This document shows positions 1 to 49,938 of a DNA stretch of 49,938 nucleotides, piece after piece; positions within the stretch are counted from its first letter, which is position 1; every line of letters starts with the position of its first letter. The translations under genes were made by a program, and so were the position numbers. Origin of the DNA: Candidatus Poribacteria bacterium (GTDB taxonomy: Bacteria; Poribacteria; WGA-4E; UBA9662); contig JAYZAL010000073.1 in the NCBI GenBank assembly GCA_036339735.1, positions 1 through 49,938 of the forward strand. The letters are read 5' to 3'. The notes under the pieces are model-generated. The model did not search any database, was not told where the DNA came from, and was given only the letters and a program-made list of their open reading frames with translations.

Positions 1-138
1 TTGCGAGTTGGTAATAATCAGGGTTTTTTAACCATGGGGGGGGATCTTCGTTTACTAAAATTCATCCATCTGGAAATTGCCCGATATAGCAACCTACAGA
101 GCGATTGGTGGATAGGAGCTGCGAGTCTTGATTTCTAA
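1..138 (+). CDS. 3' end of a probable outer-membrane beta-barrel protein (partial)
   Basis: Frame 1 is open from the window edge: LRVGNNQGFLTMGGDLRLLKFIHLEIARYSNLQSDWWIGAASLDF*. Alternating strand-like pattern and C-terminal Phe. Confidence 0.5.
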   Translation: MRVGNNQGFLTMGGDLRLLKFIHLEIARYSNLQSDWWIGAASLDF

Positions 139-330
139 TTAGTCGTCAGTGTTAATAATCGCCATAACTAATGGGTGTTTTTGATGAAATTTAGCAAGCT
201 ATCAAGTCTACATGCAAACTTGACATTAAATGTGTACCGGCAGTGGGTTGTCATAAATTCACGTCCTAATTAAACTACACCAGTGTGTTTATTAAAAAAT
301 GAACTTTTCGTTTTATCGTTATAGGGCTTT

Positions 331-552
331 TTACTCAATGTCTTTGTAAGCGACTATCGCTCCCATATTAGACCAATTTTCATAATCGTATTTAAAAGAG
401 TGTTTTACTAAAACTTCTGATACTAATTCTAGCATTCTGTTACTATTTCCGACAATTATCTTGAATATTGGTTCTTTTGAGGAATGAATCAGATTTTCTA
501 CCAAGTCTGAAACCTCTTTGTGTCTTACCCCATGTAAATCTAAAACTTTCAT
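331..552 (-). CDS. Small stand-alone Smr/MutS2-like domain protein
   Basis: N-terminal LDLHG motif, then IIVGNS at the position of the Smr IITGxG strand; 73 aa. Confidence 0.65.
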   Translation of the reverse strand: MKVLDLHGVRHKEVSDLVENLIHSSKEPIFKIIVGNSNRMLELVSEVLVKHSFKYDYENWSNMGAIVAYKDIE

Positions 553-1066
553 ATGGTTTGTTTAATTTAACTTGATTGACCAACTAAATTGATGTTGGAT
601 GTGAACGTTCGTGTTTATGCAGATGGAAAGATTGACAAATCATCATAAAAATTTTTGTTTACCACTACATCTTTAGATTTTATTAATAACTAGGCCTATA
701 AAATAGTTTTGAGCACTGATATCAGATGATGGTAATTATCTTTCGGTCTTCATCTTTACAATTATATGACCGAATCAACACATCTATTGCTTGACTTGCT
801 ACTGTACAGCTTCGATCATTTACTAACTATAGCGATGGACATGTATTCTGTGTTGAATTTTCTCTCTAGATTGAAAAACCTGAAATATAATATGTTGGTT
901 AGTCTAATTGAGTAATATTGACACAAGAAAAGTACAAGTTTCGAAAATCAACGATCGGAAGTAGAGATTTTAGTTTTTAATGTTAGTTTATATCATCAAA
1001 ACTAACCCGACCTACTTCACTATACTCCTCCAAGGACTGTCTCTTTTTTCAACTCATCGATTTGGC

Positions 1067-2176
1067 TTAATAATCAGAGATGGAGCCATCAGCTAGGCGA
1101 TTGTCAGGCCAAGTAAATTGTCTAGATGGATTTTGGCTGAACTCAATCACAGCTGACTCGTTTACTTCAATTCCTAACCCAACACCTTCGGGTAGAGAAA
1201 AATATCCATCTACATCCATCTGCCAAGATCGGTTAGCAATATTAGCTGGTAAAACATTGTCATATCCCTCGTGGATCAGGAAAAAAGGTACTGAAGCCGA
1301 GACATGAAGGCTTGCGGCCAAGCCTAAATTAGACATGGTACAATGTGGCGCTAGAGGAACATGATGTGCTTCTGCTAGTGTAGAAATTTTCTTCATCTGG
1401 CTTATGCCTCCGCCATGCCCACAATCGGGTTGTAATACATCAATGACTTGAGCTTCTAATATTTGCCTAACTTCCCAAATAGTGCGGTCTCGTTCACCAG
1501 TGGCTAAGGGAACCGAAACAGATTGACGAATTTTTTGCATCACTTCGATATTTCCCGGTAGCCAAGATTCCTCTAGAAAAAGCAAATCATCCGATTGAAG
1601 TTTGCCGGCAAACTGTTGCAAGATTGGAGGAGGCAAGCAGCTATGAGCATCAAACATTACTGCGCCACCCGGCCCGACCTGTTCTCTGGCTTTTCTAACA
1701 CGATTAACTAAATCATTAATTTCCATGGGGGTACCGGCAAATGGCTTTGGACTTCCTGGTCCGATTTTAATGGCTTTTGGGCTAGGATAGCGCCAGACCT
1801 TTTCTCGACATGGCCCGCCGAGTAATCGATAAACAGGAACTTGCCACAGTTTGCCGGCGATATCCCAGAGAGCCATATCGATGGCCGAAATACAATGAAC
1901 CATAAGCCCTCCACCTCTCAAATTCCGGTGAGCTCTGAATAGTCGTTGCCAGTGATGTTCAATCCTAGTTGGATTTTCACCAATTATCATTTCTGATAGT
2001 GAGACTGCTAATTGGCAAGCAACTTTCGTTTCCATGTTATTGATTTCGCCCCATCCTTCAACTCCCATGTTGGTTGCAATCTTCACGTAGGCTTTTTGCC
2101 CCATCGGATATGCTTGGAAATCGGTGATGCGAATGTGGGAAGCTGAGTCGTTGACCTGATTGGAATTGAATGACAT
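1067..2176 (-). CDS. Mandelate racemase/muconate lactonizing family enzyme (galactonate dehydratase-like)
   Basis: GVEGWGE, SAIDMALWDIAGK, metal ligands in FDAH, LEE and TGER, QPDCGHGGG, PLAPH. Confidence 0.9.
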   Translation of the reverse strand: MSFNSNQVNDSASHIRITDFQAYPMGQKAYVKIATNMGVEGWGEINNMETKVACQLAVSLSEMIIGENPTRIEHHWQRLFRAHRNLRGGGLMVHCISAIDMALWDIAGKLWQVPVYRLLGGPCREKVWRYPSPKAIKIGPGSPKPFAGTPMEINDLVNRVRKAREQVGPGGAVMFDAHSCLPPPILQQFAGKLQSDDLLFLEESWLPGNIEVMQKIRQSVSVPLATGERDRTIWEVRQILEAQVIDVLQPDCGHGGGISQMKKISTLAEAHHVPLAPHCTMSNLGLAASLHVSASVPFFLIHEGYDNVLPANIANRSWQMDVDGYFSLPEGVGLGIEVNESAVIEFSQNPSRQFTWPDNRLADGSISDY

Positions 2177-2713
2177 ATATACGGTTTTGTTACTTAATTT
2201 CTATACTCAAAATAGATACCAAATTCTAACAAGGTTAGCAAAATGGGTCAAGAGGCACCTGATAAATTGTTTTCTGCATTGCAACCACTCAACCGATCTG
2301 ATAGAATCGAAAGTGGGTAAGAGAAGGCTAAACAAATACCAACTCGTACTTATTCCAATCTGAAACGTTTTATCTTCCCAGCTCTGATTTCGTGTGAAAT
2401 GCCAAATCATTGGGTGGGTCAACTGGACTTTTTATAACTATTCGACCTTACGAGGGTTGGTTGTTTGACCAATTTGATTTTTTGAAAAAACATCTACGTT
2501 CAGTACAAACTTTGCTTCAATAAGGCCAAGTAATGGCCAGATAGTTATCAGAGACGGAAAGACGACCTTGAAATAGTACCCCCTTACCAAGCAACGTAGG
2601 TGTTAGACTTTGCCGGTTACCAGTGGAGTTAGGTATAGTTAACCCATGAACGAAGCCCCAATGATTGCAGTAATTTACTATATAAAAGCAGGAGAGACCT
2701 ACGTCTAAATCAA

Positions 2714-3496
2714 ATGGCATCCAAAGCACCACTTGTTCATCATTCTCAGATTGAAGATCAGATCGAAGCTATGCACCAAATTGGCTACGCGTACATTCCA
2801 CAGGCATTAACACCTGAACAAGTATCCGAATTGAAATACCAAATGGACCACTTAGAGGGAATGCCTGAAAGTTTTGACCGAGATTGTGCCGCTCAACCTG
2901 GAGTCTTTCTCGAAAAACACATCAACAATGCTTTCAATCGAGATAGATCATTCTTTGATTGTCTTGACATAAAAGGTGTGATTGAGATTGCTGAAGGTGT
3001 TCACGGTAGCGACTGTCATGTGATTGGGATGACGGCTTGGGTGACCGGTCCAGGTCGGCCTGATCAAACCCTGCATACCGATTGGAAGCCGGTTTCTCTA
3101 CCCGATGATATTACGGCTGATCCACGAGTAAGAATTCCTATTTTTATTACCACTGCTCACTTTTACCTGAATGATATGTATGAGGCCTTAGGGCCAACCA
3201 AGTTCGTTCCCGGTACCCACGTAAAACAAAACCGACCTGAGCCGTCAGAGGAATTGAGCATTTTGTGTAGAGCCGGAGACGCGGTGATTTTTCGTAGTGA
3301 AGTTTGGCATAGAGGCACAGCTAACACTAGTAACGAAAATCGATATTTGCTTCAAGTTCATTACGCTCAGAGGATGATTACACAAAAATTTCCGCCTTAT
3401 CTGAATAAATTTCAGTTTGAGCCACATGTATTAGACTGGGCTACTGATCGCCAACGTAGGCTTTTGGGAGACCATAGAAAAGGTGCTTACGACTGA
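2714..3496 (+). CDS. Phytanoyl-CoA dioxygenase (PhyH) family Fe(II)/2-oxoglutarate dioxygenase
   Basis: HxD (LHTD), GPTKFVPGTH, AGDAVIF...WHRG..N...R. Confidence 0.85.
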   Translation: MASKAPLVHHSQIEDQIEAMHQIGYAYIPQALTPEQVSELKYQMDHLEGMPESFDRDCAAQPGVFLEKHINNAFNRDRSFFDCLDIKGVIEIAEGVHGSDCHVIGMTAWVTGPGRPDQTLHTDWKPVSLPDDITADPRVRIPIFITTAHFYLNDMYEALGPTKFVPGTHVKQNRPEPSEELSILCRAGDAVIFRSEVWHRGTANTSNENRYLLQVHYAQRMITQKFPPYLNKFQFEPHVLDWATDRQRRLLGDHRKGAYD

Positions 3497-3505
3497 TAGG
3501 CACAC

Positions 3506-4399
3506 TTGATTCACCGACTTGTGTCAAAGAATCAGTTTCTGGGATCTAAGGATTTTTTAGATCCACGGACCAAGGTTATACTTTTAGTTGTTTTTAGTAT
3601 TCTGGCTGTTCTGTTGGATGGCGTCTTGGTAATGTGTTTGTGCTTGTTATTTGGTTTGGGATTAGTATTAAGTCAACCACAATCTAGACGAAGAGTAGGC
3701 TCGTTAATTATTTTATTATTTATTGGTACTTGGGCTACGGCTTATAGTCAGGGTCTTTTCTACAATCAGCAACCTCGCACCCCCATACTTACTCTCATTC
3801 CTCGAACTTTCCCAGTAGTTGGTCCACTAACTGATGGTGTTTTGTTATACCAAGAGGGAGTTTTGTATGGTCTACGCCAATCTATCCGTTTTGCAATGGT
3901 AGTAATCATCGGAGCTTTTGTTGTTACTACAACCCAACCAAGAGATCTACTATTAGGTTTGGTTCGGTTAGGCGTGCCTTTTCCCATTGCTTTTATGGTT
4001 ATCACAGCCATCCGTTATCTACCAATGTTAGCCAAAGAAACAGAACTTGTGTTCCGTTCTCAGCAATTGCGAGGCGCTCGTCATTTACACGCCAATCCAG
4101 TAGTAACACTACGATACCTGATCGGTGTTGTACGCCCGATTTTGGTACATAATATTCGTAGGACAACAAAAATGAGTGAAGCTATTGAAAGTCGATCGTT
4201 CTCATCTCAAAATTTTGCTAAACGAACTTACTTAAACAAGTTAAGCTTCCGTTTACAAGATTGGCTGCTAGTCTTTGTCTTGACAGCCTTGCTTATTACT
4301 GTATCCACGCTTAAGTTGAGTTATTGGGCATATACTAATGGTATATTTTATGCTGATTGGTTCAAATCATTCTATACTTTCACTCGTGAAATGCTTTAA
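3506..4399 (+). CDS. ECF transporter transmembrane component T (EcfT/CbiQ family)
   Basis: LDPRTK, several TM helices, TTTQPRDL, AIRYLP, and coupling-helix motifs QLRG and IESRSF. Confidence 0.85.
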   Translation: MIHRLVSKNQFLGSKDFLDPRTKVILLVVFSILAVLLDGVLVMCLCLLFGLGLVLSQPQSRRRVGSLIILLFIGTWATAYSQGLFYNQQPRTPILTLIPRTFPVVGPLTDGVLLYQEGVLYGLRQSIRFAMVVIIGAFVVTTTQPRDLLLGLVRLGVPFPIAFMVITAIRYLPMLAKETELVFRSQQLRGARHLHANPVVTLRYLIGVVRPILVHNIRRTTKMSEAIESRSFSSQNFAKRTYLNKLSFRLQDWLLVFVLTALLITVSTLKLSYWAYTNGIFYADWFKSFYTFTREML

Positions 4400-4409
4400 T
4401 GTATTAGTC

Positions 4410-4438
4410 TTGACCGAAATTGCAAAATTGGTTAAAAT
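4410..4438 (+). promoter_or_regulatory. sigma70-type promoter upstream of bioB
   Basis: TTGACC-N17-TAAAAT. Confidence 0.55.
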
Positions 4439-4536
4439 AAACAGGTTTGTTTTTCTCGTTATGTCGTACGTTCTAAAGATTAAGACTAATCTACGATCAG
4501 CCTAAAACCCACCTTTTGAAAAAATAAGGAACCGAC

Positions 4537-5538
4537 TTGAATCAGCAATATCTAATTCAGCATCTTGGCCAGAAGGTCATGGACGGGCACCAGATTGACT
4601 TTGATCAGGCACTTTCGCTAATCAAAACAGATGGAGCCGATGCTTTTGATCTCTTATCTTGGGCAAATAGGATTCGTCAACACTTCAAGGGAAATCGAAT
4701 TCATCTTTGTTCGATTGTAAATGCCAAATCAGGTGGCTGCAGCGAAGATTGTGGTTTCTGTGCACAATCGACCCACTACGAAACTGAGAGCCCAATTTAT
4801 AAATTTCTTGATCAAGATACAGTGGCCGATGCTAGTCAAGTGGCAGAAGTCAATGGAGCTCAGGCGCTCGGTCTAGTAGCTGCGTGGCGCGGTTTGCGCG
4901 AGGGTAGAATGTTAGATCAAGTCTGCCAAAGAATCGAAGAATTATCAAAAGGCGGAAAAGTCCGCGCTGATGCGTCTCTGGGTTTGATTGAATCACCGGC
5001 AGTAGCTGAAAAATTAAAAGATGCTGGCTTATCCGTATATAACCACAACTTGGAGACAGCTAATAGCTTTTTCGACCAAGTTTGCACCACTCACACCCAT
5101 CAGGATCGAATTAATACAATTAAACATTGCAAATCTGCAGGTTTAAGAGTCTGTAGTGGTGGGATTTTCGGAATGGGTGAAAGTCTAGAACAACGGATTG
5201 AGTTAGCTCTTGAGTTGCAAGAACTAGACGTTGATGTAGTGCCTCTGAATTTCCTAGTTCATATCGATGGAACACCTCTAGAAGATACTGACCCCATACC
5301 ACCGATGGAAATACTAAAAACGATTGCAGTATTTCGTTTTGTTCTACCAGAAAAGGAGATTATGGTTGCTGGTGGTCGGGAACCTAATCTGCGAGACCTT
5401 CAGTCCATGATTTTCATGGCTGGTGCCAGTGCCACTTTGGTTGGCAATTACCTGACAACAGGAGGGAGATCTGCAGAAGACGACCTTCAAATGATAACTG
5501 ACCTAGGTTTAGAGTGGGATTGGAACTACGACTGGTAA
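4537..5538 (+). CDS. bioB: Biotin synthase (radical SAM), with variant auxiliary-cluster ligands
   Basis: NAKSGGCSEDCGFCAQS (CxxxCxxC), YNHNLET, VCSGGIFGMGE, VPLNFL, GNYLTT; TTG start after AAGGA. Confidence 0.9.
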   Translation: MNQQYLIQHLGQKVMDGHQIDFDQALSLIKTDGADAFDLLSWANRIRQHFKGNRIHLCSIVNAKSGGCSEDCGFCAQSTHYETESPIYKFLDQDTVADASQVAEVNGAQALGLVAAWRGLREGRMLDQVCQRIEELSKGGKVRADASLGLIESPAVAEKLKDAGLSVYNHNLETANSFFDQVCTTHTHQDRINTIKHCKSAGLRVCSGGIFGMGESLEQRIELALELQELDVDVVPLNFLVHIDGTPLEDTDPIPPMEILKTIAVFRFVLPEKEIMVAGGREPNLRDLQSMIFMAGASATLVGNYLTTGGRSAEDDLQMITDLGLEWDWNYDW

Positions 5539-5565
5539 GATTTGAATAGAAATTGGAGGTCTACA

Positions 5566-6150
5566 ATGGAAGCCTTTACAGTCCATACTGGTACAGCTCT
5601 GCCATTCGACTATATAAATGTTGATACAGACCAGATTATTCCCAAGCAGTTTCTGAAACGTATAGAGCGTAGTGGGTTTGGGGAGTTTTTGTTTTTTGAT
5701 TGGCGTTATAATGACGATGAGAGTATCAACAAGGATTTCATTCTCAACCAGGAATGCTATAGTACTGCAAGTATTTTGGTAGCTGGAGCTAACTTTGGAT
5801 GTGGAAGTTCGAGAGAGCATGCTCCTTGGGCACTATTAGATTATGGATTTAAGGTTATTATAGCCCCGTCCTTTGCGGATATTTTCAAAAATAATTGCTA
5901 CAAAAACGGGATTTTGCCGGTAGTCTTGGAAGTTGAAGTAGTAGAAGTTTTGATGCGCGAAATTGAAGCAAACGAGAATTACCATCTAACTGTCAATTTA
6001 GAAAATCAGCAGGTAGAAACACCCAATGATCAAACGTACAAGTTTGATATTGGTGATTTTGAGAAATATTGTATGCTCAACGGGCTGGACGAAATTGGTT
6101 GGACTTTACAATTTGAATCGCTTATCAGTCAATATGAAACAAAATCTTGA
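5566..6150 (+). CDS. leuD: 3-isopropylmalate dehydratase small subunit
   Basis: [41 protein letters not shown]. Start moved to the ATG at 5566 behind GGAGG. Confidence 0.95.
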
Positions 6151-6174
6151 GTTGATAGCGGAGGAGTACGCCGA

Positions 6175-6897
6175 ATGGCTGATCTAAAGATTTACCACAA
6201 TCCAAATTGTAGTAAGAGCCGAGCTACACTACAACTTATACAAGAGCGTGGTCTAACAGTTAATATTATAAATTACCTAGAAAACCCACCAACAGCAGCT
6301 GAGATATATAGGATGTGTCAGGGGTTATCAGTTAGACCAACAGACATTATCCGATCTACAGAAGATAAATTCGAGTCATTAGGTTTATCAATCGACCATC
6401 AATTGACTGATGAAGAATGGTGTCAGATAATGTTTGATAATCCCGTTCTAATTGAGAGACCCCTTGTTGTCAATGGTGACCAAGTAGCACTGGGTCGGCC
6501 ACCAGAACAAGTACTTGAAATTCTCGGTGAATGCCAATCGGTAACTACCATTACAGATATGGATAAACAAGAAAGTCTTGATTTCGCTTGGGGAGCAATT
6601 AAATGGTTATGTAATAGCCAGATCGACTCTCAGTCGCAGATGACTTTTGGTATTGTTCATATCAATCCCGGGGAGTCTAATCCTATTCATTACCATCCAA
6701 ACTGTGAAGAGCTAATTTATGTGATTTCTGGTCAGTGTGAACATAGCCTAAGTAGTGAAGTTCACCAGCTGAAAGCAGGAATGATGCTAAGAATTCCACA
6801 GGGCGTCAAACACAATGCGATCAACAATGGACTGGAACCAGTGTCAATGGTCATCTGTTATTCGTCAGCTGATCGGCAAACTGTTTTTATTGAGTAA
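6175..6897 (+). CDS. ArsC-family (glutaredoxin-type arsenate reductase) domain fused to a C-terminal cupin domain
   Basis: HNPNCSKSR, IIRS, LIERP and LGRP, then in-frame cupin motifs HYHPNCEELIYVISG and IPQGVKHNA; GGAGG RBS. Confidence 0.8.
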   Translation: MADLKIYHNPNCSKSRATLQLIQERGLTVNIINYLENPPTAAEIYRMCQGLSVRPTDIIRSTEDKFESLGLSIDHQLTDEEWCQIMFDNPVLIERPLVVNGDQVALGRPPEQVLEILGECQSVTTITDMDKQESLDFAWGAIKWLCNSQIDSQSQMTFGIVHINPGESNPIHYHPNCEELIYVISGQCEHSLSSEVHQLKAGMMLRIPQGVKHNAINNGLEPVSMVICYSSADRQTVFIE

Positions 6898-7399
6898 TCA
6901 CCAGGCAAAAAGGATATATAGCTATATTGGCTATTACTTCGGCCATATTTGGTGTTTGGTAGTTATTCTCTCTGCTACGGGTTGCCTCAATTACGGCAGA
7001 CAATCAAAAATTGATCAGGCCTACGAAAAGGGACATCAAGCCGGATACAATGAGGGTTTGGTTGACGGCCTTAAACAAGCTAAAGAAGAAAATCTGCAAC
7101 AACTAGAAAAAGTTGCTGAGCTAACAAAGATTTCCCAACCCTGGTTCATCGAAATGAAATGGGTCATCCTTCTTTTGGGTTGTTTGGGGTTGGTTTTTTC
7201 ATTTGTCTTGTTAATGACCGTCATTCGATTTCGGCAAACATACAACCAGAAAACTTTTGATCAATTGACAGGATATGTCAAAAGTAGCCAAAAAGAATTC
7301 AAAGAACTTCGTAGTGATATAGATCTCGTGAAAAATAGTTTGTTGGATCTGAGTGTGGAAGTCAAGCGTGTTTTGATCGATATGGCGAAGTTTGATTAG
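6890..7399 (+). CDS. Putative lipoprotein/membrane protein with coiled coil
   Basis: Hydrophobic leader ending LSATGC (lipobox-like), YxxG repeats (YEKGHQAGYNEG), a second TM helix and a coiled-coil tail. Start uncertain; the TTG overlapping the upstream stop was chosen. Confidence 0.55.
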   Translation: MSNHQAKRIYSYIGYYFGHIWCLVVILSATGCLNYGRQSKIDQAYEKGHQAGYNEGLVDGLKQAKEENLQQLEKVAELTKISQPWFIEMKWVILLLGCLGLVFSFVLLMTVIRFRQTYNQKTFDQLTGYVKSSQKEFKELRSDIDLVKNSLLDLSVEVKRVLIDMAKFD

Positions 7400-7415
7400 T
7401 TTTAGTTGTAGTTTC

Positions 7416-8534
7416 TTATCGTTGAGCCTCCCGGATAGCGTGACATAGGTAGGTAATACCTTGTGGGATTTTTTCTACTGCACAATAGGCATATGCTAAT
7501 CGGATGGCTTTTATTGGTTCGTGCCGGCAGTGAAATGCGCTGCCAGGACTAAATCCGATACCCTTTTTCCCAGCGAGTTTCCTTAATTTATTCATGTCAG
7601 TTTCTTGAGGAAGTTCGATCCACAAGAAAAGTCCACCGCGTGGTTCAGTCCAAGTACACAGATCGCTGACATTAGAATTAAGTGTGTCGAGTACGGCTTG
7701 GCATTTAGCTTTTACGACCAAATTTGTTTTTTCTAAGTGTTCTTCCAAGTGATCAGTGAAGAATTGAGCCACGATGGCACTGGCAAGGGCACTTGTTCCT
7801 AAATCCCAGCGTCCAGAATGGATTTGGTTCCGTTGTGAGGATGAAGCTACAAAATAGCCCAACCGGACTCCAGCCCCTAAGATTTTGGAGAAAGAAGCCA
7901 CGTAAATTACTCGATTGGATGGATCTAGCTTGTATAATGAGTCTGGAGTTACATTAGGAATAAAGTCAATATCACCATAACAATCATCTTCAATAATCAA
8001 TAGATCAAATGCGTCGGCTAATTCGAGAAGTCGTTTTCGTCTATCAAGAGTCAGAATGGCTCCAGTTGGGTTCTGGTGATTAGAAGTCACATAAATTAGC
8101 CGAGGACATTTCCCTTCTACTCTTAGCCTGTTTAACTGCTGTTCAAGTGACATCATGTCCATTCCATCAGCGTAATCGAGAGGGATACCAACGATATCAG
8201 CTTCCAAGTGCTTTAATAGACCCAAAGTGCCACTATAAACAAGTTCTTCAGTAAGTACAATATCACCAGGATTCAAATAAGCACGAAATATTAAGTCTAG
8301 TGCCTGCATCGAACCAGAGGTTAGTGAAATGTTATCCACCGACAGAGGTATACCCTCTCTCCGTTGAAAGCGTCGAGAAGCGAGTTCTCTCAGTTGTAGA
8401 TTTCCGTCTTCTCCTGGATAGTTAACTAGATTACTACCGATATTCTCTAAAGCTTTGGCACTTGCAGTGATGAGTTCTTGAGTTGGAAATGTACCGGGGT
8501 CAGGTCGACCACCAGTAAAGGCAAAGTCTCTCAT
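7416..8534 (-). CDS. PLP-dependent aminotransferase class I/II (LysN/2-aminoadipate transaminase-like, no HTH)
   Basis: GGRPDP, TSGSMQALD, NHQNPTG, IIEDDCYG, SFSKILGAGVRLG, GGLFLW; ATG at 8534 preceded by GAGG. Confidence 0.88.
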   Translation of the reverse strand: MRDFAFTGGRPDPGTFPTQELITASAKALENIGSNLVNYPGEDGNLQLRELASRRFQRREGIPLSVDNISLTSGSMQALDLIFRAYLNPGDIVLTEELVYSGTLGLLKHLEADIVGIPLDYADGMDMMSLEQQLNRLRVEGKCPRLIYVTSNHQNPTGAILTLDRRKRLLELADAFDLLIIEDDCYGDIDFIPNVTPDSLYKLDPSNRVIYVASFSKILGAGVRLGYFVASSSQRNQIHSGRWDLGTSALASAIVAQFFTDHLEEHLEKTNLVVKAKCQAVLDTLNSNVSDLCTWTEPRGGLFLWIELPQETDMNKLRKLAGKKGIGFSPGSAFHCRHEPIKAIRLAYAYCAVEKIPQGITYLCHAIREAQR

Positions 8535-8721
8535 ATGACACCTCTTTGGTTTCGGGACGTTACTCAGCAATCATCGATTCTATCACGAGGATATACTAAG
8601 GTCAATTTAGGTTTTTTAATAGTTTTAATTAATATTACAGGCGTTACAGTGCCTATTAACGTTTATTTTCAATAGATACAGTTGGAATTTCAACCACAAT
8701 GAGACAAGAGGAATAATAGTA

Positions 8722-9660
8722 ATGCTGAAATGTGGAATTACAACGGATAATCGTTGTCTAGGTCATAACACAGGAGTAGGGCACCCTGAGAGATCTGATC
8801 GAATTAGGTCCTGCCTAGTTGCTATTGAACAAGCAAACCTACATCTGGTACCAGTAGAATCAGCGCCCATTAACGAAGAAGAACTAGCCTATGTTCACGC
8901 CAAGGAGCATATTGATCGAGTCTATAATCATTGTCAAACCGAAGATCCTTTAGAATATGATACACCGGTTGCCAAAGATTCTTATCAAGTCGCACTACTG
9001 TCAGTGGCAGCCGCCATCTCATTGTCAGAATCAGTTATCAATAAAACTGTTGATAATGGATTTGCGTTGATGCGCCCCCCAGGTCATCATGCGACGGCTT
9101 TTCGAGCTATGGGTTTTTGTTTGTTTAATAGTGTTGCGATTGCAACTAGGCATTTACAAAAAAAACACGGGCTAGATCGAATTGCTATAATTGACTGGGA
9201 CGTACACCATGGTAATGGAACACAAGATATTTTTTACTCAGATCCATCGGTCTTTTATTTTTCTATACATCAATCTCCATTGTATCCTGGTACTGGCTTG
9301 GTTAAAGAAAAAGGGACCGGACGGGGAGTTGGTACAACGTTGAATTGTCCAATGTCGCCTTACAGTGGAGTCTCTGATTATACGGAGAAATTTCGAAAAG
9401 TACTACAACCTCAATTGACTGAATTCAAACCAGAATTTATTTTTATTTCAGCTGGGTTTGATGCCCATGAGCGAGACCCTCTGTCTCAAATGAATATGAC
9501 TTCAGAAGGGTTTGCCGATCTGACTAAAATTGTACAGGAAATTGCTGACCAAGTCTGTCGAGGTCATATTGTTTCTGTACTAGAAGGGGGTTATGATCTA
9601 CAAGGGTTATCAACATCAGTTGTAGCTCACTTACGTCAGTTGTCTAACCAAGCTGAATAA
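8722..9660 (+). CDS. Zn-dependent histone deacetylase-family amidohydrolase
   Basis: HPE...R, RPPGHHA, GFCLFN, DWDVHHGNGTQ, SAGFDAH..DPL, LEGGY. Confidence 0.93.
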   Translation: MLKCGITTDNRCLGHNTGVGHPERSDRIRSCLVAIEQANLHLVPVESAPINEEELAYVHAKEHIDRVYNHCQTEDPLEYDTPVAKDSYQVALLSVAAAISLSESVINKTVDNGFALMRPPGHHATAFRAMGFCLFNSVAIATRHLQKKHGLDRIAIIDWDVHHGNGTQDIFYSDPSVFYFSIHQSPLYPGTGLVKEKGTGRGVGTTLNCPMSPYSGVSDYTEKFRKVLQPQLTEFKPEFIFISAGFDAHERDPLSQMNMTSEGFADLTKIVQEIADQVCRGHIVSVLEGGYDLQGLSTSVVAHLRQLSNQAE

Positions 9661-9802
9661 CAATCGCGTTATACGCTATTGAATTTTTGAGTTGGCCACT
9701 CGGTTTTTGTTTTTATTGTTGATAATGTGTATGATTGTTATAATTTGGCTTCATGTTTTCGTAGAGAAAATTGACCTGAAATCATTTAAGGGAGAGTTAA
9801 AA

Positions 9803-11134
9803 ATGAGACGTTTGCATACATCGTTTCTGTTTACTTGCCTCGCAGTATTGATCGTTTCACCGATATTGGCGATGGCTGAAAACTGGCCTTCATGGCGTGG
9901 TCCTAATTCCAATGGAGTTAGTATCGAGACCGGCATTTCCACACGCTGGACGAAAACTGAAAATGTGTCTTGGCGAGTTCCCTTACCTGGTCCAGCAGGT
10001 TCTACACCTATCATCTGGGAAGATAGGATTTTTTTAACTTCGGCTTCTGAGAACGAAGACGATCTATTATTGATATGCCTGAACTCTAGTGGTGAAAAAC
10101 TTTGGCAGAAAAAACTTGGTTCCGGCAATCGTAATGCTCGAGGTAACGAAGGTAATTGTGCCTCACCATCTCCTTGTACTGACGGTAAGTATGTATGGGC
10201 CTATGTTAGTACTGGACATATTGGTTGTTACGATTTTGAGGGTAATGAAATTTGGAAAGGGAATTTGGAAAAATGGTATGGTACCTTTGACCTTTATTTT
10301 GTGATGTCTTCTTCACCCATAGTGGATGGTGATCGGCTTTATTTGCAACTTAATCATAGTAATTTGTCTTTGCTAGATGAAGATGCTGAGCAAAAACGGA
10401 AAGAAGACCAAAAGTCGGTTGGCTTGCTCATAGCATTGAATAAAATGACAGGAGAAGAGATTTGGGTTCATGAACGTCTTAGTGATGCTCATTCAGAGTG
10501 TGAGCATTCCTATGCATCTCCTGTCTTGTATAGGGATGATAAACAAGAATTTATAGTCGTTCACGGTGCTGATTACGTTAGTGGACATCGGTTGACTGAC
10601 GGTAGTGAAATTTGGCGTTGTGGTGGATTCAACAGTAAAGCCCGTTATAATCCTAGCCTCCGTTTTGTTGCAACACCGGCCATTATACCTGGACTAATCG
10701 TAGTACCATCCGCTAAAAATGGACCTGTGATTGGTTTGAGTCCATCGGCTATAGGGCGAATAACAGAACAGTCGGATAGTCATCTTTGGAAGAGAAGTGA
10801 TAATACACCTGATGTCCCATCTCCTCTAATTCATGACGGTTTAGTTTACCTCTGCCGTGAGAATGGTGTTCTAATTTGCATGTCAGCGGACACAGGCGAG
10901 GAAATATACCAAAGACGGACTCACAACAACCGGCATCGTTCTTCCCCTATTTATGCCGATGGGAAAATTTATCTCACTTCCAGAGATGGATTAGTAACAG
11001 TGATTAAAGCTGGTAGAAATTTTGAGGTGTTGGCAAAGAATGAGATTGGTGAAGAAATATCGGCTTCGCCAGCCATTGCAGATGGTACGCTCTATTTACG
11101 TAGCTACAAAGCACTTTACGCAATTCGGAATTAA
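9803..11134 (+). CDS. Secreted PQQ-binding-like/BamB-like beta-propeller protein
   Basis: Signal peptide, ENWPSWRGP, repeated S(S/T)P...G...W blades. Start moved to the ATG at 9803 behind GGGAG. Confidence 0.85.
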   Translation: MRRLHTSFLFTCLAVLIVSPILAMAENWPSWRGPNSNGVSIETGISTRWTKTENVSWRVPLPGPAGSTPIIWEDRIFLTSASENEDDLLLICLNSSGEKLWQKKLGSGNRNARGNEGNCASPSPCTDGKYVWAYVSTGHIGCYDFEGNEIWKGNLEKWYGTFDLYFVMSSSPIVDGDRLYLQLNHSNLSLLDEDAEQKRKEDQKSVGLLIALNKMTGEEIWVHERLSDAHSECEHSYASPVLYRDDKQEFIVVHGADYVSGHRLTDGSEIWRCGGFNSKARYNPSLRFVATPAIIPGLIVVPSAKNGPVIGLSPSAIGRITEQSDSHLWKRSDNTPDVPSPLIHDGLVYLCRENGVLICMSADTGEEIYQRRTHNNRHRSSPIYADGKIYLTSRDGLVTVIKAGRNFEVLAKNEIGEEISASPAIADGTLYLRSYKALYAIRN

Positions 11135-11193
11135 ATTTAATAATTCCACTGAAGGTTATTTAATAAAATTAGGTACACGGTCGGAGGTGTAAT

Positions 11194-13368
11194 ATGCGAA
11201 TTTTGGTTTTGATGTGTTTCTTTTGCATACTAACAACTAATATTAACAGCGCTGATTGGCCGCATTGGAGAGGCCCTAATCAAAATGGAACCTCGTCAGA
11301 GATAGGCTTAATCGATCGGTGGGAAGAAAGCGGCGATCAACTATTGTGGAAGGCTGACTTTGTCGGCCGTTCAACACCTATAGTGATGAATGATAGAGTT
11401 TATGTTATAGGACGAAGTGGGCATGAGATAACTGAGCAGGAACAAATCGCTTGTTTTTCTGTAAACAATGGTGAATTACTATGGGATTATAAATTCAATG
11501 TGTTTCATACAACAATTCCTTTTAACAGAGTTGGCTGGGCAAGTCCTGTTGGAGATCCTGAAACTGGTAATGTTTATGTACATGGTGTCCAAGGTATGTT
11601 TTTTGCCTTTACTAGTGACGGAGAAAAGTTGTGGGAAAAATCTTTGACGGAGACATTTGGCCGGATTTCTGGCTACGGAGGCCGGACACACACACCATTT
11701 ATTGATGGAAATCTGGTCATCATTAGCTATCTCAACACCAGCTGGGGGAGTCAGGCCCCAGGTAGACACCGATATTTTGCCTTCGATAAGAATACCGGTG
11801 AGGTAATTTGGGTTTCCACACCTGGTGGTCCACCAAAGGATACAACTTATTCAGTACCTATTGTTACTACGATTAACGGTCGTCGCCTTCTAATAGCAGG
11901 TAATGCTGACGGATCAGTATATGCTATGGATATCCGGACAGGTAAGTCAGTTTGGAAATTTGCTCTTAGTAAACAACGGGGATTAAATGCATCCGTAGTC
12001 GCTGATGGGCATTTGATTTACGCTTCTCACGGAGAAGAAAATATTGATAATACTGTAATGGGAAGAGTCGTTTGCATCGATGGGCGGGGGGACGGAGATA
12101 TTACCCGAACCCATGAAGTCTGGCGAGTTGATGGCTGTCAAGCAGGCTATAGTTCACCTGCTTTGCATGACGGAAGATTGTATGTAGTTGATCATTCAGC
12201 CAATCTTTATGCCTTTGATTCTAAGACAGGAGACCAATATTGGATTCATAATATCGGTACAGTCGGAAAAGGTTCTCCCATCTGGGCGGATGGTAAAATT
12301 TATGTTACCGAAGTCAATGGCCATTTTCATATTTTATCAGTTGGGCCAAGTGGAGTTAAAGTTGCTAGTACTGTTCAATTGAAAGTCAACGAAAATACAA
12401 AAAAAATCGAAAAAAGAAAACAACGTTATGCTGAAATTTACGGCTCGCCAGCAGTAGCCAACGGTCGGATCTTCTTTACTACTGAAGAAGGGATTTATTG
12501 CTTAGGTTATTCAAAGCAAGCACCTGCGACTCTTCGTTTGGTTCCGGCTGAGGTTGTTGTGCGACCAGGTCAGAAACTGACTTTCGATCTACGCTCTTTT
12601 GGCAATTCAGAGGGCAACAAAGAAGGATTACCACTTCAACTCGATCAAGTCAATTGGTCTAATAAAGGTTTATCAGGCACGATTGACAGTGGCACATTAA
12701 CTCTAAATGCAGATTCTACAAGTCATTCAGGGACAATTACTGCTCAGGTGGATGGTTCTAAAGCTACCTCACGTGTTCGTGTTATAGCTCCGTTACCTTG
12801 GCTAGAAGATTTTGAACAAGTTGACTTGGATACATTTCCTACTCATTGGATTGGTGCTGGGAGCAAATTCTTTGTCCGTCAAGACGGGAACAATAGGATC
12901 TTGGTGAAACCGCCAGTCAAACGAGGACTTAATCGTTCAGTTGTTTTTATTGGTACACCCGAAATGAGCGACTACACTATACAAGTCGATCTGAAAGGTA
13001 GTAAAAACAAAAGGCGAATACCAGATATGGGATTAGTCGCAAATCGTTATATCCTAGACATGCAAGGAATTCATCAAAGATTACAAGTTCGGTCTTGGTC
13101 GTCCGACTTACGAATGGCAAAGCACATCGACTTCGAATGGGATGTCAATGTGTGGTACACAATGAAAATGCAAGTGAAGGTAGATAGTGGCCAAGCAAGA
13201 ATTAAAGGTAAAGTTTGGGTAACAGGTCAAGCAGAACCAAATGAATGGAGCATTGAAGTAATAGATCCACTAGCCAATAAAACTGGTAGCCCAGGCATTT
13301 ACGGTTATTCGTCTGCTGAAATTCAGTACGACAATCTAGAAATAAAAGCTAGCAAGGGAGAAGAGTAA
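11194..13368 (+). CDS. Secreted PQQ-like beta-propeller with C-terminal Ig-like and beta-sandwich (lectin-like) domains
   Basis: Signal peptide, DWPHWRGP, propeller repeats to about aa 440, then beta-rich domains (DYTIQVD...WYTMKMQV...GSPGIYG...YDNL). The C-terminal domain calls are inference. Confidence 0.8.
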   Translation: MRILVLMCFFCILTTNINSADWPHWRGPNQNGTSSEIGLIDRWEESGDQLLWKADFVGRSTPIVMNDRVYVIGRSGHEITEQEQIACFSVNNGELLWDYKFNVFHTTIPFNRVGWASPVGDPETGNVYVHGVQGMFFAFTSDGEKLWEKSLTETFGRISGYGGRTHTPFIDGNLVIISYLNTSWGSQAPGRHRYFAFDKNTGEVIWVSTPGGPPKDTTYSVPIVTTINGRRLLIAGNADGSVYAMDIRTGKSVWKFALSKQRGLNASVVADGHLIYASHGEENIDNTVMGRVVCIDGRGDGDITRTHEVWRVDGCQAGYSSPALHDGRLYVVDHSANLYAFDSKTGDQYWIHNIGTVGKGSPIWADGKIYVTEVNGHFHILSVGPSGVKVASTVQLKVNENTKKIEKRKQRYAEIYGSPAVANGRIFFTTEEGIYCLGYSKQAPATLRLVPAEVVVRPGQKLTFDLRSFGNSEGNKEGLPLQLDQVNWSNKGLSGTIDSGTLTLNADSTSHSGTITAQVDGSKATSRVRVIAPLPWLEDFEQVDLDTFPTHWIGAGSKFFVRQDGNNRILVKPPVKRGLNRSVVFIGTPEMSDYTIQVDLKGSKNKRRIPDMGLVANRYILDMQGIHQRLQVRSWSSDLRMAKHIDFEWDVNVWYTMKMQVKVDSGQARIKGKVWVTGQAEPNEWSIEVIDPLANKTGSPGIYGYSSAEIQYDNLEIKASKGEE

Positions 13369-13374
13369 ATCATT

Positions 13375-14847
13375 ATGAACAAAAACAGGTCACTTTTCCA
13401 ACAGTTATTTTACTTGGCTATTAATAATCTGTTGTGTTTACTTTGTTTATCAGTTGTAGCAGATCAACATCCAGCTGATCAGTCAGTTGAAACCACTATG
13501 TGGGGATTTAGCCCTGACCGAAATTTAGTTTCAGCGGAAACTAATTTACCTTCTGAATGGGATGTTGATAATGGAACTAGTATCAAATGGGTGGCTCAGC
13601 TCGGTTCTCAAAGCTATGCTGGTCCGATTATTCACCAAGGTAAAATTTTTGTTGGTACTAATAATCAGGCTGTTTACAACCCCAAACTGACAGGGGATCG
13701 TGGGGTGTTGATCGCCTTCAATGAAGATGATGGAAAGTTTCTCTGGCAAATTACACATACTAAACTTTCTGCTGGTCGGGTTAATGATTGGCCTCAGCAA
13801 GGTATCTGCTCTGCTCCTTATATTGAAGGCGATCGAATATACTATATATCTAACCGTTGCCAAGTGGTTTGTATTGATACCGAAGGGTTTCTAGATGGTG
13901 AGAATGATGGTCCTTATACCGAGGAAAGTGATACAACTCCAATTGATGGTGATATTGTTTGGATTTACGACATGATGGAAGAGTTAGATGTCTTCCCTCA
14001 TAATCTAGCAACATGCTCACCGGTTGGGGCTGGTGATCTGTTATTTGTTGAAACAAGTAACGGTGTTGATGAAGGACATATTCACATTCCGTCGCCTTTG
14101 GCCCCAAGTTTTATAGCCATAAATAAAAATGATGGTCAATTAGTTTGGGAGGACGACTCACCTGGTGAAAGTATTCTGCATGGGCAATGGTCGAATCCAG
14201 CTTATGCAATTATTAACGAGCAACCACAGGTAATTTTTCCTGGAGGTGATGGTTGGGTATATAGCTTCGAAGCTGAGACTGGAAAGTTAATTTGGAAGTT
14301 TGACTGTAACCCCAAAGATTCAGAATGGGAATTAGGAGGGCGTGGTACCCGTAATAGCATTATTGCTACACCAGTTATTTACAATAACCGCGTTTATATC
14401 GGTGTCGGTCAAGACCCTGAGCATGGAGAAGGTGAAGGCCATCTATGGGCTATCGATGCGACCCAAACGGGTGATATTACTGAGACTGGTGCGGTATGGC
14501 ATTTCGGTAATGAAGATTTTAACCGTACTATGTCTACTGTTGCCATCTATAACGGGCTTCTTTTTGTAGCCGATCTAAGTGGGTTCGTCTACTGTCTTTC
14601 AGCAGATACGGGTGAGCATTACTGGACATATGATACGTTTGGTGCAGTTTGGGGGTCAACTCTTGTTGCAGATGGAAAAGTCTATATTGGCGATGAAGAT
14701 GGAGATGTAGCTATTTTAGCCGCAAGTAAAGAGAAAAAGTTAATCTTTGAAACCAATATGGGAAGTGCCGTTTATACGACTCCAATACCTCACGATGGCG
14801 TTCTCTATATTGTCAGTCGTAATAAGCTTTTCGCAATCGAAAAATAA
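13375..14847 (+). CDS. Secreted acidic PQQ-like beta-propeller protein
   Basis: Hydrophobic leader, IKWVAQLGSQSY, repeated G.L.W blades, DGKVYIGDEDG; starts 6 bp after the previous gene. Confidence 0.85.
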   Translation: MNKNRSLFQQLFYLAINNLLCLLCLSVVADQHPADQSVETTMWGFSPDRNLVSAETNLPSEWDVDNGTSIKWVAQLGSQSYAGPIIHQGKIFVGTNNQAVYNPKLTGDRGVLIAFNEDDGKFLWQITHTKLSAGRVNDWPQQGICSAPYIEGDRIYYISNRCQVVCIDTEGFLDGENDGPYTEESDTTPIDGDIVWIYDMMEELDVFPHNLATCSPVGAGDLLFVETSNGVDEGHIHIPSPLAPSFIAINKNDGQLVWEDDSPGESILHGQWSNPAYAIINEQPQVIFPGGDGWVYSFEAETGKLIWKFDCNPKDSEWELGGRGTRNSIIATPVIYNNRVYIGVGQDPEHGEGEGHLWAIDATQTGDITETGAVWHFGNEDFNRTMSTVAIYNGLLFVADLSGFVYCLSADTGEHYWTYDTFGAVWGSTLVADGKVYIGDEDGDVAILAASKEKKLIFETNMGSAVYTTPIPHDGVLYIVSRNKLFAIEK

Positions 14848-14875
14848 AGTTTATCAACATAAGGAGATTAATAAA

Positions 14876-15967
14876 TTGTCAGCCCACCAAGCATTCAATC
14901 AAAGTGAAGCCGAGCAAAAAGCCCGAGAAGACCTTGATGCACATGTTAGACATGTGATTAACTGCCACTTTGATCCGAAAAAAGGCACACCATTTTGGTT
15001 AGAATATGCTGAAAAACTTGAATTTGACCCAAGAGATAAGATTTTGAGTTACCAAGATCTTAAATTGCTGGGGCATTTTGAAGATGAATGGTTACGAGGA
15101 GGGCCTATTCGGCGATGGGTTCCAAAATCGATGGAACACCTACCGACCTACGTTTTTGAAACTGGGGGCTCTACTGGTCTTCCAAAGTCTCGTATTAGTA
15201 TTCGAGATTTCCAAATTGATTACGAGATGTTCAGTGAACACTTGTCGGCTGAGACCTTCCCGCTTGGTAGTGATTGGTTAATGCTTGGTCCTAGTGGGCC
15301 TCGCCGTTTACGATTAGCCGTTGAGCATTTAGCACAGATACGAGGAGGGGTGTGTTTTTTAGTTGACTTAGACCCGCGTTGGGTGGGGAAATTAGTCAAG
15401 CAAGGAAAACATCAAGAATTTGAGGCATATCGTGATCATGTGATACACCAAGCATTACAATTGCTAAAAGCTCATGAAAATATTAGTTGTCTCTTTACGA
15501 CACCCAAACTATTAGAAGCCCTATGCGAAAAGATTTCACTCAATAAAGTTGGTATTACCGGCATTTTCTGTGGAGGAACAGAGATGAATGCTCAGTTTAA
15601 TCGATTTGCTAGAGAGGAGTTAGTGCCAGGTATTGACTTCGTTCCCACATACGGAAATACGCTAATGGGACTGGCTTACTCTAAAGCATTTGATCCTGCT
15701 GACGAGTATTCAATTACATACTATCCACCACAACCTAGAGCAGTAATCGAACTCGTTGAACCTGATAATCCTGAACATGTAGTAGACTATAATCAAACGG
15801 GTCGTGTAATGTTAACTACATTGACTGAGGAATTTTTTATGCCTCGATTCTTAGAACGTGATGAAGCCGAACGTGCCCGACCGATTTCAGATTTTCCTTG
15901 GGATGGCGTTCGGGACTTGAGGCTGTTCTCTGAATTGCAAGAGAGTGTTTCAGTAGGTGTATATTGA
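14876..15967 (+). CDS. EhpF/GriC-like adenylate-forming enzyme (ANL superfamily, short form)
   Basis: HF...GTPFW, FETGGSTGLPK P-loop, DLDPRWV, TTPKLL, GGTE, YGNT, PRFLERD and C-terminal GVY, matching my recollection of EhpF. TTG start at 14876 behind AAGGAG gives 363 aa. Confidence 0.8.
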   Translation: MSAHQAFNQSEAEQKAREDLDAHVRHVINCHFDPKKGTPFWLEYAEKLEFDPRDKILSYQDLKLLGHFEDEWLRGGPIRRWVPKSMEHLPTYVFETGGSTGLPKSRISIRDFQIDYEMFSEHLSAETFPLGSDWLMLGPSGPRRLRLAVEHLAQIRGGVCFLVDLDPRWVGKLVKQGKHQEFEAYRDHVIHQALQLLKAHENISCLFTTPKLLEALCEKISLNKVGITGIFCGGTEMNAQFNRFAREELVPGIDFVPTYGNTLMGLAYSKAFDPADEYSITYYPPQPRAVIELVEPDNPEHVVDYNQTGRVMLTTLTEEFFMPRFLERDEAERARPISDFPWDGVRDLRLFSELQESVSVGVY

Positions 15968-16252
15968 AGTAATAAGAATAGTAATCGCATAAGCTTGATA
16001 TGCCCAGTGATTTGTCCCAAACCAATTTGGTACTGGTGAATTGTATTTTGATCAAGACAGATTGGCAACCGTTTATTCGAGTCCTACATGAATGATTCGG
16101 AGAGTGTGCACTGATGAATCTTTTTCCCGTTTTTGTCGCTGTTCTTAGTATTCATTTAACCAATATTCTCTTTATAAAGTTCCGTTGTTAGGAAAAATGA
16201 GTCCTGTGGTAAAATCCGAGCTGAATATTCCGTATGAAAGGAGTTATTACTT

Positions 16253-16577
16253 TGGAGATTCATATTGCCAAAGTCAGGCTTTTAGGACTGTCGTACTAAA
16301 ACTGTGAGACGACTACAATTGAACTTAGCTCAATTTGTTATCAGAAAATGACTCAATCTCTCGCTCCGATCAGTTAATGGTATGTTTATTCCTTATTTCG
16401 TCGTTGGTCCTAATTTTGGATTTATCGGTCTAAGACCTAAATAATAATGTAAATTTCTGTCAGTATTAAACTGATCTAATTCAAGTCAATGCAATTTGTC
16501 CAGAAGTCTCTAACATTTCAATCAAATAATTTAGTCATTTTAGGCACTGATTTGGCTTAGTACTGGAGATTCATATT
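16253..16577 (+). repeat. 14-bp direct repeat TGGAGATTCATATT (16253-16266 and 16564-16577)
   Basis: Exact copies 311 bp apart, with similar upstream flanks (TTATTACTT vs TTAGTAC). Confidence 0.7.
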
Positions 16578-16687
16578 TGGATTCATGAGAGAAAATAAAC
16601 AAGGGGTGTTTTCTCTGTTCACTTCGAGAAACCAAACAATTCATCTGTCCTAACGCTTGGTCAAAATTAACTACTCCATCAACCGGT

Positions 16688-16727
16688 CTTCCACAACAGT
16701 TCTGTTGGTTATCAACTGTTGTGGAAG
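16688..16727. repeat. Perfect 14-bp inverted repeat (hairpin)
   Basis: CTTCCACAACAGTT - 12 nt loop - AACTGTTGTGGAAG; extendable by CCATCA/TGATGG across a bulge. Confidence 0.85.
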
Positions 16728-17234
16728 GTGATGGTCTGAACGGGAAATACTCCAGTCCGACTGTAATTCGGCATGTCATTTCTATCGATCAGATCATTAA
16801 CAAAACACATGGTAGGAAAAATAGAACTGGATTTTGAATCTGTGTGCCATCTGTGTTAGTACGGCTCGTCCATAATCTCTGCGTTTTTGCTTTGACAAGC
16901 CATAAGTATAAGCTTCTCTGTAATTCAGTACAAGTGGTGCTAATTGTTCGACAAAGGTAACAACTCAAAAATATTGCGTTGTTGTAGTAACAAACCTGCC
17001 TGAGTTATTTAAAATATTGAAAAATACGTTTTGTATTTACCATTTTTTTAAACTAATATTAGTATCTATAAGGCCAATGTCGAAGATCAAATCTACCGAT
17101 GTAATAGAGTTAGGGAGATTGGGATTTGATTGAGTAAATGAAGTAACAGACGTAAAGTTCAGAGTTGACTAGATTTTTCTCCACTTCATCGAAAACGATT
17201 AGGTAGCTCAGATTCATAAGACAAAGTAGCATTG

Positions 17235-18046
17235 ATGATTACAATAACGCAGCAGAAACAATATAAAGAAGATGGATATTTCATTGTTAGGAATTTGGTC
17301 GATCCCTTGATCATAACTGAAATTAAGGACACTATTCTTGATTTTATCGACAATCCAGGAAATCTAAAAAAGTTCTCGACCTAGAGTTAGTTGTCCATAA
17401 AGGGAAAGGGGAGCACCTCACTCATAAAGAAAAGTTCCGTAAGCTACAACAACTAGGAAGACACAGACCCAAAGTTGGAATAATTATTATGCAGATCCTA
17501 ATGTTTTATCAGTAGTTCGATCGTTATTAGGAGATAATTTGTTGGTCAAATATGACTCGGTATTCCTCAAACCTGCCAGAACAGGAGGCGCTACACCGTG
17601 GCATCAAGATATCGGCCGGCCTATGGCGAGATGACCACGTTGAAGCAGCTAACACATGGGTTGCTATCGACCCGGCTACTAAGGAAAATGGCTGTATGCA
17701 GTTTTTACCAGCTAGCCATCACGAAGGTTTAATTGACCACGTTTTGTATGAGGATAGCCTGCATCGAGAACTCCCGCGTGAGTTCGCAGCCAATCTAGAA
17801 GGTGTAATCGATATAGAACTTGAACCTGGGGACGTTGTTTTTTGGCACTCTTATATGTGGCACTACAGCCCGCCCAATGTTAGTGATCATAGCAGAATTG
17901 GTATGGGAGCAGTCTGGGTTGATTGGAAGCAATCTCAAACTTCACCGAAAGAATATTTTTGGGTAATGAAAGATGGAATAGCACTTACTTACCCACCAGA
18001 GAAATTAATTGTGAATGATGAGAAATATGACCCTTCTTTCAAGTAA
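17235..18046 (+). pseudogene. PhyH-family dioxygenase pseudogene with three frameshifts
   Basis: MITITQQKQYKEDGYFIVRNL start; shift near the A6 run at 17366-17371; shift near 17475; FLKPARTGGATPWHQD; 4-bp duplication CGGC at 17613-17620; then WVAIDPATKENGCMQFLPASH...WHYSPPN..R. Confidence 0.85.
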
Positions 18047-18280
18047 AACAGGTAAGATGAATCAATTTCACATAAAATATGACAGAGAGCATGGCAGAAG
18101 GTTTCTAATTTACCAAACAAAAAACTTTTACTATTCAGTTATAACAGAGAATTTACTGTAGTCTGAGGTAAATTAATAGTAACTAATAAAAAGAGAACCT
18201 GATTTCCTGAAAGGTTATCTGTGGCAATTATTGGCTACAACTGACTTACCACAGGTTCAATGAAACTATAGGAGAATCAA

Positions 18281-19702
18281 ATGTTGCACATCCCCTTACT
18301 GAGAGCTGGTCAACCTTACGAAAGCCTTTCCACTGTCGAAGTAGAACATAGCCAAAATGGAGAACCAATGGCAGTGATGAGTTTAGCTAATCGAGGGTTG
18401 ATTTCACGGGATATGCTAAATCAAGCTCAACGCAAGCGCGATCTGGACCAATTCTCCGTTGCTGAGTTAATTGAAATTAGCAGCAAAGCTGGCCAATACT
18501 TTTTGACAGCTGATTTGCAAATAGGGGACCAGAATCAATCCCCCCAAGATTATGTTGATCAATTATCTGCATCAACAGGTGTTCCAAAAACATTATGTAG
18601 TCAGAATATGAATAAAATCGCCACTGTCCTGAAAAATGTCGCCGAAGTGCTAGGAGGCCTGAGCCGTGGACTAGACTTATCCATTCTGGATCAAGGGTGG
18701 GGAAAACAGCATGGTCGAATGATTGGTTACTTATGTAGTACCAATAGCCTAGGTGGGATTTTACCGAGCAATTCTGCTGGTGTCCATTCTCTCTGGGTAC
18801 CTTCTATCGCTTTAAAAGTTCCATTAGTATTGAAACCTGGAAGTACCGAACCATGGAGTCCTTACCGAATTGCACAAGCTTTTATTAAGGCTGGCTGCCC
18901 TTCTTCAGCTTTTAGTTTATACCCAACTTCATATGACGGCGCCACGGAGATTTTGCTTCGAGCAGGACGTTCGGTACTTTATGGTAGTGAATCAACTGTT
19001 GCTCCTTGGAGATCAGACCCTCGTGTTCAAATCCATGGAACTGGTTGGAGTAAAATTTTAGTTGGAGAAGACACGATTGATAGTTGGAAAGATTATCTTG
19101 ATTTGATGATAACGTCAGTTAGCCAAAACAGTGGTAGATCATGTATAAACACTTCTAGTATTTGGGTTCCATCACAGGGCCGAAAAATTGCCACAGCACT
19201 GGCAGAGAAGTTAAGTGATATTGCCCCGCTTCCTCTAGATCACCCAAAAGCTAAGCTATCGGCTTTTGCTAATCCGAAAGTAGCCCATCAGCTACAGTCA
19301 ATGATCGAAAGACATCTTAAAACGCCTGGAGCGGTTGACATCTCGAATCAAGTTTTCGGCCAACCGACATTAGTCGAATCCAACGGCTATACTTTTTTAC
19401 AACCCAAGGTTATATATTGCATTGACCCTAGTCATCCACTAGCTAACACTGAAATGCTATTTCCATTCGTTAGCGTGGTCGAAACACCACAATCAGATAT
19501 GCTGGACCAAATTGGCTCAACATTGGTAGCAACAGCCTTAACAGAAACTCAAAATTGGATAGACGACCTACTTCACTGTTCACACATTGATCGGCTAAAC
19601 CTAGGAGCGATTCCTACAAACCAGATTTCTTGGGACCAACCCCACGAAGGTAACTTGTTTGAACTACTGTACCGACAACGTGCGATGCAGGCAATAGCCT
19701 GA
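18281..19702 (+). CDS. Aldehyde dehydrogenase-fold protein (EhpG/GriD-like acyl reductase candidate)
   Basis: LPSNS, LKPG..EPW, HGTGWSK, catalytic Cys in SGRSCINTS, EMLFPF, QPHEGNL; AGGAG RBS. Confidence 0.8.
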   Translation: MLHIPLLRAGQPYESLSTVEVEHSQNGEPMAVMSLANRGLISRDMLNQAQRKRDLDQFSVAELIEISSKAGQYFLTADLQIGDQNQSPQDYVDQLSASTGVPKTLCSQNMNKIATVLKNVAEVLGGLSRGLDLSILDQGWGKQHGRMIGYLCSTNSLGGILPSNSAGVHSLWVPSIALKVPLVLKPGSTEPWSPYRIAQAFIKAGCPSSAFSLYPTSYDGATEILLRAGRSVLYGSESTVAPWRSDPRVQIHGTGWSKILVGEDTIDSWKDYLDLMITSVSQNSGRSCINTSSIWVPSQGRKIATALAEKLSDIAPLPLDHPKAKLSAFANPKVAHQLQSMIERHLKTPGAVDISNQVFGQPTLVESNGYTFLQPKVIYCIDPSHPLANTEMLFPFVSVVETPQSDMLDQIGSTLVATALTETQNWIDDLLHCSHIDRLNLGAIPTNQISWDQPHEGNLFELLYRQRAMQAIA

Positions 19703-20035
19703 AAAATAAAGGACAATTTATAGAAGACAATGCGAAACTTCTGGACTTAAAAGTTTAAACCTGAGTACCAGTCTTGTTGCTACTGAAACTTATCATGTGT
19801 TAACTTTGACTTGAAACTAGTCTCAGGAAACGAAAACCAGATTTCGACTTACTGATGCCAAGTGTTTATTGTTCAGAGATCTACGGCAAATTAATAACTA
19901 GAGTGTAGCTAAAAAAGATTACCTCAGCGAACAAACTATTCCTGTAGGAGTCAACTTCCAGCAAGGTTTAGAGTAACAAAACTTTATCTTTTCAGACTAT
20001 CCGTTAAGACAATGAAGTCTGGTTCCGATTCGAAT

Positions 20036-20977
20036 TTAGCCCCAACTGCTGGTTTTCCAATAAGAAGATGGTGTTTGGTACTGTTCATGCTTGAGAGGTA
20101 AAAACTGTCGCAGGTGCCGATTTCCATATGCGAATCCTTCTAGGCCAGGAAGTCCCCGATCCTCGTTTTCAACACAAAGAACATAGTCATAGCCTGACTC
20201 CAATAAAGCGCCAATTATAGTCCCCCAATTTAATTGGCCTCGACCAGGCAACCGATACTGCCACCACCAATTTCCGATAATACCTTGTCTGTACAGCATT
20301 CGAGTGCTTATCTCACAGTCTTTAACATCAGCGTAAAACCACTTTCCCGCATAATCGCGGATAACATCTTCAACGGGTGTAATCATCATCCATAACCAAT
20401 GGGATGGGTCACAAGACAACCCCAAATATGGTGATGGTACAGCGGTCATCACTTTTTCCCACATCTCCGGATTACAGGCGATATTACCCATACGAACGGC
20501 CACATCAAGAGCTATTTTGACTTGAACTGATTCCGCGACTTCTACCACCGGCTCAAACATCTTTTTAAAACGTTCAACCAACTCAATAGACCGATCACTA
20601 GTATTGCCGGGAGGAGAAGAATACATACCATAAAACTGACCATTTCTTACTGGCGCTCCGCTACCAGTAACAACTACCGGACATCCAAGCAAACTCGCGG
20701 ATCTAATTGCCTTTATTAGTCTTTTTTGTTCTGCTTCTGCGATGTTTTTATCATCATCCAGTAAGTTGCAATGCGAAGTGATCGCGGCCAAATATAGATG
20801 ATGATTCGATAGAATTGTATTTACTTGATCTGGCCCCGTTTCCAAGATTTCTTCTGAATTAAGAACACCATTATCAGCCAGTCGAACACAATCAAAATCG
20901 TTGGCCTCGGCCCACTCAGCGCAAGACGTTAAGCTCCAAGAGTTTCCTCCAGCAGCAGTTTGGAAGCTAATATCCAT
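20036..20977 (-). CDS. Sugar phosphate isomerase/epimerase (xylose isomerase-like TIM barrel)
   Basis: GLSCDPSHW, DVKD, YRLPGRGQLNW, LCVENED. Confidence 0.8.
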   Translation of the reverse strand: MDISFQTAAGGNSWSLTSCAEWAEANDFDCVRLADNGVLNSEEILETGPDQVNTILSNHHLYLAAITSHCNLLDDDKNIAEAEQKRLIKAIRSASLLGCPVVVTGSGAPVRNGQFYGMYSSPPGNTSDRSIELVERFKKMFEPVVEVAESVQVKIALDVAVRMGNIACNPEMWEKVMTAVPSPYLGLSCDPSHWLWMMITPVEDVIRDYAGKWFYADVKDCEISTRMLYRQGIIGNWWWQYRLPGRGQLNWGTIIGALLESGYDYVLCVENEDRGLPGLEGFAYGNRHLRQFLPLKHEQYQTPSSYWKTSSWG

Positions 20978-21204
20978 TTTTCCGAATCCTTCTTAAATCC
21001 TGTACCAACATCTAGAGTCAGTCAATAGGACTATTTCTCTCAGGTTATCAAAAATAACTTGAAACCTAAATAACTTGAAATCTATCTGGCAGGAAGATGC
21101 TAAGTTTTGTCCTTTTCTGTTTACTTACACATTACCTTGGCTATGGAGAAATTACTCATCAAAAGTTTTGTCTGCTTAATTTTCAATTTCTCCACAAGTT
21201 AATA

Positions 21205-22005
21205 CTATTTAACTTTTTTGGTGATTGTTTTTCTAATCTTTTGAGCTTTTTGTTTGTACTCATTATCCAACTTGGCTGTAGCTGGTAACCGATCGACTTG
21301 ATCTAAAGAATTTAGGGCAAGTTTCCATTTTTTCATCATTTGGTAGGTGATAGCAAGCTCTAAGTGGTGATTGATGAATTTCGGTGCAATCTCGGCTGCT
21401 TTCTGCAAATTTTCTGCTGCCAATTGATTAGAAGCTGGAGGTAATCCCCCATACAAAATTTTGGCAAATGCTTTAGATACTCCACTTAGGTTGGCCACAT
21501 TTCGATGCCAACGACCCAATAAATGGTAGGCAGTATCATTTTTGGGGTCAAGTTGTATAGCTCTTTCAACTGATTCTTTGACCCGAGCTGATAAACGCAC
21601 CTTCTCTTTACTATTTTCACCTAAGGCTACTTTTCCAACAGCTATTCCATCATAGGTGTAACACATAGAATTTTCGGGTGCAGACTTAATACCTTGTTTG
21701 GCATAGATTTCAGCTTGTTTATACAAATCCTTTTGCTTCTCCTCATTCTTTTCAAGATTAGCTAAGTCAACATACACACGAGAAAGTCTCCACAAAATCT
21801 CGGCATTATTAGGATCCAGCTTGTAGGCTTGCATAAATGCATCATGCTCTGCCGAAGTCAGGTTGTTTTGCCGGTGTTGTTTTCCTTGCTCTATATAAGC
21901 ATTCACATCATCTGAATGAACTATTAAATTTAGACAAAATGCTAAAAAAAACAGTGAGTAGATACTAAATAACTTTGTTTCTTTTGATGATAGGTGATTG
22001 TCCAT
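21205..22005 (-). CDS. Exported TPR protein resembling the RMDN (RMD1-3) family
   Basis: N-terminal hydrophobic segment, EILWRLSR, RAIQLDPKNDTAYHLLGRWH, AKILYGGLPPAS. Confidence 0.7.
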   Translation of the reverse strand: MDNHLSSKETKLFSIYSLFFLAFCLNLIVHSDDVNAYIEQGKQHRQNNLTSAEHDAFMQAYKLDPNNAEILWRLSRVYVDLANLEKNEEKQKDLYKQAEIYAKQGIKSAPENSMCYTYDGIAVGKVALGENSKEKVRLSARVKESVERAIQLDPKNDTAYHLLGRWHRNVANLSGVSKAFAKILYGGLPPASNQLAAENLQKAAEIAPKFINHHLELAITYQMMKKWKLALNSLDQVDRLPATAKLDNEYKQKAQKIRKTITKKVK

Positions 22006-22163
22006 TTACCTTCCCCATTTTGTTCTCATTAGATAATCTGACTAAGTGAAAAACACGTAGTTTCTAGTGTTTTCCATCACTCGCATTCTAACATACTGCC
22101 AAACATTTTCAAGTTTCTATCATTGTAAAAAATTATGTGAATAATAGAGCTAACTAATCTCAG

Positions 22164-23669
22164 TTATTCAAGTCTATATTGATAAACTGTCAGGCTGGAC
22201 CACATGCGGTTAACATAAGGGTTATGATAAAATTTTTTGGCTAATGTTTTTCTATCTCCGATAACTTCAGATGGTAATGCACTACCGATCGCGATCCAAT
22301 CTGAATTTTGGTCTAATTGTTTTTTTAGATTAAATTCTCCTTCTTGTTGTACAACCAAGTATTTAGCATTAAAACCTTGAGCACTTAAATAGTATTTGAT
22401 CAATGGAACTGAGATAATTTGAATTGGTTTATGGTAATCGTTGTTTACTTGTTTAAGGTGCTCGTATATTTGAGCTATGGCTGTCGGTTCTTTATGTTGA
22501 CTAACTAGATGAAAACTTACCAAAGTATAACTGGCCAGTCCAAGTATTAATATCTCTTTAAATAGAAAGTTTAACCAAGTTCTACTTGTATTTTCTATAA
22601 TTCGAGTCAAACAAATTGCTACAAATAAAGCTGCAAATGGTAAAAGGGGCAAAACATGTCTACTTTTGTGAATGATATTTTGAAAATAAAAAATCCAGAT
22701 AAGGTATGCTAAGCAGCTTAACATTGCTGTTTGGGCAAAATTACTTATTTTAACTGGTATTCTGGGTTTGGATTTAATAAAAGAAACACAAACTAAAAGC
22801 GATAAACAAACGGTTGGTATAACCGTAGTCAAATCGCGTCCTAACCAATAGAAACCTAATCCATCCGCCCAAACACTTTCAATCAATCTCTCAGTCCTAC
22901 GGGCATAATTGGACTCAGTAGTGATAGTTCCACCAAAATCAGTAAAATGCCCATGGCTTTGTATTCTTGCAGAGTCAATTAATTCAGTCCAGCCAGTCAT
23001 GGAAATCAAAGGGAAAAGCCAGGTAGAAATACCAAATATCCCAGATGTAGCCAGCTGATACCACTTTAGCTTTTTTTCTTTAGTCGAAAATAGATTCGTC
23101 ACCAACAAGGGGAACAGAAAAGGCGTGTAGGATAAACGGACGCCAAGTAGAATACCAGTCAAAAAAAAACCAATTAGACTATTATAATTGGTTTTTGTAT
23201 TATTAGGCTGGAGATAATAGAAACAAGACATCATGCAAGCAACTCCCATCATATCGGGCATATAACGGTTACTCATTAACCAAAAAAGAGGATTAAACGT
23301 AGAGAAGAAAATAACAAGGGCTCCAAGTAGTGATGTCAGCTGAATATTTGCGGATCGGATCAAGAAAAAAATGGTAAGGAAAGTTGAAAATGCTCCAACA
23401 ATAGAAAAAGCAACTGTGTAACGACCAATAAGCTGATATACCAATTTAGTTATAAAACAAAAAACCGGATAGGCTGGGAAGTGGGGTTGATTTTTGACTA
23501 CATTATAGTCGATCATTGACAAAGCGAAGCGAAGGCTATCTAAATCTTCAATATAATAGATAGTACTCCAAAGCCGAGAAACCAATAGCAATATTAGTAG
23601 TAGCCACCATGCGATCGTCGTTTTTTTCATATTACTCAATAGAGTTTTGGATGCTCTGTTCATTTTCAC
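22164..23669 (-). CDS. Polytopic membrane protein, probable GT-C fold glycosyltransferase
   Basis: About 10-12 TM helices, acidic first loop EDLDSLRFA followed by PHFPAYP, late RHVLPLLP motif. Confidence 0.6.
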   Translation of the reverse strand: MKMNRASKTLLSNMKKTTIAWWLLLILLLVSRLWSTIYYIEDLDSLRFALSMIDYNVVKNQPHFPAYPVFCFITKLVYQLIGRYTVAFSIVGAFSTFLTIFFLIRSANIQLTSLLGALVIFFSTFNPLFWLMSNRYMPDMMGVACMMSCFYYLQPNNTKTNYNSLIGFFLTGILLGVRLSYTPFLFPLLVTNLFSTKEKKLKWYQLATSGIFGISTWLFPLISMTGWTELIDSARIQSHGHFTDFGGTITTESNYARRTERLIESVWADGLGFYWLGRDLTTVIPTVCLSLLVCVSFIKSKPRIPVKISNFAQTAMLSCLAYLIWIFYFQNIIHKSRHVLPLLPFAALFVAICLTRIIENTSRTWLNFLFKEILILGLASYTLVSFHLVSQHKEPTAIAQIYEHLKQVNNDYHKPIQIISVPLIKYYLSAQGFNAKYLVVQQEGEFNLKKQLDQNSDWIAIGSALPSEVIGDRKTLAKKFYHNPYVNRMWSSLTVYQYRLE

Positions 23670-23827
23670 AAAATAATAATAGCAAAAATTAGATCAGCCA
23701 GTAAACTTGATACTGCTAAGTTGTTTATAGATCCTTTCATTTACACTTTATCCTAATTACTGATAAAATTTAACAGTAAATTAATGATAAGAATATCTAC
23801 TAATAAAATGTATAAGGGAGTTTGTTG

Positions 23828-25027
23828 ATGTCTACTACTATTTCAGATGTCAAAGTTATCACTACTCAACCAGCTGGTTCCCGGTTGGTCGTGGTCAAAA
23901 TTCAGACATCAGAACCAGGACTCTACGGAGTTGGTTGTGCAACCTTCACCCAACGTTTTCGGCCTGTGGTTACAGCTATAGAAGAACATCTGAAACCATT
24001 CCTGATCGGCCAGGAAGTAACACGAATTGAAGATATTTGGCAAATGCTGATGGTAAATGGGTACTGGAGGAATGGTCCTGTTCTGAACAATGCTATTTCT
24101 GGTATTGACCAAGCACTTTGGGATATAAAAGGTAAAATGGCTAATATGCCTCTTTATGATATTTTGGGTGGTAAATGTCGCGAGGCCGCTGCTGTTTATG
24201 GACACGCTGGAGGGGACTCACCTGAAAGTGTGGCCAATAGTGTAGAATCCTTTATAGATCAAGGTTATCGATATATTCGTATTCAAATGGGAGGTTATGG
24301 GGGGCAATCCTCGGGAATAATTAAACCGGAAGGTGCATTAGCTGGCTCTTATTTTGATCCGCGCGATTATTGCCGAAATATACTAAAGATGATAGCTTAT
24401 GTTCGTGAACATATAGGAGATTCTGTCGAACTACTACACGATATTCATGAACGTCTACAGCCTATTGATGCTGTTCAGTTTGCAAAAGATGTAGAGCAAT
24501 TTAAACTTTTCTTTTTAGAAGACCCTTTAGCTCCGGAAGATCTGGAATGGTTCACTCATATTCGACAGCAATGTGCAACACCAATTGCTATGGGTGAGTT
24601 ATTCAATCATCCTAGAGAGTGGCAACCGCTAATCGCAGGTAAGTTAATTGACTTTTTACGTATGCACGTTAGCCAAATGGGAGGAATTACACCAGCTCGT
24701 AACGCAGCTATTCACGCCAATATGTACGGAATTCGTACAGCTTGGCATGGTCCAGGGGACACTTCACCAGTCGGTCATGCTGCGAATCTTCACTTGGACT
24801 TATGGGCACCAAATTTTGGTGTGCAGGAATGGTGTCGCTTTCCTGATTTAGTATATGAAATTTTCCCAGGATTGCCAGAAGTTCGAAATGGCTATATGTA
24901 TCCTAATGATCAGCCAGGTCTTGGGATTGATATAGACGAAGTCCTCGCAGCAAAATATCCTTGTAGAGATGAGGTCATTGGTTGGACACAAACGCGTCTG
25001 CCTGATGGATCTGCTACACGTCCCTGA
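23828..25027 (+). CDS. RspA/ManD-like (mannonate dehydratase-type) enolase-superfamily enzyme
   Basis: YWRNGPVLNNAISGIDQALWDIKGK, LLHDIHERL, FFLEDP, MGELF, TAWHGPGD. Confidence 0.88.
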   Translation: MSTTISDVKVITTQPAGSRLVVVKIQTSEPGLYGVGCATFTQRFRPVVTAIEEHLKPFLIGQEVTRIEDIWQMLMVNGYWRNGPVLNNAISGIDQALWDIKGKMANMPLYDILGGKCREAAAVYGHAGGDSPESVANSVESFIDQGYRYIRIQMGGYGGQSSGIIKPEGALAGSYFDPRDYCRNILKMIAYVREHIGDSVELLHDIHERLQPIDAVQFAKDVEQFKLFFLEDPLAPEDLEWFTHIRQQCATPIAMGELFNHPREWQPLIAGKLIDFLRMHVSQMGGITPARNAAIHANMYGIRTAWHGPGDTSPVGHAANLHLDLWAPNFGVQEWCRFPDLVYEIFPGLPEVRNGYMYPNDQPGLGIDIDEVLAAKYPCRDEVIGWTQTRLPDGSATRP

Positions 25028-25057
25028 TGAAATTACCAATTTAAAGGAGCATTATAA

Positions 25058-25384
25058 ATGATACCTGGAGAACTGATTGTGGCCGAAGGCCACATTACTA
25101 TCAATGAAAATCGGAGAACCTCTGAGATCGAAGTTACTAACGTTGGCGACCGACCAATTCAGGTAGGTTCGCATTTTCATTTTTTTGAAGTTAACTCGGG
25201 GCTAATTTTTGATCGTGAGTTAGCATATGGAATGCGATTGGATATTCCATCGGGTGTAGCTGTTAGGTTTGAACCCGGAGATAGTAAGACTGTAACCTTG
25301 GTTGAGTTAAAGGGTAAAGGTGTTGTCTACGGCTTAAATAATAAAGTTAATGGACCATTAGACCTAAATAGGAGTAGCAAATAA
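25058..25384 (+). CDS. ureB: Urease subunit beta
   Basis: [39 protein letters not shown]. Confidence 0.97.
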
Positions 25385-27090
25385 TGCGAATCTCAAAAAA
25401 AGCTTATGCAGATATCTATGGCCCGACCGTTGGAGACAAGGTGCGATTAGCCGATACAGAATTGGTTATCGAAGTTGAGAAGGATTATACCACATATGGC
25501 GAGGAATCTAAGTTTGGTGGTGGAAAGACCTTACGTGACGGGATGGGGCAAGCACCTGACGCCACGCGAGCCAACGGAGCCGTTGATTTAGTTATTACTA
25601 ACGCCTTAATACTAGATCATTGGGGTATTGTGAAAGCAGATATTGGTATTCGTGATGGGCAGATTGTTGGTATAGGCAAATCTGGCAACCCAAATATTAT
25701 GGATGGAGTCGATATTGTAGTTGGAGCTTCAACAGAAGTGTTAGCTGGAGAGGGCATGATTACAACTGCGGGAGGGATCGATGCACACATTCACTTCATC
25801 TGTCCCCAGCAGATTGATGAAGCTATTTCCTCTGGAGTTACCACCATGATTGGTGGTGGAACTGGTCCTGCCACTGGAACCAACGCGACTACTTGTACAC
25901 CAGGAGCATGGAATATCAGTAGAATGTTAGAGGCAGTAGAAGGCTTTCCTATTAATTTCGGATTTCTAGGGAAGGGAAATTCTTCTATGCCAGAAGCGTT
26001 GAATGAGCAAGTCGAAGCAGGTGCTATTGGTTTAAAGTTACACGAAGACTGGGGGACAACACCGGCTACTATTGATTGTTGCTTGAGTGTGGCTGAGACT
26101 TTCGATGTTCAAGTTGCTATCCATACCGATACACTCAACGAATCTGGGTTTGTAGAAGATTCAATTTCAGCTTTCAAAGGCAGAACCATTCACACCTATC
26201 ATACAGAAGGAGCTGGAGGTGGTCATGCGCCTGATATCATTAAGGTGTGTGGTGAAAGTAACGTTTTACCGTCTTCTACCAATCCAACACGTCCCTTTAC
26301 TATCAATACTATTGATGAGCATCTAGACATGTTAATGGTCTGCCATCATCTTGACGCATCAATCCCCGAAGACTTGGCTTTCGCAGAATCCCGTATTCGA
26401 TCTGAGACCATCGCGGCCGAAGATATTTTACATGACCTTGGGGCTCTCAGTATGATCGCTTCTGATTCTCAAGCAATGGGTCGTGTTGGAGAAGTTATTA
26501 GTCGAACTTGGCAAACAGCTCATAAAATGAAGGTTCAGAGAGGCACATTGAGTGAGGAAATAGGTAATAATGACAATTTTCGAGCAAAACGCTATGTGGC
26601 AAAATACACCATCAATCCGGCTATAGCTCATGGTATTTCGAACCATGTCGGATCAGTCGAGGTTGGTAAAATGGCTGATTTAGTAATTTGGCAGCCAGCG
26701 TTTTTTGGTGTTAAACCGCAATTAATTATCAAAGGAGGTTTCATCGTTTGGGCGGCCATGGGGGACGCTAATGCTTCAATTCCAACGCCACAGCCGGTTT
26801 TGGGGAGACCAATGTTTGGAGCTTTCGGTCGTGCACCATATACATGTTCTGCTAGTTTTTTATCGCTTGCTGGAGTAGAAAATAACATTAGTGATCATCT
26901 GAAACTACAGAAACGAATTTTACCCGTCTCTAATTGCAGAAACATTAATAAAGCATCAATGATTCATAATGCATATACTCCTCAAGTAACAGTTAATCCA
27001 GAGACCTACGAAGTCCGTGCAGATGGAGAACATTTAGTTTGTGCCCCGGCAGAAGTGCTACCAATGGCACAACGTTACTTTTTATTTTAG
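25384..27090 (+). CDS. ureC: Urease subunit alpha
   Basis: [64 protein letters not shown]. Confidence 0.98.
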
Positions 27091-27114
27091 CCCTTAGGTA
27101 TATTTTCCTGCGGG

Positions 27115-27900
27115 TTAAAGAGCATTGACTGACACAAAATCTCCAATTGATAATCCATATAGCTGTTGGGCGGAACCTTGGTTAACTGAAATTTCTAAGT
27201 GCTCGGAGCTGCCGATAATTGCTATTGCTTCACCTATCTTTGCTTGATTATACGCGCTGCAAAGTCCAAAAATCTTTTGGTTGGCAAAGCTAATCTGAAG
27301 TTCCAAGTTAGGTAAGATTTGATTTATTGACTGCTGGCTTATATTGGTAACAGCATTACCAAAATTATCGATCCAAATAATTTGACCTTCAATTTGAGAG
27401 TTATCAGAGTTAATATGTGAGAAATTGATTTTATGGAGGTTATCTACCGACGGGCCAAATTCGCTCATTGGTATGCCTTTAGCCAAATATGCAGCTACAG
27501 GAGCAAAGATATCTCTACCGTGAAAAGTGTTACTAATATGAGGCAGAAAATAGCTATCGTTTTCGATCGCCACCGAATTCCCCATGGGTGATTCTTTACT
27601 GATAATGCTTAACAAGCCGTTATCAGGACAAACGAAGGTGTGATTATTAATTAGGCTGATCACTGCCCTACGATCGCTACCAACCCCTGGATCAACGACA
27701 ACCAAGTGTATAGTTTCCGATGGGAAATAGGAATAGGCTTTTGAAATTTGCCAAGCTCCTACTGCCACATTTTGGGCGGGGATTTCGTGTGTTAAGTCAA
27801 TGATGTTCGATGATGGGCTGATAGATAGAATTACTCCTTTCATCACACCAACGTATGTGTCTTTCGTACCAAAGTCACTTGTAAGCGTAATAATCGACAT
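27115..27900 (-). CDS. SAM hydrolase (DUF62, SAM hydroxide adenosyltransferase family)
   Basis: TLTSDFG, DLTHEI, VVDPGVGSDR, PDNGL, TFHGRDIFAP, DNFGN. Confidence 0.9.
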   Translation of the reverse strand: MSIITLTSDFGTKDTYVGVMKGVILSISPSSNIIDLTHEIPAQNVAVGAWQISKAYSYFPSETIHLVVVDPGVGSDRRAVISLINNHTFVCPDNGLLSIISKESPMGNSVAIENDSYFLPHISNTFHGRDIFAPVAAYLAKGIPMSEFGPSVDNLHKINFSHINSDNSQIEGQIIWIDNFGNAVTNISQQSINQILPNLELQISFANQKIFGLCSAYNQAKIGEAIAIIGSSEHLEISVNQGSAQQLYGLSIGDFVSVNAL

Positions 27901-27929
27901 TTAGGCTAATCCTTTACTCGTTTTTGCTA

Positions 27930-27958
27930 ATAATACGTTTGGGTCATGATGTGGTCAA
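27930..27958 (-). promoter_or_regulatory. sigma70-type promoter for the SAM hydrolase gene
   Basis: Minus strand TTGACC-N17-TATTAT. Confidence 0.5.
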
Positions 27959-27980
27959 TTCTAACATTTAATCATTATTT

Positions 27981-28009
27981 TTGAACTGAGGTCATCAGTG
28001 TGTTAAAAT
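27981..28009 (+). promoter_or_regulatory. sigma70-type promoter of the proteasome operon
   Basis: TTGAAC-N17-TAAAAT with extended -10 TG. Confidence 0.55.
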
Positions 28010-28059
28010 TATCGAACCTCTGGAATTCCCACCAATAACCGACATATGAGGATTATCGG

Positions 28060-29817
28060 ATGCGTAAAAAACAAGATCGGACCGATATCAACAATGATCC
28101 TTTCCCAGATCGAGTCGGGGATGAAAATGCAGATGAAATAGCAGAAGATAACACTGAGCAATCTTCTATCCCACGCTCACTACTACTAGTAAACCAACTA
28201 CTTTATGTCACTGAGGACGATGACCAGCTTCGACCGATTCTTATGCAGTTGCGCCGCTCTATTATGGAGGACGAAGTCGATTTTAACGAAGCTCGGGAAA
28301 TTATTGAGCAACTGCAAGAAGCCGTTGATAAGCTGACGGCACCTGCGAACCGAATTGGCACATTAATAGGGCTAACCAGTCAGGGAACAGCCCATGTAAT
28401 TGTTGGTGGTACAGAATACTATACTAATATCGAGAGTAAAGTTGATCTTAATCAACTGAAGATTGGATATAGTGTTTTACTCAATGAAGCCTACGTTCTG
28501 ATTGGACATCTAGGCTATGGAAAGGCTGGACCAATAGTCAAAGTAAATGATTTTCTACCTGATGGCCGTATCCAAATTGGTCAAGAGCAAGGACTGAACT
28601 CTTCTATTCTCCAACGTTCAGCCGAACTATCAAATGTGAAACTTAAACCTGGAGATCTAATTCGGGTAGATACCAGCTACCGAATTGCCATTGAGAGAAT
28701 TGAGAGTCAAGGAAGTCAACAGTATTATGTGGAAGAAGTTCCTAATATGCCGTGGTCAGAAATTGGTGGTCACGAAGAAGCCATTCAACAGATCCAAAAT
28801 ACGATCGAATTACCAACCTTACATCCTGAACTGTTTAATCAGTTTGACTTTTCTTTACCCAAGGGATTCCTCTTATACGGACCGCCTGGTTGCGGGAAAA
28901 CACTGATTGGTAAAGCAACCGCGTATAATTTGACTCAAAAACTAAAAATCGAATCTGACTCGGATATAGATGGGTGTTTCCTACACATCAAGGGACCAGA
29001 GATTCTGAATATGTGGTTAGGAGAATCAGAACGAAAAGTTCGAGAAATCTTTCAAATAGCCAGAGAAAAACGGGATGAAGGATTTTTCCCTTTTATCTTC
29101 ATTGATGAAGCTGAATCAATCCTAGGAACGCGTAGATCCCTACGGTCTCATAATATTTCCAACACAGTTGTCCCCATGTTTTGTGCCGAGATGGATGGAA
29201 TTGAGTCGCTGAAAGACGTAGTTATTATTTTGGCGACAAACCGTCCTGACTTAATTGATCCGGCAATCTTGCGGCCCGGCCGAATTGATCGTAAGATTAA
29301 AGTCAATCGACCTACAGAAGAAGCTGTCAAAGATATTTTCCGCATTTATTTATCACCGAATTTACCATTGAGTCCTAATCTGTTGAAAGAAAATCAAAAG
29401 ACCAATGGATCAGTACAAGAGGTAATTGACGAAATTATAGATAATGTAACAAGTCAAATATTTGCACGTACTGATAGCAACCGGTTTTTGGAAGTATCTT
29501 TGAGGAGTGGTCGAAAAGAGGTCCTATACCGCGGAGACCTTTGTAGTGGTGCAATCATTGCATCAATTGTACAGCGGGCTAAGGAATCAGCCATAAAAAG
29601 AGCTATTGAGACAGGTAGCCGAGAACTGGGCATTGAAGCAGTTGATCTAGAAAACGCTGTCAATGCAGAGTACGACGAAAATGATATCTTCCCAGCAACA
29701 GACAGTGCTGAAGATTGGCTACGTTTGGTTGACTACGAACCAGAAAATGTCGTTAAAATAGAACCCGCTCGAGGTAGACAAACAAAAAGACGTGCTAACC
29801 CGATTACAGTGGTTTAG
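28060..29817 (+). CDS. arc: Proteasome-associated AAA+ ATPase (ARC/Mpa family)
   Basis: N-terminal coiled coil and OB-like region, GPPGCGKT, IKGPEILNMWLGESER, FIDEAES, TNRPDLIDPAILRPGRID, SGAII; first gene of the proteasome locus. Confidence 0.92.
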   Translation: MRKKQDRTDINNDPFPDRVGDENADEIAEDNTEQSSIPRSLLLVNQLLYVTEDDDQLRPILMQLRRSIMEDEVDFNEAREIIEQLQEAVDKLTAPANRIGTLIGLTSQGTAHVIVGGTEYYTNIESKVDLNQLKIGYSVLLNEAYVLIGHLGYGKAGPIVKVNDFLPDGRIQIGQEQGLNSSILQRSAELSNVKLKPGDLIRVDTSYRIAIERIESQGSQQYYVEEVPNMPWSEIGGHEEAIQQIQNTIELPTLHPELFNQFDFSLPKGFLLYGPPGCGKTLIGKATAYNLTQKLKIESDSDIDGCFLHIKGPEILNMWLGESERKVREIFQIAREKRDEGFFPFIFIDEAESILGTRRSLRSHNISNTVVPMFCAEMDGIESLKDVVIILATNRPDLIDPAILRPGRIDRKIKVNRPTEEAVKDIFRIYLSPNLPLSPNLLKENQKTNGSVQEVIDEIIDNVTSQIFARTDSNRFLEVSLRSGRKEVLYRGDLCSGAIIASIVQRAKESAIKRAIETGSRELGIEAVDLENAVNAEYDENDIFPATDSAEDWLRLVDYEPENVVKIEPARGRQTKRRANPITVV

Positions 29818-29843
29818 ATTTAGTTGTATGTAGTGAGGGAAAA

Positions 29844-31391
29844 TTGAGTAGACTTTTTGGTATTGAAACTGAATATGGAATTTCGGTGCAGGATCAGCCT
29901 GAGGCAGATCCTGTTACTCGGTCAATTGAGCTAATAAAAAGCTATCATTCTGATGATTTTCGCCCAATGTGGGATTATAAAGGCGAGGACCCATTCCAAG
30001 ACGAACGTGGTTTTCGTGCGCAACGCTTACAAGAGCACCCAGACGAAGAAATTCATCAGGAAAAAGACAGAGAACGAACAGAGTCGTTTGCTGAGATCAA
30101 AAGTGATCTTATATTAACTAATGGAGCAAGATTATACAACGATCATGCCCATCCCGAATATTCAACACCAGAATGTGTGAATTTATTTGAACTGGTTGCC
30201 CACGATAAGGCTGGCGAGCGTATATTGACCCGATGTATAGAAAAAGTTCGCGATAACTCAGGTGATATTATCGAACTTTACAAAAACAATACTGATTTCT
30301 CTGGTCATAGTTATGGTTGCCACGATAATTATCTAATGGAGCGACAAGTTCCTTTTAGCTACCTGAAATCCTCCCTAATTCCGTTTTTAGTTACACGGCA
30401 GATTTACGCTGGCGCTGGAAAACTTGGAATTGAGTCTGAAGGAGGTATGGAGGAATTTGGCTGTTTCCAATTAGCACAAAGGTCAGATTTTTTTCATGTT
30501 GAGACCAGTGTAGATACAATGCATAAACGGCCAATTGTCAATACTAGAGACGAACCACATGCTAATCCAACGAAGTATCGTAGACTGCATGGTATCGCTG
30601 GTGATGCCAATATGTCGGAGTATGCTACAGCGCTTAAAATTGGAACTACAGCCCTAGTTCTAGATTTAATCGAGTTACGAGTCGTTCCAGATTGGTTCAC
30701 ATTAGCTGATCCAATTGGGTCGATTAAAGCCATCTCGCGAGACCAAACCTACAAATGGGAATTTCGATTGCAAAATGGTAAAACTATTTCTGCCATAGAT
30801 CTTCAAAACGAGTATTTGAGTTTAGCTAAGAAGTATCTTGATCCTTCGAAAGGACAAAATAATTGGGTTTTGGCCGAATGGGAAGATGTGATCACTCAAC
30901 TTCAAATCGATCCCATGCAATTATCTGACCGATTGGATTGGGTCGCAAAAAAATGGCTGCTAAACACATTTGTGGAAGAGGAAGGGCTTAAATGGGAAGA
31001 TCCTTGGTTACAAAGTTTAGATTTGGCTTATCATAATATAGATCCCGATGTAGGATTGTATTATGGTCTTGAAGATCAAGGTTTAGTTCGGCGCTTACTA
31101 ACAGAAGAACAAATCGAATATGCAATTCATAACCCACCTGCGAGTACTCGTGCATATTTTCGGGGTAGTGTTGTCAAAAAGTTTCCCAACCAAGTCGAAT
31201 CTATACAGTGGGATCGTGTAACATTTAAGTCAAAGAATACAAGTCAAAATCGATTTTCTACCATTAGTATGGATAACATGGTAGACCCAGAACTGGTTAA
31301 TCGGTATAACCAATTAATCGATCAATCAGACACCGTTGACCAACTGATAGTTGGGGCTAGCGAAATCTCAAAATCAGAACCTAAAAATTAA
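29844..31391 (+). CDS. dop: Dop-like deamidase/depupylase (PafA2 family)
   Basis: GIETEYG, Dop-loop-like WDY..EDP..DERGF, NGARLYNDHAHPEYSTPE, SYGCHDNY, NTRDEPHA, RRLH. Confidence 0.88.
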   Translation: MSRLFGIETEYGISVQDQPEADPVTRSIELIKSYHSDDFRPMWDYKGEDPFQDERGFRAQRLQEHPDEEIHQEKDRERTESFAEIKSDLILTNGARLYNDHAHPEYSTPECVNLFELVAHDKAGERILTRCIEKVRDNSGDIIELYKNNTDFSGHSYGCHDNYLMERQVPFSYLKSSLIPFLVTRQIYAGAGKLGIESEGGMEEFGCFQLAQRSDFFHVETSVDTMHKRPIVNTRDEPHANPTKYRRLHGIAGDANMSEYATALKIGTTALVLDLIELRVVPDWFTLADPIGSIKAISRDQTYKWEFRLQNGKTISAIDLQNEYLSLAKKYLDPSKGQNNWVLAEWEDVITQLQIDPMQLSDRLDWVAKKWLLNTFVEEEGLKWEDPWLQSLDLAYHNIDPDVGLYYGLEDQGLVRRLLTEEQIEYAIHNPPASTRAYFRGSVVKKFPNQVESIQWDRVTFKSKNTSQNRFSTISMDNMVDPELVNRYNQLIDQSDTVDQLIVGASEISKSEPKN

Positions 31392-31434
31392 ATCTTAAAC
31401 AATGACGTTTGTGTGAGTACCGGAGGTTGAATCA

Positions 31435-31647
31435 GTGAATAGAAAACATCTAAATTCTGAATTGCCAATTTCGCTTCGAGAGAGAAAGCAAAAGCCTGCT
31501 GGCCCTTTTTTGCCTGGGGACGACGGGGACGATGATGGACCTAAAAGGCCAAAAGTCGACAGGCCTGATACTAGGGAGTTAATGCGTCGGATGAAACGAG
31601 TTGACAAAGATCAATCCAAGCGCTATCGTCAAAGGACTGGCCAATAA
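31435..31647 (+). CDS. ubact: Ubiquitin-like modifier UBact
   Basis: 70 aa, disorder-prone, GPKRPKVDRPDTRELMRRMKRVDKDQSKRYRQRTGQ; lies between dop and prcB; GGAGG 8 nt before the GTG. Confidence 0.9.
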   Translation: MNRKHLNSELPISLRERKQKPAGPFLPGDDGDDDGPKRPKVDRPDTRELMRRMKRVDKDQSKRYRQRTGQ

Positions 31648-31656
31648 ACAAGTAAT

Positions 31657-32547
31657 ATGCACAGATCATCTCTGAATTTAGACCCGTCAGTACAACAAGG
31701 TGCGAGTAACCCTAGCATATTGCAACAATCAGTTGATTATCAAGGTAACTTCCTTGACCTTCTGCGGGCAAACAACGTCCGTTTTTCAGCCTTACAGAAC
31801 CAAGGATCTAATGTAGCAACTCTTGGCCAAAATCATAATGAAGAGTTAATTGAAGGAACGACAGTAATTGCACTTCGCTATGAAGATGGGGTGGTGGTTG
31901 CTGGAGATCGGCGGGCTACAGCAGGTAATGTTGTGATGTATGACAGAGCTGATAAAGTTCTTGAAATTGATGAACATTCCGTAATGGCAATCGCTGGTTC
32001 GCCAGCGATTGCTTACGAAATGGCTCGAACTCTTGAGCATTCCTTCCAATATTTCCGTCGAACACAACTGCAAGAGTTAAGTGTCGAAGGTAAAATTAGG
32101 ATGTTGGCTCGTCTCATTCGAGATAACACTGCAATGGCATTACAAGGGGTAGGTGGAGTAGTTCCAATTTTTGCACTTTATGATTCCAATAACAAAACCG
32201 AAGATCTGGCTTCTCCCCCCGGTCGTATTTTTTTCTATGATGTACTCGGTGCTCAGTTTGAGACAGTAGATTTTGCAACATCCGGATCAGGTTCAGTTTG
32301 GATCCGCGGAGTCTTACACTATCTGGACCGGTGGTCTGGAACACGACTATCCCAAATGGATATTAATCAAGCAACGTCCACTATTCTGAGGTTGTTAGAT
32401 ACTGCAGCTGAGTTTGATACAGCGACCAGTGGAACCAATATGAAATCTCAAATTTACCCCGTTATCAAAACTGTCACCCAAGATGGTGTTCAAGAACTAT
32501 CACTTGACCTGATTCAACAGGTTTATGAAACAGTTGTCCAAGTTTGA
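31657..32547 (+). CDS. prcB: 20S proteasome beta subunit with 67-aa propeptide
   Basis: G|TTVIAL autocleavage site (Thr1 codon at 31858), AGDRRAT, ADKV, TSGSGS. Confidence 0.92.
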   Translation: MHRSSLNLDPSVQQGASNPSILQQSVDYQGNFLDLLRANNVRFSALQNQGSNVATLGQNHNEELIEGTTVIALRYEDGVVVAGDRRATAGNVVMYDRADKVLEIDEHSVMAIAGSPAIAYEMARTLEHSFQYFRRTQLQELSVEGKIRMLARLIRDNTAMALQGVGGVVPIFALYDSNNKTEDLASPPGRIFFYDVLGAQFETVDFATSGSGSVWIRGVLHYLDRWSGTRLSQMDINQATSTILRLLDTAAEFDTATSGTNMKSQIYPVIKTVTQDGVQELSLDLIQQVYETVVQV

Positions 32548-32557
32548 GGAAACTTGA

Positions 32558-33361
32558 ATGTTTGAAGAACATTATCGTTACTTAGAATCAATTCAAAACC
32601 GGCGTGATTATATTGAAGATCAAATTCGGACAGGTAGTCCAGTTATTGGTTTAGTCTACGATGATGGTATCTTGATTTTGACGTTGACCAGTAGTCAAAA
32701 GCTATACGAAGTACATAATCATCTCGCACTTTCCGCTATTGGTCACATTGCTGATATTGAGAGACTTCGACTATTAGTGACTGATTCTGCTTCAGTTCAA
32801 GGATTTCAGAGTTCTATTGATGATGTTACTCTTCATCGTCTAACAAACTTTGTTTTATGTCCACCAATAAAGCAATCTTTTGAGTCAGTTTTTAACCCGC
32901 CTACTGTGGCAAAAATCCTATTAGCTGAATTGGGTAGGTTAAACCGGCCGCATCAATTGGTAACTGTTAATTATGATGGAACTACTGCTATTGAAAAACA
33001 TGTAGCGGTTATAGGAGGTTCTGAAGATACCGAACAATTAATGCGGAACTATATTGATCAAACAGCATCTAGACTCGGTGATAAATTAACTTTGCAAGAT
33101 GCTTTTGAATTAGCTATTCAAACTTGGGCAGTTGGTCGTATGGCCAATCAACGATCCAATCAGGAAATGCAATTAGAAGCTGGTGTGGCAGATTATGATG
33201 TTGAGCAATTGAATCAATGTTTACAAACAGAGTTGATTGAATTGCAAGTAGAAGTTGGTACTTTGCAAACTTCTAAGCGAGGAAAAAGTAAATTTCGCTC
33301 CTTGACCGATCAGGAAATAGCGAGCTTCTTGCCTTTCGAGATTAGTGGAGATGAATGTTGA
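32558..33361 (+). CDS. prcA: 20S proteasome alpha subunit
   Basis: GSPVIGLVYDDGIL, QKLYEV, AIGHIADIERLR, VIGG; follows prcB. Confidence 0.85.
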   Translation: MFEEHYRYLESIQNRRDYIEDQIRTGSPVIGLVYDDGILILTLTSSQKLYEVHNHLALSAIGHIADIERLRLLVTDSASVQGFQSSIDDVTLHRLTNFVLCPPIKQSFESVFNPPTVAKILLAELGRLNRPHQLVTVNYDGTTAIEKHVAVIGGSEDTEQLMRNYIDQTASRLGDKLTLQDAFELAIQTWAVGRMANQRSNQEMQLEAGVADYDVEQLNQCLQTELIELQVEVGTLQTSKRGKSKFRSLTDQEIASFLPFEISGDEC

Positions 33362-34800
33362 GTAAGCGAATTTTTGGTTTAGAAACCGAATTTGGTTGTC
33401 TTAATAAATCGGATGAGTTTGGTTCTTCTGAGAAAGTTGCTTCAATCGTTAAAGATTGTATTTTTTCAAATTTGTCGCTCGGGATCTTTGATATGCACTA
33501 CCGTGATTGGGGTGAACCCCCTCACAATGGTGGTTTTTTATTCAATGGTGGTCGTTTGTATATGGATATGGGACATCTAGAGTATGCCACACCTGAATGT
33601 TTACGACTCTTTGATTTAGTAGCTTACGATCGATCCATCGAATTATCGATTAGAGACGCTTTAGAAACTTTGGGGTTACAAGGCCAAGTTTCCTTTCTTA
33701 AAAACAATATCGACCATGTAACTGGTGCGACGTTCGGTTGCCACGAAAACTACCAACTTAGACGGGACGTACCTTTTTACAAAGTGGTAATTCCAACTCT
33801 ATTGCCTTTTTTCGTGACCCGGCAAATTTATGCGGGTGCGGGCCGTGTTGGAGGCCATGAAGAAGCTGATGATTACCAAAATACCAAAAGTACAAATAGC
33901 GATTTTGTCGGGTTTCAAATTTCCCAACGGGCAGATCACATCGTGACCGAAGTCTATGAGTGGATTCAATTTAGTCGGGCTATTATCAACACTCGCGATG
34001 AGCCGTTAGGCGATCATACGAAGTATCGTCGGCTACATCTTTTAGTTGGTGATTCCAACATGTCTGAATTTGCTAATGCGCTGAAGGTGGGTACGACTTC
34101 TTTAATGCTAGATTTACTGGAGACTGGATATTCACTACCAGACTTAAGCATTGAAGATGCTATTTTTTCTATAAAAGATATTTCCCGTGATCCTAGTCAT
34201 CATTGGTTAGTGACACTCAAATCAGGCCGAACGATCACGGCGGTTGAACTTCAGTGGGAATATTTTCAGGCTTGCGACCAAATTCTGCGGGGACAAGACG
34301 CTGAAACTGATTGGGTGTTAGATGCTTGGAGTGAGACACTCAAAGAACTGGAATCAGCCCACCGTCACCTACCAGAAAATTTAGTCGGGAAAATTGATTG
34401 GGTCACCAAACAGTGGCTACTAGAAAGTTTTATGAAAGAAGAGTCCATCGGTTGGGATGACCCTTGGCTTGAAAGTCTTGATCTCGAATACCATAATATT
34501 GACCAAGAACTTGGACTATATTATGACTTAGAATGCCAAGGTTACACAACAAGAATTACCGAAATGGGAAAAATTCAAAAGGCGACGGAAAAGCCTCCAC
34601 AAGACACTAGAGCTAAGGGAAGATCATCTTTGATGAACTATTTGTCGACAAATGAGATTCCCTGCATTGTTGATTGGCACCAAATATACTTACCTGATAG
34701 GAAACCCTTCGAAATGCAGGACGCATTTCAAACATACGAAAAGGAAGCTGAAGAGTGCGTCAAGGAATTAGAAGTTAAAAAACCGTTCTTTGCAGAATAA
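33355..34800 (+). CDS. pafA: PafA-like Pup/UBact-protein ligase
   Basis: RIFGLETEFG, FLFNGGRLYMDMGHLEYATPEC, FGCHENY, SQRADH, INTRDEP, RRLHLLVGDSN, PPQDTRA; lacks the Dop loop. Confidence 0.88.
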   Translation: MLSKRIFGLETEFGCLNKSDEFGSSEKVASIVKDCIFSNLSLGIFDMHYRDWGEPPHNGGFLFNGGRLYMDMGHLEYATPECLRLFDLVAYDRSIELSIRDALETLGLQGQVSFLKNNIDHVTGATFGCHENYQLRRDVPFYKVVIPTLLPFFVTRQIYAGAGRVGGHEEADDYQNTKSTNSDFVGFQISQRADHIVTEVYEWIQFSRAIINTRDEPLGDHTKYRRLHLLVGDSNMSEFANALKVGTTSLMLDLLETGYSLPDLSIEDAIFSIKDISRDPSHHWLVTLKSGRTITAVELQWEYFQACDQILRGQDAETDWVLDAWSETLKELESAHRHLPENLVGKIDWVTKQWLLESFMKEESIGWDDPWLESLDLEYHNIDQELGLYYDLECQGYTTRITEMGKIQKATEKPPQDTRAKGRSSLMNYLSTNEIPCIVDWHQIYLPDRKPFEMQDAFQTYEKEAEECVKELEVKKPFFAE

Positions 34801-34821
34801 GAAACTGGAAAATCAGATCGT

Positions 34822-35169
34822 TCAAACTTCAGCGTCTTCTTCAGCAAGTAGAGCCTTACGACGATCGTGCATCTCCTGTTCAGCCTCTTCAACGGCCTGA
34901 TCAACCGTTGGTCCTTTTACCTCGACAACAGCACGAAATACGGTTCCTAATAATATTACAATCCCCGAAACTAGCCAGACGATCACAATCAACCCAATTA
35001 CGCGGGTAACGTCTTCACTATCAATATCTTCCAACCATTCCCACTGTGGTCGCTGAGTTTTATCCTTGCCCAGAATCCACAGTATCCAAAAAAACGGAAA
35101 TGAGGCAAAAAGAGGAAATAGTGAGAAATTCAACCACATCAGAATTCCTCTAATTAAGTGTGCAAACAT
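34822..35169 (-). CDS. Hypothetical two-TM membrane protein
   Basis: Two hydrophobic helices and an acidic tail; 25 bp downstream of the MDR gene. Confidence 0.6.
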   Translation of the reverse strand: MFAHLIRGILMWLNFSLFPLFASFPFFWILWILGKDKTQRPQWEWLEDIDSEDVTRVIGLIVIVWLVSGIVILLGTVFRAVVEVKGPTVDQAVEEAEQEMHDRRKALLAEEDAEV

Positions 35170-35194
35170 GGGCTAGAGTCCTTTTTCTAAGGAG

Positions 35195-36160
35195 TTACGC
35201 CTCGAAGTCTAATATTACTTTGATAGCTTCTTCTTGACGGAAAGTAAAGAGTTCAAATCCGTATTGAGCTTCGTCGAAAGATAAATGATGTGTCAAAATA
35301 GGAGAAACATCGATACGATTTTGCGCGATCATGTCCATGGCAAGTGGGTAATCGGTTTGCGCATCAGGAATCACTGAACTAATCAAACGGATATTTTGTC
35401 GAAATAGGTCCCCATACCGAAAATTTTCGTAAACCGACTCATCAGGAACACCAAAAGCTAAAATCGTGCCATTTCTTCTCACCAAGTCAATACACGTGTT
35501 AATTGTATGTGTTTGATGGCCAACGGCCTCTATGACCAAGTCTGCCATCTGCCCTTTTGTAATCTCCCTAACTTTCTCAACCAGATTCCCCTTAGAAACA
35601 TCAATGGTATGAGTGGCATGCATTTGTTTACTGACCTCTAATCGGTAAGGCAGAAGGTCTGTAGCAATTATAGTTTTCGCTCCCAAGTTACTGACAAAAC
35701 GAGTAAACATCTGCCCCATAGGACCTTGTCCCAAAATCACAACGTTCTGATGAATTAAGTTTCCCAACTTTCGACAGGCCCAAACCACCGTACCCAAAGG
35801 CTGGGACATTAACATTTCCGAAGGGCGATCGGATGGAGAAAGATGAACTGTCAGTTGATCATTGGATATAAAGTATTCAGCTAAACCTGTTTGTCCAATT
35901 GGAACAGACAAGACCTCATCTCCTTCCTTGAACTTGGATGATTTACTGTCTACCACAAACCCGATACACTCGTGTAGAGACTGCCCCAACGGCAATGGGT
36001 AGGACGGATGTTGAAGAGTAAAGTACGGTATGTCACTACCACAGATTGCCCCTCTGTAAGGCTTCACCAACAAAGTTCCACTTGGTTGATCAGCGATGCC
36101 AAGGTCGGGAACGGAAACAATTTCGATTTGGTGTCGTTCTACAATCTGTCCGGCCTTCAT
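35195..36160 (-). CDS. Zinc-binding alcohol dehydrogenase (MDR superfamily)
   Basis: ICGSD, HEC, GQGPMG, ADLVIEAVG, LTHH, IKVIL; no four-Cys structural Zn loop. Confidence 0.88.
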   Translation of the reverse strand: MKAGQIVERHQIEIVSVPDLGIADQPSGTLLVKPYRGAICGSDIPYFTLQHPSYPLPLGQSLHECIGFVVDSKSSKFKEGDEVLSVPIGQTGLAEYFISNDQLTVHLSPSDRPSEMLMSQPLGTVVWACRKLGNLIHQNVVILGQGPMGQMFTRFVSNLGAKTIIATDLLPYRLEVSKQMHATHTIDVSKGNLVEKVREITKGQMADLVIEAVGHQTHTINTCIDLVRRNGTILAFGVPDESVYENFRYGDLFRQNIRLISSVIPDAQTDYPLAMDMIAQNRIDVSPILTHHLSFDEAQYGFELFTFRQEEAIKVILDFEA

Positions 36161-36227
36161 TGTTCTATCCGATGTCTGATACTAAAATTACGCCGTTCGC
36201 TGACTTCCCCTTATCAACCGATCCTCG

Positions 36228-36256
36228 ATTTTATCACCATATTTTGAGTGTGTCAA
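36228..36256 (-). promoter_or_regulatory. sigma70-type promoter for the MDR gene
   Basis: Minus strand TTGACA-N17-TAAAAT with extended -10 TG. Confidence 0.65.
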
Positions 36257-36291
36257 TGAAAACCATTTTTCACTCGATCTATTATTGACAA

Positions 36292-38805
36292 CTAAGATTG
36301 GATTATTTTTTTTTTGGAACTCCATTCTTTTTCTACTAAAACCTTAATCAACTTGTGCTGGCTCTGAACTAAATCCGGATCTCTATTGATTACCATTTCA
36401 GCTTCTAACTTTGTGGCTTCAAGTATGCTTGCATCTCTAATAATATCCGCCACCTTAAATTCAGGTAAACCAGATTGCCGTGTACCAAAAAATTCTCCTG
36501 GCCCGCGAATTTCGAGGTCAATTTCTGATAAATCAAAACCATTATTAGTTTGAGTCATAGCCTCAAGACGTCGGATGCCATCATCACTTTTTGGATCCGA
36601 AACTAGATAGCACCAAGACTGGTGTTGACCACGCCCCACACGCCCCCTTAATTGATGAAGTTGAGCCAACCCAAACCGTTCAGCATTTTCAATTACAATA
36701 ATAGTGGCATTGGGTACATCAACACCAACCTCAATCACAGTTGTAGATACTAGAATATCTAGTTTTCCATCTTTAAAGTTAGCCATAACCGATTGTTTTT
36801 CTGCCGATTTCATACGGCCATGTAAAAGGCCAACCCCTTGATCTGGAAATGATTTTTGTTGTAGTTGTCCAGCCATTTCGGTAGCAGCTTTTATATCCTC
36901 TAAATTTTCCGATTCTTCTACAAGTGGATACACAACATACACTTGTCGACCTTTTTCTATTTCCTTATGCAATCGCTGATAAAGTATATCTCGTTCAGAA
37001 TCCTTAACCCATTCAGTTTTTATTTCTTGACGTCCCGGAGGCAATTCATCTATCACAGATACATTTAAATCTCCATATACGGTCATAGAGAGAGTCCGTG
37101 GTATAGGTGTTGCCGTCATTACTAGGATATCAGGGACCAGCTGATTGGATAAGTTGTTAGGATTGACAGGTCCTTTGTCTCGAAGTTTTGCTCGTTGTAA
37201 TACCCCAAATCGATGTTGTTCGTCGATAATGACTAAACCCAGGTTGTTGAAGATAACTGATTCTTGGATTATGGCATGCGTCCCTACAATTATTTGTAAT
37301 TGCCCATCACTTATTTGTTTCAAAATCTGATCTCGTTCTCTTTTTCCCAGATCACCTTTCAGTAGACCAACATTAATTCCTAAATCGGACATCGTTTTTT
37401 TTAAATTGATAGCGTGTTGGTCAGCGAGAACTTCAGTCGGTACCATTAAAACAGCCTGATAGCCGCATTGTACAGCCTTCAAAAGAGCTAAAGCAGCCAC
37501 CATCGTTTTACCTGAACCAACATCTCCTTGTAGCAAACGATTCATTGGTTCGTCTCGCTCCATATCCATCTTAATTTGATCAAACGATCGTTTTTGAGCT
37601 TTTGTCAGCTCAAAGGGTAACGCTAATAAAAATTGTTCTACTAAATCTGTTTTTTCCTCAGATCGATGATTTGTAAAGCTAATACCGGGAACAGAGGCAT
37701 CACTTTTCTTATTAATTGACAGCCAAATTTGTAAAAGAAAAAATTCATTAAAAACTAAACGTCGACGAGCTAGAATCATCATTTCCGACGAAGACGGAAA
37801 GTGTATTTCGGAGACTGCATTAGGCCAATCTATGAGTTCATTACGAGCTCGAATTTCTTCAGCTAAGAATTCGGGATATTCTATTATATAGTTATCAAGT
37901 GCATTTTTGACCCATTGTCGCAAACTACGTTGTGTTAGGTTCATTGTGGTTCTATATTGAGGCACAATCCGTCCCGTATGTATGCGCTCTTCTTCGTGAT
38001 CAGTAACAATTTCAAACTCGAAGTTGGAAGATTGAATTTCTTTTTGCCTCCTTTCGAATTTTCCACTGATAACAACTGAAGTGCCAACGGATAATGTCTT
38101 TCTCAAATAGCTGATTCGCTGATTACCAAAAATTACCAATTGAGCTATGCCTGTACCATCATAAATGGCAATTTTAGCAAAGGCTTTGCCTCCAGGACGA
38201 CGGGACGGAATATACGAGTGCTTTGCAACTTTTCCTTGAATCGTATAGTTATCTCCTAGTTGGCTTACAGAACCGATTGGAGTGACCTGACTTTGGTCAT
38301 GGTAAGCCCGTGGTACATACTCTAGTAATTGACCGATAGTACGGATACCAAGTTCTGTTTCTAGCTTACTGGCTGATCTTGGACCAATTCCCTTGATGCA
38401 ATCTGTTGTAATTGTCAAAAAATTGATTTTTTCAGAATCCGTATCTACAGAACGAGTTGGTGCAATTGATTCATTTTTGGTAAGACGTTCAGTAATTTCA
38501 GAACTTTCTATTTTTTGGTTTACCAAAGAGGAATTAGTGATCATCCTTTCGAGCAGTTTTCTAGCTTTCTCAAGGTAATGGATACGTTCTATCGGTGTCG
38601 CCTGAGAATATGTGTTGAAACATGCATAAACTTCTCTCAGTTGGGATCGTACCCCCATATCTAGATTTAATGGGCGTGTCTTGCTAAACTGACTTCGAAT
38701 TGATGACTGTATTCCGTCAGGAGATATATCATCTCTGCACCCGTTCTCAACTTCTTGTTTCAATAGATCGTGAACAATATTTAAAATTGATTCTAAATTT
38801 TGCAT
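36292..38805 (-). CDS. recG: ATP-dependent DNA helicase RecG with N-terminal extension
   Basis: KGIGP wedge region, RLLQGDVGSGKT, DEQHRFG, MTATPIPRT, QLHQLRGRVGRG, RGPGEFFGTRQSG. The ATG at 38805 is preferred because it avoids overlapping cvpA. Confidence 0.96.
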   Translation of the reverse strand: MQNLESILNIVHDLLKQEVENGCRDDISPDGIQSSIRSQFSKTRPLNLDMGVRSQLREVYACFNTYSQATPIERIHYLEKARKLLERMITNSSLVNQKIESSEITERLTKNESIAPTRSVDTDSEKINFLTITTDCIKGIGPRSASKLETELGIRTIGQLLEYVPRAYHDQSQVTPIGSVSQLGDNYTIQGKVAKHSYIPSRRPGGKAFAKIAIYDGTGIAQLVIFGNQRISYLRKTLSVGTSVVISGKFERRQKEIQSSNFEFEIVTDHEEERIHTGRIVPQYRTTMNLTQRSLRQWVKNALDNYIIEYPEFLAEEIRARNELIDWPNAVSEIHFPSSSEMMILARRRLVFNEFFLLQIWLSINKKSDASVPGISFTNHRSEEKTDLVEQFLLALPFELTKAQKRSFDQIKMDMERDEPMNRLLQGDVGSGKTMVAALALLKAVQCGYQAVLMVPTEVLADQHAINLKKTMSDLGINVGLLKGDLGKRERDQILKQISDGQLQIIVGTHAIIQESVIFNNLGLVIIDEQHRFGVLQRAKLRDKGPVNPNNLSNQLVPDILVMTATPIPRTLSMTVYGDLNVSVIDELPPGRQEIKTEWVKDSERDILYQRLHKEIEKGRQVYVVYPLVEESENLEDIKAATEMAGQLQQKSFPDQGVGLLHGRMKSAEKQSVMANFKDGKLDILVSTTVIEVGVDVPNATIIVIENAERFGLAQLHQLRGRVGRGQHQSWCYLVSDPKSDDGIRRLEAMTQTNNGFDLSEIDLEIRGPGEFFGTRQSGLPEFKVADIIRDASILEATKLEAEMVINRDPDLVQSQHKLIKVLVEKEWSSKKKIIQS

Positions 38806-38830
38806 AGGTTCAATGAAGCGAAGGTTAAGA

Positions 38831-39331
38831 TTATCGAATCCTATCAACTTGTTTCTTAATTGCTTCTTTGCCAAAATCTAAAAATTGGCGCGCAAAATTC
38901 ATGGTTATTTCAGCTAGCTGTGATTGACTAATAACACTCTTAATATTTTCACTACCATGACTACTTGCTAAAAGACAGATGCCACCTGTTAGAAATATAC
39001 CAACGAATATACCAAAAACTGCACCGGCTAGCCCATTGATCCAACCTAAAACACCCTTATCAAAAATACCCTGCATCCTTTCTAGCAACCAGTCGGCAGC
39101 TATGCTAACTGCTGCTGCAATACCAATCACACTTACCCATTTAGCCAGTTCTGGATTTCCACCAATTAGTGATTCTAAGTTTGGGGCTATGTCCCGCCAG
39201 AATTGGCTGGCAGCCCAAACACCGGCAAAAATAGCCATTAGTCCCCATACACTCCTAGCTAGTCCAGTACGCCAACATTTCCATGCCCCGGATAAAACTA
39301 CAAGAGAGATAACAATATCAACATTACCCAT
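38831..39331 (-). CDS. cvpA: CvpA (colicin V production) family membrane protein
   Basis: N-terminal DI, GLAR, about 4 TM helices, INGLAGAVFG, late S.L motif. Confidence 0.75.
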   Translation of the reverse strand: MGNVDIVISLVVLSGAWKCWRTGLARSVWGLMAIFAGVWAASQFWRDIAPNLESLIGGNPELAKWVSVIGIAAAVSIAADWLLERMQGIFDKGVLGWINGLAGAVFGIFVGIFLTGGICLLASSHGSENIKSVISQSQLAEITMNFARQFLDFGKEAIKKQVDRIR

Positions 39332-39349
39332 CAGATTGATTATCCAAGC

Positions 39350-40375
39350 CTATAATGTCTGGCAAGTACTTTGTGTTTGAAAACGGTGATAAAATTCATC
39401 GGCATCATCTCCTGTTGTTTCTCGGAAAGCTACGCTAGGCTCTACTTCTTCCTTCATTTTTCTCATTGAGTCCAGTATTGGTTGCCAACTTACTTCACCT
39501 ACCAACCATTCGACAAATAAACGGGCTTGTAAATAATCTAAAAATATCTTTCCACTAATACCACTGAAAAGAGTACTTAAAGTCTTATTAGATATAACAA
39601 AATCTGATTCTTTTTGATTTTTCATCAGACAATATTTCTCTGAATCCATGAGAGGCCGAGAAATTAATGCAGCTAAACCTTCATCAAGCCAGTTGGGGCA
39701 TTTTCCACCTGATAATTGATCAATGACAAAATGAACCCATTCGTGCCGTAGGACAATCGAAAACAACGTTTTCATTAGACGATTTTTTGGATCATAGCGA
39801 ACATAAATTTGCCGATTTTGGTATTTACCGACAGCCCAAGGTGGTAAGAACGAATCATTACTAGTATGTTTCAGATCAAGTGAGGGTGAAGAAGGTAAAA
39901 GCAAAAGGTTTACTGGAATTTGATCTATGTGGGAGTAACGAAAGAGAGAACTAATTTCGGTTGTATTAAAAGCGATAGGATATGACAGTTCGTTTTTTTT
40001 AACTGGTAATTCTGCAGGCACATGCAGCAAAACATCGCGAGAGATATCAGGTGTTCTGAAGGGTGGACAAAATTGAGATAGCAGCTTAGGAAGTGCCGGC
40101 TGAAAATTCTCATAAAACCGCTGCTCTTCCTTAACACGGGTATAACGTCTCAGGGCTGTTGGGTGACCAGGTGAAAGCCTAAGAGCTTGTTCTAGAACTT
40201 TCACTGCCTCCGGCCAGCGGCCCAACATTTCATAACACTTTCCTAGATCGAGGTAGCCAACTAACGACCGTGGATCTATCCGTAGGCCCGCGGAATAATA
40301 TTTCGCTGCTATTTCGTAACGGCGATTTTTATATTCATAGGTGGCATTCTGAAAATATTGATCTCTGGTCCACAC
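39350..40375 (-). CDS. TPR-domain protein with peptidase MA-like (gluzincin) domain
   Basis: N-terminal TPRs (YLDLGKCYEMLGRWPEA), HEWVH and downstream WLDEGLA; no signal peptide. Confidence 0.8.
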   Translation of the reverse strand: MWTRDQYFQNATYEYKNRRYEIAAKYYSAGLRIDPRSLVGYLDLGKCYEMLGRWPEAVKVLEQALRLSPGHPTALRRYTRVKEEQRFYENFQPALPKLLSQFCPPFRTPDISRDVLLHVPAELPVKKNELSYPIAFNTTEISSLFRYSHIDQIPVNLLLLPSSPSLDLKHTSNDSFLPPWAVGKYQNRQIYVRYDPKNRLMKTLFSIVLRHEWVHFVIDQLSGGKCPNWLDEGLAALISRPLMDSEKYCLMKNQKESDFVISNKTLSTLFSGISGKIFLDYLQARLFVEWLVGEVSWQPILDSMRKMKEEVEPSVAFRETTGDDADEFYHRFQTQSTCQTL

Positions 40376-40402
40376 TACCTCAACGAAGCCTTCTCCTTAA
40401 AC

Positions 40403-41521
40403 TTAGATTGGTTCTATTGCGGTTATTCTACAACAAACATCACCAAAACGGATAGAACTGCCAACGACGACTGGTGTGGGCTCTGAAATCTTGATTTCGT
40501 TAACATATGTACCATTTGTACTATCCAAGTCAGTCACATAAATTTGATTGCTGCGTAACTCAAACTGAGCATGTTGACGAGAAAGCGTTCGATTTGGATC
40601 AGGTACATGGATATGTGCCAGTTTCTCACTGCGTCCAAGAATTAGATGTCGTGCTTGAACGGTAAATATTTGCCCCGCCTGCTGCCCCTCAATTTCTTTA
40701 AAAGAAATCATTGAGGTTCCTGTTTCTTTCTCAATTTCAATGACCTCAAGGGATTGTGTTCCTACTGATACAACAGTACCTACACTAATCTGCGTTGGTT
40801 CGTGAATTGAGGTGCCATCTATCTGTGTCCCGGATTCACTATCAAGATCGGTCAAATACACTTGATCTTTTTCTATTGTCAATTGACAGTGAATGGACGA
40901 AATAGTCGCGTTTCTTAGTAATGATATCGTATTCTGTTTGTCGCTACCGAAGGTCACGTGCTTAATTTCAAGATTAAATTCTTTCGACAACTCACCTTCG
41001 ACATCAACTTCTAGTGTCAATTGCCAATCGCTCAAACTAACCGGAACCGAGAATTCTGAACCTAGAGGCAGAATTTCATTATCCAAGATAGCCAGACTAC
41101 TTACCGAATCCCCAGTAAGTACATGGGCCTCATCATAGGCCAATTCGCTTGCACTGCCCAACTGGTCAGGACTGTATGCAGCCTGTGGTATATAGCTTAC
41201 ATTAGGCGTTGACTGTTTTTGGTCTTTTCGGATCGACCTAAGCAGGTTATCTTTCATACGCGTCTGCACTTCTGAGGAGAGCATGTGGTTGGTTGATTCT
41301 ATCAAACTGATTGTATCAGCCAACTCTTCTCCCTTATAACATTGATAAGCAAGATCCACCAGTTCTTTCAAAAGTTGGCTACTATCCCTCTCTTGAAAGA
41401 ATCGTAAGAACCGCTGTTGCTTCCCTGACAATTTTTCACCGCGAACCCACCGTGTGTAAGACTCCAGCATTTCAGCTTGGTCGGCTTCGCTCTCCGACGG
41501 AAGTCGATTCCAAAATCCCAT
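40403..41521 (-). CDS. Soluble tandem FHA-domain protein with helical N-terminal domain
   Basis: Second FHA is canonical (LGR...SRQHA...DLDSTNGT). First is degenerate (FGS...SSIHC...DLDSESGT). Confidence 0.85.
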   Translation of the reverse strand: MGFWNRLPSESEADQAEMLESYTRWVRGEKLSGKQQRFLRFFQERDSSQLLKELVDLAYQCYKGEELADTISLIESTNHMLSSEVQTRMKDNLLRSIRKDQKQSTPNVSYIPQAAYSPDQLGSASELAYDEAHVLTGDSVSSLAILDNEILPLGSEFSVPVSLSDWQLTLEVDVEGELSKEFNLEIKHVTFGSDKQNTISLLRNATISSIHCQLTIEKDQVYLTDLDSESGTQIDGTSIHEPTQISVGTVVSVGTQSLEVIEIEKETGTSMISFKEIEGQQAGQIFTVQARHLILGRSEKLAHIHVPDPNRTLSRQHAQFELRSNQIYVTDLDSTNGTYVNEIKISEPTPVVVGSSIRFGDVCCRITAIEPI

Positions 41522-41538
41522 ATGTTAATCTCCTGATC

Positions 41539-42159
41539 TCAGCTTTCTAAATGAGAAAGTTGGCTAAATCCGTTGCGAACCATAATTTGACGTAGTTCCT
41601 GTGTACATCGAAATATCCAAATCTTCACAGTTCCCTCTTTCCTTTTGAGGATACCTGAAATTTCTGCAATGCTGCACCCTTCCAGGTGCCGCAAAACCCA
41701 AGCAGTCCGGTGGTTGGGCTTAGTTACTTGTTGTAATGCAAGAAGCAAGATGTCCTTTGACTCTTTTTCTTCGACGACTTTATCTGGGGTTGGAGCGCTG
41801 TCTCTGTAATGAGCCAGCGGGACTTCCGACTCCTCTTCCATCAATAATAGAGACTCACGGATCCTTTCTCTTTTACGAATTGCATCAATAATGGTATTCT
41901 TGGCCACAGTGTTCAGCCATGCTTGAAAACTACCCTGTTTGGGGTCCCACTTATCAATTTTTTGCCAGACCTTCATGAAAACATCCATCGTAACTTCTTC
42001 AGTATCTCGATGATTGTGTAACGTTCGGTAGGTTTTACTATAAACCCAACCCGAATGCTTGTCCATGAGACGGCAAAATGCCTGCTCATCACCCAACTTG
42101 AGCTGGTTGGCTAAATGAGTATCTTCCTGAGCAGATGCCTCTTTGGCAAGTCGGGACAA
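41539..42159 (-). CDS. ECF RNA polymerase sigma factor
   Basis: GDEQAF, DTEEVTMDVFMKVW, FQAWL..VAKN..ID.IR, region 4 SIAEIS.IL...EGTVK; TTG after AAGGAG. Confidence 0.92.
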   Translation of the reverse strand: MSRLAKEASAQEDTHLANQLKLGDEQAFCRLMDKHSGWVYSKTYRTLHNHRDTEEVTMDVFMKVWQKIDKWDPKQGSFQAWLNTVAKNTIIDAIRKRERIRESLLLMEEESEVPLAHYRDSAPTPDKVVEEKESKDILLLALQQVTKPNHRTAWVLRHLEGCSIAEISGILKRKEGTVKIWIFRCTQELRQIMVRNGFSQLSHLES

Positions 42160-42324
42160 TTTTTCTCCTTTATTGGAAGGCGTTAGTTGAACACACTCAG
42201 CTCATCCAGATTAAGTTTCCAGCATAATCTGATATGCGCAACACGTCGCCCCCATAAGTACGCTTAAATCAAGACGAAGTTTCATATAAAATCACGAAAA
42301 ATTACTTATACAAATCTTTTTTCG

Positions 42325-42353
42325 AATATATCACCTAACCCCTATCCTGTCAA
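42325..42353 (-). promoter_or_regulatory. sigma70-type promoter upstream of the ECF sigma operon
   Basis: Minus strand TTGACA-N17-TATATT with extended TG. Confidence 0.5.
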
Positions 42354-42407
42354 GGCCACCTATTTTGGAAAATATAGGAATCTGTACCTGTTTTTAAGGT
42401 AAGAAAT

Positions 42408-42436
42408 TTGACACAAACCGCCACCTAGGCTAGAAT
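42408..42436 (+). promoter_or_regulatory. sigma70-type promoter for glutamate dehydrogenase
   Basis: TTGACA-N17-TAGAAT. It overlaps the 42435 ATG of the ORF track, supporting the downstream start. Confidence 0.7.
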
Positions 42437-42506
42437 GGACCTTCTTCTTAACAAGATTTATTTTTCAAACAAATATTTATTCCAAATTACCAGACGAGTA
42501 AGAAAA

Positions 42507-43754
42507 ATGCACAAACACTCACCCACTGAAAATGTAGGACACTTTTTTAATCAAGCTGCTGAAAAATTGGGTTTGTCAGATGAAATGCGTAGAACCTTGA
42601 TAAATCCCTACCGAGAAATAACAGTAGAAATACCTCTACGTCGCAATGATGGGGAACTCGATTTATACACCGGTTATCGAGTACAGCATAATAATTTCCG
42701 AGGTCCTTTTAAGGGTGGTATTCGTTATCACGATACTGCTGATTTGGATGATGTAAGGGCTTTAGCATCATTAATGACTTGGAAAACAGCACTAACCAAT
42801 TTACCACTGGGTGGAGCAAAAGGTGGTGTGACGTGCAATCCAAGAAATTTAGAAACCAATGAACTTGAACGTCTAACCCGAACTTTCACCGATAAAATTG
42901 CGTTAGTGATTGGCCCACGTCAAGACATTCCTGCGCCGGACATGGGGACCGACAGCCAGACGATGGCTTGGTTAATGGACGAGTACAGTAAAATTCATGG
43001 GCATACGCCGGAAACGGTTACAGGCAAGCCTATTGGTTTAAATGGATCTTTCGGCCGAACAGAAGCCACAGGGCATGGTACCGCACTAGTGATTCAGCAA
43101 GCTATTAAAGATTTTAATATAGTTCCGATAGAAGACGCCAGAGTAGCAATTCAAGGATTTGGTAATGTAGGTTTGCACACAGCCCGATTTCTTGATGAAA
43201 TGGGTGCTAAAATCGTTGCCATCAGCGATTATGCCGGCGGAATTTATAATCCAAACGGTTTGCCCATTGATCTCTTAGCCGATTACCCCAGTCAAGGCCG
43301 GCTAGTGCAAGAATTTGGATCGGCAGATACAATTAGCAATGATGAATTGCTGGAGCTTTCTTGCGATATTCTAGTTCCAGCTGCTGTCGGGGGAGTTATT
43401 ACCGAACAAAATGCCGATAAGATTAAAGCTGGGTCTATATTTGAAGCTGCTAATGGACCAATCACTAGATCAGGAGAAAATATATTAGAGGACAAAGGGA
43501 AAATAATCTTTCCTGATATCTTAGTCAATGCTGGCGGTGTGATTGTGTCCTATTTTGAATGGGTACAAAACATTCAAGAGTTTACATGGGAGCTAGAAGA
43601 GGTTAACGATAAACTCAAACGTATACTAATTAATTCATACCAACAGGTTTGCCAATTGGCTGAGAAGGAGAAAGTATCTATGCGCACTGCTGCATTTATG
43701 GTTGGTGTAGAAAGAGTAGCTGAGGCAACCCGGCTGAGAGGTTATCTTAACTAA
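42507..43754 (+). CDS. gdhA: Glutamate dehydrogenase (Glu/Leu/Phe/Val family)
   Basis: GYRVQHN, GPFKGGIRY, MTWKT, GGAKGG, DIPAPD, QGFGNVG, EAANGP, NAGGVIVSYFEWVQN. Confidence 0.93.
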   Translation: MHKHSPTENVGHFFNQAAEKLGLSDEMRRTLINPYREITVEIPLRRNDGELDLYTGYRVQHNNFRGPFKGGIRYHDTADLDDVRALASLMTWKTALTNLPLGGAKGGVTCNPRNLETNELERLTRTFTDKIALVIGPRQDIPAPDMGTDSQTMAWLMDEYSKIHGHTPETVTGKPIGLNGSFGRTEATGHGTALVIQQAIKDFNIVPIEDARVAIQGFGNVGLHTARFLDEMGAKIVAISDYAGGIYNPNGLPIDLLADYPSQGRLVQEFGSADTISNDELLELSCDILVPAAVGGVITEQNADKIKAGSIFEAANGPITRSGENILEDKGKIIFPDILVNAGGVIVSYFEWVQNIQEFTWELEEVNDKLKRILINSYQQVCQLAEKEKVSMRTAAFMVGVERVAEATRLRGYLN

Positions 43755-44728
43755 AAACCAAGACTGAGGCTAACACTGTTTTCAAGCTCTTCACCGGCCA
43801 AAAATTTTGGGAAATTTCGACAAAAAAGTTCAATTGTTAAACGGGGTCGATTTTGAGACAAACCAGCATTATGCGGTGATATAACGACTTGCTCCATTCC
43901 CCAAAGCGGGCTATCAATTGGCAGGGGCTCCGTTTCGAATACGTCCAGTCCTGCGCCAGCAATTTGCTTGTTTTCTAAAGCCGAAATTAGGGCGGACTCG
44001 TCTACGTTCAGGCCACGAGTAACATTGATCAGATAAGCTGATGGTTTCATTAATGCTAACATTTCATCATTAATTATGTGATGTGTCTGTTTTGTGTAAG
44101 GGCAAGCTAACATTACCACATCCGATTTTTTCATTAATTCATCTAGCTGGTTATTCGATAGTAGCTCGTCAACAGAGTCGGGTTTTTGAGTACAGTAAGG
44201 GTCGATAGCAATCACATCCATATCAAAACCTTTACCCCGTTTGGCCATCTCCAGACCGAAACCACCCATTCCAATAATGCCAAGGGTCATTCCTCCAATT
44301 TCGATTGCTGGCAATCTGGCCCAATTCGAAATCAGCAACTCTTTGTTCTGATTCATTAAACCACGAGTCAGGTACAAAAGTAGTGCAAAAGCATGTTCGG
44401 CTGCTTGTGGTGCGTAAACACCTCTAGCATTGGTGAAAGAAATTTTTTCACCATATTTCTGCTGGCGCTTATCTAATTCTTCTATTACTTCTGGCATAAT
44501 ACCAGCACTGATAGACTGAAACCACTTAGTATTAGGTAAATAGGCAATCCATTGCATAGAAGTATAACCAAGGAAAATGTCAGCCTTGAGGCCAATTTTT
44601 TCAAACTCTTGCCCATTATCAGGGAAGTGAACGTCATGCCCTGAGGTGACATTCAAAATTAGCTGACGACAGTATTCATCTAATGGGTTATAAGTCGGTT
44701 CATGGGGATGAAAAACAACAATCTGCAT
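43751..44728 (-). CDS. D-2-hydroxyacid dehydrogenase family protein
   Basis: TNARG, AEH, GMGGFG, LINVTRG, GAGLDVFETEPL, SPHNAG. Confidence 0.92.
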   Translation of the reverse strand: MQIVVFHPHEPTYNPLDEYCRQLILNVTSGHDVHFPDNGQEFEKIGLKADIFLGYTSMQWIAYLPNTKWFQSISAGIMPEVIEELDKRQQKYGEKISFTNARGVYAPQAAEHAFALLLYLTRGLMNQNKELLISNWARLPAIEIGGMTLGIIGMGGFGLEMAKRGKGFDMDVIAIDPYCTQKPDSVDELLSNNQLDELMKKSDVVMLACPYTKQTHHIINDEMLALMKPSAYLINVTRGLNVDESALISALENKQIAGAGLDVFETEPLPIDSPLWGMEQVVISPHNAGLSQNRPRLTIELFCRNFPKFLAGEELENSVSLSLGF

Positions 44729-44744
44729 TCTCAGTTCCTCACAT

Positions 44745-45644
44745 TTATGTTCGCCAGGGTGGGTGCTCAGGTAAGAAGACTTCGTATTTTTGAATTAGTT
44801 CTCGTTGGTAATCACCCGCAAAATCGCCACTGAAAAATTTATCAATTCCTTCATCCAAGAAACATTGCCATGAAAGTTCTTCTTCTCCCGGATTAATAGG
44901 AAAGAATAGAGCATCAACGCTCTGTGCAGCTTTCAAATCTCCTGGAGAATCGCCGACCATCAAAATTCGCTCAGCTGGATAACGATCATTGGTTGCAATC
45001 GTCAAGTGTTCCGTTTTTGATCCCATCTCTTGTCCTGCGATAAGAGCTACATAGTCTGTAATTTCATGTTCATCCCACTCGCGTTTTAGAGCTTCGTAAG
45101 GTGTGGCCGAAACCACTAAGACATCTGCTTTGCCACGTAATTTCTGCAAGCTGTCTCGAACCCCCGGAAAGGGCGGAAGATTGTGAACTACTTGCTCTAT
45201 CATATCATTGACTCCTAGACTCCAAGCCATTACCTGTTCTAATTCTTTTTTTTCGGCTCCGAGTGAAGAATCAATCTTGGCGGCTAAAGCTGGGTTTCCC
45301 AATGAGGTTTCATTTTCAATCCAATCTCTTAAATAAGAAAAATTGGGAACTACAATACCTGATGACTGCACTTTGGGTAGCTCTTTTAGAAAATCGCATA
45401 CGAGTACAATAGATTTGAACCGATTGATTCCTCGCGTTTTAGAGTAAAGATTGACGAAATCCCAAACTTGATGAACCTGACGAGATATGCCAGCAAGTCC
45501 AAAGTGTTTAATCAGACTAACACTGAAACCATCGTTATGTTTAACCTCCATAGAGTTAAAAGCACAACCATCGGAATCAATGCCAACGAAGAAATCATGT
45601 TTGGGCCTAAAAGCCTTGAGTTCTAATTGATGATCTTTGTTCAT
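44745..45644 (-). CDS. HAD-family hydrolase
   Basis: Motif I GIDSDG, motif II VVSAT, Lys in GSK, motif IV MVGDSPGD. Confidence 0.85.
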   Translation of the reverse strand: MNKDHQLELKAFRPKHDFFVGIDSDGCAFNSMEVKHNDGFSVSLIKHFGLAGISRQVHQVWDFVNLYSKTRGINRFKSIVLVCDFLKELPKVQSSGIVVPNFSYLRDWIENETSLGNPALAAKIDSSLGAEKKELEQVMAWSLGVNDMIEQVVHNLPPFPGVRDSLQKLRGKADVLVVSATPYEALKREWDEHEITDYVALIAGQEMGSKTEHLTIATNDRYPAERILMVGDSPGDLKAAQSVDALFFPINPGEEELSWQCFLDEGIDKFFSGDFAGDYQRELIQKYEVFLPEHPPWRT

Positions 45645-45798
45645 AGGATTCCCTAATTTTTAAATTTGACACTCAAAATCACAAACGTCGGCCACCTCGG
45701 TTGAGGCTCAAGGTGGGAATTATATCATTTGCGAATTCCAACCCTCAAGTCTGTAAGCTGTGAAAACGTTTTTAATCCACCGGTTTTTGGTGTTCGTG

Positions 45799-45825
45799 CT
45801 ATTTCCATGTTGGACATGGAAATAG
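45799..45825. repeat. Perfect 12-bp inverted repeat
   Basis: CTATTTCCATGT-TGG-ACATGGAAATAG. Confidence 0.85.
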
Positions 45826-46335
45826 TGAGTAGATAAAGAACCAAATAGATCACTTTTTTGGCCTCAAAATTGATCTTGGTAGCGTATACACATCATATAT
45901 GCTTGAGACTTTAAAAAATTTATTAGGCCGATTAGATTTGCTATCATGAACCGATGAGTAAGACTATAGCAAAATGACAAACCGACCGACTTTTGCAGGA
46001 TGTTTCAAGCACCCTGAACTGCCGTTTTATGTTCATCAACCCAAAACGGTTAACCGTGAATCAGGATCAAATTAAACATTTTTGAAAATGGATTGACTAG
46101 ACCGGATAAAATTCCAACAGACCTACCTTTAAAATCCTATCGGAATGTTGGGTTACTTTTTGTGAAGAGTTACTATCAATTAATATTAGTTTTTTATCTG
46201 ATAGTAAAAATACAAAAATGTTTAAGGAGGCATATGCTTGTTTCTGTTCCCACAGAAAATTTATTTTTGATGATTCTCGATAACATATTGTTGCAGGCTA
46301 TAAACAAAATAATTTGAGACAAACAAAATTCTTTC

Positions 46336-47490
46336 TCATTGATCATCTCCAGGCAATTCTAGCCATCCATGCCCATTCCTAATAGATTCAATAGCAAGTT
46401 GATAACGCCAACCATCACGAAAGGTTAGATAAGGCTGATGGTCTTGACCTTTGATGTCAGCCAAAAAATCTCTTGCCAATGCACACCATCGATTTTGAAC
46501 GAAATCACCAATTTGAGGTAACTGATCTTTTAACCTTTGTGGAACTTTCAATTCCCTAGCTTCCTCAGAATTGTTGTTATACAATAATATTTTGTTTAGG
46601 TAAAATGTCCCTTCTGTTGCCAATGTGCCTTTATCTCCATAAAGTCTAATTCCGTTAATACCAGTCGATACTGGTTGTCCTACCCCAAATAAAATTGTAG
46701 CGGAAACATCCACATGGTTGACCCTAAACTGAAAAAGAGCAGAAAAAACATTATCGGCATCTACAGGTCGCCATTCCAGATGAGCTGCATCTTCACGAGT
46801 CAGCTCACCACCTTTTTTTAGCCAGTCGCGATAGTCATGCAGATCTGGAATAACTGGGGCTTTATTTGTCAGGACCCTAGCTTCTCCCATTGATCGTAGT
46901 AACCTACCATCAGTTATAGCTTGTAAAATGCCCAGCATGTGTGGTAGTCCATTATTCAAGGCCCCACCACCGGCGTCTAATGTCTGCATCCACGACCATG
47001 GCATAACTGATGATGGAGATCTACGCCCTCTAGTGGTGACAACAATATCTCGCAATGTACCAATAGTATCTTTCATTAGTAATTCATTTAGCCAAGTTAC
47101 ACCTGAGTCGTATCGATGTGTGGCTGCATATGCATGCTTAACGTTAGCTGATTTGGCAAGTTGATAGATGCGACCAGCCTCATCGGCAGTAGTTGCAAGA
47201 GGTTTGTCACAATAAATATGGCAACCTAAATCTGTCGCTACCTCAATTACTGGTTCTCGTAAAGCAGCTGGCGTAGCAATTGCAACTATATTTGGCTTAA
47301 CCCTTTCAAGCGTCTCGCGCCAATTCACAGAGGCCTCAGCCACATTCAATCGTTTAGCAACTTCGTGTACAACGTCTAATTTCCTAGCACAGATAGCCTG
47401 TACCTCTACCCCAGCAAACTCTAAGGCCTTGGTATGTCCTTCACCCGCCCATCCTGCTCCTATGGTGACAGCTGTTAGTTTACTACTCAT
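46336..47490 (-). CDS. Gfo/Idh/MocA family oxidoreductase
   Basis: IGAGWAG, IATP, HIYCDKPLA, GGGAL...PH. Confidence 0.9.
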   Translation of the reverse strand: MSSKLTAVTIGAGWAGEGHTKALEFAGVEVQAICARKLDVVHEVAKRLNVAEASVNWRETLERVKPNIVAIATPAALREPVIEVATDLGCHIYCDKPLATTADEAGRIYQLAKSANVKHAYAATHRYDSGVTWLNELLMKDTIGTLRDIVVTTRGRRSPSSVMPWSWMQTLDAGGGALNNGLPHMLGILQAITDGRLLRSMGEARVLTNKAPVIPDLHDYRDWLKKGGELTREDAAHLEWRPVDADNVFSALFQFRVNHVDVSATILFGVGQPVSTGINGIRLYGDKGTLATEGTFYLNKILLYNNNSEEARELKVPQRLKDQLPQIGDFVQNRWCALARDFLADIKGQDHQPYLTFRDGWRYQLAIESIRNGHGWLELPGDDQ

Positions 47491-47561
47491 ATAGATGTTG
47501 TATCTCCAGATAAAGTTACGGCCAAAACCATATCTTGTAGTTTCACCTTTAAAGAGGTGCG

Positions 47562-47590
47562 ATTATACAGATTCCACCAATTTTTGTCAA
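47562..47590 (-). promoter_or_regulatory. Perfect-consensus sigma70 promoter for the Gfo/Idh/MocA gene
   Basis: Minus strand TTGACA-N17-TATAAT. Confidence 0.8.
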
Positions 47591-47610
47591 TTAGCCAATA
47601 TCCTTGTTGG

Positions 47611-47639
47611 TTGACCAATTTGGTTAGTTTTCTTATAAT
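47611..47639 (+). promoter_or_regulatory. sigma70 promoter toward the sulfatase gene
   Basis: TTGACC-N17-TATAAT, back to back with the minus-strand promoter. Confidence 0.7.
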
Positions 47640-47828
47640 GGTTAGGATGTTCCATAATTGGGTGCAATTTTACGAATGTAAGTTAGTCTGATCTTTTTTT
47701 AATTAATAAAAAATTGAAGATTAAAATGCTTTTTGAACGTCCGGTTTTAGTGTTCTATACCAATTTGCAGTTTGTAAGAAAAAGATCTAAGTTGAAATAT
47801 TGATCAAAAAAAATACAAAGATAAATGA

Positions 47829-49202
47829 ATGAAAAAGAAACCAAATATCTTATTTTTAATGAGCGACGAACACAGAGCTGATGTAACCGGATATGAAGGT
47901 GACTCAGTTGTTCGAACTCCTACTCTCGATTGGCTAGCACAAACTGGTACCGTATTCCGTAATGCTTACACACCTTCACCAGTTTGTGTGCCTGGTCGAC
48001 AATGTATGATGTCGGGCCAACTTCCTAAGACAGTGGGTTGTGAAGGGTGGGTTGATTTACCTGCTAACCATATGACATTCTCTCGTCATTTATCCCGTTT
48101 CGCCTATGAGACAGTAGCCTGTGGGAAACTTCACCATCAAGGCCAAGACCAAATGCAAGGTTGGACGCAACGACCAGCTGGGGATATCCACGTTAGTAGC
48201 AATCAAATAGCAGACAGGTCTGAGTCTGATTTTGAACAATATTCGCGTTCTTTTTCTAGTTTTAAATGGTCTGATAGTAAAGAGATCAAGCGTGCTGGGG
48301 TCGGTCTATCACCTTGTGTAACTCGAGACCAAATCTGGACTGACAGTGCTTTACATTTTATTGACGATTATTTTAACAGCGCATACTATGACCGTGAACA
48401 AGGTCAAAAACCATTGCTCTTAAAACTCAGCCTTCTACAACCACATTATCCTTACCAGACGGATCATGAAAAATTTACTTATTATCTCAATCGAGTTCAT
48501 CCCTATTTAAACCAGAATGTATTTGAACATCCATTTCTGAGACAACGATGTGTTATTCCCGGAAAGGATGTTTCTGAGCGAGAGCTGAGACGGGCAGTCG
48601 CAGCCTACTACGGTATGGTGGAAACTATCGACGATCATTATCAATCAGTTCTATCAGCTTTAGAGCATGTTGGACAAAATCTGGATGAGTGGATTATCAT
48701 ATATACATCTGATCACGGAGAGATGTTGGGACAACATGGTATTTGGGAGAAGCAGAAATTTTTCGAAGCAAGTGCTCGAGTTCCACTTATCATTCGTTTC
48801 CCTCAACATTTTGAGCCAATAACAGTTAGAGAGAACGTTAATTTATGTGATTTGTTCGCCACTCTGTGTGACTTAGTAGATATACCTTGTCCAAGTGGTT
48901 TAGATAGTCGCTCCTTAGTATCATTGATGACTGGTCAAAATGATGATTGGTCAAACGAAACTGTCTCTCAATTTGGTTCTACCAATTTGATGATTAAGCA
49001 GGATCATCTTAAATATCAATACTATGGTCGTAATGGACCAGAAGTTCTCTTTAATCTCAAAATTGATCCTAGTGAGACGAAAAATTTCATCGACCATCCA
49101 GATTATACTGACGCAGTACAACAATTTCGGCAAAGATTAAGTCAGCTGGGACATGGCCCAGACGCTGACGCCGCATATATTAATGCTGGCTATAGTTTAT
49201 AA
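47829..49202 (+). CDS. Formylglycine-dependent sulfatase (choline-sulfatase-like, cytoplasmic)
   Basis: PNILFLMSDEH, CVPGR (CxPxR), GKLH, PHYP, SDHGEMLG, EK; no signal peptide. Confidence 0.92.
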   Translation: MKKKPNILFLMSDEHRADVTGYEGDSVVRTPTLDWLAQTGTVFRNAYTPSPVCVPGRQCMMSGQLPKTVGCEGWVDLPANHMTFSRHLSRFAYETVACGKLHHQGQDQMQGWTQRPAGDIHVSSNQIADRSESDFEQYSRSFSSFKWSDSKEIKRAGVGLSPCVTRDQIWTDSALHFIDDYFNSAYYDREQGQKPLLLKLSLLQPHYPYQTDHEKFTYYLNRVHPYLNQNVFEHPFLRQRCVIPGKDVSERELRRAVAAYYGMVETIDDHYQSVLSALEHVGQNLDEWIIIYTSDHGEMLGQHGIWEKQKFFEASARVPLIIRFPQHFEPITVRENVNLCDLFATLCDLVDIPCPSGLDSRSLVSLMTGQNDDWSNETVSQFGSTNLMIKQDHLKYQYYGRNGPEVLFNLKIDPSETKNFIDHPDYTDAVQQFRQRLSQLGHGPDADAAYINAGYSL

Positions 49203-49231
49203 TTAGTTAAATCATGTTATACAATAGATTG

Positions 49232-49938
49232 ATGACGAAACTTTGTCTTCTGGTTTGTTGCCTGATGTGTATCCCGATGTGGTGCCTGTCAAATCCACTA
49301 GCCGAAAAAATGCTAGCTGATTATCCTGATCGAGTTACAAAAGATGGTGATTTAATCGTATTACCATCTCATGGTACTGCTTACTTGGGTACTGATTTTC
49401 ATGGGAAGTTGGATTTTTTCGATCAGTGGATTAAACGTACGAATCTTATTGATCAAATCGCTGCTGGTCAAGATGTATACGGTCTAATTCTCGGTGATGC
49501 AATTGACCATAAACTGACAGAAAAAATACCGGATCCCGAATCAGACTCTAAACTAGTAAGTCGAGTTATGGAATTGAAAAAAGAACTTGGTCCGAGCGGG
49601 GATCGGTTGATCTACTTAAAGGGTAATCATGAAATGGCGGCTACCGAAATTTATGCTATGTTAAAAGAAAACGGCATGAATAGAGAGAATCGTGAGGAAA
49701 TGATTGCTTCTCTCTATCGTAGCCCCCAAGGCAGTTACTTCAAACAATTTAACTTTATCGAGAGAATGAGTGATGAACAATATAACTTCTTGAGAAAGTT
49801 ACCTGTTATTGCTATAGGAAAGAATGGTCTTGTAGCTGTCCATGCGGGAACTTCATTCGCTACAACTCAATTAGCAGATTTGATACAACCAACGGAAAAG
49901 ATTTTGACTCAACTTTTATGGGGGCGTCCAGATGTTGC
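49232..49938 (+). CDS. Calcineurin-like metallophosphoesterase with signal peptide (3' truncated by window)
   Basis: Not in the ORF track. Reads MTKLCLLVCCLMCIPMWCLS... with TDFHG, GDAID, GNHE and VHAG, open to the window end. Alternative in-frame ATG at 49214. Confidence 0.8.
   Translation, partial: MTKLCLLVCCLMCIPMWCLSNPLAEKMLADYPDRVTKDGDLIVLPSHGTAYLGTDFHGKLDFFDQWIKRTNLIDQIAAGQDVYGLILGDAIDHKLTEKIPDPESDSKLVSRVMELKKELGPSGDRLIYLKGNHEMAATEIYAMLKENGMNRENREEMIASLYRSPQGSYFKQFNFIERMSDEQYNFLRKLPVIAIGKNGLVAVHAGTSFATTQLADLIQPTEKILTQLLWGRPDV

Follow-up and report, generated by a model that had tools for sequence, protein, structure and literature searches.

Type I carboxylic acid reductases (A-PCP-R architecture, Car/Lys2 type) convert an acid to an aldehyde at the expense of ATP and NADPH. 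A carrier-free version of this hand-off is made by LuxE and LuxC, in which an ANL-type synthetase of around 370 aa delivers to an ALDH-fold reductase with a catalytic Cys, and the beta-alanine-activating enzyme ACSF4/AASDH provides an example of an adenylation domain fused to a PQQ-like propeller. The systems closest to the locus described here are two enzyme pairs from antibiotic biosynthesis. The passage on grixazone in PMC10179220, citing Suzuki 2007, has GriC adenylating 3,4-AHBA and GriD reducing the product to the aldehyde, whilst a table in PMC11278526 names ehpF and ehpG as neighbours in a Proteus phenazine operon.

Layout of the locus

The window, meaning the whole stretch of DNA analysed, is 49,938 nt long and corresponds to positions 1-49,938 of the forward strand of contig JAYZAL010000073.1 from Candidatus Poribacteria bacterium (assembly GCA_036339735.1). 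Within it, the region 9803-19702 carries three propeller genes, an EhpF-like gene and a gene for an ALDH-fold protein, all on the + strand, with a PhyH pseudogene in between:

9803-11134, + strand: prop1, predicted exported BamB-fold (PQQ_2) propeller, 443 aa; lineage-specific extra copy
11194-13368, + strand: prop2, predicted exported protein of 724 aa, its propeller succeeded by Ig-like and C-terminal jelly-roll domains; conserved operon member
13375-14847, + strand: prop3, predicted exported 8-bladed propeller, 490 aa; best conserved of the propellers, immediately 5' of the EhpF-like gene
14861-14866, + strand: AAGGAG, Shine-Dalgarno-like, 9 nt 5' of the TTG start of the EhpF-like gene; read from the sequence
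14876-15967, + strand: stand-alone adenylating enzyme of the EhpF/GriC type, 363 aa, consisting of an ANL N-domain only and homologous to EhpF in the PDB
15968-17219, no strand: spacer with no recognisable gene or RNA; portion of an insert missing from the closest relative, L001
17220-18046, + strand: frameshifted pseudogene of the PhyH family (Fe/2-oxoglutarate dioxygenase; Pfam PhyH)
18281-19702, + strand: EhpG/GriD-type ALDH-fold protein, presumed NAD(P)H-dependent reductase partner, 473 aa

An earlier note on this DNA had described three co-oriented propeller genes, then 28 bp later an adenylating enzyme with EhpF-type motifs and, as the next intact co-oriented gene, an atypical ALDH-fold protein (18281-19702). 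Each of these observations was borne out: all three propellers match Pfam PQQ_2 above the cut-off (E 2.9e-19, 3.3e-36 and 6e-26 for prop1, prop2 and prop3 respectively) and have a hydrophobic leader at the N-terminus, and 28 bp separate the stop of prop3 (14847) from the TTG at 14876. The reported absence of phz and griH/griI genes also holds, as none of the 38 window ORFs scanned, out of 40 of at least 120 aa, matched phenazine (PhzA/B, PhzF, isochorismatase, anthranilate synthase) or griH/griI-type families; the other two are antisense shadows.

The EhpF-like and ALDH genes are separated by a 2.3 kb insert containing the PhyH pseudogene, which is absent from L001, where the two genes lie 8-21 bp apart. 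The interval 15968-18280 contains no intact gene, just PhyH fragments in differing frames: positions 66-115 of the Pfam profile are found in the frame of 17443-17631, and positions 119-212 in that of 17531-18043. The pseudogene is 35-40% identical to intact PhyH genes adjoining Latescibacterota clusters. The spacer at 15968-17219 gave no Pfam match in stop-to-stop frames, no Rfam match and no blastx match to any ORF of the loci described below.

The EhpF-like enzyme and its ALDH-fold partner

A phmmer search of the PDB with the 363 aa protein identified EhpF (3hgu and 3l2k; E 1.4e-37), residues 18-350 aligning with 21-355 of the chain; hence the comparison with EhpF proposed in the earlier note reveals a full-length, N-domain-only homologue. 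The match to Pfam AMP-binding stops at position 372 of the 384 in the profile and there is none to AMP-binding_C, which likewise indicates an N-domain alone. The motifs GTPFW, ETGGSTG, DLDPRWV and GGTE start at residues 37, 95, 164 and 233, and the protein terminates in GVY. Its P-loop, ETGGSTGLPK, aligns with ESGGTTGAPK of EhpF and fits the pattern (S/T)GG(S/T)TGxPK; this phosphate-binding loop is invariant in alignment A1. The family is large, with thousands of 90%-identity clusters for both the EhpF-like and the ALDH-like protein, and all 8000 EhpF-like candidates scored passed an E value of 1e-3. The orthologues listed are 353-390 aa long.

Among six annotated plasmid contexts of EhpF-like genes, an ALDH gene is found directly 3' in four, from E. 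coli (an ehp-type phenazine cluster), Burkholderia, Streptomyces and Halalkalicoccus. Two further Streptomyces plasmids have EhpF-like genes, annotated 'arylcarboxylate reductase', followed by a type I PKS gene with no ALDH next to it, indicating that the adenylating enzyme can feed other acceptors. Streptomyces plasmid genes with this annotation encode proteins 32-35% identical to that of the window. The annotated relatives lie in aromatic natural-product clusters (DAHP synthase, anthranilate or ADC synthase, PKS) and, in these six contexts, all annotated relatives of the pair are in biosynthetic clusters bar the haloarchaeal one, which is flanked by a Na+/solute symporter gene.

The 473 aa protein has a weak match to Pfam Aldedh (E 1.3e-12). 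It aligns end to end with all four plasmid partners: with the product of the gene adjoining ehpF on plasmid NZ_CP076707, BLASTP gives 119 bits and an E value of 1e-33 (24% identity, 467 aa aligned), and the scores against those from Burkholderia, Streptomyces and Halalkalicoccus are 134, 124 and 102 bits. The earlier note had left it to be seen whether this protein groups with ordinary oxidative ALDHs; it does not, since it scores 102-134 bits against the four partners of EhpF-like genes compared with 31 bits for the best ordinary ALDH in the PDB, and the hydrolytic Glu is missing. Judged by sequence, it is a member of the ALDH partners of EhpF-like genes and falls outside the ordinary ALDHs. 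In 63 orthologues the catalytic Cys (GRSC) and the motif HG.G.SK are invariant, with His at the general-base position; the four plasmid partners retain the Cys and have Q, Y, R or L before GxGxS, never Glu. In oxidative ALDHs, the general-base Glu hydrolyses the thioester. As the catalytic Cys and Asn are kept in the window protein whilst this Glu is replaced, we read it as reductive rather than oxidative.

Models of the EhpF-like and ALDH proteins as a complex scored 0.77 in three runs, against 0.00 for the best of three controls. This mark was attained by 116 of 157 solved complexes and by two of 215 mismatched pairs, counts that apply only approximately because custom alignments were used for the present models. 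At least 82% of contacts agreed between runs, and the pLDDT of the partner was 91 or above. By sequence, the PDB holds no chain like the ALDH partner, and the relatives of the EhpF-like protein there are entries naming EhpF alone as the molecule; with no solved complex of such proteins, recall of a known one by the predictor is unlikely. As a prediction rather than a measurement, the modelling supports the two proteins binding one another.

The propellers

The prop1 protein is 443 aa long from its ATG, in an ORF open from 9692. All three propellers are predicted to be exported on the basis of their leaders, identified through a crude count of hydrophobicity, and none has a lipobox in its first 40 residues or a CxxCH motif. 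In the AF2 model of prop2 (pLDDT 80.6) the propeller extends to around residue 440 and is followed by beta domains; that of prop3 has a pLDDT of 83.7 and a pTM of 0.84. The closest PDB structures to both are BamB (TMq 0.59 for prop3), followed by PQQ alcohol dehydrogenases and tetrathionate hydrolase. Orthologues of prop3 are 58-77% identical across phyla (60-78%, with around 129 invariant columns, within alignment A2) and share invariant long loop motifs specific to this protein, whilst those of prop2 are 44-70% identical among loci. The prop2 gene is split into two ORFs in 34 Poribacteria loci. Residues 535-724 of prop2 have no Pfam match; Atlas feature matches lead to 3-keto-disaccharide-hydrolase-like clusters, a lead only.

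Neither of two known identities fits these proteins. The BamB model TIGR03300, with its cut-off at 285 bits, gives them 46, 64 and 70 bits (37-70 bits across the NCBIfam BamB models, which have cut-offs of 285 and 423) and they lack a lipobox, such that the fold alone is in common. A PQQ-dependent alcohol or glucose dehydrogenase is similarly rejected, as TIGR03075 requires 480 bits and gives 20, 46 and 50 bits, and the Pfam PQQ matches are to single blades. Many PQQ_2 paralogues are present in the phyla considered below, with extra copies in the flanks of the clusters.

Conservation of the cluster

The gene neighbourhood was compared across 80 species-level loci from Poribacteria, Latescibacterota, Gemmatimonadota, Calditrichia and Acidobacteriota, these being the best 80 of 585 confirmed loci, those most like the query, and covering at least five phyla. 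Their EhpF-like proteins are 70-84% identical and group on the tree as a tight clade of their own, subtended by a long branch. Upstream of the EhpF-like gene, an orthologue of prop3 (same strand) occurs in 71 of 76 loci and one of prop2 in 66 of 71; 62 of 67 have the ALDH gene downstream, and 78 of the 80 have one propeller or more. In four loci without prop2 and prop3 upstream (L050, L061, L066 and L070), other propellers adjoin the pair. As the same order recurs in 80 loci of other species, it is not a matter of chance. None of the gene families that recur in these loci is of the phz, ehp or gri type, so that the linkage of propellers and ALDH that the earlier note looked for is indeed kept across phyla without phz genes. 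Its proposal that the pair is tied to three propellers stands for prop2 and prop3, which are conserved partners, but not for prop1, which has an orthologue (75% identity) in L001 only of the 80 loci, matches elsewhere being at the level of paralogues (around 25%).

The description of the pair as an orphan does not quite hold, as in most non-Poribacteria loci it sits inside a longer, tightly packed operon. In these fuller operons there are, in addition, genes for an Fe-alcohol dehydrogenase, a fourth predicted exported propeller (203 bits with Pfam Beta-prop_ACSF4, cut-off 133) and a HemN-like radical SAM enzyme, and some additionally have a siderophore-type TonB receptor and a PaaK-like ligase. 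Of the 20 non-Poribacteria loci that extend far enough past the ALDH gene, eight have such a receptor; one scores 249 bits with the NCBIfam TonB-siderophore model, for which the cut-off is 223.5. Compact operons switch back and forth between genes with leader-bearing and with leaderless products, and neighbouring genes are spaced or overlap by just a few bases. PhyH dioxygenases are also among the recurrent accessory genes, and a Na+/solute symporter gene closes the cluster in L039; a halogenase-like FAD enzyme was seen in one locus, L047. Genes for aromatic acid precursors (phz, griH/I, DAHP synthase) are absent from the window and do not recur as a family in the loci, and the loci share no recurrent gene for an exporter, an acceptor, a carrier or a condensation enzyme.

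The window thus contains a reduced version of the fuller operon: both it and L001 are without the Fe-alcohol dehydrogenase, fourth propeller, radical SAM enzyme, receptor and ligase, which are either dispensable or located elsewhere in the genome. Poribacteria loci frequently have unrelated insertions between the cluster genes (a sulfatase, a TPP enzyme, a Vgb-lyase-like protein, a defence-like ATPase pair), hence co-regulation may be loose there, and genes for sulfatases, an M19 dipeptidase, a creatininase and LamG proteins are found nearby.

Proposed function

The homologies, the pattern of catalytic residues, the conserved gene order and the predicted heterocomplex are the observations from which our preferred reading starts. 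We would put at roughly 0.5 the probability that the region is a reduced copy of a widespread, uncharacterised operon in which a cytoplasmic two-protein reductase of the EhpF/EhpG kind and the propellers serve a single, anabolic pathway. The two-protein enzyme probably turns an acid into an aldehyde: the ANL N-domain enzyme would use ATP to convert a carboxylate to an acyl-adenylate, the acyl group would be passed straight to the bound ALDH-fold partner with neither carrier protein nor CoA, and the thioester formed on the conserved Cys of the partner would then be reduced with NAD(P)H to the aldehyde, which the Fe-alcohol dehydrogenase could convert to an alcohol where a fuller operon is present. 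The pair would be co-transcribed with prop2 and prop3, all being taken as one pathway, in which a small, probably aromatic or heteroaromatic acid is tailored to an aldehyde or alcohol in the cytoplasm and exported, to be used, bound or processed by the periplasmic propellers. A single pathway is favoured by the conserved linkage, the close packing of the compact operons and the strong conservation of prop3, and an anabolic direction by the aromatic natural-product clusters around the annotated relatives and by the accessory genes (radical SAM enzyme, ligase, PhyH dioxygenases, siderophore-type receptor and, in L047, the halogenase-like enzyme). Counting against this reading, the propeller models resemble generic BamB or PQQ-type propellers only, neither an exporter nor a precursor-making gene recurs, the accessory genes are missing from the window and L001, Poribacteria clusters are often interrupted, and the 80 loci compared are those most like the query.

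The pair might also, as the earlier note suggested, make, recycle or load a cofactor or aldehyde for the propellers. A more specific form of this, that the operon makes or salvages and tailors a small aromatic aldehyde or alcohol (perhaps a cofactor or metallophore), which the propellers need and which the HemN-like radical SAM enzyme, where a fuller operon supplies it, would modify further, is doubtful. Were it true, the propellers would represent a new class of periplasmic cofactor-dependent proteins, comparable to the PQQ quinoproteins and distributed across Poribacteria, Latescibacterota, Gemmatimonadota, Acidobacteriota and Calditrichia.

A role in catabolism or salvage, with the propellers (and the TonB receptor, if present) capturing or processing an external compound and the imported carboxylate being reduced by the pair and the Fe-alcohol dehydrogenase so as to assimilate or detoxify it, is possible although somewhat unlikely. 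The siderophore-type receptors would fit with this, as would the neighbours listed above for Poribacteria and the tentative likeness of the prop2 C-terminal domain to 3-keto-disaccharide hydrolases, and the symporters beside the Halalkalicoccus pair and in L039 suit uptake and catabolism; however, the window and most Poribacteria loci have neither receptor nor symporter, the biosynthetic setting of the annotated relatives argues the other way, haloarchaeal one excepted, and catabolic routes seldom spend ATP and NAD(P)H on reducing a carboxylate.

It appears improbable that the pair and the propellers serve separate purposes and stay adjacent only through descent or block transfer. Phylum labels are mixed on the EhpF-like tree, with Latescibacterota grouping with Gemmatimonadota and the window and L001 falling inside a Latescibacterota group, and divergence across the whole set is limited to 16-30%; a common order could thus have arisen by block transfer, and the many insertions tolerated in Poribacteria clusters and the abundance of PQQ_2 paralogues point the same way. 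Nevertheless, order and strand are retained even where as much as 7.5 kb has been inserted, compact operons have propeller and enzyme genes that touch or overlap, the genes that recur are specific orthologues rather than arbitrary paralogues, and the four loci without prop2 and prop3 upstream still keep other propellers by the pair. It is very improbable that the chemistry is opposite or different, with the ALDH-fold protein oxidising an aldehyde and the EhpF-like enzyme activating an acid for an amide or ester, since although Pfam recognises a generic Aldedh domain only and a PKS replaces the ALDH in two Streptomyces plasmids, the general-base Glu is replaced in 63 of 63 orthologues and the four plasmid partners, no acceptor gene of any such kind recurs, and the GriC/GriD precedent is described in PMC10179220 as reductive.

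Under the preferred reading of a carboxylate-reducing pathway, prop2 and prop3, members of one of the most expanded and least understood groups of exported proteins in Poribacteria, Latescibacterota and neighbouring phyla, the PQQ_2-type propellers, gain a fixed genetic partner with predictable chemistry, which opens their function to experiment. The reductases of EhpF/EhpG or GriC/GriD type would be extended beyond rare antibiotic clusters to a tight family of at least 585 species-level loci, and a carrier-free, highly conserved two-protein carboxylate reductase is of interest for biocatalysis, as its residues should map easily.

Comparison with known systems

LuxE and LuxC resemble the window pair in their logic, but the pair has no Pfam LuxE or LuxC match at E values up to 0.01 and no transferase (LuxD) gene. 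Unlike type I carboxylic acid reductases, it has neither a carrier domain nor an SDR-type reductase domain, the reductase being of the ALDH fold. The association of an ANL adenylating module with a PQQ-like propeller in ACSF4/AASDH also occurs in this operon, although here the propellers are separate and leader-bearing rather than part of a cytoplasmic fusion, and those of the window score under the Beta-prop_ACSF4 cut-off. BamB and the PQQ-dependent dehydrogenases share the fold of prop2 and prop3, an 8-bladed PQQ_2/PQQ propeller, but the window propellers are without the lipobox or haem c motif, and prop3 has invariant loops of its own.

EhpF/EhpG, from the D-alanylgriseoluteic acid phenazine cluster, have the same length, N-domain-only form, P-loop motif and gene order, adenylating enzyme then ALDH, as the window pair; identity is only around 33% for the EhpF-like protein and 24% for the ALDH, the window lacks phz and ehp genes, and the ehp-type and other plasmid contexts (n = 6) are without the exported propellers. 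The same two-protein logic, an AMP-forming activator and an ALDH-fold reductase taking an aryl acid to the aldehyde, is attributed to GriC/GriD in the grixazone passage of PMC10179220; this comparison is by description only, and the window has no griH/griI-type genes. Among the window ORFs scanned, the EhpF-like protein has no phenazine or 3,4-AHBA natural-product cluster around it. A literature search found no published description of an operon joining the pair to propellers, in agreement with the earlier note, which knew of no characterised pathway with such an architecture. Hence a known enzyme pair is found here in an undescribed, widespread operon, and its adjacency to the same propellers in at least five phyla points to a shared pathway.

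Gene content of the locus

Three genes for predicted exported PQQ_2 beta-propellers (prop1, prop2 and prop3), one for an adenylating enzyme consisting of an ANL N-domain (EhpF-like) and one for an ALDH-fold protein of the EhpG/GriD type (ALDH) all lie on the + strand within 9803–19702, with 2.3 kb lacking an intact gene before the start of the last at 18281.

Features of the locus
9803–11134, + strand: prop1, 443 aa; Pfam PQQ_2 above cut-off
11194–13368, + strand: prop2, 724 aa; Pfam PQQ_2 above cut-off
13375–14847, + strand: prop3, 490 aa; Pfam PQQ_2 above cut-off
14876–15967, + strand: EhpF-like gene, 363 aa; full-length match to EhpF structures
15968–17219, no strand assigned: spacer stretch, 1.25 kb; no protein-family, Rfam or locus match
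17220–18046, + strand: PhyH-family dioxygenase pseudogene, broken into different reading frames
18281–19702, + strand: ALDH-fold gene, 473 aa; weak Pfam Aldedh match

The propellers are only around 20–28% identical to one another in pairwise comparisons. Each has a hydrophobic N-terminal leader, and neither a lipobox nor a haem c motif was found in any of the three. The EhpF-like gene begins with a TTG codon 28 bp past the prop3 stop codon, with the sequence AAGGAG 9 nt upstream of the TTG. A scan of 8500–20100 for promoters and terminators was uninformative, yielding 33 promoter-like and 10 terminator-like sites relative to 28.6 and 7.7 in shuffled sequences.

Elsewhere, the window carries a sulfatase, sugar-acid enzymes and a complete-looking Pup-proteasome cluster (28060–34800, + strand), in which two Pup-ligase family genes are accompanied by genes for two proteasome subunits and for an AAA ATPase that bears proteasomal OB domains. 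A urease alpha-subunit gene (25384–27090, + strand) has no adjoining ORF of at least 120 aa for other subunits or accessory proteins, and a 501 aa ORF (22164–23669, − strand) has no Pfam match at E values up to 1e-5.

Conservation of the linkage across phyla

The EhpF-like family is both very large and very tight: all 8000 of 8000 scored candidates passed, with identities of 73–95% among the 120 matches listed. The ALDH family is similar, 7922 of 8000 scored candidates passing. A scan in which a single genome stood for each GTDB species gave at least 600 stretches, at least 585 of which were confirmed; the best 80 were taken with 10 kb flanks, these being the loci most like the query, with the other 505 confirmed loci outside the sample. 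They comprise 48 from Poribacteria, 16 from Latescibacterota, five from Gemmatimonadota, three from Calditrichia, three of Acidobacteriota type and five further loci; the best related to the window (L001) is from a Candidatus Poribacteria MAG, and the window probably comes from a relative of this phylum.

When the window proteins were compared with these 80 loci by tblastn, the proposed linkage of the EhpF-like gene to propellers and ALDH was found to extend across phyla. An orthologue of prop3 (at least 55% identity) is present upstream on the same strand in 71 of the 76 loci with at least 3 kb of upstream sequence, a prop2 orthologue is upstream in 66 of the 71 with at least 6 kb, and the ALDH gene is downstream in 62 of the 67 with at least 3 kb of downstream sequence. 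Amongst the 66 loci having the ALDH gene, it is at most 106 bp away in 16 and 245–7514 bp away in 50. A propeller of some kind is found in 78 of the 80 loci. The earlier note had tied all three propellers to the enzyme pair, which holds for the recurrent prop2 and prop3 but not for prop1, as an orthologue of the latter (75% identity) was detected only in L001. In four loci (L050, L061, L066 and L070) the upstream genes are different, yet other propellers adjoin the pair; in L040 the EhpF-like gene is isolated, and in L002, L017, L028 and L067 no ALDH gene was found within reach of it.

Thirteen longer, fused proteins (P0121–P0133; nine EhpF+ALDH, three propeller+EhpF and one other) were considered as Rosetta-stone fusions and rejected, being singletons with truncated or frame-broken domains. 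They are probably neighbouring genes merged through assembly errors, and add nothing beyond gene adjacency.

Identity of the enzyme pair

The 363 aa protein matches crystal structures of EhpF along its whole length (E value 1.4e-37), and every motif previously quoted for it was found in the sequence. Like EhpF, it lacks the ANL C-terminal domain. The 473 aa protein matches Pfam Aldedh only weakly (E value 1.3e-12), and the best ordinary ALDH in the PDB scores just 31 bits against it. A tblastn search of plasmids with the EhpF-like protein gave 29 records, each below 40% identity, including an E. coli plasmid bearing an ehp-type phenazine cluster. The genes on this plasmid, at 1062 and 1371 nt, are equal in length to those named ehpF and ehpG in the Proteus operon, as given in a table of PMC11278526. 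Alignment of the window ALDH with the E. coli ehpG-like product spans both proteins from end to end (24% identity across 467 aa, E value 1e-33). On Burkholderia, Streptomyces and Halalkalicoccus plasmids, the genes following those for EhpF-like proteins encode ALDHs against which it scores 134, 124 and 102 bits, respectively.

In oxidative ALDHs, the position preceding the GxGxS motif is occupied by the general-base Glu, which hydrolyses the thioester. Across the 63 ALDH orthologues this position is a His, and the plasmid partner ALDHs have Q, Y, R or L there; the catalytic Cys (GRSC) is invariant in the orthologues. With the Cys kept and the general base absent, the pattern fits reduction of the acyl-enzyme rather than release of an acid, and the two proteins are probably a carboxylate-reductase pair.

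Binding of the two proteins to one another is predicted by a model of the complex, for which we supplied the alignments ourselves (A1, 25 rows; A4, 29 rows). All three runs gave a score of 0.77, and the highest value among three controls was 0.00. Of 157 solved complexes, 116 attain this mark, as do 2 of 215 mismatched pairs, although these figures are only rough for alignments supplied in this way. Contact agreement between the runs was at least 82%, and partner pLDDT at least 91. The modelled interface brings residues 177–183, 211–218, 238–249 and 277–278 of the EhpF-like protein together with residues 15–46, 222–226 and 242 of the ALDH, thereby taking in the N-terminal segment of the latter. 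By sequence, the closest PDB entries to the ALDH are ordinary ALDHs, and the other chain finds EhpF alone; hence the score is unlikely to reflect a solved complex that the predictor had memorised.

The insert and PhyH-family genes

The EhpF-like and ALDH genes, adjacent in L001, are 2.3 kb apart in the window. GC content is lower in the intervening region (0.38 for 16001–18000), and an Rfam search of 15900–18350 at E values up to 0.1 gave no match. Only PhyH-type matches (PhyH and the related 2OG-FeII_Oxy_5) were found when ten stop-to-stop frames from the spacer were compared with Pfam at E<0.01, in two of the ten. The pseudogene is 35–40% identical to intact PhyH genes flanking the same operon in Latescibacterota, and genes for PhyH-family dioxygenases are repeatedly found next to the cluster or within it across loci, Poribacteria included. 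Despite the insert, the window ALDH is intact, and no residue that is invariant in its family is missing from it. A second PhyH-family gene, itself intact, lies around 12 kb upstream of the cluster (2714–3496, + strand).

The propellers

Confident AF2 models were obtained for prop3 (pLDDT 83.7, pTM 0.84) and prop2 (pLDDT 80.6). Fold searches with both against the PDB found generic BamB/PQQ-type propellers and no functional lead, the best match being BamB (TMq 0.59 for prop3), followed by PQQ alcohol dehydrogenases and tetrathionate hydrolase. Conservation of prop3 is unusually high for an exported protein, at 58–77% identity across phyla, with invariant stretches including GRVNDWP, ENDGP, NGVDE.H and DPEHGE; this sequence pattern suggests a specific site.

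Beyond its propeller, prop2 carries two further domains, one Ig-like and the other a jelly-roll. Neither its C-terminal parts, the jelly-roll domain included, nor the split ORF f11 matched any Pfam family at E<0.01. Atlas feature matches to the jelly-roll domain were clusters automatically named 3-keto-disaccharide hydrolase-like, a resemblance we treat only as a lead. In 34 Poribacteria loci (e.g. L020, 5940–8185) two ORFs take the place of a single prop2 orthologue, one of around 440 aa for the propeller and one of around 306–353 aa; the latter corresponds to the C-terminal domains and is 53% identical to window 12532–13344.

A fuller operon

Clustering of all ORFs in the 80 loci, followed by family scans, revealed a recurrent order of prop2, prop3, EhpF-like, ALDH-like, an Fe-alcohol dehydrogenase (Fe-ADH), a fourth propeller of around 370–420 aa (203 bits on Pfam Beta-prop_ACSF4) and a HemN-like radical SAM enzyme, which does not reach the NCBIfam thresholds for HemN, HemW or HutW. 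Often next are a further propeller, a TonB-dependent receptor whose score exceeds the TonB-siderophore threshold, and a PaaK-like ligase. In compact operons (e.g. L047, L058 and L065), adjacent genes either touch or share a few bases.

Accessory genes in loci with at least 4 kb past the ALDH gene; counts are minimum values, some genes having been lost to antisense shadow ORFs in the crude gene picking
Fe-ADH: 15/20 non-Poribacteria, 14/33 Poribacteria
Fourth propeller: 17/20 non-Poribacteria, 9/33 Poribacteria
Radical SAM enzyme: 16/20 non-Poribacteria, 8/33 Poribacteria
Further propeller: 9/20 non-Poribacteria, 1/33 Poribacteria
TonB receptor: 8/20 non-Poribacteria, 0/33 Poribacteria
PaaK-like ligase: 5/20 non-Poribacteria, 2/33 Poribacteria

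None of the downstream accessory genes was found in the window or L001; this reduced version indicates that linkage of the extra genes is not universal.

By a crude hydrophobicity test on the orthologues, an N-terminal hydrophobic segment is present in 61/62 prop3, 27/28 prop2 and 26/30 fourth propeller proteins, and in 1/81 EhpF-like, 7/63 ALDH, 2/35 Fe-ADH and 0/25 radical SAM proteins. Hence genes for predicted exported and cytoplasmic proteins alternate within one transcription unit.

Other genes are found within the cluster in some loci. A defence-like pair is inserted on the same strand between the prop2 and prop3 orthologues in L004, L005, L012, L015, L016, L018, L019, L022 and L034; one member is an AAA_15/AAA_21 ATPase with a sub-threshold match to the NCBIfam model for MADS MAD3 (125 of 420 bits), and the other has a weak, sub-threshold match to DUF4276. 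A 233 aa ORF, absent from the window, lies just upstream of the ALDH gene in 32 Poribacteria loci (e.g. L037, 11941–12642), with a weak Vgb_lyase-like match (E value 2.2e-7) below the cut-off.

Proposed pathway

Starting from the direct results, namely the homologies, residue pattern, gene order and predicted complex, we infer that the EhpF-like enzyme would adenylate a carboxylate, that its bound ALDH-fold partner would accept the acyl group on its Cys and reduce it to the aldehyde, and that the Fe-ADH, where encoded, would carry the aldehyde on to the alcohol. It is more likely than not that the reductase pair and the propellers share one pathway.

An uptake route would also fit, and the symporters and catabolic neighbours are consistent with it; the window's reduced gene set, and the finding of no recurrent precursor or exporter genes in the loci, count against an anabolic pathway. 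However, an anabolic role is favoured by the expenditure of ATP and reducing power in the reaction, by the resemblance of the accessory genes to tailoring enzymes, by the siderophore-type receptor, which suggests that a secreted molecule is taken up again, and by the annotated relatives examined, all but the haloarchaeal one of which belong to aromatic natural-product clusters. We put the probability of this anabolic reading as a whole, with the pathway tied to the exported propellers, at roughly 0.5. The more specific idea that the product serves as a propeller cofactor seems unlikely.

The haloarchaeal relative is on plasmid 2 of Halalkalicoccus jeotgali (L084, 6508–10566), where three consecutive genes encode an Na+/solute symporter, an EhpF-like protein (37% identical) and the ALDH partner, and propellers are absent. 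The surroundings of this archaeal copy of the module resemble those of an uptake system.

Relation to known systems

In a tree of EhpF-like proteins, built by a quick method (LG+G4, SH-aLRT support only), the propeller-linked clade is set off by very long branches from EhpF, a GriC-like protein and the haloarchaeal protein; given such outgroup branches, neither the root nor the direction of transfer is drawn from it. A search of representatives in a 50%-identity library gave 1362 proteins at E values up to 1e-3, 826 at 1e-10 and 247 at 1e-30, with one full-length representative at 66% identity and the next of full-length size at 49% and 39–42%. Hence the propeller-linked clade comes close to forming one 50% cluster, within a superfamily that is itself small.

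The window propellers miss the NCBIfam cut-offs for BamB and PQQ dehydrogenases widely, and so are assigned to neither. For the enzymes, the precedent is GriC and GriD, which reduce 3,4-AHBA in this way according to PMC10179220. The enzyme pair itself is of a known kind. For its tight linkage to exported propellers, across phyla and apart from phenazine or AHBA genes, a search of the full-text literature found no description.

Follow-up and report, generated by a model that had tools for sequence, protein, structure and literature searches.

Whether UBact is anything beyond a divergent Pup has been an open point in the study of bacterial protein tagging, and UBact-proteasome loci of Gram-negative bacteria were reportedly described by Lehmann, Udasin, Livneh and Ciechanover in 2017 (BBRC). 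This point is raised again by a six-gene operon in a 49,938-nucleotide stretch of DNA (the window) from a marine Candidatus Poribacteria genome. The host was initially annotated as a probable diderm, in agreement with six Omp85-family matches in its genome, the control search for this family being positive in seven diderm genomes only. The features of the operon are as follows.

28060-34800, + strand: whole UBact-proteasome operon, arc-dop-ubact-prcB-prcA-pafA, tightly packed
28060-29817, + strand: arc, ARC/Mpa-type proteasomal AAA+ unfoldase, 585 aa (AAA, Prot_ATP_ID_OB_N, Prot_ATP_ID_OB_C)
29844-31391, + strand: dop, Dop-type deamidase/depupylase, 515 aa (Pup_ligase, E 2e-169; TIGR03688)
31435-31647, + strand: ubact, UBact modifier, 70 aa, GTG start, ending KRYRQRTGQ (PF20513, NF033388)
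31657-32547, + strand: prcB, 20S beta subunit with a long propeptide, 296 aa (Proteasome family)
32558-33361, + strand: prcA, divergent 20S alpha subunit, 267 aa (Proteasome family, 32.7 bits)
33355-34800, + strand: pafA-like, presumed UBact ligase, 481 aa (Pup_ligase, E 3e-131)

All six gene families were identified by profile search, and coordinates and families agree with the initial annotation of a complete UBact-type tagging and proteasome operon in the order of the actinobacterial Pup-proteasome operon. The intergenic gaps are 26, 43, 9, 10 and -7 nt in order, the UBact gene lies between dop and prcB, and the gene order is unchanged across genera, as is that of the Pup operon. A tricorn protease was sought near the operon and none was found among the 33 flanking ORFs of at least 110 aa that were scanned. 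UBact operons are already a described and database-annotated kind. All six genes and their order are shared with the Gram-negative UBact loci, the window modifier matches both of their models (PF20513 and NF033388), and no difference from them was found in the window operon itself; judged by its sequence, the operon taken alone is a further member of the described UBact family.

Expression of the operon was considered from two candidate sites upstream of arc and from RNA-library contigs.

27981-28009, + strand: promoter-like site (candidate only), TTGAAC, 17-nt spacer and TG-extended TAAAAT, scoring 9 of 12
28030, + strand: possible transcript 5' end (weak hint), 30 nt before the arc ATG

The single upstream promoter proposed initially could not be established: a candidate ends at 28009, but the number of promoter-like sites in the region matches that in shuffled sequences (21 vs 22.2 +/- 5.6), and some of these sites lie inside the operon. 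The terminator scan of the region did no better than shuffles. RNA contigs of two runs from two studies (X1 and X3) stop exactly at 28030 and continue into sequencing adapter. This position is 21 nt past the -10 candidate, a spacing that does not fit, and 28030 was thus rejected as a product of that candidate. RNA-library contigs from four studies cover 26-30 of the 30 operon bins and span all five gene junctions, with the reservation that RNA libraries can contain DNA.

The modifier, with GGAGG located 8 nt upstream of its GTG start, scored 67.4 bits against PF20513 (cut-off 27.8, E 9e-19) and 72.6 bits against NF033388 (cut-off 35). Only the UBact models were matched; the Pup models PF05639 and TIGR03687 gave no match at E up to 0.01. 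The UBact C-terminal signature, which we take to be R-[TS]-G-[EQ] in place of G-G-[EQ], is fitted by the R-T-G-Q end of the window protein, and its earlier description as a UBact-type modifier with a YRQRTGQ end is borne out by this terminus and by both models. An alignment of 20 UBact sequences contained 14 invariant columns, including Y64, Q66, R67, T68 and G69. The protein is rich in Arg and Lys as was first noted (8 K and 12 R against 9 D and 3 E), with a net charge of +8 and a pI of 10.46, so that, unlike actinobacterial Pup, the window tag is basic (pI 10.5). Deamidation of the terminal Gln before ligation, which had been put forward as a necessity, is implied for this protein by analogy with actinobacterial biochemistry, but it is not a general need, as Glu is the last residue in 20 of the 25 UBact rows examined.

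Examination of the rest of the genome revealed a second operon.

contig C66 (locus L015, 6502-13045), - strand: Pup operon, arc-dop-pup-prcB-prcA-pafA

Its gene order is identical and its six families are the same as those of the UBact operon. ARC, Dop, Pup, PrcB and PrcA of this operon score at or above the NCBIfam cut-offs, and its modifier is a canonical acidic Pup that ends in GGE and matches TIGR03687. Identity between the two operons is 38% for ARC, 42% for Dop, 37% for PrcB, 25% for PrcA and 36% for PafA, and no BLAST match was obtained between the two modifiers. The UBact system here is a second, parallel system and a deep paralogue of the Pup system (25-42% identity). The co-occurrence survey spanned two phyla, with 121 Poribacteria genomes sampled and seven UBact-bearing Verrucomicrobiota genomes. 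Among the 121, UBact was found in 115, Pup in 116 and both in 113; no Pup match was found in the seven Verrucomicrobiota genomes checked. With both modifiers present in 113 of the sampled Poribacteria genomes, often on a single chromosome, UBact is not a Gram-negative stand-in for Pup here. The reading of the UBact operon as the sole Pup-equivalent of the organism, the Gram-negative counterpart of Pup, is thus refuted for the window genome, is contradicted by the 113 genomes with both systems and is given very little credence overall, though such a role is possible in Verrucomicrobiota. It might be argued that the Pup operon is a contaminant of the metagenome bin, since the window genome consists of 107 contigs with an estimated contamination of 2.41%. 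However, of the 14 genomes from which both loci were retrieved, 8 have the two modifiers on one contig, and several of these contigs are multi-megabase, from one- or two-contig assemblies; co-residence is therefore no binning artefact, and contamination has practically no standing as an explanation.

Relative to the actinobacterial Pup-proteasome system (Mycobacterium, Corynebacterium), the window operon has the same families and order, and its chemistry is presumed to be the same. Common to both are a Dop loop, GhExE, a catalytic Asp, a C-terminal Gln/Glu handle, a coiled coil followed by a double OB and an AAA module, and a Thr1 protease. Unlike in the actinobacterial system, ARC, PrcB, PrcA and PafA of the window all score under the equivalog cut-offs. 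Gene 2 can be identified as Dop because its TIGR03688 score of 509.1 is above the equivalog cut-off of 492.3 and because it has a Dop loop and the motif DHAHPEY, as expected from the initial annotation. The Dop loop contains a WDY motif, the distance from GhExE to the catalytic Asp is 94 residues, D-H-A adjoins this Asp, and the motif NDHAHPEYSTPE agrees with the Dop states of Hecht et al., table 1 (PMC7947786). A conserved Trp in the Dop loop is described in an excerpt of PMC8599861.

The assignment of gene 6 is less secure. It scored 346.2 against the PafA model TIGR03686 (cut-off 551.3) and 337.5 against the Dop model, both under the cut-offs, and against solved structures it matched PafA at 259 bits and Dop at 250 bits. 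Around the catalytic Asp, where the PafA-specific states are Phe at position 7, an inserted hydrophobic residue, Gly, Ser and Ala (Hecht et al., table 1, PMC7947786), it has the PafA-type Phe, hydrophobic residue, Gly and Ala, but its motif D-M-G-H-L-E-Y is without the Ser and is one residue shorter. It thus differs from actinobacterial PafA in having no Ser insertion by the catalytic Asp and in keeping a Dop-loop stub, 11-12 residues that align with the start of the Dop loop. The alpha-loop is unlike that of either PafA or Dop, save for His and Ser. The spacing from GhExE to Asp is 63 residues, compared with 52 in the canonical PafA of the genome and 90-94 in the two Dops. With near-equal PafA and Dop scores, no Ser insertion, the stub and the odd alpha-loop, gene 6 is presumed to be a ligase and is not securely one. 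The maximum-likelihood trees of Dop and PafA group by system with moderate support, with an SH-aLRT of 94 in a quick tree and UFBoot 83 / SH-aLRT 84 under LG+C20; the grouping carries a long-branch warning, and Dop monophyly was not rejected by the AU test (p 0.28). The Dop-loop stub, the Dop-length active-site spacing and the grouping with its own Dop may point to a separate, Dop-like origin of the UBact ligase.

The window ARC scored 465.5 against TIGR03689, under the cut-off of 504.75, and 348 bits against Mpa structures. It combines a coiled coil and two OB domains with an AAA module that contains Walker motifs (GPPGCGKT and DEAE Walker B) and an Ar-Hb-Gly pore loop, W-L-G aligning with Mpa F-V-G. 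Its N-terminus is acidic, as claimed initially, with a net charge of -13 over the 97 residues that precede the OB domain, of which the final 55 account for -8. Over these 55 residues the mean charge is -4.0 in the UBact type (range -8 to -1, n=21) and +0.6 in the Pup type (range -2 to +4, n=16). A basic H-R-R-N-R-K cluster is present in the coiled coil of the Pup type; in the UBact type an acidic E-D-E cluster lies at most one to two helical turns from that position.

These charges are part of a wider contrast, the modifier charge being opposite and the partner charges shifted between the two operons. In the window genome the net charge is +8 for UBact and -17 for Pup, and for the UBact and Pup systems respectively -32 and +2 for PafA, -28 and -19 for Dop, -26 and -15 for ARC, with -11 and -10 for PrcB and -15 and -18 for PrcA as controls. 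Across related genomes, in effect a single evolutionary comparison between the UBact and Pup clades, the net charge over the last 30 residues of the modifier lies between +3 and +9 for UBact (25 rows) and between -10 and -12 for Pup (16 rows), and the mean for UBact vs Pup type is -27.2 vs +2.0 for PafA (ranges disjoint), -24.9 vs -15.9 for Dop and -25.5 vs -18.4 for whole ARC, while the controls hardly differ (PrcB -7.0 vs -9.4; PrcA -16.6 vs -15.1). The proposal of charge-reversed recognition thus gains comparative support at the sequence level from the Pup operon of the same genome, but the largest shift is in the PafA-like ligase and not in ARC, to which the proposal had been attached. The mode of recognition by ARC may also differ and not simply invert, because the stretch of UBact free of Pro and Gly, and hence available to a helix, is only about 20 residues long, compared with the 30-residue helix of Pup on Mpa given in an excerpt of PMC8755798.

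As a separate observation, in Verrucomicrobiia, where Pup is missing, the acidity of UBact-type PafA and ARC is lower than in Poribacteria. This gap is suggestive of character displacement, as a single contrast in which proteome composition is uncontrolled.

The C-termini of the two ARC types also differ. The window ARC ends in NPITVV and that of the Pup operon in GGAYL; a V-I/V end with no aromatic residue was found in 22 of 22 UBact-type rows and [YF][LF] in 16 of 16 Pup-type rows. According to an excerpt of PMC8755798, the penultimate Tyr is the main 20S-docking determinant of Mpa; unlike the actinobacterial ARC/Mpa of that excerpt, the window ARC is without a GQYL-type tail, and the penultimate-Tyr docking tail is absent from all 22 UBact-type rows. 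With V-V/I in place of aromatic-X, the UBact-type ARC is probably limited to docking on its own alpha ring. The missing aromatic residue could also mean that UBact tagging is not mainly degradative, an undocked ARC acting as a stand-alone unfoldase or the tag being regulatory. The alpha subunit, which has an insertion near the C-terminus, would fit such a role, being highly divergent (72.2 against TIGR03691, cut-off 139.05) and without the Pup-type N-terminal gate motif SPYYVSPEQ. However, prcB and prcA are part of the operon, separated by 9-10 nt from adjacent genes, an arrangement kept in two phyla, and RNA-library contigs bridge UBact-prcB-prcA-pafA. PrcB, although under its cut-off (172.6 against TIGR03690, cut-off 191.9), conserves Gly-Thr1, Asp17 and Lys33 after the propeptide, so the catalytic residues of the beta subunit are intact. 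A non-degradative role is accordingly regarded as improbable.

A greater share of our doubt falls on cross-talk, that is, the two systems may be partly redundant, with ligases, deamidases, unfoldases or 20S particles that accept both tags. Both tags end in a common Y-x-Q-R-x-G-E/Q handle, which could allow enzyme cross-reaction; the Lys of a K-I/L-x-E motif is kept in the alpha subunits of both systems; and rim site 2 of PafA (Arg137, Arg207 and Arg218 in C. glutamicum numbering; PMC10465538, section 9) is conserved by alignment in the window PafA-like enzyme. Rim site 3 (R442, K444; PMC10465538) was tried as a discriminator and is absent from the UBact-type ligase; by eye it also looks absent from the canonical PafA of the genome, and it therefore does not discriminate. 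Against cross-talk, the charge inversion is seen in the tag and in its ligase, deamidase and unfoldase but not in the 20S subunits, and the ARC tails of the two systems differ. Redundancy is further disfavoured because 113 of 121 genomes have kept the two gene sets complete, and this holds even in three genomes with broken-up operons, each with four Pup-ligase genes. We regard cross-talk as rather unlikely.

The explanation that we favour, with reasonable though far from full confidence, is a working UBact tagging-degradation operon that shares the cell with a second proteasome system of the Pup family, both systems being complete, deeply diverged and insulated from each other. By homology with the actinobacterial pathway, the Dop homologue would deamidate UBact, turning its C-terminal Gln into Glu, and would take the tag off again at a later stage, and the PafA-like enzyme would phosphorylate this Glu and link it to substrate lysines. 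The N-terminal coiled coil of the ARC hexamer would catch the tag, after which the hexamer would thread it and unfold the substrate, which would be degraded by the operon's own 20S particle. UBact combines a Pup-like C-terminal handle with an otherwise basic body, and its ligase, deamidase and unfoldase are accordingly more acidic than the paralogues of the Pup system in the same genome. As charges are inverted and ARC tails differ, the pathways would not cross-react, and there would therefore be two separate degradation tags per cell; we infer two insulated tagging-degradation pathways per cell from these sequence contrasts.

In the literature searched, no account was found of UBact residing with a full Pup system, of the acidity of the UBact-system ligase, deamidase and unfoldase, of the non-aromatic ARC tail or of the Dop-like ligase features, some of which the 2017 UBact paper may mention. 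The search found no bench work on UBact and the term in no title or abstract, and UBact is unmentioned in PMC13696103 and PMC12288473, a 2025 field minireview being among the sources without it, in keeping with the earlier remark that UBact is largely untested.

The value of the operon lies in its context, where UBact and Pup systems stand side by side. Because both are full and separately conserved sets in one genome, the distinction between UBact and Pup is real and testable in one organism. The tryptic remnants on lysine differ, GGE (243.0855 Da) for Pup and TGE (287.1117 Da) for UBact, so sponge and seawater metaproteomes could be re-searched now. A fuller reading, which we hold only tentatively, is that Poribacteria have two insulated ubiquitin-like codes, each with its own enzymes and 20S particle and set apart by inverted charge and by tails, the UBact ligase possibly derived from a Dop-like hydrolase. 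The pair amounts to a natural experiment in the encoding of specificity among tag, enzyme and unfoldase, and it offers synthetic biology two orthogonal degradation tags. If the pathways are insulated, these bacteria would have parallel protein-tagging codes, like eukaryotic ubiquitin and its relatives.

The UBact-proteasome operon claimed in the initial annotation was confirmed by six ORFs and their family matches. The ORFs occupy 28060-34800 on the forward strand of the window with gaps of 26, 43, 9, 10 and -7 nt, and were identified by Pfam and NCBIfam profile searches as follows.

28060-29817 (+), gene 1: ARC/Mpa-type ATPase with an AAA domain and the two proteasomal OB domains; TIGR03689 465.5 bits, cut-off 504.75
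29844-31391 (+), gene 2: Dop; TIGR03688 509.1, cut-off 492.3
31435-31647 (+), gene 3: UBact; PF20513 E 9e-19, NF033388 72.6, cut-off 35
31657-32547 (+), gene 4: PrcB; TIGR03690 172.6, cut-off 191.9
32558-33361 (+), gene 5: PrcA; TIGR03691 72.2, cut-off 139.05
33355-34800 (+), gene 6: Pup-ligase-family enzyme; below cut-off with the PafA model (346.2) and with the Dop model (337.5)

The UBact gene starts with GTG, preceded by GGAGG 8 nt upstream, and its product ends in KRYRQRTGQ. Alignment showed that Gly-Thr1, Asp17 and Lys33 are conserved in the beta subunit, and both Walker motifs, A and B, are present in the ARC, whose pore loop (W-L-G) aligns with F-V-G of Mpa. The operon is a genuine member of the known, annotated UBact family, with a function predicted from sequence.

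The nearest relatives of its Dop were found in Candidatus Poribacteria MAGs (top identity 92%), followed by Verrucomicrobiia. Since the host genome (4.32 Mb, 107 contigs, 92% complete) contains six Omp85-family matches, its earlier description as a probable diderm holds. The genes flanking the operon belong to ordinary metabolism. A urease alpha-subunit gene is located at 25384-27090 (+), with a 356-nt gap upstream of it, and no further urease gene was detected among the 33 flanking ORFs of at least 110 aa scanned around the operon. Three genes in a row at 9692-14847 (+) specify beta-propeller proteins of the PQQ/BamB-like kind (480, 724 and 490 aa), and the stretch 40403-42159 (-) contains, in this order, genes for an ECF-type sigma factor, a two-FHA-domain protein and a TPR plus Peptidase_MA_2 protein.

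A genome search detected four Pup-ligase-family genes in the same genome: one pair lies in the window and the other on a separate contig, C66, which bears an operon of the order arc-dop-pup-prcB-prcA-pafA. Five of the six C66 proteins (ARC, Dop, Pup, PrcB and PrcA) reached or exceeded the NCBIfam equivalog cut-offs, and PafA scored 535 against a cut-off of 551. The C66 modifier is an acidic Pup with the C-terminus YVQRGGE, and the C66 ARC ends in GGAYL. Identities between the UBact-type and Pup-type paralogues were 38% for ARC, 42% for Dop, 37% for PrcB, 25% for PrcA and 36% for PafA, and BLAST between the UBact of the window and the C66 Pup returned no match. Upstream of the Pup-type arc and divergent from it lies a gene (positions 14272-16716 (+) of L015, the fetched C66 locus) for an AAA+ protein of 814 aa whose N-terminal region is long; this protein matches ARC weakly (31% over 166 aa).

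Two complete charge-inverted Pup-family proteasome systems are conserved together across the phylum. Among 121 Poribacteria genomes sampled, that of the window included, UBact matches were found in 115 (all except G064, G043, G046, G002, G004 and G006), Pup matches in 116 (all except G072, G119, G002, G004 and G006) and both modifiers in 113. Loci were fetched from roughly one genome per genus, 14 for UBact and 15 for Pup, and in 8 of the 14 genomes for which both were obtained the two loci lie on one contig; co-residence as a binning artefact was therefore excluded.

Gene order was kept in the UBact operons and in the Pup operons, with the exception of one Poribacteria family (G008, G100 and G104), where both operons are broken up and their genes spread over four contigs. 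Four Pup-ligase-family genes, on four contigs, are still present in each of these genomes; their UBact loci (L027, L028 and L029) retain UBact-prcB-prcA-pafA without adjoining arc or dop, and their Pup loci (L041, L042 and L043) have no adjoining pafA. G064 has just the two Pup-ligase-family genes of its Pup locus. A third such gene is present in G046, which has Pup and no UBact match; it sits at C195:6730-7932 within an open frame of 661 aa, apart from the Pup operon. UBact is sporadic in Verrucomicrobiota (7 of 201 genomes above cut-off), and none of the seven UBact-bearing genomes checked, G234 lying outside the check, gave a Pup match. G121, a Verrucomicrobiia genome, carries a pair of complete UBact-type operons (L006 and L007), each on its own contig, and gave no Pup match.

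The initial annotation had also proposed a charge-reversed recognition of UBact by ARC, for which the Pup systems of the same genome and of related genomes served as comparator. The last 30 residues of the modifier carry a charge of +3 to +9 in the UBact type (25 rows, one a duplicate locus) and of -10 to -12 in the Pup type (16 rows); in the window's genome the respective pI values are 10.46 and 4.12. The 55 residues before the OB domain of ARC average -4.0 in the UBact type (-8 to -1, n=21) and +0.6 in the Pup type (-2 to +4, n=16). In the coiled coil, a basic H-R-R-N-R-K-like cluster is present in 16/16 Pup-type ARCs, and an acidic E-D-E-like cluster in 21/21 UBact-type ARCs, within one or two helical turns of that position.

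Whole-protein charge in the UBact and Pup systems
PafA: UBact type -27.2; Pup type +2.0
Dop: UBact type -24.9; Pup type -15.9
ARC: UBact type -25.5; Pup type -18.4
PrcB (control): UBact type -7.0; Pup type -9.4
PrcA (control): UBact type -16.6; Pup type -15.1

PafA, Dop and ARC, which have to bind the tag, thus shift towards acidity, and PrcB and PrcA, for which binding is not required, do not. The PafA ranges of the two types do not overlap (-32 and +2 in the window's genome). This contrast, in essence one evolutionary comparison across related genomes, supports electrostatic matching, with its strongest signal in the ligase and not in ARC.

The two systems also differ at the ARC C-terminus, which is V-I/V without an aromatic residue in 22/22 UBact-type rows and [YF][LF] in 16/16 Pup-type rows. 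In passages of PMC8755798, docking of Mpa on the 20S particle is described as determined mainly by the Tyr in the next-to-last position of the GQYL motif, and Pup forms a 30-residue helix on Mpa; the Pro/Gly-free stretch of UBact spans only about 20 residues. UBact-type alpha subunits lack the Pup-type N-terminal motif SPYYVSPEQ and keep the Lys of the K-I/L-x-E motif. The C-terminal pattern Y-x-Q-R-x-G-E/Q is common to UBact and Pup, which fits a shared active-site chemistry; the last residue is Gln in 5 (that of the window among them) and Glu in 20 UBact rows, and each occurs in 8 Pup rows.

In gene 2 the Dop loop is present together with D-H-A-H-P-E-Y-S-T-P, a motif whose states are assigned to Dop in table 1 of Hecht et al. 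(PMC7947786). Gene 6 is more ambiguous. It shows PafA states at several sites (Phe at position 7, Ala at position 13, and a hydrophobic residue and Gly following the catalytic Asp), and alignment to solved structures, where it scored 259 bits with PafA and 250 bits with Dop, showed conservation of the rim site 2 arginines, which bind substrates in PafA (Block et al., section 9 of PMC10465538). It lacks the PafA Ser, with D-M-G-H-L-E-Y in 21/21 rows (small variations), and therefore has a Dop-like length at the catalytic Asp site; a stub of 11-12 residues aligns with the start of the Dop loop. The product of gene 6 is presumably a ligase. Phylogenetic trees resolved four clean clades and joined Dop to PafA within each system (SH-aLRT 94; 83/84 under LG+C20), and Dop monophyly was not rejected by the AU test (p 0.28). 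The UBact ligase may be either a true PafA orthologue or of separate origin from a Dop-like ancestor.

The operon is probably expressed. Part of the stretch was present in 20 RNA runs from 11 studies, and in four metatranscriptomes from four studies contigs, mostly at least 99% alike, cover 30, 29, 28 and 26 of 30 bins and span the arc-dop, dop-UBact-prcB, prcB-prcA and prcA-pafA junctions. This coverage is consistent with transcription, as far as libraries that can hold DNA allow. In two independent studies a contig ends at exactly 28030 and runs into adapter. This base may be an RNA 5' end, which would place it 30 nt upstream of the arc coding sequence. The best -10 candidate lies 21 nt upstream of 28030, so the end may stem from RNA processing and not from transcription initiation.

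According to Hecht et al., Dop and PafA occur sporadically in lineages other than Actinobacteria and Nitrospirae. The term UBact occurred in no title or abstract of the literature searched, its in-text use was mostly of unrelated meaning, and a term search found no mention of it in a minireview from 2025 on proteasomal degradation in bacteria. No publication describing a genome with both Pup and UBact was found in the literature searched; the 2017 UBact paper may state this co-occurrence. Poribacteria reportedly appear in the list of that paper. The interest of the operon lies in its genome context, with a Pup-type system alongside it in one genome, and we consider it more likely than not that the UBact and Pup systems are insulated parallel pathways in one cell.
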